Shown: positions 1 through 24,154 of the stretch, piece by piece
Numbering within the stretch: position 1 is the stretch's first letter
Layout: the number at the start of each line of letters is the position of its first letter
NCBI GenBank assembly: GCA_041742355.1
Contig: JBGSIV010000298.1
Span: 1 to 24,154, forward strand
DNA from: Candidatus Zixiibacteriota bacterium
Lineage (GTDB): Bacteria > Zixibacteria > MSB-5A5 > GN15 > FEB-12
Length of the DNA stretch: 24,154 nucleotides
Reading direction: 5' to 3'
Notes under the pieces: model-generated
The model's input: the letters and a program-made list of their open reading frames with translations, nothing else
Told to the model about the DNA's origin: nothing
Database searches by the model: none
Translations under genes and position numbers: made by a program

Positions 1-1
1 C

Positions 2-418
2 GGCTGCCTGGCGACGTTCGTCAGCGGTCCGGCCCTGACCACGCGCATCGCCCGACTGTCGGGCAAGTACCGCAAGAGTCCCTTGCTCGGCCGTGATGTC
101 GAGCTGATGGAAATCGGCGTCGCGGCGCACGCCGGCGATACGCTCGCGATCAGACTGGTTGAGGAGGTGGCCGAGTACCTCGCAATAGCGATCGCCGGCT
201 GGTTCAATCTCATGAATCCGCAGCTTGTCGTGCTCGGCGGCGACCTGGTGGCAGTCGGCGACACTATCCTGAATTCACTGCGTGATAAAGTGGCGCCGGC
301 GACACTGGTGACCTCAGCCGTCGCGGACATCAGAATGAGCGAACTCGGATCCCGGGCTATCGCTATCGGAGCGGCTACGCTGGCGCTCGAGGCGGTGTTG
401 TCCAATCCGGACCTGTAG
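2..418 (+). CDS. ROK-family transcriptional regulator / sugar kinase-like protein, C-terminal part (5'-truncated by window)
   Basis: Frame 2 is open from base 2 (GCLATFVSGPAL...), matching the tail of the ROK CxCGxxGCxE motif. Also NLMNPQLVVLGG and SELGSRAIAIGAA, typical ROK C-terminal motifs. Stop TAG at 416-418. Confidence 0.85.
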   Translation, partial: GCLATFVSGPALTTRIARLSGKYRKSPLLGRDVELMEIGVAAHAGDTLAIRLVEEVAEYLAIAIAGWFNLMNPQLVVLGGDLVAVGDTILNSLRDKVAPATLVTSAVADIRMSELGSRAIAIGAATLALEAVLSNPDL

Positions 419-438
419 CACCACTGAGCCGAGGCAAA

Positions 439-1260
439 ATGATAGACAGTATATTGAGACTTCTGCAAACCCTGGCTATGGCCATACCACTTGTGCTTAT
501 CACTGGCTGCAGCGACAACCCGGCTTCTTCCGAACGACGTTGGGAACTGGCCTGGTCCGATGAATTTGACGGCGCGGCCGGTGAACGGCCCGATTCCACC
601 AAATGGGGCTATGATATCGGTACCGACTGGGGAAACGCCCAGCTTGAGTACGATACCGACCGGGCGCAGAACGTCTCGCTCGATGGGCAGGGGCGGCTGG
701 CGATCACGGCCCGCCAGGAGTCATACGAGGATCAGGCTTACACCTCGGCGCGCATCGTCACGCGCGACAAATTCGAACCGATTTATGGCCGCATTGAAGC
801 CCGTATCCTGCTGCCGATCGGGCAGGGAATCTGGCCCGCCTTTTGGCTGCTCGGGGCCAACATCGGCACGGTGGGATGGCCCCAGTGCGGCGAGGTCGAT
901 ATCATGGAATACCGGGGGCAAGAACCGGCGGTCACGCACGGCAGTCTGCACGGGCCGGGCTATTTTGGCGGCAGCGCCGTGACGCGTCGTTACGCTCTCA
1001 CCGATGGGCGGTTCAACGAAGGCTTCCATCTATTCGCGGTTGAGTGGAGCGATTATTCCATCGAGTGGTATGTGGACGATCAGCTTTTCCTCGTGGTCAG
1101 GCCGCAGGATATTTCCGGTGATTGGGTCTTCAACAACCCGTTCTATATCATTCTCAACGTAGCTGTCGGCGGGAACTGGGTCGGTCCGCCCAATGACCAG
1201 ACGACCTTCCCGCAAACTATGCTGATCGACTGGGTCCGCGTCTACAGGGAGATTAAGTGA
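439..1260 (+). CDS. GH16 endo-1,3-beta-glucanase (laminarinase-type), probable lipoprotein
   Basis: WSDEFDG, YTSARI, GIWPAFW, catalytic EVDIME (E-x-D-x-x-E, laminarinase type), ILNVAVGG, DWVRVY. Lipobox-like LITGC. GAGG upstream of the ATG. Confidence 0.93.
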   Translation: MIDSILRLLQTLAMAIPLVLITGCSDNPASSERRWELAWSDEFDGAAGERPDSTKWGYDIGTDWGNAQLEYDTDRAQNVSLDGQGRLAITARQESYEDQAYTSARIVTRDKFEPIYGRIEARILLPIGQGIWPAFWLLGANIGTVGWPQCGEVDIMEYRGQEPAVTHGSLHGPGYFGGSAVTRRYALTDGRFNEGFHLFAVEWSDYSIEWYVDDQLFLVVRPQDISGDWVFNNPFYIILNVAVGGNWVGPPNDQTTFPQTMLIDWVRVYREIK

Positions 1261-2741
1261 ACAAGCCATCATCCTACGCTACAGCGCCCGAGGACCGGAT
1301 CTCGTTCGGGCAACGCCTGATTTACGGCCTCGGCGGTCTGATCAACAACCTGCTGGCAGCAGCGTCCGGCGGCATGATGATCGTACTCAACCTCGGCCTC
1401 GGCATGAACCCGGCGCTGGTCGGCCTGGTCAGCGCCATACCGCGGCTGACTGACGCTCTCACCGACCCGATGATGGGTTACATATCGGATCACACGAAGT
1501 CCCGATGGGGTCGACGACGGCCGTACATTTTTGCCGGTGCGATCGCGTCCGGTCTCACGTTCGCGCTTCTGTGGCAGCTGCCGCGCGGCGCGAGCGAGAG
1601 TTTCTACTTTCTCTGGTTTCTCGTCGGCCTGATCATCTTTTACATGGCCTATACCGTTTTTGCCACTCCCTGGGTAGCACTCGGCTATGAATTGACCCCG
1701 GACTACCACGAGCGGACGCGCCTCATGGGCACCCAGAACTTTCTCAGTCAGCTGGCCTATGTTGTTTCGCCGTGGTTCTTGTGGATCATGACTTTCCAGG
1801 GGTTCTTCAAGGACCAGGTATCGGGCGCCGCCGGTCTGGCGATCATCATCGCCGTCGTTGTCGCCGGTGTCGGTATCCTTCCGGGCATCTTTCTCAAAGA
1901 GCGTATGCAGAAAATCGCCCAGAGAGAGTTGACCGAAGAAGAAAGGAACCGCCCAAGGGTCGGGCGCCTGGCCGCTTTCGGGAAGAACATCGCCGAATTC
2001 TTCAAGGGATTTGCAGAAACCGTGAAGTCCGGGCCGTTTCTGAAACTCTGCGCTGCTACCTTCCTGGTGTTTAACGGATTCATCCTGATCTCGTCTTTTC
2101 AATCCTACGTGATCATCTACTATGTGACTGGCGGCGATCAGACGCTTGGAGCGGAGTGGGCGGGCTGGTCGGGAACAGTCGGCGCCGTCTCAACCTTTGT
2201 GGTGATACCAATCGTGACCTGGCTCGGCACCAGGATTGGCAAGCGCCGGGCGTTCTTTGTCTCGACGGGCCTCTCTATGGTTGGTTATGCGCTCAAGTGG
2301 ATCTGCTACAATCCGGCCCATCCGTGGCTGGTCGTGGTGCCGTCGCCTCTGCTGGCATTCGGCCTGGGTGGGCTGTTCACCCTGATGCCGTCGATGATGG
2401 CTGATGTCGTGGATGTCGACGAATTAAAGACGCACGAGCGGCGCGAGGGGATGTTTGGATCGATCTTCTGGTGGGTGGTCAAACTCGGCATGTCGGCGGC
2501 GCTGGCCGGCGGCGGCTACCTGCTGAACGCGACCGGCTTCGCTGTCGAGCTTGGCGGCAACCAGACGGCTGATACGATCACCTACATGCGGCTGTTCGAC
2601 GCCTTCATCCCGGTGGTAGCGTCCGCGATCGCGATTTGGGCAGTATACAAATTCCCTATCACCGAGGAGAAGGCGCGTGAAGTCCGCATGACGCTGGAGA
2701 CGCGCCGCGGCAAGGCGAACGGCGCGAATGCCGTTTCCTGA
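1257..2741 (+). CDS. MFS transporter, glycoside-pentoside-hexuronide (GPH)/MelB-like family
   Basis: DALTDPMMGYISD..SRWGRRRPY, YELTPDYHERT, MMADVVDVDEL..RREG motifs and about 12 hydrophobic segments. The GTG start overlaps the GH16 stop (GTGA). Confidence 0.92.
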   Translation: MNKPSSYATAPEDRISFGQRLIYGLGGLINNLLAAASGGMMIVLNLGLGMNPALVGLVSAIPRLTDALTDPMMGYISDHTKSRWGRRRPYIFAGAIASGLTFALLWQLPRGASESFYFLWFLVGLIIFYMAYTVFATPWVALGYELTPDYHERTRLMGTQNFLSQLAYVVSPWFLWIMTFQGFFKDQVSGAAGLAIIIAVVVAGVGILPGIFLKERMQKIAQRELTEEERNRPRVGRLAAFGKNIAEFFKGFAETVKSGPFLKLCAATFLVFNGFILISSFQSYVIIYYVTGGDQTLGAEWAGWSGTVGAVSTFVVIPIVTWLGTRIGKRRAFFVSTGLSMVGYALKWICYNPAHPWLVVVPSPLLAFGLGGLFTLMPSMMADVVDVDELKTHERREGMFGSIFWWVVKLGMSAALAGGGYLLNATGFAVELGGNQTADTITYMRLFDAFIPVVASAIAIWAVYKFPITEEKAREVRMTLETRRGKANGANAVS

Positions 2742-2770
2742 TACGAGATTTATTGCTGAGTGGAGATCGA

Positions 2771-2794
2771 GGCGGGGGTAGCGATACCCCCGTT
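2771..2794. terminator. GC-rich hairpin between convergent MFS and GH3 genes (possible bidirectional terminator or RNA stability element)
   Basis: CGGGGGTA-GCGA-TACCCCCG (2773-2792) is a perfect 8-bp stem with a GNRA loop, directly after the GH3 stop codon. There is no clear U-tract. Confidence 0.55.
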
Positions 2795-5001
2795 CAGCGT
2801 TCGAGAAGCTCAAACTCGGCCCGGAGTTGCGTGTCGGAACAGCCGCCGATCCAGACGTGGAACATTCCCGCTTCCGCTACCAGTTGAAGGTCACGGCCGT
2901 AGAACGCCAGATCATGCGCCGCCAGTGAGAACCAGACGGTTCTGGTCTCGCCCGGCTCCAGCGCCACGCGCTGGAATCCGCACAGCTCCTTGACCGGACG
3001 GGTGACAGACCCAACGAGGTCACGGACGTACAATTGCACCACCTCTTCGGCTTTCACTTCCCCCTGATTGGTCAGGTCCGCCGAGATGCGCAGAGATTCA
3101 CCGGGGCGCAGCTGCCCGGAGCTGAGCCGGATGTTCGAATATGCAAAGCAGGTGTAGGAAAGTCCGAAACCGAGCGGGAACTCGGGCGTGTAGCCGGCAT
3201 CAAAATGGAATGACGTGTTTCCCACCGAGGTCTGGAACGCTCCGGGTTCGATGTCGTCTATGTGCACGTGGCTGTCAAAGGTGGCCGGGCGACCGGTGTT
3301 CTTGTGAGCGCAGTAGACGGGAATCTGTCCGGTCATCCGGGGAAACGATATGGGCAGTTTGCCGGTCGGAACGGCGCGCCCGGTGATCAGGTCAACCACG
3401 GCCGGTCCGGCCATGGTGCCTGGATGCCAGCCGAACAGAATGGCATCGGCCCGGTCGAGCAGCGGGCGCATGATCAGGGGGCGTCCGGCCATAACCACGG
3501 CCACGATCGGTTTGCCTGTTTGGGCCAGTTCGTCCAGCAGCGCCTCCTGCGCTCCGGGCAGGCGGACACTCGCGCGACAGTGGGCTTCGCCGGTGAGAAT
3601 CGATTCTTCACCGAGGAATAGAACGACCATGTCGGACCGGTTGGCCAGGTGAACGGCTTCGGCGAAACCGTCGCGACCCGTACTGCGGGTCGTTTCCAGG
3701 CCGCGGGCATAACCGATCTCGATCGATCCGCCCAATCGTTCCCGAAACGCCTGCAGGGGCGTCTGACTTCGCGCCGGGTCTCCGTCAAACACCCAGGTTC
3801 CGAGCTGTTCGTACGCTTCATCCGCCAGCGGACCGATGACCGCCAACGACTTCAGCCGGCTTACATCGACCGGCAGAGCTCCCTCACGGTTTTTCAGCAG
3901 CACGATGCTCATGACCGCCGCTTCATGGGCGAGGTGCAGGAAGTCGGCAAGCGGCGGTACCGCGATTTGCTCAGGCGACACAGACTGGCGATCGAACAAT
4001 CCCAGGCGTGCCTTAATCGTCAGAACATTCGCCACCATCCGGTCGAGCTGATCGAGACTGATACGCTTTTCCGCAATTAGAGCCTCGAGGTGGTCCTGGT
4101 AGGTTCGACTGGTCATCTCCATATCGACACCGGCCGCAGCGGCCTCGTACGCCGACTCCTTGTCGGAGCCGGTAAGGCCGTGGACGCGGAGCTGGCTGAC
4201 GGACTCCCAGTCGCTGACGACCATCCCCTCAAACTCGAGCGTCTCGCGAAGGATCTCCTGGAGGAGGACGCGGTTGGCACTCACGGGAACGCCGTCGAAA
4301 TCGCTGAATGAGGTCATCACCGACGCCACTCCCGCTGCTATGGCGGCGCGGAACGGCCGCAGGTGCACGTTGAACAGCTCGTTCATCGGGATGTTGGTCG
4401 TATTGTAGTCTCTTCCGGATTCGCTGGCGCCGTAGCCAACGAAGTGTTTGGCGCACGCGGCGATATTTTCCGGGCGAGAGAGATCGTTGCCTTGAAACCC
4501 GATCACCATTTCTCGACCGAGCTCCGAAATCAGGTAGGGATCCTCGCCGAACGATTCAGCCACCCGTCCCCAGCGCGGATCGCGCCCGATATCCAGCATC
4601 GGCGCATAGGTCCAGTTGATTCCGGAAGCGGCCGCCTCAAGTGCGGAGAACCGGGAACATCGCCTTACCAAATCACGGCTCCAGCAGGCCGCCATTCCGA
4701 GCGGGATGGGGAACACGGTTTTGAAGCCGTGGACGACATCACGGCCGAAGAGCAGCGGAATGCCCAGACGGCTCTCCTCAACCGCTACCTGCTGCAGTTT
4801 TCGGATGGTGTCGGCATCGACTTCGTTGAGAAGGCCGCCGACGCGCCCCTCGCGAATGGCGCAGAGCATCTCTTCGTCGGCGCCCGGCCCGCCGCCCGGC
4901 AGCAGGCTGAGCTGGCCGATCTTCTCGGGCAGAGTCATGGCGCTCAGCACTTGCCGTACACGTTCAGGTATGGGTGACGTCACTTCAATCATATTGGTCA
5001 T
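2794..5001 (-). CDS. GH3 beta-glucosidase (BglX-like), no obvious signal peptide
   Basis: MTLPEKIGQL, SRLGIPLLFGRDVVHG, RDPRWGRVAESFGEDP, CAKHFVGYG, nucleophile SDW, PLGFGLSYT, and a C-terminal Fn3-like EVVQLYVRD..RPVKEL. Confidence 0.95.
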   Translation of the reverse strand: MTNMIEVTSPIPERVRQVLSAMTLPEKIGQLSLLPGGGPGADEEMLCAIREGRVGGLLNEVDADTIRKLQQVAVEESRLGIPLLFGRDVVHGFKTVFPIPLGMAACWSRDLVRRCSRFSALEAAASGINWTYAPMLDIGRDPRWGRVAESFGEDPYLISELGREMVIGFQGNDLSRPENIAACAKHFVGYGASESGRDYNTTNIPMNELFNVHLRPFRAAIAAGVASVMTSFSDFDGVPVSANRVLLQEILRETLEFEGMVVSDWESVSQLRVHGLTGSDKESAYEAAAAGVDMEMTSRTYQDHLEALIAEKRISLDQLDRMVANVLTIKARLGLFDRQSVSPEQIAVPPLADFLHLAHEAAVMSIVLLKNREGALPVDVSRLKSLAVIGPLADEAYEQLGTWVFDGDPARSQTPLQAFRERLGGSIEIGYARGLETTRSTGRDGFAEAVHLANRSDMVVLFLGEESILTGEAHCRASVRLPGAQEALLDELAQTGKPIVAVVMAGRPLIMRPLLDRADAILFGWHPGTMAGPAVVDLITGRAVPTGKLPISFPRMTGQIPVYCAHKNTGRPATFDSHVHIDDIEPGAFQTSVGNTSFHFDAGYTPEFPLGFGLSYTCFAYSNIRLSSGQLRPGESLRISADLTNQGEVKAEEVVQLYVRDLVGSVTRPVKELCGFQRVALEPGETRTVWFSLAAHDLAFYGRDLQLVAEAGMFHVWIGGCSDTQLRAEFELLER

Positions 5002-5042
5002 AGCGTTTGCCAGTCGTTGCTCTGGTTATCGGTCGGGTCAGG

Positions 5043-8000
5043 TTACATGCTGACGTTTAACTGCAGGTAAGTCCGGATTTCCCATTCGTTCCCATGGGGC
5101 AGATCAGGGTTGTCGCTGTCCGGGATCAGATCTCCGGTCGACCCCGGGATCATCCGGGGGCTGTAGCGCGGGGAATTGTGATCGAGCGAACGCCAGGTCG
5201 CCCTGATTCCCATGCGCGTCGAGGGCACCTCGAACCAATCCGGCATATCCAGTGAAGCCGACAGGTCGCCAATGAGTTGCAGGGGGAAGGTCAGGTTGAA
5301 ATCGCGGTGGTAGTCATAGGGTCCGAAATCGTTGACCTTGAGAGCCGTGATGAGCTTCAACGTGTTCCTGACCACCCGCACATCGCCGCCGACTCGTTTC
5401 ACCAGCCGCGGATCGTCGCCGGTCGGCTCGGCCGTACCGCCGTAGAGATTGGCGATCAGGCCGAAGCCGGGCCTCGGTTTTGAAACGATGCGGGCATGTA
5501 CTTCGTGCAGGTCGCGCGGCGGGGTCGCCCCGGGGAACGCAAACGGCGTGCTGCCGTCCTCGAGGATACCGATCGCCGCATCCTGCGTGGTCGGCAGGTG
5601 ACGGAAGACGTAGCCGATGTCAAACGCCAGAGCGGCATCCTCGTGCACATCCGAATCCCAGTTGTACATCCATGTGGCCGGGGTTGGGTCATAGGTGAAC
5701 AGCAGTTCGACCCCGACCATTTCACGATTCTCGCGCACGGCAAACGGATCATCGAGGACATTCCGCGGCCGGCCGGGCGGAGGGACATCGGCCGGTATCG
5801 GCCCCTCGATCGGCTTCTGGTAGAGGAAGTTCGGCGCAATCACGTTGTTGCCGAATCGATAGGTGAAACCGGTCAGGAAATTAACCTGGTTGCCCTTGCC
5901 GGAGTCCTTGAGACGCCACCCGGTGAAAGTTTGTACGGCAGTCGGCCCGCCGTCAGCCACGATTCCCATCGCGGCGCCCTGGGCATACCAGTTCCAACGC
6001 CCCCGGGAGGTCATCACTTTGAACTTGGCGCCGAACACATCGGTCGATCGGACGCTGTCATCGAATAGCAGGTAGGAGCCGCCGTGTTCCTCCACCGCCT
6101 GGAAGTGGTCATCGATTTTGCTGCTGCCCGACCAGATACCGCCAAGTTCGACATTGAACGGACCATAGGTGGTGGCCAAGGCCAGAGTCGCCTTGCGCGT
6201 CTTGGGCAGCGGGACGGCAACGGAACTGGTCGCCGACACGGCCTGTTCGAGATCTTCCTGATAGACGCCGGTCGCGGTAATGGAGCCGATCTGCCGTTGG
6301 TACTTTACAAGGAGGGCTGGATTAGCGCCCCACCAGAGTTCAGGACCGATAGCAAGTTTCAGTCCCCGGAAGGATTTCTTGCCGGCGACTTCCACACCGG
6401 ATGGGGCCTCACCGTTGTAGATGTCGATATTGGGGCCGTAGTTCGCCTCCCGGTAGAGCCCGAAGAAGTCTCCTTCATAGCCCCAGTGGTAGTGGCCCGA
6501 TCTGTAGAATGCATCGGCGTTGAACCATCGCCCGACCCAGGAAACCTGCGCTCGGTACACTTTGAGCCGATCGATATCGTCGAGCTCGAGCACGCCGTCT
6601 TCAGTCAGGACCGATGTTGGCCGTCCGCTGTTCTCGTAGAAGATTTCATCGATCGGATTGGTCGCGACATTCCCCAGGTAGGTCAGCGCGAGCGTTCCGC
6701 GAACATTCGGAGCGGGCTTGGCCTCAAACTCGGCGTAGTAGGATTCCATGTGGTCGAAACCACGGAACGACGGGTAGGTCGTAGAGCCGTTGTCGGCCGT
6801 GTTGGGTGTGCTCACCCGCTGGCCCCCGGTGCTGATCGTTTCGAGCATCGCCCGAAAACCGCTGACCCGCACGCGGCTGTTCTGTGCGCTCTCGTAGGCG
6901 GCGCTGTTGCTGCGCGCTGTCAGGGCCGATCCGGCGGGAGTGATTTTCGCGAAGTGGGCCCGGATGGTTTCCAGATCGGTCGTGGGGCCATAGGGGTTGA
7001 GTTTGTAGGCGTTCTGCAGGGCGTAGTAGGCGGCTCGCGGGTAGAGGTCGTACAACCCTTTGGCGTCGGGCATTCCCTTGGCGCAGATGCCCCACCACTC
7101 CTCATTCATGTTGTTTTCGCCCTCCTCATAGTCCTCCCGATACCCGCCGTTGGGCCAGGAGGCGTTGATGTCGTGCACGCTGAGGTTGGCGTTCTGCAAG
7201 TACTTCCACCAGCCGTCGGAGAACTGGAACGTGAACCCGCCGATCGCATTGCCGGCGCGGCCTTTACCCGATGACTGCTCGTAGATCTCTTCCCACTGGC
7301 CGATCAGGTATCGGGCCTGCATCTCCTGATCCTCGCGCATGAGCCGCGCGTTGAATGCGTCCGACCCGAATTCGGTGAAGAGGACGGGAATGCCGAGGGT
7401 CTCTTTCACCCGGTCAAACAGATCGCGGGCGGAGATGCCGCGATAGACGTTGGTTCCGAAAATGTCCAGCCCCTTGACTTCCTCTGCAATGATCTCGAGG
7501 TACTGGATGTCGCCGTTGGCCATTGCCACCGGACGGCCCGGATCCTGCTCGTGCAGCATCGATACGACATCGCCGAACAACGAATACAGGTGCCGGGCCC
7601 TCGCCGCCTGCCGCTCTCCCTCGGGAAGCGCTTCAGTCTCGGCCGACTTCCACTCCAGACCGTAGTTGTTCTCGTTGCCCAGCAGCCAGAACAACATTCC
7701 CGGCACGCCGCGGAATTCTTCGACCAAAGCCTTCATCTCGCCCAGAAGCTGGGCGCGGGCCTGCGGGTTGGAGTAGTCGGTGCTCGGGAAATAGGTGCCG
7801 TCGATCGTGACCCCATAACGACCGAGCGGATGATTGATGACGGTGTAGATGCCGTAAGTGCGATAGATGTACTCAACCCAGCGGGGCGGAATGCCGGCGT
7901 AGTGGCGGATAACGTTGACGCCCATCGCCTGCAGCAACGACATTTCCCGGTCAAGCGCCGCCTTGATGAGGTCTTCGGGCTGAGTCCAAAGGGAGTACGC

Positions 8001-8213
8001 GTAGTTGTGGCCGATCGGGATGTAATCCCAGTTCATGCCGAAGACCATGAAGTCGGCGCCGCTTACCTGCAGTCGCTCACCGTTCTGATCTGAGACAACC
8101 ACAAGCTGATCTGTCTGGGCGTATGCTGTGCCGGATAACGCACCAGAAAGTAGTCCCATTGACAAGACCAGCCCGACCAGGGCCGGCAGGGGCAGTAGCT
8201 GACTTCTCTTCAC
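5043..8213 (-). CDS. Secreted clan GH-A (GH2-like TIM barrel) glycosidase fused to a ~600-aa beta-rich C-terminal domain
   Basis: Preferred start is GTG at 8213 with GGAGG RBS (the ORF track starts at 8264). Signal peptide ends in AYA-Q. Motifs MGVNVIRHY, WLLGNENNY (acid/base) and FTEFG (nucleophile). The C-terminal half has alternating aromatic/hydrophobic strands. Confidence 0.8.
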   Translation of the reverse strand: MKRSQLLPLPALVGLVLSMGLLSGALSGTAYAQTDQLVVVSDQNGERLQVSGADFMVFGMNWDYIPIGHNYAYSLWTQPEDLIKAALDREMSLLQAMGVNVIRHYAGIPPRWVEYIYRTYGIYTVINHPLGRYGVTIDGTYFPSTDYSNPQARAQLLGEMKALVEEFRGVPGMLFWLLGNENNYGLEWKSAETEALPEGERQAARARHLYSLFGDVVSMLHEQDPGRPVAMANGDIQYLEIIAEEVKGLDIFGTNVYRGISARDLFDRVKETLGIPVLFTEFGSDAFNARLMREDQEMQARYLIGQWEEIYEQSSGKGRAGNAIGGFTFQFSDGWWKYLQNANLSVHDINASWPNGGYREDYEEGENNMNEEWWGICAKGMPDAKGLYDLYPRAAYYALQNAYKLNPYGPTTDLETIRAHFAKITPAGSALTARSNSAAYESAQNSRVRVSGFRAMLETISTGGQRVSTPNTADNGSTTYPSFRGFDHMESYYAEFEAKPAPNVRGTLALTYLGNVATNPIDEIFYENSGRPTSVLTEDGVLELDDIDRLKVYRAQVSWVGRWFNADAFYRSGHYHWGYEGDFFGLYREANYGPNIDIYNGEAPSGVEVAGKKSFRGLKLAIGPELWWGANPALLVKYQRQIGSITATGVYQEDLEQAVSATSSVAVPLPKTRKATLALATTYGPFNVELGGIWSGSSKIDDHFQAVEEHGGSYLLFDDSVRSTDVFGAKFKVMTSRGRWNWYAQGAAMGIVADGGPTAVQTFTGWRLKDSGKGNQVNFLTGFTYRFGNNVIAPNFLYQKPIEGPIPADVPPPGRPRNVLDDPFAVRENREMVGVELLFTYDPTPATWMYNWDSDVHEDAALAFDIGYVFRHLPTTQDAAIGILEDGSTPFAFPGATPPRDLHEVHARIVSKPRPGFGLIANLYGGTAEPTGDDPRLVKRVGGDVRVVRNTLKLITALKVNDFGPYDYHRDFNLTFPLQLIGDLSASLDMPDWFEVPSTRMGIRATWRSLDHNSPRYSPRMIPGSTGDLIPDSDNPDLPHGNEWEIRTYLQLNVSM

Positions 8214-8325
8214 GATGACCTCCGTTGCGTTATCCCGCAGATTGCGATCAGGCCCAACGGCCACCGTAACTATTTAACAGAAAACAGAATACAGACATCG
8301 TACGACGGCGGCACAGGATCTGGCA

Positions 8326-8352
8326 TACTTTGTTCTCTCTCCGAACAAAGTA
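8326..8352. promoter_or_regulatory. Perfect inverted repeat TACTTTGTTC-N7-GAACAAAGTA, probable ROK (XylR-like) repressor operator
   Basis: 10-bp perfect arms with a 7-bp spacer, AT-rich, overlapping the predicted -10 box. Resembles XylR-type ROK operators (TTTGTT...AACAAA). Confidence 0.75.
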
Positions 8353-8375
8353 CCAAATTTGGATGGTATTGTCAA
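8347..8375 (-). promoter_or_regulatory. sigma70-type promoter for the GH-A/GH3 genes
   Basis: Minus strand: TTGACA (8375-8370), 17-bp spacer, TACTTT (8352-8347; TAnnnT). Confidence 0.7.
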
Positions 8376-8421
8376 GTTGAAAGTGCTCTGTCGGCGAATC
8401 ACTGCGAGGCCCGACAGGAGT

Positions 8422-9546
8422 TCAGTTGGCAGGCCGCCGGCGTTCGGCCAGATACTGGAGGAACGATTCTTTGGGCGACCGGTCTTCGTTGAAGACCCCC
8501 CAGTGTTTTTCGATATGGTCGGACGATGAATTCTCTCCGCCCCCTTTCCACGGTTCATCGAACGCCTCAAAGAGGAAGGTCGTGACCTGATTCGCTTTCG
8601 TCCACCGGTGCAATTGGCTGAGAAAGGTCGCCTGTCCGGCCAGCCCGACCTCGCCTTTGACCAGGCTTCCCTGTTCGCCCGGACCGGTTTGGCTCGGGTC
8701 GTAGGTGGTGGCCCAGCCGGTTTCGCCCAGGACAATAAGCCGATCGGGGTGCCTATCCTGCACTTCGCGCCAGACCTCGTCCATCCAGCCGATGGCTTGT
8801 TCGAGGCTCTTCCCATTCCAGAGAGGATGTATGTGTGACACCACAAAATCGATCTCTTCGGCCACCGGCCGACTCTCCGGCTTGTTCCAGAAATTGAAGT
8901 CGTCGGCGGTAGTAACCGGTATGGACACTCCTGACCTGATCGCACGAATATAGCGGATCAGGTGCCGCGGGTCCATGCGGTGAGCCGACCAGTACACCTG
9001 AGTCTCGTTGCCGACGCTGACCGCCGCAACCCGGGCGGCATAGCGATTGGCCAGTTCGATTCCACGGAGCACTTGATCAATATTAGCCTGCCGCCGCTCC
9101 GGCCGGCCGTTCTCCGTTTCCAGCCAGATTCCCAACATCACTTTGATGGGCAGATCGTGCCGCTCGATCACCTCGAGGATTCGCCTTGAGTCGTCGTCGG
9201 CGCCGTAGAGCCGAATCAGTCTCCAGTGAACGGCGATGAGTCGCAGGTCCTCCAGAATCTGAGCTTCGCTCGGCCCGTTTTGTCCGGGGGCCTGACCGCG
9301 CCGGTAGCAGCCGTAGGCCACCGCCTCACCCACCCATGCCTCGCCCGGAAACGGCTCGAATGAGCGAAGGGCAAACGGCTCCTGGCGCGGCAGGGTATCG
9401 CTTGATTCCACTATGGCTCTGAACTCGCTCATGGCTGACTCATCCACCCTGAGACCGTGGGCCGATTCGCCCCGATGACATGCCGGGATAATCAGAATCC
9501 CCATGGCAGCCGGCACAAGAAGCAGGAGGCAGAAGGCTGCTCTCAT
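8422..9546 (-). CDS. GH17 family beta-1,3-glucanase/glucanosyltransferase, probable lipoprotein
   Basis: LIRLYG, VMLGIW, VSVGNE (acid/base), VTTADD, LGETGWAT (nucleophile), FEAFDEPWK, HWGVF. Hydrophobic N-terminus ending IIPAC. Confidence 0.9.
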   Translation of the reverse strand: MRAAFCLLLLVPAAMGILIIPACHRGESAHGLRVDESAMSEFRAIVESSDTLPRQEPFALRSFEPFPGEAWVGEAVAYGCYRRGQAPGQNGPSEAQILEDLRLIAVHWRLIRLYGADDDSRRILEVIERHDLPIKVMLGIWLETENGRPERRQANIDQVLRGIELANRYAARVAAVSVGNETQVYWSAHRMDPRHLIRYIRAIRSGVSIPVTTADDFNFWNKPESRPVAEEIDFVVSHIHPLWNGKSLEQAIGWMDEVWREVQDRHPDRLIVLGETGWATTYDPSQTGPGEQGSLVKGEVGLAGQATFLSQLHRWTKANQVTTFLFEAFDEPWKGGGENSSSDHIEKHWGVFNEDRSPKESFLQYLAERRRPAN

Positions 9547-9657
9547 GTTACTGCCTTGTGGATTACACCCGAACTCATCGATTCCACTCTGCCTTGCCCT
9601 CCGCCGGTTTTCGTAGTACCTTGATAGAAATCCTGGCGAAACAGAAGAAAGTGTGCC

Positions 9658-10947
9658 GTGGTGAAAGACGATTCAGTATATCGGCGGAGGTCGTTTCCCG
9701 CGAGATCATTGATTCTCGCCGGCACCCTCTTCGTTCTCACTGTAATTAGCGCAGCGGAGCGGCTAAAGGCAATGAATGATTTTGCTGCCGGCTGCTGCCA
9801 GGTGCCGGGAGATGTTGATCATAACGGAAAGATCAACGTTTCCGATGTCACCGTCCTGGTGGCCCACCTGTTCAAGGGCGGCCCGGATCTTGTCTGTCCG
9901 GCCGAGGCTGATCTCAATAGCGATGTCGCCCTCAACATATCCGATTTGACCTTTCTGATAGAGTTCCTCTTCCGCGGCGGTGCAGCGCCGGGGGAATGCC
10001 CCCCGCTTATCGCGATAAAGGACTTGGAGCCGGGTGACGATTCCGTGCGCGGATCGGCAAACGTTTCTCTTCCCACGGGCTACCGGGTGGTGCTCTGGGC
10101 CAAGACTGACCGCTGGTATGTCCAACCGACCACCGCCCAACCGTTCACAGTGATCCGAATCGGCGGCCGCTGGTCCAATTTCACCAACCCATGGACCCGG
10201 ATCGCGGCGTTGCTGGTCGATTCAGATTATATCCCGGGCGCGATCCGGGAAGATCACCCGGCGGTGGCTGCGGGGGTAGTGGATTGGGACGAGTACCCTG
10301 AGCGTTCGCCTGACCGATACATTGATTGGAGCAACTTCCGCTGGCGAGTAAAACAGGCAGAGCTGACGGGACCTGGTCCGAATGCGTTTTCCGACGATAC
10401 CGCCAATGTGCGGATCGACCAGGACGGCCGGCTTCACCTGAGGATAGATTACCGCAATGGCGTGTGGTACTGCGCCGAAATCGTTCTCGACCATGCGCTG
10501 GGATATGGGACGTATACCTTCCGGCTTGACTCCCGGGTCGACAACCTGAATTACAACACGATATTCGCCGGCTTCCTCTTTGACACCTCGGGACAGGAAT
10601 TCGACATGGAGTTTTCGCAGTTCCTGGCCGACCCACATAATGCGCAATTCGTGGTGCAGCCGTGGTATCTTCCCGGCAACATTGAGTTCTACGATATGCC
10701 CGATAGCGCACAGACCAGCTTTACCATGGAGTGGCGCTCCGATCACATCACCTTCACGAGTTGGCTCGGCCATGCCGACGCGCCGGAGCCGAATACGCTG
10801 CTTCACACCTGGACGTATACCGGGGCGAATATCCCGGCGCCCTCCGACGCTCGCGTGCGCTTCAACCTCTATCTCGCCAATGGCGATCCGCCTTCGCAGG
10901 GCCACGAGGACGAGGTAGTTGTCGCATCGTTTGGCTATTCTCCATAG
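9658..10947 (+). CDS. Secreted protein: N-terminal dockerin-like domain, small middle domain, C-terminal GH16-like (ConA/LamG-fold) domain
   Basis: Two EF-hand-like dockerin repeats, GDVDHNGKINVSDVTVLVAHLFKGG and ADLNSDVALNISDLTFLIEFLFRGG, flanked by Cys. C-terminal DGRLHLRI, LGYGTYTF and EFDMEF (E-x-D-x-E). The start codon could be 9658 or 9661. Confidence 0.75.
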   Translation: MVKDDSVYRRRSFPARSLILAGTLFVLTVISAAERLKAMNDFAAGCCQVPGDVDHNGKINVSDVTVLVAHLFKGGPDLVCPAEADLNSDVALNISDLTFLIEFLFRGGAAPGECPPLIAIKDLEPGDDSVRGSANVSLPTGYRVVLWAKTDRWYVQPTTAQPFTVIRIGGRWSNFTNPWTRIAALLVDSDYIPGAIREDHPAVAAGVVDWDEYPERSPDRYIDWSNFRWRVKQAELTGPGPNAFSDDTANVRIDQDGRLHLRIDYRNGVWYCAEIVLDHALGYGTYTFRLDSRVDNLNYNTIFAGFLFDTSGQEFDMEFSQFLADPHNAQFVVQPWYLPGNIEFYDMPDSAQTSFTMEWRSDHITFTSWLGHADAPEPNTLLHTWTYTGANIPAPSDARVRFNLYLANGDPPSQGHEDEVVVASFGYSP

Positions 10948-11095
10948 TTCACGCGGCACAGAGACGGTAGCGCAGAGGTTGGCAGGGTGAAGCATCGTCC
11001 AATGCAAGCCCCTTGTTTTCAGCGTGTTAGGGCGGGATGCGGCCTGATTGAGACGGGATTGAGCGAGTTTCGTTACTTTTTTTGCTGGATCGCAC

Positions 11096-11125
11096 TTGAC
11101 ATTTAACCCTGGCTTGCCGTATATA
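11096..11125 (+). promoter_or_regulatory. Possible sigma70-type promoter for the Rrf2-nos cluster
   Basis: Perfect TTGACA at 11096-11101, then TATATA at 11120-11125 (18-bp spacer), in an AT-rich island. Confidence 0.5.
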
Positions 11126-11157
11126 AGATATAAGACTCTTAAATCTGGAACGATTAC

Positions 11158-11592
11158 ATGCTGTTCTCAAAGGGTTGCACTTACGCCATACGCGCGGCGC
11201 TTCTGGTCGCCACGAAAGAGATCCGTGATGACCGCAAGTTCGTGCCAATCCGCGAGCTCTCCGAAGAGCTGGGCCTCTCGTTTCACTTCCTGACCAAGAT
11301 TTTGCAGCAACTGACCGAAGCCGGCATCATGGAATCGTTCCGCGGCCCCAACGGCGGTATCGGTCTTGCCCGCCCAGCCCGAAGTATCACTCTTGTCGAT
11401 GTCATTGCCGCGATTGACGGCATGTCGCTCTTTTCGAGTTGCGCGCTCGGGCTCCCCGGCTGCGGCGAACAAACCCCGTGTCCGCTACACGATGCCTGGG
11501 CCAAACGGCGGCTCGATCTCCAGCGCATGCTCGAGAAGACCACCCTGGCCTCGCTCGCTCGCGAACTTGCAACCCATGAATTGAGGAACTGA
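11158..11592 (+). CDS. Rrf2-family transcriptional regulator with three Cys (putative Fe-S binding)
   Basis: YAIRA, FLTKILQQL..AGI..SFRGPNGG..LARP...ITLVDVI winged HTH, followed by CALGLPGCGEQTPCPLH. Confidence 0.93.
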   Translation: MLFSKGCTYAIRAALLVATKEIRDDRKFVPIRELSEELGLSFHFLTKILQQLTEAGIMESFRGPNGGIGLARPARSITLVDVIAAIDGMSLFSSCALGLPGCGEQTPCPLHDAWAKRRLDLQRMLEKTTLASLARELATHELRN

Positions 11593-11631
11593 TTCGATAT
11601 GATTACCGGTCGGCTCTTCCCTTGTCTGCGT

Positions 11632-11655
11632 ATTTCAGATAACATACTCCGAAAT
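11632..11655. promoter_or_regulatory. Imperfect palindrome ATTTCAGA-N8-TCCGAAAT, candidate Rrf2 operator upstream of cytochrome c/nosZ
   Basis: 8-bp arms with one mismatch, in the AT-rich intergenic region. A weaker similar site lies at 11128-11151. Confidence 0.45.
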
Positions 11656-11726
11656 CTGCAATCAAATCGGACCCGACCATGGTGTGAAGTTATCATAGTA
11701 AATCCCATATATAAGGACCGCCACTC

Positions 11727-12269
11727 ATGAAACAATCGCATGTACTGTTCGCGGCAGCCGCTCTGGCCGTAACCGCCTTTCTGGCGATCGGCGGCTGCTC
11801 CTCCGCTCCCGAAACCGATGCGGATCGCCAGGCCCGCTGGGCGTCCGGCAATCTCAACAGCTGGGAGACCGAACACGGCATCGGGCCTGTCACCGAGGAT
11901 GTCGTGCTTGCCTCGGCGGATCCGAACCGGGCGACATCTGGCCAGGCTATTTTCGTTCAGAAGTGCGCCACGTGCCACTATCTCGATCACAAGAAGACCG
12001 GGCCGATGCTCCGCGATATCACCAAACGTCGTTCGAACGCCTACATCCTTAACCAGATCCTCAATCCGGAGCAGATGGGGAAATTGCATCCCGACGGCAA
12101 GAAGATGGTTGCCCAGTATGCGCAGTTCATGACTATTCAGGGGATCACCCGCGAAAACGCCGAGGATCTGCTGCACTTCCTTCACTCGGAAGCGGACAAG
12201 CCGGCGCTTCCGGTGGAACAGCAGCCCGGTTTTGGCGTGCCACCCCCTCCCCCACAGGCCAGTAACTGA
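11727..12269 (+). CDS. Monoheme cytochrome c lipoprotein, nos-associated
   Basis: Lipobox-like LAIGGC, heme-binding CATCH, GPML, and distal Met candidates. Lies directly upstream of nosZ, as in clade II clusters. Confidence 0.88.
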   Translation: MKQSHVLFAAAALAVTAFLAIGGCSSAPETDADRQARWASGNLNSWETEHGIGPVTEDVVLASADPNRATSGQAIFVQKCATCHYLDHKKTGPMLRDITKRRSNAYILNQILNPEQMGKLHPDGKKMVAQYAQFMTIQGITRENAEDLLHFLHSEADKPALPVEQQPGFGVPPPPPQASN

Positions 12270-12304
12270 CACCGGGACGATCGGACATCTACAGGAGGAA
12301 TATT

Positions 12305-14221
12305 ATGCGAACCAATCGATTGCTGCTGTTCACGTTGGGAGTCGGCTTTCTCATCCTGGTTGCCCTTTCGCCCGGGTGTGCCGACAAACAGGAGGCCGGC
12401 GGGTTTGGCGACGCCGCCGCCAAGGTCTATGTCGCGCCGGGCACCTACGACGAGTTCTACGCCTTCATGTCCGGCGGTTTCAGCGGGCAGGTATCAGTTT
12501 ACGGCTTGCCCTCGGGACGTCTCTTCCGGGTAATACCGGTCTTCAGCCAGGATCCGGAGAAAGGCTACGGCTATTCCGAGGAGACCAAGCCGCTGCTCAT
12601 GACGTCGCACGGCTTCATCCCCTGGGATGACGCGCACCACCCGCAACTTTCGGTATCCGACGGCCAGACCAATGGCCGCTGGCTCTTTATCAACGGCAAC
12701 AACACGCCGCGCTTGGCCCGTATCGACCTGACCACATTCGAAACGGTCGAGACCATTGAAATACCGAATTCGGCCGGCAACCATGGCTCTCCGTACGTTA
12801 CCCCCAACACCGAATATGTCGTGGCCTCGACCCGCTTCAGCGTGCCCATACCGCAGAAAGACGTTCCCATCAACACCGCTAAAGAGAACTTCAAGGGGAC
12901 GATTAGCTATATCAAGGTAGATTCGGCCACCGGCCGCATGAATCTCGCTTTTCAGATTCTCGTGCCGGGTATCGCGTACGACCTCTCCCGGGCCGGCAAA
13001 GGTCCGTCGCACGGCTGGTCGTTCTTCAGTTCCTATAACACGGAACAGGCCAGTACCCAGCTTGAGGTGAATGCTTCGCAAAACGACAAGGACTTCATCG
13101 CCGCGGTCAACTGGAAACTCGCCGAGGAGCTTGTGGCTCAGGGGAAGGGCCAGACGTGGCCCGCCAACTACTACCACAATTATATGGATGCGGCCGATGT
13201 CGGTCAGAGCGAGGTGATGAAAGAGGTCATCATGCTTAACGCCCGGGAACATCCCGGCCTGGTTTACTATCTGCCGACGCCCAAATCCCCGCATGGCTGC
13301 GATGTCGATCCGTCGGGTGAGTACATTGTCGCCAGCGGCAAACTGGCCGCTCTCATCCCCGTCCACTCCTTCAGCAAATTCCAGCAGGCGGTACAGAATA
13401 ACGACTTCGACGGGGAGTTCGAGGGAATCCCGATTGTGAAGTACGAGTCGGTCATCGCCGGCGAGGTGAAGGAACCGGGGCTCGGGCCCTTGCATACCGA
13501 GTTCGACGGAAAGGGGAATGCCTACACATCCATGTTCCTTTCCTCGGAGATCGTGAAGTGGAAACTCGGCACCTGGGAGGTGGTTGACCGCATTCCGACT
13601 TACTACAGCATCGGCCACCTCATGATCCCGGGCGGGGACACGAAACAGCCGTACGGGAAGTATGTGGTCGCGCTCAACAAGATCACCAAGGACCGCTACC
13701 TGCCGACCGGTCCCGAGTTGACCCATGCTGCGCAGCTCATCGATATCTCCGGCGACAAGATGAAGCTGCTGCTGGATTTCCCGACTATCGGTGAGCCGCA
13801 TTACGCCCAGGCCTGTCCTGCCAGTCTCCTGGTTGAGAACTCCAAACGCTGGTACGCCATCGAGGAGAACCACAATCCGCATGCCATCAAAGCCGAGGGC
13901 GAGGCCCGGGTGGAGCGGGATGGCCGCGACGTTCATGTTTACCTCAGCACTATCCGAACTCACTTCGCCCCGGATAACATCGAGGGCGTTAAGGTCGGTG
14001 ACAAGGTCTACTTCCACGTCACCAACCTCGAGCAGGATTGGGATGTCCCGCACGGCTTCGCCGTTCACGGCGCGTCCACTTCCGAACTGCTCGTGATGCC
14101 CGGCCAGACGCGCACGCTCCTGTGGGAGCCCCGGATGGCCGGCGTGATACCGTTCTACTGCACCGATTTCTGCTCCGCGCTGCATCAGGAGATGCAGGGC
14201 TGGATCAGGGTTTCAAACTAA
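12305..14221 (+). CDS. nosZ: Nitrous oxide reductase, clade II (Sec-dependent)
   Basis: AGGAGG RBS. No twin-Arg motif. YGLPSGRL; CuZ His motifs DAHHP, GNHG, SPHG, IGH, GPLHT, EPH; CuA HGF...CTDFCSALHQEM. No fused C-terminal cytochrome c. Confidence 0.98.
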   Translation: MRTNRLLLFTLGVGFLILVALSPGCADKQEAGGFGDAAAKVYVAPGTYDEFYAFMSGGFSGQVSVYGLPSGRLFRVIPVFSQDPEKGYGYSEETKPLLMTSHGFIPWDDAHHPQLSVSDGQTNGRWLFINGNNTPRLARIDLTTFETVETIEIPNSAGNHGSPYVTPNTEYVVASTRFSVPIPQKDVPINTAKENFKGTISYIKVDSATGRMNLAFQILVPGIAYDLSRAGKGPSHGWSFFSSYNTEQASTQLEVNASQNDKDFIAAVNWKLAEELVAQGKGQTWPANYYHNYMDAADVGQSEVMKEVIMLNAREHPGLVYYLPTPKSPHGCDVDPSGEYIVASGKLAALIPVHSFSKFQQAVQNNDFDGEFEGIPIVKYESVIAGEVKEPGLGPLHTEFDGKGNAYTSMFLSSEIVKWKLGTWEVVDRIPTYYSIGHLMIPGGDTKQPYGKYVVALNKITKDRYLPTGPELTHAAQLIDISGDKMKLLLDFPTIGEPHYAQACPASLLVENSKRWYAIEENHNPHAIKAEGEARVERDGRDVHVYLSTIRTHFAPDNIEGVKVGDKVYFHVTNLEQDWDVPHGFAVHGASTSELLVMPGQTRTLLWEPRMAGVIPFYCTDFCSALHQEMQGWIRVSN

Positions 14222-14227
14222 GGAAGT

Positions 14228-14929
14228 ATGGTGTCTGTGAGCAACAAGCCGCAATCGGATGGTTCCGCGAAAGCGGGGCCATCCACTCCCACGGAATCTC
14301 TGGAGCGGATTCGGCGCCCCGGGGATCCGCTGCGCATGTCCTCCCGTTTCGCGATTGTTGCGGTTGCCCTTCTGTTGTCTCTTACCTACTACTTCCCGCT
14401 GTGGGAAATCACTCTCGACGCCCCGCAGTATCCGGAGGGACTGGGTCTGGAGATCTGGATCAACCAGATACAGGGGCAACATCCGGGTGACCTGAACAAG
14501 ATCAACAACCTGAATCACTACATCGGCATGAAGAAGATTCAGCCCGAATCGATTCCCGAACTGCGCGTGATGCCCTGGGTGATGCGGGGTCTGATGCTCT
14601 TCGGTATAGTCGTGGCACTGGTGGGAAAGAGAGGTCTGCTGTTTGCCTGGCTGGTGCTTTTCGTTGCGGTCGCGGCGGCCGGCTTTGTCGACTTCTACCT
14701 CTGGGGTTACGATTACGGCCACAATCTCGACACCGAACATGCGATCATAAAGGTTCCGGGAATGAGCTATCAGCCGCCGGTCATTGGAAGCAAGAAACTG
14801 CTCAATTTCAAAGCCATCTCTCTGCCGGGGATTGCCGGCTATGTCGCTATAGGATCTTTCCTGTGTGCGGCTTCAGTCTGGTTTATCGAGTTCCGTCGCG
14901 CTCGAAAAGGAGGTTTCCGTGGACTATAG
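14228..14929 (+). CDS. nosB: NosB-like membrane protein of clade II nos clusters
   Basis: PLWEITLDAPQYPEGL, INNLNHYIGMK, DFYLWGYDYGHNLD and YQPPVIG motifs, four hydrophobic segments, immediately after nosZ. Confidence 0.85.
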   Translation: MVSVSNKPQSDGSAKAGPSTPTESLERIRRPGDPLRMSSRFAIVAVALLLSLTYYFPLWEITLDAPQYPEGLGLEIWINQIQGQHPGDLNKINNLNHYIGMKKIQPESIPELRVMPWVMRGLMLFGIVVALVGKRGLLFAWLVLFVAVAAAGFVDFYLWGYDYGHNLDTEHAIIKVPGMSYQPPVIGSKKLLNFKAISLPGIAGYVAIGSFLCAASVWFIEFRRARKGGFRGL

Positions 14930-15398
14930 GCGTATCCCGCTGGCAACTCTTATCTCCGCCGCCGTGCTCGTCGCAGTCGGGTGCTCGAGTCCCGGCCCGG
15001 CAGAGATTCACTACGGCGCTGACCTGTGCGACTACTGCGACATGACCATCGCCGACCAGGCCTTCGGCGCCGAACTGGTCACGACCAAGGGGAAGGTGCT
15101 CAAGTTCGACTCGATTGAATGCCTCGCCGCCTCCAGTGTTGAAGAGCGAATTGCCGGCGTTGATGTTCACTCCCTGTGGGTCACCGACTTCCATCAACCG
15201 GGGTCATTTTTGACTGTCGGCGAGGCAGTGATAGTCGCCACAGATCGCCAGAAGAGTCCCATGGGGATCGGGCTCGTGGCTGTTGGTTCCCAGGCGGCCG
15301 CGGTTGATCTCATAGCCCAGAAGGGCGGTCGGATCGTGGATTGGGACATTACCAAGAGGCTGGTTGCGCAGAGCTGGGAGATTGAGGTTTCCCGATGA
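14919..15398 (+). CDS. nosL: Copper chaperone lipoprotein NosL
   Basis: Preferred start is GTG at 14919 after AGGAGG. Lipobox VAVGC, then CDYCDMTI, KFDSIECL and SPMG. Confidence 0.9.
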   Translation: MDYRRIPLATLISAAVLVAVGCSSPGPAEIHYGADLCDYCDMTIADQAFGAELVTTKGKVLKFDSIECLAASSVEERIAGVDVHSLWVTDFHQPGSFLTVGEAVIVATDRQKSPMGIGLVAVGSQAAAVDLIAQKGGRIVDWDITKRLVAQSWEIEVSR

Positions 15399-16642
15399 AC
15401 GTCTTTACCTGCGCGACAGTGTGGTTTAGTGCCGCTATGGTGGTTGGGGCCTGTGCCTCAGAAGCCACCGTGTTGCGCGTGCAGCCTGCCAGTACATTTG
15501 AGACTATCGGCGCCGCCCTCGCTGTCGCTGTTCCTGGCGACACGATCGCCGTTAAACCGGGCACGTATACGGAGTACGGGTTACGCATCGACAAACCGAT
15601 CACTTTGCTTGGCTTCGGCCGGCCGGTCCTCGATGCCGCCGGAAGGGGGGCGCTGCTTACGGTAACCTGCCCCGGCGTGACGATTGCCGGATTCGTCCTT
15701 CGCAATGTCCCGGCCAGCCACATCAAGGAGCATGCCGCGGTCTTGCTCGACGGCGTGGCGGACTGCGAAATTAGAGACAACCGCATCGAGGGCTGCTTCT
15801 TCGCGATCTACCTGTCCAAGTCCGAGCGCTGTCGGATTAGCGGCAATGAGATTATCGGTTCATCGACGGAGCTTACCGGTTCGGGCAATGGCATTCATCT
15901 TTGGAACAGCCGTGATATCGCCATCCATGAAAATACGATACGCGGCCACCGCGACGGCATCTACCTCGAATTTGTCAAGCACAGCCGGATTTCCGGTAAC
16001 ACAAGCGCCGGCAATTTCCGTTATGGACTGCACTTCATGTTCTCCGACAGCTGCCGTTATGAAGACAACAGCTTTCTCCGCAACGGTTCCGGTGTTGCCG
16101 TGATGTACACGAAGAATGTCGACATGACCGGCAACACGTTTTCGGAGAGTTGGGGCGGAGCCTCCTATGGCCTGCTGCTCAAGGACATCAAAGACAGCCG
16201 CGTTGTCCGGAACGAGTTCCTTTCCAATTCGGTCGGGGTTCACATGGAGGGTTCCGACCGCATCGCGATCGAGTTCAACCGGTTTGTTGACAACGGCTGG
16301 GCGATCAGGATAATGGCCAATTGCGTGGACAGCGATATTCGCGACAACGACTTCATTGACAATTCATTTCAGGTCGCCACCAACAGCCGCCAGACGTTCA
16401 GCCGTTTCGATCGCAACTACTGGAGTGCCTACCGCGGTTACGATCTCGATCGCGACGGCTACGGCGACGAGCCTTTCCGGCCAGTCAGTCTGTACAGTCT
16501 ACTCGTCGAGTCTGAACCTGCGACACTCGTACTGGTCCGCAGTCTGCTTGTCGATGTCCTCAATCTCGCCGAGCGCGTTGTGCCCACGCTCACTCCCGAG
16601 GCGCTGATCGACTCACGTCCCCGTATGAGGCCAATTACATGA
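15395..16642 (+). CDS. nosD: NosD, periplasmic beta-helix maturation protein
   Basis: GNGIHLW, GHRDGIYLEF, RYGLHFMFS, GVAVMY, NYWSAYRGYDLDRDGYGD. ATGA overlap with nosL. Confidence 0.95.
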   Translation: MNVFTCATVWFSAAMVVGACASEATVLRVQPASTFETIGAALAVAVPGDTIAVKPGTYTEYGLRIDKPITLLGFGRPVLDAAGRGALLTVTCPGVTIAGFVLRNVPASHIKEHAAVLLDGVADCEIRDNRIEGCFFAIYLSKSERCRISGNEIIGSSTELTGSGNGIHLWNSRDIAIHENTIRGHRDGIYLEFVKHSRISGNTSAGNFRYGLHFMFSDSCRYEDNSFLRNGSGVAVMYTKNVDMTGNTFSESWGGASYGLLLKDIKDSRVVRNEFLSNSVGVHMEGSDRIAIEFNRFVDNGWAIRIMANCVDSDIRDNDFIDNSFQVATNSRQTFSRFDRNYWSAYRGYDLDRDGYGDEPFRPVSLYSLLVESEPATLVLVRSLLVDVLNLAERVVPTLTPEALIDSRPRMRPIT

Positions 16643-17349
16643 TCGAAATCACGGCTCTTCATAAACGTTTCGGCCGGTTCGTGGCCCTGCACGAAATCAA
16701 CCTCTCTATCGAGCGGGGCAAGATCACGGGTATCATTGGTCCAAACGGTTCCGGCAAGTCGACGTTGCTGAAGTCTCTCCTGGGGCTCGTTACACCGACC
16801 TCGGGGCGAATCACTATCGATGGCTACCTCCTCGATTCGTCCTGTGACTACCGCACCCGGCTCGGTTATGTGCCGCAGGTTGCACGTTTCCCGCAGGAAC
16901 TCACAGGGGCGGAGGTGTTGGCGACTGTCAAAGGTCTGCGCGCCACAGCCCCTACCCGCGAACAGGAACTAATCCGGCTCTTCGAACTCGAATCGGAAAT
17001 GCCCAAGCGTGTCCGGGCGATGTCCGGCGGAACTCGTCAGAAATTGAGTATGCTTCTGGCCGGTATGTACGATCCGCCGCTCCTCATCTGCGACGAACCG
17101 ACCGCCGGTCTCGACCCGGTCGCAAACACCCGCCTGAAAGCGCACCTCTTGTCGCTGCGCGAGCAGTCGCGCACGGTGGTTGTTACGACTCACATCATGA
17201 GCGATCTGGATGAAATCGCCGATAACGTCGTCGTCCTCCTTGAGGGCCGCGTCCGCTTCAGCGGGGCTGTCCGCGATCTCAAGCTCCGGACTGAGGAACC
17301 GCATCTGGAGGCCGCCGTCGCCCGCCTGCTCGAAAAGGGGGCCGCATGA
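16639..17349 (+). CDS. nosF: NosF, ABC transporter ATPase
   Basis: Walker A GPNGSGKS, signature MSGGTRQK, Walker B ICDEPT, H-loop TTH. Lies between nosD and nosY with ATGA overlaps. Confidence 0.92.
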   Translation: MIEITALHKRFGRFVALHEINLSIERGKITGIIGPNGSGKSTLLKSLLGLVTPTSGRITIDGYLLDSSCDYRTRLGYVPQVARFPQELTGAEVLATVKGLRATAPTREQELIRLFELESEMPKRVRAMSGGTRQKLSMLLAGMYDPPLLICDEPTAGLDPVANTRLKAHLLSLREQSRTVVVTTHIMSDLDEIADNVVVLLEGRVRFSGAVRDLKLRTEEPHLEAAVARLLEKGAA

Positions 17350-18137
17350 GACTCACCCTGCATATCGCCTGGTACACGATCCGCGACCTCACCCGCAACC
17401 GCTGGGGTCTGCTCTACGCCTGCTTCTTCGCCGTCGTCACCATCGGCCTGTTCCATCTGCAGGCGCAGTCCGCCAAGGTGGTCGTGAGCCTTATGAGTGT
17501 CTGCCTGTTTCTCATCCCCCTGGTATCGTCCCTCTTTGGGACTATCTACCTCTACAACTCTCGCGAGTTCATTGAACTGGTGCTCACTCAACCGGTATCC
17601 CGCCGGACCGTATTTTTCGGCATGTTCACCGGTCTGGCTGCTGCGCTGGTCGCGGGGTTTTCCCTTGGTGTCGGCGTACCTTCCGTCATATTCGGATCCT
17701 GGTCCACTGCTCATTTCCTGTCCAGTTCGCTCCTGATCCTCGTCGGCGCCATTCTCACCGTGATCTTTCTGGCCCTCGCGTTTCTGCTGGCCCTTCGGTT
17801 CGATGACCGCGGCAAGGGGCTCGCCGCCGCGCTCGGTGTGTGGCTCTTCGCCGCGCTCCTCTATGACGGGCTCGTCCTGCTCGGTGCGATGGCCTTCGCC
17901 GACTATCCGCTCGAGTTCCCGCTGCTCTTTGCCTCTATGGCCAACCCGATAGATCTCGCTCGCGTCATTCTCCTGACCCACACCGATTGGGCCGCTCTTA
18001 TGGGCTACACCGGGGCGGTTTTCCAGCGCTTCTTCGGAACGACGCTGGGTCTTGCTATAGCGTCACTCTCACTGGCCGCCTGGGCCGCTGTCCCCTTGAT
18101 GTTCGGCCTGCGGACGTTTCGCACGAAGGACTTCTGA
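17346..18137 (+). CDS. nosY: NosY, ABC permease
   Basis: YNSREFIELVLTQP, NPIDLARV and AALMGYTGAVF motifs, about six TM segments. Confidence 0.9.
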   Translation: MRLTLHIAWYTIRDLTRNRWGLLYACFFAVVTIGLFHLQAQSAKVVVSLMSVCLFLIPLVSSLFGTIYLYNSREFIELVLTQPVSRRTVFFGMFTGLAAALVAGFSLGVGVPSVIFGSWSTAHFLSSSLLILVGAILTVIFLALAFLLALRFDDRGKGLAAALGVWLFAALLYDGLVLLGAMAFADYPLEFPLLFASMANPIDLARVILLTHTDWAALMGYTGAVFQRFFGTTLGLAIASLSLAAWAAVPLMFGLRTFRTKDF

Positions 18138-18178
18138 ACTATGCGCCCCGTCCACACCATTTTGGGAGGATCTCGACT

Positions 18179-19663
18179 GTGACCTCTTTCGTGAGCAACC
18201 TGATTCGGTGCCGCTGGCTGCTGGCCGCCGATTCGTCGCAGCTCGCCCGCCTGTACCTGCTGACGCTCGGCTTTTTCGCGCTCTCCGGCACTATCGCTGC
18301 CCTTGTCCTCCAGCTTGAACTCGGCAGCGCCTCCAGCCACTTGGTGAGTGCGCACCGTTTCGGCCAGCTCTTTACCCACCACGGCCTGGTCATGGCCTTT
18401 GTCGTCCTCCTCCCGCTTATCCCGGCCGTGTTCGGCAACCTCGCTCTTCCGGGGGCGGTCGGCGCCCGCGGTTTGGCCGGACTCGGATGGAACCGCGCCG
18501 CGTGGGTTCTGCACGCCGTCGGAGGAGTGGCGGTCATTGTCGCTGTCGAGTCCGGAGCGTACGACAGCGGCTGGACTCTCCTCATGCCGGCTGGGAGCTC
18601 ACAGCTCTACCCGGTTCTCCTTGGCGGTCTACTCCTGGTCGCTGTCGCCACGTTCATCATCAATTGGTCTGTCGTTGCGACGATCCTGAGCAGGAAACAT
18701 CGCTCCATTCCTCTATCCAACATACCCATCATCGCGTGGTTCTTCTTATTCGGAGCGTTGGTTGTGGTCCTGGTCAGCCCGATTCGCTGTTTCACCCTTG
18801 TCGTTCAAATTCTCCATCAGGTTGGCCTGGGCGACTTCCTCTCCCCCGACAATCCCGAAAGCATCACGCGCTACCAACGTCTCTTCTGGGCCTATGCGGG
18901 AACCGCAACGAGCGCTGCCGCTCTCCCGGCACTCGGCATCACGCTTCATATCGGGGCGACCCACGGCCGAGCAAACGTGTTCCTGCATCGGGTAGTCGTA
19001 TTCGCCGGACTTGCAGTGGGCCTGCTCAGCCTTGTTTCCTGGGGGCAGCATCTTCTCACTGCCGCCGACTCCCAGAAACTCGCCGTCACCGGCAGTTTCT
19101 TCGGCCTGCTCGCCTCGGTACCAACCGGCATTATTCTGCTGAGCCTTTTGGTCATGCTCTTTCAGGCTCGATCCCGTCGGGCTGTTCCCGTCCTGATCGC
19201 CTGGCTGCAAATCGGCCTCATCACCCTTGGCAGCCTGGCCGGCCTTGTGCTGGCCGCACCTGCCACCGGCGCCGTCCACCACAACAGTTACCTTGCTACC
19301 GGCCACCTGCACCTGCTGGTGGTCGGCGGCATAGTTCTTTCCTTCTTTTCCGGAATATTCCATTGGATTCAGCTGCCCGATGGCCGCGCGACGACTGTCG
19401 GCCGTTTGGCTATCGGCGCCCTTGCCCTCGGCGTGCTGCTGACGTATGTGCCCATGCTCGTCAACGGCCTCGGAGGCTCTCCGAAAGCCCTATTTGTCTA
19501 CCCGGATCGCTATGCATCGATGCACACGGTGTCCTCGATCGGCACCCTTATACTCACGCTCGCCCTGCTGACTTTGATTGGGCTCATTGGCCACGCCAGT
19601 GCTCAAAGTCGCACAGTCGAGACGTCCCGGCCGAAACCCGTTCCGGGTGAGACCTTCGCATGA
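18179..19663 (+). CDS. Degenerate heme-copper oxidase subunit I (CoxI/CtaD-like) homologue lacking CuB ligands
   Basis: Preferred start is GTG at 18179 after GGGAGG (the ORF track starts at 17987, inside nosY). Collinear CoxI motifs: FTHHGLVM, PAVFGN, GWT, YQRLFW, SWGQH, VPTG, HNSYLATGHLH, YPD. About 12 TM segments. Confidence 0.85.
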   Translation: MTSFVSNLIRCRWLLAADSSQLARLYLLTLGFFALSGTIAALVLQLELGSASSHLVSAHRFGQLFTHHGLVMAFVVLLPLIPAVFGNLALPGAVGARGLAGLGWNRAAWVLHAVGGVAVIVAVESGAYDSGWTLLMPAGSSQLYPVLLGGLLLVAVATFIINWSVVATILSRKHRSIPLSNIPIIAWFFLFGALVVVLVSPIRCFTLVVQILHQVGLGDFLSPDNPESITRYQRLFWAYAGTATSAAALPALGITLHIGATHGRANVFLHRVVVFAGLAVGLLSLVSWGQHLLTAADSQKLAVTGSFFGLLASVPTGIILLSLLVMLFQARSRRAVPVLIAWLQIGLITLGSLAGLVLAAPATGAVHHNSYLATGHLHLLVVGGIVLSFFSGIFHWIQLPDGRATTVGRLAIGALALGVLLTYVPMLVNGLGGSPKALFVYPDRYASMHTVSSIGTLILTLALLTLIGLIGHASAQSRTVETSRPKPVPGETFA

Positions 19664-19670
19664 TGTTCCC

Positions 19671-19700
19671 TTGATTCACCGATTTGGGATGCTTTATATT
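19671..19700 (+). promoter_or_regulatory. Possible internal promoter for the DUF438/DUF1858 genes
   Basis: TTGATT (19671-19676), 18-bp spacer, TATATT (19695-19700), in an AT-rich gap of about 100 bp. Confidence 0.35.
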
Positions 19701-19767
19701 ATCTGCACAAACAAACCTTCGCGATCCGCACTCCGCGCAGGTAATCGTAGCCGAAAGGATTTGACCA

Positions 19768-21009
19768 ATGAGTGAACTCATAGATAATACCCTCGCCCGC
19801 CGCGCCGTGCTCAAACACCTCATCCTGCAACTCCATTCGGGGCAGGCCGCCGAACACGTCAAACCGCAGTTGCTCCGCCTTCTCGGGCGCGTTCCCTACA
19901 ATGAGGTTGTCGCTGTCGAACAGGAACTCATCGCCGAGGGCATGCCGATCGAGGAAATCATGCGCTTGTGCGATCTCCATTCGGCCGCCATGCGAGGCGC
20001 GATCGATCACGGCGAAGAACGGGTGGCTCTTCCCGGTCACCCCGTACATACTTTCAAGAAAGAAAACGAAGCTCTCCTCGGCGAACTCGAACTGGTCGAC
20101 AAGCTCTTCACTGAAATCGCCGCTCTCCCTGATGATGCCGATGCCTCGGAGCCGCTCGGCTACCTTCGGGTTCGTTTCAGCCGCCTGGGTGATATCGAGA
20201 AACACTATTCCCGCAAGGAGAATCTCGTCTTCCCCTACCTGGAGCAGAAGGGCATCACCGGCCCGTCGACGGTCATGTGGGGCAAAGACAATGAGGTTCG
20301 CGATCTTGTCAAAGCGGCCGGCGAAACCCTCCTTGTTACCGAATCAATCGACGCTGCCGATGCCCGCGAACTGACCAATGTGGTCTTGCGTCCCGCTGTC
20401 GATGCCATTAAGGAGATGATCTTCAAAGAGGAGGAGATCCTTCTCCCGATGTGCCTCGACAAATTGTCCGATGATGAGTGGTATGCGATCGCCGTCCAGA
20501 GCCCGGAGATTGGGTTTTGCATCTATGATCCCGTCGACACGTGGACTCCGTCCGGTACTCCGGCCGAGTCCGCGCCGACCGCTGAGACCGGCCGCGTTAA
20601 CTTCGCTACCGGCAGCCTCTCGCCAACCGAACTGGAGTGCATCCTCAATACTATCCCCTTCGACCTGACTTTTGTCGGCGCCGATGATACCGTCCGCTAT
20701 TTCACCCAGGGGCGCGAGCGCATCTTCGACCGCAACCGCGCCATTATCGGCCGCCAGGTCCAGATGTGCCGTCCGCCGGCCAGTGTCCATATCGTCCAGC
20801 GTATACTCGATGATTTCAAGGGCGGCAAGGCCGATCGCGCCCCGTTTTGGATCAATCTCAAGGGAAAGTTCATACATATCGAGTACTTCGCTATTCGCGA
20901 CCGACAGGGTAAGTACCTCGGTACCCTCGAGGTCAGTCAGGACCTGACCGAAAAGCGGGCTCTCACCGGCGAACAACGCCTGCTTTCGTACACGAGGATC
21001 GATGTATGA
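19768..21009 (+). CDS. DUF438 + hemerythrin-like + PAS_10 domain protein
   Basis: EQELIAEGM..EEIMRLCDLHS (DUF438); GHPVHTF..EN, HYSRKENLVFPYLE, VMW, MIFKEEEIL (hemerythrin-like); PFDLTFV..DDTVRYF..IGRQVQMCRPP..YLGTLEVSQD (PAS). Confidence 0.88.
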   Translation: MSELIDNTLARRAVLKHLILQLHSGQAAEHVKPQLLRLLGRVPYNEVVAVEQELIAEGMPIEEIMRLCDLHSAAMRGAIDHGEERVALPGHPVHTFKKENEALLGELELVDKLFTEIAALPDDADASEPLGYLRVRFSRLGDIEKHYSRKENLVFPYLEQKGITGPSTVMWGKDNEVRDLVKAAGETLLVTESIDAADARELTNVVLRPAVDAIKEMIFKEEEILLPMCLDKLSDDEWYAIAVQSPEIGFCIYDPVDTWTPSGTPAESAPTAETGRVNFATGSLSPTELECILNTIPFDLTFVGADDTVRYFTQGRERIFDRNRAIIGRQVQMCRPPASVHIVQRILDDFKGGKADRAPFWINLKGKFIHIEYFAIRDRQGKYLGTLEVSQDLTEKRALTGEQRLLSYTRIDV

Positions 21010-21581
21010 TCGACAACCGCCCCCCAATCACGCCCCAGTCGAAGGTGGGCGATATTCTCAGCGCCTATCCGGAGCTTGAGGAGACTCTGATAGCGATCGC
21101 CCCCGCTTTCAAGAAGCTGCGTAATCCTCTGCTGCGGCGAACTGTGGCACGGGTCACCAGTCTCGCCCAAGCGGCGCGGGTTGGCAATGTCTCTGTCGCC
21201 GAGCTCGTTCAGCGCCTTCGTGCTGCGGTTGGTCAACCTGAGTTCGTCGGCGAAACGGAAGAGACAGGTTTAACGGTGTTGTCGGAAGTGCCGTCGCATA
21301 TTGATCTGGCGAAAGTGGTCGAGACCATTGATGCCCGTCCGATGATAGAGGCCGGCGAACAGCCGATGACGCTTGTGCTTAAGGCCATCAATAAGCTGGA
21401 GGGAGAAGCTCTCCTGTTGCTCATCACGCCCTTCGAACCGGCGCCGCTGCGCGATCGCGCAAGGGAGCGCGGGTTTCAGAGCGTCGCGGTGAGGCACAGT
21501 GCGGGAGTGGTGACTACGTACTTCTGGCGAGAGCGGCCTCTGTCAACTCTTTCAGAACCGCAGGATTCCAGTCTTCGGTGA
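21006..21581 (+). CDS. DUF1858 + DUF2249 (SirA/TusA-like) domain protein
   Basis: KVGDILSAYPEL..FKKLRNPLLRRTVAR.TSL.QAA (DUF1858) and IDARPMIEAGEQP..PFEPAPL..GF (DUF2249-like). ATGA overlap with the upstream gene. Confidence 0.8.
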   Translation: MIDNRPPITPQSKVGDILSAYPELEETLIAIAPAFKKLRNPLLRRTVARVTSLAQAARVGNVSVAELVQRLRAAVGQPEFVGETEETGLTVLSEVPSHIDLAKVVETIDARPMIEAGEQPMTLVLKAINKLEGEALLLLITPFEPAPLRDRARERGFQSVAVRHSAGVVTTYFWRERPLSTLSEPQDSSLR

Positions 21582-21586
21582 CGGTC

Positions 21587-22039
21587 TCAGCGCGCAATCG
21601 AGTCGTCGATAATCGCCTTCAATTCGCCGGTTTGATCAATTTGCCATTTGTCGATGGCGGGGTCGTCGTCGAGGCGCTCGGCGACTGCCGTGGCGACAAA
21701 GGCATCCGGTGTTCCGGTAATGGTATAGGCGTAGCGAGCCGAGATCATGATTTCTACGCCGAGGGTGTCAAACGCAAAGGGGGTATCCTTGCCAGCGACC
21801 GTCCCCGAACTGGGAATCCAGTACTGGTCATGCTCCTGGAAGTACGAGCGCTCCATAAGGTAGATCTGGTGGAGCAGTTCCTTGGCTTCGGTCTGCTTGG
21901 CTTTGGTGGTCGAACTCATGTAGCGGGGAATAGCGATTCCCGCAAGAATCCCGATGATGACCAGGACGATGAGCAATTCGAGCAGGGAAAACCCGCGGTT
22001 ACTGGTCAGCCGGTGGCGGCGCGTACTGGTAGTACTCAT
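21587..22039 (-). CDS. Type IV pilin / pseudopilin (major-pilin-like)
   Basis: Class III signal RG|FSLLELLIVLVIIGILAGIAIP with E5. GAGGA RBS upstream. Confidence 0.9.
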   Translation of the reverse strand: MSTTSTRRHRLTSNRGFSLLELLIVLVIIGILAGIAIPRYMSSTTKAKQTEAKELLHQIYLMERSYFQEHDQYWIPSSGTVAGKDTPFAFDTLGVEIMISARYAYTITGTPDAFVATAVAERLDDDPAIDKWQIDQTGELKAIIDDSIAR

Positions 22040-22532
22040 GGAAGTTCCTCACGAGAAGTGCACAGGTATCCGCGGCGCTGCGATCGCTTATTGCGAAGCG
22101 AACGAAGTACAAGCCGGGCCGGGTTACCTGTGCCGCACGTAATATGGTATCAGGTGACTCTTGTGGCAGCGGAAACGGAGTGATCGCCAGGTGCTCGAAG
22201 CTGTAGCCGGGTTGCAGGAGGATCTGGCGGTCCGACTGGAGCTGTCCGTCCGGCCACCGGTAGCACGCTCGTTCCTTTGCGGAATCGAAAAAGACGATGC
22301 TGTCGGGATAGCGCGCGATCGACGTGCAGGAGGCCATGTGCTCTGACAGCAGTTGGGCGGCGAAGGCGACTTCTTCTGCCCGGCTGTTTTGCCGGCGCCA
22401 CCGCTCGACATAGCGCTGGACAAACAGCGTGCCGGACACGACCATCACCAGGAGGATAGCCGTGATGGCCAGCGACACCAGCAACTCGACGAGCGTGACA
22501 CCACGGTTACTGTGCAGACGGGGTGAACTCAT
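21999..22532 (-). CDS. Minor pilin / pseudopilin
   Basis: RG|VTLVELLVSLAI prepilin cleavage motif. Overlaps neighbouring genes at both ends. Confidence 0.8.
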   Translation of the reverse strand: MSSPRLHSNRGVTLVELLVSLAITAILLVMVVSGTLFVQRYVERWRRQNSRAEEVAFAAQLLSEHMASCTSIARYPDSIVFFDSAKERACYRWPDGQLQSDRQILLQPGYSFEHLAITPFPLPQESPDTILRAAQVTRPGLYFVRFAISDRSAADTCALLVRNFHEYYQYAPPPADQ

Positions 22533-22875
22533 AGTACCACCTTAGGAGAACCCGGCGAGAGCCGTGGCGACTCACGGTCAGATCAACGACGGCACAGACG
22601 TCGGCCACTTGGACGCTCCGAATGATCCGGAACTGCCGGGTATTGCGGACCACGATTGTATCAAGCGTTGATGTCTCCTTGACGGCGATCGTCTGTTCCA
22701 TAACCATCTGACCAACGGCGCCTGCCTGCGTCAACTCGTCGACGTGGAGTTTTGCCAAGGTGCCGTTGAGTACGCCGATCACGATCGAGAAGCCGATCAT
22801 GAATACCAGTGCCCCCACGAGGATTTCCAAAATAGTGAAGCCGGCCTGGTTTTGCAGGCGCTTGTGCTTACCCAT
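22507..22875 (-). CDS. Minor pilin / pseudopilin (PilV/GspI-like size)
   Basis: Preferred ATG at 22875 after GGGAGG. AG|FTILEILVGALVF prepilin motif. Confidence 0.8.
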   Translation of the reverse strand: MGKHKRLQNQAGFTILEILVGALVFMIGFSIVIGVLNGTLAKLHVDELTQAGAVGQMVMEQTIAVKETSTLDTIVVRNTRQFRIIRSVQVADVCAVVDLTVSRHGSRRVLLRWYYEFTPSAQ

Positions 22876-24154
22876 CGCCACCCTCCCACAGGATGCGCGG
22901 AGCCCGTACATTGGTGGTATCCCCCAGCAGCATGGGCAAGGCTGGTTGGTAGCTGAGCCGGGAGCGGTCGATGCGGCAGTCGCACAGCCAGTTGACGTAG
23001 GTCGTGGGAGGTACCTCGTGGACGAACTGCTCGGTCAGCACGCTGCCGTAGACGGTTCCGCGCAGTTCGGTTATACCATTAGTCAAGACGCAGCCGTACA
23101 TGGCTGCGGCGGTATCGATGTAGACAACCGTGTGACGGTACGAAGCCGCGGTGTCCAGGCGCACCGCGCAGACGGTAGCTTCGGCCGGGCGAACGGAGCA
23201 GAGCGCTATTATCGACGTGTCCCTGTCTCCCCTTTCACTGCAAGCCACCAGGACGGCCGGAAAGTGGAGGGCTGCTGATCGTCGGGTGGCGACCAAGCGC
23301 GGAGAGAGGGCGGTGCCGGAGAAACTGCAACTGTCGGTGAAGATGATCGAATCTTCGGCGTAGAGCAGGATGCCCTCAAGGACGGCCTGTCCCGCGACTC
23401 GTATGTGTGTGCCGGCGATAATCCGGACCGGCGAACGCAGGTGCGTATCGCCGGTGATCTCGGCCGAACCACCCACGATAATCGTGCGGACCTGGCAGAG
23501 GGGCCAATCGGCCGCGCCATCGAGGATCAGGTTGTTTTCCACGTAAATCACGCCTGGTTCGAGCGGGAGCTGGTCCTCCTTCTGCATGAGCCTTGAACCG
23601 GACCAGACGATGTCGCGTTGCCGTCGATCCCGAGCCACTTCAGCCAGAAAGCGGCGGAGCATGGTTGTGTCGATGGCAGGCAGGATGATGGTACGCTCAG
23701 TGAAATTTTTGCCACACAGGAAGTTCGGGAAGACCGGACCGATGCCATTGAGTCGTCCCTCAAGGACACCCGCAGGGCCGGTGACGACATCTCCAATGAT
23801 AGTCGTCCGTCCAGTTACGGTCATCGGGAGCGTTTCATCGCCTATCGTGATGGCGGGAGCCACGGTCTCCGCATGCCACGAGCCAACCAGGGCGGTGCGG
23901 AGAGCTGTCTGGGACCCCAGCCGCCCTTCGGCGGTGATGAGCGCCAGTGCGCCCCAGGAGTGAGTAACGTATGCAACCGTGCCGCCGTTGGGCGTAGCGA
24001 ACGTGTCCACCGGGAGGGAGGTACTGGCGGATGTGCTTTTCAGGCCAGCCAGCGCCCGGTTGATCCCTGTCTGAGCCAACCACCCTGCTCCCTGGCGGCT
24101 CAGGTCCCGCTGGTGCGCGGCGTAACGGGAGAGCGCGAAGGTCAGCGCGGAAAG
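22868..24154 (-). CDS. PilX/GspK-like large minor pilin, 5'-truncated by window
   Basis: The frame stays open to 24154 (LSALTFALSRYAAHQ...WLAQTGINRA, similar to the PilX-N A-E/Q-x-G motif). ITAEGRLG motif and a C-terminal region of short beta-repeat-like segments. Adjacent to three prepilin genes. Confidence 0.6.
   Translation of the reverse strand, partial: LSALTFALSRYAAHQRDLSRQGAGWLAQTGINRALAGLKSTSASTSLPVDTFATPNGGTVAYVTHSWGALALITAEGRLGSQTALRTALVGSWHAETVAPAITIGDETLPMTVTGRTTIIGDVVTGPAGVLEGRLNGIGPVFPNFLCGKNFTERTIILPAIDTTMLRRFLAEVARDRRQRDIVWSGSRLMQKEDQLPLEPGVIYVENNLILDGAADWPLCQVRTIIVGGSAEITGDTHLRSPVRIIAGTHIRVAGQAVLEGILLYAEDSIIFTDSCSFSGTALSPRLVATRRSAALHFPAVLVACSERGDRDTSIIALCSVRPAEATVCAVRLDTAASYRHTVVYIDTAAAMYGCVLTNGITELRGTVYGSVLTEQFVHEVPPTTYVNWLCDCRIDRSRLSYQPALPMLLGDTTNVRAPRILWEGGDG

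Follow-up and report, generated by a model that had tools for sequence, protein, structure and literature searches.

To our knowledge, NosZ is the only biological sink for N2O. In the stretch of DNA analyzed here (24,154 nucleotides of Candidatus Zixiibacteriota bacterium, GCA_041742355.1 JBGSIV010000298.1:1-24154; hereafter the window), a nos cluster contains a gene for a homologue of oxidase subunit I, which we call COX1L. What such a protein does among genes for N2O respiration is the question raised by this locus. The initial annotation proposed, as a speculation, that COX1L could dock the CuA domain of NosZ or the cytochrome c and pass electrons outward from the quinone pool.

The nos cluster

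Positions 11158-21581 of the window hold a clade II nos cluster, COX1L and downstream hemerythrin-type genes, all on the plus strand (Table 1; genes were called by Pfam and NCBIfam profile scans). The gene order is Rrf2, lipoprotein cytochrome c, nosZ, nosB, nosL, nosD, nosF, nosY and then COX1L. Assignment to clade II follows from a Sec-type NosZ, nosB and nosDFYL together with the absence of nosR. As the initial annotation had stated, the scans found no nosR/nosX, nosG/nosH, Rieske, cytochrome b or COX2/COX3 gene within the span, and the window's genome (93.8% complete) gave no match to FMN_bind (NosR-type) or cytochrome b. The Rrf2 protein carries a C-x6-C-x5-C motif of the Fe-S type (Cys94/101/107) and its gene heads the cluster in related loci too, where the placement of the cytochrome c gene upstream of nosZ is also conserved. 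The C-terminal CuA domain of NosZ covers approximately residues 513-638 and includes a CuA-type motif (H..C..C..H..M) that is invariant across the NosZ alignment. NosB had no match in the Pfam and NCBIfam scans; its motifs correspond to LNHYIGM and YGHN, as quoted for clade II nos clusters (PMC9697520). NosB and NosL are fused in two loci (L010/L011).

Table 1. Genes of the nos cluster and its downstream neighbors, in window coordinates.
Feature	Position	Strand	Evidence and remarks
Rrf2-family regulator	11158..11592	+	PF02082 100.8 bits, TIGR00738 102 bits; first gene of the cluster
Monohaem cytochrome c, probable lipoprotein	11727..12269	+	PF00034 44 bits; signal peptide then GGC
NosZ, clade II (Sec-type)	12305..14221	+	TIGR04246 927.4 bits, cut-off 625
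NosB, 233-aa polytopic membrane protein	14228..14929	+	motifs NLNHYIGM and YDYGHN; four hydrophobic stretches
NosL copper chaperone lipoprotein	14865..15398	+	PF05573 46 bits
NosD	15395..16642	+	TIGR04247 422 bits, cut-off 300
NosF, ABC ATPase	16639..17349	+	PF00005 103 bits; between nosD and nosY
NosY, ABC-2 permease	17346..18137	+	PF12679 34 bits; orthologues directly 5' of COX1L in related loci
COX1L, oxidase subunit I homologue, 494 aa	18179..19663	+	PF00115 189 bits, cut-off 34.8
DUF438-hemerythrin-PAS_10 protein	19768..21009	+	PF04282, PF01814, PF13596
DUF1858-DUF2249 protein (DrpB-like domain set)	21006..21581	+	PF08984, PF10006

COX1L and its cofactor ligands

The COX1L frame is open from 17987 on the plus strand, as first annotated. 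Since a start at that position would overlap nosY, the likely start is instead the GTG at 18179, nine bases after GGGAGG at 18164-18169. This leaves a gap of 41 nt between nosY and COX1L, with no terminator-like site inside it. COX1L belongs to the subunit I family of the haem-copper oxidoreductase superfamily by both fold and sequence: its AF2 model (pLDDT 87.6) has the 12-helix fold and matched mitochondrial and bacterial COX1 chains in Foldseek (TM 0.89, E 1e-20), and its best PDB sequence matches are A-family subunits I. Scores stay below the NCBIfam equivalog cut-off for TIGR02891 (231.8 vs. 670.75 bits) and below that for TIGR02843 (144 bits, cut-off 1020). Judged by sequence, COX1L is A-family-like (CtaD/CoxA) and appears to be without the catalytic features of an A-family O2 reductase.

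Comparison with human and bacterial COX1 bears out the description of the protein as degenerate, with H240 replaced by G, Y244 by S, H290 by Q, E242 by A and K319 by I. The window's protein retains the low-spin haem ligands H61/H378, the high-spin haem ligand H376 and H291, along with W236 and many Gly and Pro residues of A-family subunit I. Across 27 relatives, the low-spin haem pair H68 and H378 is invariant, and the ligands of this electron-entry haem are the only cofactor ligands kept in all. At the high-spin haem position 376, 18 relatives have H, 6 have Q and 3 have M; H291 is kept in 20 of the 27. The CuB ligands H240 and H290 are kept in one and in none, respectively, and most members place Gln290/His291 over the high-spin haem position. 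The cross-link Tyr Y244 is Tyr in 3/27. E242 and K319 are kept in no relative (position 319 is I, L or F in all 27), the D-channel Asp is lost, and the D and K proton channels are gone. With two of the three CuB His and the Tyr and channel residues lost and H68/H378 invariant, the catalytic center is gone and a redox haem is probably left.

The best conserved loops of COX1L are the periplasmic loops IX-X and XI-XII (3.06 and 2.86 bits), and mean loop conservation is 2.54 bits on the periplasmic and 2.22 bits on the cytoplasmic side. Together with the kept low-spin haem ligands, these loops would fit some electron-transfer or redox role. None of the four quinol-site residues of the bo3 type (R71/D75/H98/Q101 of E. 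coli CyoB, NC_000913) is conserved in 24 COX1L rows, a comparison that covers the bo3-type site alone. The second Arg of the pair between CuA and haem a is replaced in every row.

Distribution and selection

Of 285 genomes, 41 carry nosZ. COX1L is present in 25 of them and absent from the same kind of cluster in 8; a further 4 have a different nos type, and in 4 the cluster runs off the end of a contig. All 25 carriers belong to one phylum (Zixibacteria by record names). They hold 28 COX1L loci, and in 27 of these the gene lies directly 3' of nosY on the same strand; the 28th is on a contig of 3 kb, too short to include upstream genes. The linkage of nosY and COX1L is therefore far beyond chance. 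On the NosZ tree, the eight clusters lacking COX1L are interleaved with the carriers, and at least four gains or losses of COX1L are required. Existence of these sister clusters indicates that COX1L is accessory. Purifying selection acts on the gene, with dN/dS of 0.07-0.24 in all nine pairs with unsaturated dS, including pairs lacking H376.

The initial annotation's view of COX1L as an orphan subunit I also stood. Exactly one match to PF00116 is present in 23 of the 25 carrier genomes and none in the other two, which are incomplete. The match lies beside the canonical COX1 wherever both positions are listed (on contig C225 in the window's genome), so that no cognate subunit II is to spare as an alternative partner. 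COX1L is a genuine part of the nos cluster, conserved and under selection, for which no subunit II is available.

Hemerythrin-type neighbors

The span first annotated stops at 19663; the hemerythrin-type genes at 19768-21581 belong with COX1L. A small hemerythrin (PF01814) is encoded directly 3' of COX1L on the same strand in 19 loci, with the motifs EH, HHxxEE, H and HIcxEdH conserved, and with neither a signal peptide nor a recognizable output domain seen. It also occurs in the decayed copies L050 and L051 and, after an Rrf2 gene, in L080, where it lies between a COX1-like gene and a qNOR. An apparent COX1L-hemerythrin fusion in L050 was rejected as a natural fusion; it arose by a deletion that kept the reading frame, and other genes of that cluster are split as well. 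In the window's genome, which has no small hemerythrin elsewhere, the DUF438-hemerythrin-PAS_10 protein fills the slot of the small hemerythrin of most relatives. Four more loci, the window included, have a DUF438-hemerythrin-PAS protein next to COX1L, an arrangement seen in L053, L059, L060 and L061. In total, a hemerythrin-type gene accompanies COX1L in 26 of 28 loci; beside COX1L in L043 and L058 none was seen. In the eight nos clusters without COX1L, no hemerythrin scored above 30 bits, the only trace being a 25-bit fragment of 111 aa in L079.

Divergence is rapid and of similar size in COX1L and hemerythrin, whose mean -ln identity is 0.84 and 0.93, respectively, compared to 0.16-0.41 for the Nos proteins; within the nos cluster, COX1L evolves fastest. 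In partial distance correlation with COX1L, hemerythrin ranks first (0.58 over 15 loci), nearly equaled by NosD (0.51-0.56; 0.51 over 15 loci), in a test whose pairs are non-independent. A cytoplasmic hemerythrin, overlooked in the initial annotation, is therefore a likely candidate partner of COX1L.

The initial annotation's NosZ partner did not emerge from the same comparison: the partial correlation of COX1L with NosZ is close to zero (0.11 over 15 loci), as is that with cytochrome c (0.04, 15 loci), and no column of the NosZ alignment separates clusters with COX1L from those without.

Discussion

The idea that COX1L carries electrons from quinol to NosZ CuA as the cluster's supply was tested indirectly, and the tests do not favor docking of NosZ CuA on COX1L as the main electron feed. 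Contrary to the expectation that no canonical electron-transfer module would be present alongside, ActD of alternative complex III is encoded by 24 of the 25 carriers and by all eight sister genomes whose nos cluster lacks COX1L; in the window's genome, the ActABCDEF-caa3 locus is complete. The sister clusters, the quinol site and the NosZ columns speak against the idea as well. The surface through which the CuA domain contacts subunit I in oxidases corresponds to the one that, in dimeric NosZ, faces CuZ of the partner monomer. The NosZ-CuA design also leaves the cytoplasmic hemerythrin partner unexplained.

As a tentative explanation, possible but short of probable, we suggest that COX1L and hemerythrin form an accessory redox- or gas (O2/NO)-responsive haem/di-iron module rather than the main electron feed of NosZ, and that this module tunes or protects N2O respiration. 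COX1L would carry a haem b with bis-His ligation near its periplasmic face; 18 of the 27 members would bind a second haem as well, five-coordinate and overlain by Gln290/His291. The haem of COX1L may be in redox equilibrium with the pool of quinol or of cytochrome c, or bind O2 or NO, and the haem's state would be passed to, or shared with, the di-iron hemerythrin at the cytoplasmic face of COX1L. In the window's genome, the DUF438-hemerythrin-PAS and DrpB-like proteins would occupy the hemerythrin slot. An NO/O2-related context is seen in the Fe-S-type Rrf2 at the head of the cluster and in the hemerythrin beside qNOR in L080, and the window's genome encodes alternative complex III, cbb3, caa3 and pieces of qNOR elsewhere. 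Several observations weigh against this module. The one cofactor site universally kept in COX1L is that of a six-coordinate haem, a type that typically carries electrons rather than binding gas; the haem presumed to bind gas is without its His in 9 of 27 members, which are still under selection; the small hemerythrin shows no output domain; hemerythrin is cytoplasmic whereas NosZ is periplasmic; and the window's genome is without the small hemerythrin, while L043 and L058 have none of any type.

A somewhat unlikely alternative is that COX1L works as a quinol dehydrogenase with haem b, or as a dock in the membrane, and passes electrons on from its periplasmic face to the lipoprotein cytochrome c or to NosZ. 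The invariant low-spin pair, the strong conservation of periplasmic loops IX-X and XI-XII, a cluster without nosR, nosGH or bc genes in a genome without FMN_bind or cytochrome b matches, and the lack of a spare subunit II are all consistent with such a relay, for which OccS, a similar copper-poor subunit I homologue in a multihaem cytochrome cluster, offers a precedent (bioRxiv 10.1101/695007). However, neither the bo3 quinol-site residues nor the second Arg under CuA are kept, ActD is as widespread in non-carriers (8/8) as in carriers (24/25), eight sister clusters do without COX1L, NosZ has no discriminating column and correlates at only 0.11 (cytochrome c at 0.04; 15 loci), and the cytoplasmic hemerythrin has no place in the relay. 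Less probable is a non-redox role, as a maturation scaffold for NosDFY/NosB/NosL or a channel, or that COX1L is a decaying relic. Its fast evolution, repeated loss, position directly after nosFY and correlation with NosD (0.51-0.56) point this way, but the dN/dS values of 0.07-0.24 rule out a relic, and the invariant bis-His pair argues that haem matters.

It is also conceivable, though doubtful, that COX1L and hemerythrin constitute a new transmembrane redox link that feeds or re-activates NosZ, a counterpart of NosR built from an oxidase subunit. In that case, a stripped-down oxidase scaffold would connect its haem b on the periplasmic side with a di-iron center in the cytoplasm, and NosZ would be reached directly or via the lipoprotein cytochrome c in bacteria without NosR/NosGH. 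We regard as improbable a NosR-like link in which the di-iron site of hemerythrin and the haem of COX1L together convey reducing equivalents or a signal through the membrane, thereby maintaining NosZ (CuZ) in its active state where NosR and NosGH are missing. The layout resembles that of NosR (cytoplasmic metal center, membrane body, periplasm-side redox cofactor), the genes for COX1L and hemerythrin are paired, and the C-terminus of subunit I is cytoplasmic by homology. Yet both haems of the oxidase fold lie near the periplasmic side, roughly 30 A from the cytoplasmic surface and too far for direct transfer, and eight clusters work without the pair. The role of NosR itself has been described (PMC13685413). 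Finally, a new catalytic NO or O2 reductase, with a haem-only or a haem plus di-iron site, is highly improbable. COX1L has the scaffold of O2 and NO reductases, most members have Gln290 and His291 positioned above the high-spin haem, and the candidate partner is a hemerythrin; against this, all known NOR families hold three active-site His (gNOR two plus Asp), according to PMC11214002, while COX1L has one or none, the high-spin haem His is missing in 9/27, there are no proton channels, and qNOR pieces, cbb3 and caa3 are already in the genome.

COX1L shares its 12-helix fold and low-spin haem pair with A-family subunit I (CtaD/CoxA), which differs in having subunit II/III, CuB, Tyr, E242, K319 and the D-channel Asp, and in being encoded in an oxidase rather than a nos operon. 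By description, OccS of 'Candidatus Dechloromonas occultata' would be its closest analogue. In the available part of the source, this subunit I homologue retains the haem His and one CuB His, has lost Tyr, most other CuB His and the D/K channels, is encoded inside a cluster for periplasmic electron-transfer proteins and is of unknown function (10.1101/695007). From that description alone, COX1L fits the OccS-like features (kept haem His, lost copper site, Tyr and channels, electron-transfer cluster); unlike COX1L, OccS is betaproteobacterial and linked to multihaem cytochromes instead of nos, with no hemerythrin mentioned in that part. NOR families (cNOR, qNOR, eNOR, sNOR, gNOR, nNOR and bNOR) are, like COX1L, oxidase-derived, without Tyr and found in denitrification contexts. 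According to the available part of the same report, however, they keep three active-site His (one replaced in gNOR), whereas COX1L keeps at most one; the new families are B-family-related with CuA-type second subunits, whereas COX1L is A-family-like with no second subunit; and the genome table there has no class for COX1L-like proteins (PMC11214002). NosR (clade I) and NosGH-C1C2 (clade II) are, like COX1L, membrane-bound accessory proteins in nos clusters (PMC13685413), but their folds and cofactors (FMN/Fe-S; NapGH-like) are unrelated to COX1L and none is present in the window's cluster.

Cytoplasmic proteins of the hemerythrin or DUF1858/DUF2249 type, with NO-binding or regulatory roles, are encoded next to membrane enzymes of nitrogen-oxide metabolism in other systems as well: NorA-NorB, hemerythrin/RIC proteins and DrpA/DrpB of Thermus. 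The hemerythrin-like NorA is encoded beside the qNOR NorB. The membrane proteins of these systems (qNOR, Nar) are functional enzymes, whereas COX1L has lost its copper site. DrpB of Thermus, with a DUF1858/DUF2249-type domain set, is a membrane-associating regulator of nitrate respiration (PMC6282519). We found no published description of COX1L or of a COX1L-hemerythrin pair in nos clusters.

In a profile search, approximately 70 of the best 150 cluster representatives were subunit I homologues with the low-spin haem only. The commonness of such proteins affects counts of oxidase and NOR genes in metagenomes. COX1L itself appears to be a clear natural example of an oxidase scaffold that was reused after shedding its catalytic copper center and keeping one haem. 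In the nos clusters of one phylum, COX1L and hemerythrin make up an accessory pair that is conserved, under selection and new to the literature as far as we found, and a concrete candidate that bears on the question of how clade II NosZ is supplied, maintained and shielded from O2 and NO in bacteria without NosR/NosGH.

Gene Content of the nos Cluster

The window spans the entire contig C298, part of a draft genome of 4.37 Mb (93.8% complete), and its genes were called with Pfam and NCBIfam scans. Those at 11158-21581 were annotated as a clade II nos cluster, in which the two NosB motifs are those quoted in PMC9697520. The initial annotation had noted that the cluster lacks nosR/X, nosG/H, Rieske, cytochrome b and COX2/3 genes, and the scans bore this out across the cluster span. 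Directly behind nosY lies the gene for COX1L, an A-family-like homologue of oxidase subunit I. Its frame is open from 17987; the start is likely the GTG at 18179, behind GGGAGG at 18164-18169. The gap from nosY is 41 nt, and no terminator-like site was found within it.

Features of the nos cluster and flanking frames in the window
Feature	Position	Strand	Remarks
429-aa ORF	9658-10947	+	upstream of nos cluster; dockerin type I domain (PF00404, 27.8 bits)
Rrf2 regulator	11158-11592	+	C-x6-C-x5-C motif
Monohaem cytochrome c	11727-12269	+	lipoprotein-type signal
NosZ	12305-14221	+	TIGR04246, 927 bits
NosB	14228-14929	+	233-aa membrane protein; motifs LNHYIGM, YGHN
NosL, NosD, NosF, NosY	up to 18137	+	
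COX1L	18179-19663 (likely)	+	COX1 homologue, 494 aa
DUF438-hemerythrin-PAS_10 protein	19768-21009		downstream of COX1L
DUF1858-DUF2249 protein	21006-21581		downstream of COX1L
201-aa ORF	21578-22183	+	no family match; low-complexity, Arg/Gly-rich; overlaps opposite-strand ORFs; probably not a gene

Linkage of COX1L to nos Genes

We surveyed 285 genomes of the window's phylum, Zixibacteria, and annotated the fetched flanks with the window's own proteins. COX1L was found at 28 loci in 25 genomes. At 27 of these, nosY precedes COX1L in the same orientation and the order Rrf2-cytochrome c-nosZ-nosB-nosL-nosD-nosF-nosY-COX1L is conserved; the remaining one, L092, is a contig of 3 kb without any upstream sequence. 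The nosY-COX1L gap was measured at 25 loci: at 21 it is 0-90 nt, and at the others 170, 212, 428 (with a split nosY) and 1976 nt. All four canonical COX1 loci fetched for comparison adjoin COX2 and no nos gene. In a quick tree, 26 COX1L sequences form a single clade (SH-aLRT 100), and among 1.84 billion cluster representatives searched by profile, only seven belong to the family, at 470-696 bits. One record, L010 (CAZILL010000001.1, set against G061), is titled 'uncultured Ignavibacteriales bacterium', in conflict with the genome search, which placed it in the GTDB family of the window and of the Zixibacteria-labelled L011.

Among the 41 genomes with nosZ (of 285), 25 carry COX1L. The same cluster ends at nosY without COX1L in eight (L074, L075, L079, L082, L083, L084, L086, and L089), four have another type of nos cluster, with neither Rrf2 nor cytochrome c, and contig ends cut the cluster in another four. 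The presence of COX1L on the NosZ tree requires at least four changes. COX1L is accessory, not essential, to the nos cluster.

Fold, Ligands and Selection

The AF2 model of COX1L (pLDDT 87.6, pTM 0.89) aligns structurally with A-family subunit I from mitochondria and bacteria at a TM of 0.89, and the closest PDB sequence matches are A-family COX1. The protein scores 232 bits against TIGR02891, for which the cut-off is 671. Residues at the functional positions were counted in an alignment (A2) of 27 COX1L relatives.

Functional residues in 27 COX1L relatives (human COX1 numbering)
Position	Role	Residues observed
H61, H378	low-spin haem ligands	kept 27/27
W236	structural	kept 27/27
H240	CuB ligand	G 22, N 4, H 1
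H290	CuB ligand	Q 22, M 3, E 1, R 1
H291	CuB ligand	H 20, N 4, S 3
Y244	cross-linked Tyr	Tyr in 3/27
E242	D channel	Glu in 0/27
K319	K channel	Lys in 0/27
H376	high-spin haem ligand	H 18, Q 6, M 3

In the Arg pair under CuA, the second Arg is substituted in all rows shown. Because ligand and channel residues are lost and this CuA-side Arg is replaced, COX1L is predicted not to be an O2 reductase. By descent COX1L is a member of the oxidase superfamily, yet it fails the features that define the superfamily's enzymes. A relic or pseudogene was ruled out by dN/dS: of 11 close pairs, two were saturated and gave no value, and all nine with unsaturated dS gave 0.07-0.24, pairs without H376 among them.

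Electron Delivery to NosZ

The initial annotation speculated that COX1L could dock the CuA domain of NosZ or the cytochrome c and pass electrons outward from the quinone pool. Its description of a subunit I without subunit II holds, in that the sole PF00116 match in the genome adjoins canonical COX1. Nor did a cognate subunit II appear elsewhere, since 23 of the 25 carrier genomes have exactly one PF00116 match and the other two, which are incomplete, have none. The suggested mutual exclusivity with a quinol:cytochrome c oxidoreductase was rejected, because ActD is present in 24 of 25 carriers and in all eight nos genomes without COX1L. The window's genome encodes a complete alternative complex III (ActABCDEF) together with caa3 on contig C225, and on C92 a cbb3-type CcoN frame, its C-terminal portion bearing CxxCH, with a cytochrome c behind it; qNOR pieces occur at three contig ends, and no match to cytochrome b or FMN_bind was obtained in this draft. 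Away from the nos cluster, contigs C75, C160, and C147 carry three Fer4_5 frames for membrane proteins of NapH/CcoG type, and one more lies beside cbb3 on C92.

A bo3-type quinol site in COX1L was considered and dismissed, the bo3 quinol-site residues not being kept. No NosZ column separates carriers from non-carriers (23 vs. 8 sequences). The CuA face that is seated on subunit I in oxidases is the face turned toward the other monomer's CuZ in the NosZ dimer, and therefore a COX2-like pose of NosZ CuA on COX1L would clash with that dimer. According to a figure legend, NosZ is a functional homodimer whose CuA-CuZ distances span two monomers (PMC13685413).

A Candidate Hemerythrin Partner

The protein likely to partner COX1L, overlooked in the initial annotation, is a hemerythrin-type protein encoded downstream. 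In 19 loci a small hemerythrin gene lies directly 3′ of COX1L on the same strand; its product, about 200 aa long, has a PF01814 match, conserved di-iron-type motifs and no signal peptide. The gene is also present in both decayed nos clusters of genome G005 (L050 and L051) and in the divergent locus L080, after an Rrf2 gene and before qNOR. The window, L059, L060, and L061 have instead the pair of DUF438-hemerythrin-PAS and DUF1858-DUF2249 proteins, and L043 and L058 have neither, so that 26 of 28 loci combine COX1L with a hemerythrin-type gene. PMC6282519 describes DrpB (DUF1858/DUF2249) as a regulator of nitrate respiration in Thermus that joins the membrane via an unknown partner.

None of the eight clusters without COX1L has the small hemerythrin, beyond a 25-bit fragment in L079 (G115), where a 111-aa ORF (10761-11093) right after nosY gives this match; this ORF may be what is left of a COX1L-hemerythrin pair that was lost. 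Of the proteins in the cluster, COX1L and the hemerythrin evolve fastest. Partial distance correlation with COX1L was computed over 15 loci, the pairs being non-independent; hemerythrin gave the highest value (0.58), followed by NosD (0.51), NosZ (0.11), and cytochrome c (0.04). A 22-locus version without hemerythrin was also computed.

Both G005 copies look decayed: in L050 nosY and Rrf2 are split, and in L051 NosZ is split with TGA and COX1L is split as well. An in-frame deletion in L050 joins COX1L, at helix XII, to the central part of the hemerythrin, and this 'fusion' in a decayed cluster was not counted. The damage in these copies could equally be assembly error.

At L080 (10370-15637, G127), the genes behind the nos cluster are, in order, a COX1-like gene, Rrf2, hemerythrin, and qNOR. 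The COX1-like protein, identical to cluster representative P0033, is far more divergent than the 26-sequence COX1L clade, and keeps H240 and Y244 with H290 lost.

Discussion

From the gene pattern, we tentatively favor COX1L and its neighbor as a haem/di-iron accessory module, responsive to redox or to O2/NO, that may tune or protect N2O respiration. The same pattern could be read as an electron relay via COX1L to cytochrome c or NosZ, which we consider doubtful. The low-spin haem is the sole invariant cofactor site of COX1L, and its best conserved loops are the periplasmic IX-X and XI-XII; both observations argue for a general redox role. A non-redox role, as the gene pattern might also be taken, is given little weight here, and a transmembrane link resembling NosR seems improbable from the same arrangement of genes.

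That the pattern would reflect a new catalytic NO or O2 reductase is very unlikely. As described in PMC11214002, NOR families keep the three active-site His, one of which is replaced in gNOR, and the new families are B-family-related with a CuA-type second subunit; COX1L fits none of those described there, and the head rows of the genome tables hold no class for such proteins. The closest published analogue found, likened by its published description, is OccS of 'Ca. Dechloromonas occultata', a subunit I homologue in a multihaem cytochrome cluster; the preprint states that it retains the haem His and a single His of the CuB site, with the Tyr, the remaining CuB His and both the D and K channels absent (bioRxiv 10.1101/695007). 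In the full-text literature, with subscription-only nos reviews outside reach, we found no description of an oxidase subunit I homologue, or of a hemerythrin pairing, in nos clusters.

Beyond the COX1L family, the best 150 cluster representatives for its profile (P0027-P0176) include 79 canonical ones (HHYHHHH at seven ligand positions), and about 70 from which different ligands of CuB or of the high-spin haem are missing, the low-spin His pair nearly always being kept. In a quick tree the degenerate representatives form several clades intermixed with canonical ones. A metagenome scan for degenerate relatives (alignment A5, 80 loci) was unspecific, mostly yielding canonical COX1: 71 loci were canonical and seven were cut canonical-type rows, one further row had only the C-terminal His pair, and only L094 and L095 were degenerate. 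These two and L093, the three degenerate relatives that were placed, are not nos-linked and have no redox neighbors. L093 (7792-9309; G082:C70) represents a second degenerate COX1-like family in the same phylum, with ligand pattern HSTEHHH, like P0034, and its gene sits after that of a DUF255 thioredoxin-domain protein. Copper-less subunit I homologues seem to be widespread, and they may be counted as oxidases in surveys.

Follow-up and report, generated by a model that had tools for sequence, protein, structure and literature searches.

The window, the whole 24,154-nt stretch of DNA analysed here, carries a clade II nos cluster in which nosY is followed by a gene for a homologue of heme–copper oxidase subunit I, which we name CoxL. 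It is highly probable that the binuclear centre and both proton channels are gone from CoxL, that the low-spin heme site persists, and that the gene is held under purifying selection and inherited together with the nos genes. Read from its sequence and context, CoxL may be a membrane protein with one heme and no catalytic function that relays electrons from quinol to the cytochrome NosC and nitrous oxide reductase (NosZ); this is our best reading, and it is offered tentatively. The data suggest that a respiratory enzyme scaffold was repurposed for a new job in N2O-consuming bacteria.

Fold and cofactor ligands of CoxL

The reading frame of coxL runs for 494 codons without a stop. It opens with GTG, 8 nt after a GGAGG motif and 41 nt past the stop codon of nosY, and its product matches PF00115 (COX1) with 190 bits over residues 22–457. 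The AlphaFold model (pLDDT 86.8, pTM 0.88) gives a Foldseek TM-score of 0.88 with the bovine oxidase subunit I, and helices VI, VII and X align gap-free with the yeast and human subunits. The profile match and the model both show the 12-helix subunit I fold of the heme–copper superfamily, and the intact, family-A-like frame described in the initial annotation is confirmed. Models of the A family are matched far below their cut-offs; TIGR02891 (CtaD) scores 232 bits where 671 are required. A search of the ESM Atlas returned COX1 clusters and nothing else.

Table 1. Genes of the nos cluster and selected residues of CoxL in the window
Feature	Position	Strand	Remarks
Rrf2-family regulator	11158..11592	+	First gene of the cluster; same position in related clusters
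Monoheme cytochrome c, NosC-like	11727..12269	+	Lipoprotein signal judged by eye
NosZ, clade II (Sec-dependent) nitrous oxide reductase	12305..14221	+	CuA motif at C-terminus
NosB-like membrane protein	14228..14929	+	No Pfam match; name inferred from gene order
NosL copper chaperone	14865..15398	+	
NosD	15395..16642	+	
NosF, ABC ATPase	16639..17349	+	
NosY, ABC permease	17346..18137	+	
CoxL (name coined here), CuB-less A2-derived oxidase subunit I homologue	18179..19663	+	494 aa; last gene of the nos cluster; 12 membrane helices
H68 (bovine H61), low-spin heme ligand	18380..18382	+	H in 26/26 family members
R203, helix V, new invariant Arg	18785..18787	+	26/26 in family; Leu in 17/17 canonical A2
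Helix VI segment	18887..18913	+	W237 and Y239 (A2 YS-motif Tyr) retained; H240 to G, Y244 to S
Helix VII segment	19040..19051	+	H290 to Q; H291 retained
H376, high-spin heme ligand, kept in CoxL	19304..19306	+	Family: H 17/26, Q 6, M 3
H378, second low-spin heme ligand	19310..19312	+	H in 26/26
DUF438/hemerythrin/PAS protein and DUF1858/DUF2249 protein	19768..21581	+	Loose neighbours, inconstant across family

Residue numbers such as H61, H240 and H376 refer to bovine CoxI, whose H61 corresponds to H68 of CoxL. Alignment confirms that the low-spin heme ligands (H61 and H378) and the high-spin heme ligand (H376) are kept, as is H368. At the CuB site, H240 is replaced by Gly (18899), H290 by Gln (19046) and Y244 by Ser (18911). 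H291 (19049) survives in CoxL, a residue that the initial annotation does not mention. In the proton channels, D91 becomes Gly (18470) and K319 becomes Ile (19133); elsewhere, D369 is replaced by Asn, R38 by Gln and the R438/R439 pair by Lys/Ala. The losses of H240, Y244, H290, D91, K319 and the RR pair had all been noticed initially, and they stand: a contig from a different study (run X2) is identical base for base from 18858 to 19800, so the substitutions are no assembly error.

Conservation was counted over 26 full-length family members, with a split copy and the copies of genomes G119 and G120 set aside. H61 and H378 are present in every member, whereas H376 occurs in 17 and H291 in 19. 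H240 is found in none (Gly in 22, Asn in four), nor is H290 (Gln in 21), and Y244 is found in two. D91 remains in five members, K319 and R439 in none, and R38 is always Gln or Leu. The YS motif keeps its Tyr in 25 members and its Ser in one. The replacements of H376 by Gln and Met fall in two separate subclades. Since H61 and H378 are the sole invariant heme ligands, the low-spin heme is the one cofactor site conserved in the family; the copy in the window keeps H376, but the initial description as a di-heme protein does not apply to the family. PMC3475470 gives six histidines as the signature of the heme–copper superfamily. CoxL carries four of these, and two are invariant over the 26 members.

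The family has also gained invariant residues, three of which (R203, M134 and L151) lie on or beside positions of the O2 channel. R203 maps to L246 of the R. sphaeroides enzyme (via P0118), M134 to L174 and L151 approximately to V194; L246 and L174 are named among the side chains forming the O2 channel in PMC4256069. The side chain of R203 would point toward this old channel. Among 194 aligned sequences, Arg at this position is confined to the family and two basal relatives. Further changes concern whole segments: relative to canonical A2 subunits, helix IX and loops V–VI and VII–VIII show roughly doubled relaxation (15 versus 17 sequences), and helix VI is relaxed 1.6 times in the same comparison. 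We take helix IX and these two loops to face subunit II and heme a3 in oxidase structures.

These residues bear on a proposal of the initial annotation, that CoxL may be a sensor or scavenger that binds NO or O2 and so shields NosZ; a buffer is a further variant, and binding would be through a copper-free high-spin heme. Such a binder would fit the retention of H376 in 17 of 26 members, including the copy in the window, and of H291 in 19, as well as the Rrf2 regulator at the head of the cluster and the DUF438/DUF1858 or hemerythrin genes found downstream in nine of 27 loci, protein types with a putative tie to nitrosative stress. However, the gas-binding heme ligand has proved dispensable, being swapped in two subclades under unchanged selection, and an invariant Arg at the L246 position of the O2 channel argues against a gas sensor. 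At the position equivalent to G283, all but one of the 26 members have A, V, L or T, the glycines of helix IX next to the high-spin heme have eroded, CoxL has no output domain, and qNOR-like genes and a cbb3 oxidase are present in the host anyway. The proposal is weakened on all of these counts, and we regard it as improbable.

That CoxL still reduces NO or N2O, at an active site without precedent, is very unlikely. PMC11214002 reports that gNOR tolerates the exchange of one active-site His for Asp and that several types of site reduce NO, and the frequency of Q290 (21 of 26) and H291 (19 of 26) would also suit such activity. But two of the three metal ligands are absent from all 26 members, the third from seven and the catalytic heme ligand from nine; the replacements (G or N; Q, M, E or R) are unconserved, and no electron-input subunit is encoded beside coxL. 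The initial conclusion that CoxL is neither a normal oxidase nor a NOR is supported. An intact A2 caa3 operon adjoins alternative complex III (ACIII) in the host genome, which is 93.8% complete and also encodes qNOR-like pieces and the subunit I of a cbb3 oxidase, so coxL is not needed in either capacity.

Distribution and inheritance with the nos cluster

Upstream of coxL, the genes run in the order rrf2, cytochrome c, clade II nosZ, NosB-like gene, nosL, nosD, nosF and nosY. The clade II nos context assigned initially is correct: NosZ scores 927 bits with TIGR04246 (cut-off 625), and NosL, NosD and the ABC genes are all recognized. The NosB-like gene is fused to NosL in several relatives. 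The NosC-like cytochrome is the likely electron donor to NosZ, and neither NosR nor NosGH was seen in the nos clusters of the CoxL family. From the gene order, coxL may be co-transcribed with the nos genes; a promoter and terminator scan of the window gave signals no higher than in shuffled sequence.

A family profile built from 20 members was run on 285 genomes of the phylum, with five candidates scored per genome. Matches above 360 bits occur at 28 places in 25 genomes, and canonical copies score at most 354 bits. Clade II nosZ is present in 41 of the 285 genomes, and CoxL is carried by 25 of these 41 versus none of the other 244; the counts reflect co-inheritance and no independent events, because the carriers, which belong to two families, share a single origin. 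Homologues with the same His losses and a link to nos genes, which the initial annotation had proposed to search for, are thus available, and 25 of the 28 copies lie directly 3′ of nosY. The remaining three places are a copy past an inserted gene for a TonB-dependent receptor (G072), one at a contig break (G100) and a basal relative away from nos genes (G120). No match to subunit II or III genes was found in any family locus.

The 41 nosZ genomes comprise 24 with nos-linked coxL, the genome of the basal relative (G120), G119, in which a far more divergent CuB-damaged subunit I follows nosY, 13 without coxL and two that are truncated. CoxL is dispensable, since 13 nos clusters lack coxL, two of them with less than 1 kb of sequence beyond nosY. 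In the NosZ tree, some of the clusters without coxL branch at the base and others among the carriers, a pattern that requires at least three changes and implies repeated loss of coxL. Some of the nested clusters show no replacement gene. As would an accessory gene of clade II nos systems, the family keeps to the nos cluster and is passed on with it. Named relatives of CoxL carry the label Zixibacteria, and to our knowledge no host of CoxL has been cultured. A metagenome scan gave three family loci among 80, the others being nearly all canonical, and a genome pattern scan, whose pattern favours Q290, gave about 15 CuB-less subunits I among 100 stretches, most of which are chance matches.

Among 40 family pairs above 62% identity, dN/dS is 0.08–0.25 in 33 and saturated in the other seven; coxL from the window has no partner above 62% identity and stands outside these pairs. 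In fragments from a related strain, 17 of the 28 changed codons relative to this coxL are synonymous where 28% would be expected (for the differences shown). The values for nosD and the NosB-like gene are similar to those of coxL, and nosZ has lower ones. Tree distances of coxL correlate with those of nosZ, nosD and nosFY at rho 0.81, 0.85 and 0.71, respectively (21 loci), compared with 0.77–0.84 among the nos genes themselves. CoxL evolves faster than NosZ by a factor of five, with a tree length of 10.0 versus 2.0.

That CoxL is an eroding paralogue or pseudogene hitch-hiking with the nos cluster is scarcely credible. Members are just 29–54% identical to CoxL of the window, coxL has been lost from several clusters, and one copy (G129:C25) is split, as expected of a relic; the nosZ beside that copy is also split. 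Against this, the dN/dS values indicate purifying selection rather than the random decay near 1 that the initial annotation had named as a warning sign, 26 full-length frames stay open across deep divergence, and the family has new invariant residues of its own. With the synonymous excess in the related strain and a tree that tracks the nos genes, a decaying paralogue was rejected. The other observations named at the outset as counting against the reading were not made either: orthologues share the residue pattern, they are linked to nos genes, and no described heme–copper family explains the substitutions.

Origin and relation to other subunits I

Phylogeny was assessed in two quick IQ-TREE trees, and in both the CoxL family forms a clade (support 100) nested in the YS-type A2 group (SH-aLRT 100), in agreement with the descent from a YS-type A2 oxidase proposed initially. 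Canonical Zixibacteria copies form no sister group of the family, whose precise placement long branches make uncertain. With the A2 caa3 subunit I (TIGR02891 CtaD; Thermus caa3, 2YEV; and the host copy on contig C225, 27% identical), CoxL shares the fold (TM-score 0.86–0.89), the low-spin heme ligands, W236, the YS-motif Tyr and Y371. Unlike these subunits, CoxL lacks a CuB site, the cross-linked Tyr, the D- and K-channel residues, R38 and R439, has an Arg in the O2 channel, and is accompanied by no subunit II–IV genes, including the CuA-bearing subunit II; YS-type descent is the A2 hallmark that the family retains.

PMC11214002 describes twelve families, in which Tyr-less members derive from B, qNOR or cNOR enzymes, gNOR is the first known replacement of one active-site His, and B-derived NORs encode a CuA-type second subunit. 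By these descriptions, eNOR, sNOR, bNOR, nNOR, gNOR, NOD and 'N2O red' resemble CoxL as Tyr-less heme–copper members in nitrogen-oxide metabolism, but they keep at least two metal His, whereas the CoxL family is A2-derived, lacks two or three and stands alone; it is on the same descriptions that we set CoxL apart from eNOR, sNOR, bNOR, nNOR and gNOR. All 20 members scanned with NCBIfam match A-family models only (five also match SoxB). The C-related scaffold with an FeB site of three His and a Glu, typical of cNOR, qNOR, NOD and N2O red, is not found in the family. Membership in a described NOR, NOD or N2O-red family was rejected on the A-family matches, the A2 origin and the His loss.

CoxL is not the only subunit I without CuB ligands. 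Of the 150 best library matches, 141 are aligned at all six sites, and 64 of these fully aligned top matches lack at least one CuB His; among the 64, H61 is kept in 62, H378 in 61 and H376 in 34. Where context is available, these copies lie mostly in ACIII–caa3 operons, often beside a CuA-damaged subunit II. The copies in the ACIII–caa3 operons of loci L180, L197, L202, L203, L205 and L208 share with CoxL the A2 origin, the loss of CuB His and the low-spin ligands, but they have subunit II/III neighbours, lack R203, lie away from nos genes and have at least partly independent origins. CuB has been lost more than once, as the damaged copy in L197 is sister to the intact paralogue of its own operon. 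In a Bacteroidales family of nine genomes, the near-identical G285, G286 and G296 have a sole oxidase without CuB and CuA ligands together with nosZ, three others have intact oxidases with no nosZ match, and three have neither; the co-occurrence of a copper-free oxidase and nosZ there is only one event. A general link of CuB-less subunits I with nosZ was rejected: nosZ is found in four of 12 non-Zixibacteria lineages, so the wider class is not nos-specific.

An alternative is that CoxL is a dead stand-in for subunit I, which during N2O respiration would join the subunits II–IV of the host, hold the ACIII–caa3 supercomplex together and divert electrons from O2 to NosC and NosZ. All but one of the 25 carrier genomes have a second, canonical-scoring subunit I. 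Three basal nos clusters, those of G119, G076 and G284, encode NosC as a fusion with oxidase subunit IV, and the last of them lies directly 3′ of an ACIII–caa3 operon; the damaged subunit I after nosY in G119 and the copper-free Bacteroidales oxidases with nosZ point the same way. The subunit IV–cytochrome c fusion, however, heads an unrelated operon in five of its eight occurrences and is in nos clusters in three, so that it was rejected as a nos-specific feature. The segments taken to touch subunit II are the most relaxed ones in CoxL, and nosZ accompanies a degenerate subunit I in just the four lineages above. A stand-in is therefore distinctly unlikely.

Candidate role in electron supply to NosZ

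The 'electron wire' of the initial annotation remains our best guess for CoxL, plausible from the sequence but short of an even chance. CoxL would act without subunits II and III, and electrons would move in the direction opposite to that in an oxidase. Quinol would enter the former O2 channel, in a pocket formed by R203, Y239, W237, W132, M134 and L207, and pass its electrons to the low-spin heme and on to the periplasmic loops, from where the membrane-anchored NosC would carry them to CuA of NosZ. Direct docking of the NosZ CuA domain in the manner of subunit II was set aside, because in the NosZ dimer the CuZ domain covers that face of CuA. The absence of R38 and R439 presumably lowers the heme potential, in line with mutagenesis, and this would suit electron export; no paper on how R38 affects the potential turned up in a search. 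Some observations count against the quinol pocket. No acid or His is invariant in it among the 26 members, and R203 could merely stabilise a heme propionate. At the positions that we take to form the quinol site of bo3 and aa3-600 oxidases in helices I–II, the family shows no conservation, alignment A1 being freely variable in the columns that precede H61. The dispensability of coxL and its fast evolution relative to nosZ count against the relay as a whole.

The relay would work alongside alternative complex III, or else provide the reductant needed to keep NosZ active, in place of NosR or NosGH. The actC gene of this complex is found in 37 of the 41 genomes with nosZ, whether or not they carry CoxL; replacement of the complex by CoxL was therefore rejected, and there is no gap in electron supply to fill. 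In 10.1101/2024.01.15.574570, NosR and NosGH/NosC/NosB are membrane-bound nos accessory proteins proposed as electron carriers to NosZ, and on that account NosR of clade I and NosGH/NosC/NosB of Wolinella-type clade II clusters would be analogous in role to CoxL. NosR and NosGH have no sequence relation to CoxL, which has an oxidase fold with a predicted His/His heme. Proteins of the NosR/NosGH type use flavin, Fe–S or c-type hemes.

Alternatively, CoxL may serve NosZ maturation or maintenance, as a source of reductant for Cu(I) loading of NosL/NosB or CuZ assembly, or as a heme buffer for NosC. Its gene comes after the maturation genes nosDFY, NosB–NosL fusions are common in the clusters of the family, and the dN/dS of coxL resembles that of nosD and nosB and not that of nosZ. 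The TonB-dependent receptor inserted in G072 has a copper receptor model as best match (58 bits, below the cut-off), and dispensability suits an accessory factor. The old copper site, though, is exactly what CoxL lost, and no invariant Cys/Met/His cluster offers a new metal site, the invariant M72, M134 and H449 lying in different parts of the fold. On balance, a maturation factor appears unlikely.

In the full-text literature searched, which does not extend to subscription papers on heme–copper classification, a CuB-less subunit I in nos clusters is undescribed, and no description was found there of the CuB-less subunits I of ACIII–caa3 operons either. The CoxL family is genuine and conserved, and apparently undescribed, a novel form of the heme–copper scaffold and a new nos accessory gene with a narrow known range. 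A wider view, which we hold to be rather doubtful, is that quinol now binds where the O2 channel was and that N2O reductase receives its electrons from the low-spin heme; CoxL would then be the clearest case of undescribed copper-free complex IV subunits that were repeatedly recruited for non-oxygen acceptors. In databases, CoxL-type proteins are labelled 'cbb3-type oxidase subunit I', so that genes for aerobic respiration are overcounted, and the further copies without CuB suggest a widespread annotation error. The heme–copper superfamily is defined by its binuclear centre, so that a selected scaffold with one heme and no catalytic site would represent a new use. CoxL bears on how NosZ may be fed with electrons in clusters without NosR or NosGH. 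Clade II N2O reducers are the main biological sink for N2O, and CoxL provides a concrete, expressible candidate for the electron supply of such clusters.

Copper-less ACIII–caa3 operon in Bacteroidales

A Bacteroidales operon that occurs in three of the genomes (see table) encodes alternative complex III (ACIII) and, after it, a caa3 oxidase that lacks copper sites. Subunit I of this operon carries the replacements H240R and H290Q at two CuB ligands, and subunit II keeps the heme c motif and has lost the CuA cysteines. No match to SCO was found within the locus. In two of these genomes, G285 and G286, the copper-less subunit I is the sole match to PF00115, the subunit I family. The genomes with this operon contain clade II nosZ; no nosZ match was found in three relatives, which have an intact oxidase and SCO.

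Other CuB-damaged subunits I

In G119, a second, very divergent subunit I follows nosY, and possibly represents a separate recruitment. It has the H290Q replacement and lacks the Arg pair (R438/R439), and H240 and the cross-linked Tyr244 are retained. Behind it lie rrf2, a hemerythrin-domain gene and a qNOR. In the tandem arrangement of one Myxococcales locus (L197), the first set combines a CuA-less subunit II with a CuB-damaged subunit I, which is the sister of the intact subunit I, and the intact set comes next. Dozens of deep-branching subunit I representatives (among P0034–P0175) also lack CuB ligands and keep the low-spin pair, H61 and H378; most of them have neither a name nor a context in databases.

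Features of the window and of the compared loci (L, locus; G, genome)
Feature	Location	Strand	Genome or group
Secreted protein: dockerin-like domain, glycoside-hydrolase-like C-terminal part	window 9658-10947		
Beta-glucan utilisation genes: ROK protein, GH16, sugar symporter, GH3, GH2-like, GH17-like	window 83-9546		
Two short ORFs, N-terminal methylation motifs of type IV pilin-like kind	window 21999-22911	-	
ACIII, then copper-site-less caa3 oxidase	L203:1135-11728; also L202, L208		Bacteroidales; G285, G286, G296
Second CuB-damaged subunit I after nosY, and genes behind	L049:9371-14641		G119
Tandem oxidase sets behind ACIII	L197:6901-14630		Myxococcales
nos-cluster cytochrome c fused to oxidase subunit IV (PF03626 + PF00034)	L049:2776-3549		G119
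Same fusion	L050:2313-3095		G076
Same fusion	L260:10184-10951		G284
Unnamed operon, subunit IV–cytochrome c fusion as first gene	L282:6682-12837		
Same operon type	L283:1562-8274		
Same operon type	L284, L285, L286		

coxL copies, gene fusions and neighbouring genes

Three genomes have two nos clusters with one coxL in each: G025 (L041/L045), G134 (L251/L252) and G129 (L258/L259). The two copies of G025 belong to different subclades. The NosB-like protein, so named from gene order, is fused to NosL in about ten related clusters (e.g. L039:5579-6739). In the window itself, the dockerin-like domain of the secreted protein has far more than 100 genome-wide matches by tblastn.

Subunit IV–cytochrome c fusions

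Besides the three nos-cluster fusions, one of which (G284) lies in a genome where the nos cluster directly follows an ACIII–caa3 operon, five genomes have this fusion of PF03626 and PF00034 as the first gene of an unnamed operon, which rrf2 precedes in two of the five. The operon also encodes two separate cytochromes c, one small and one multi-domain (~597 residues), together with a PF10634-like lipoprotein, a small cupredoxin-like protein and a 431-residue protein that has CxxCH in its N-terminal part and matches nothing in Pfam. One possible role for it is as a module that connects to complex IV and serves extracellular electron transfer or metal oxidation.
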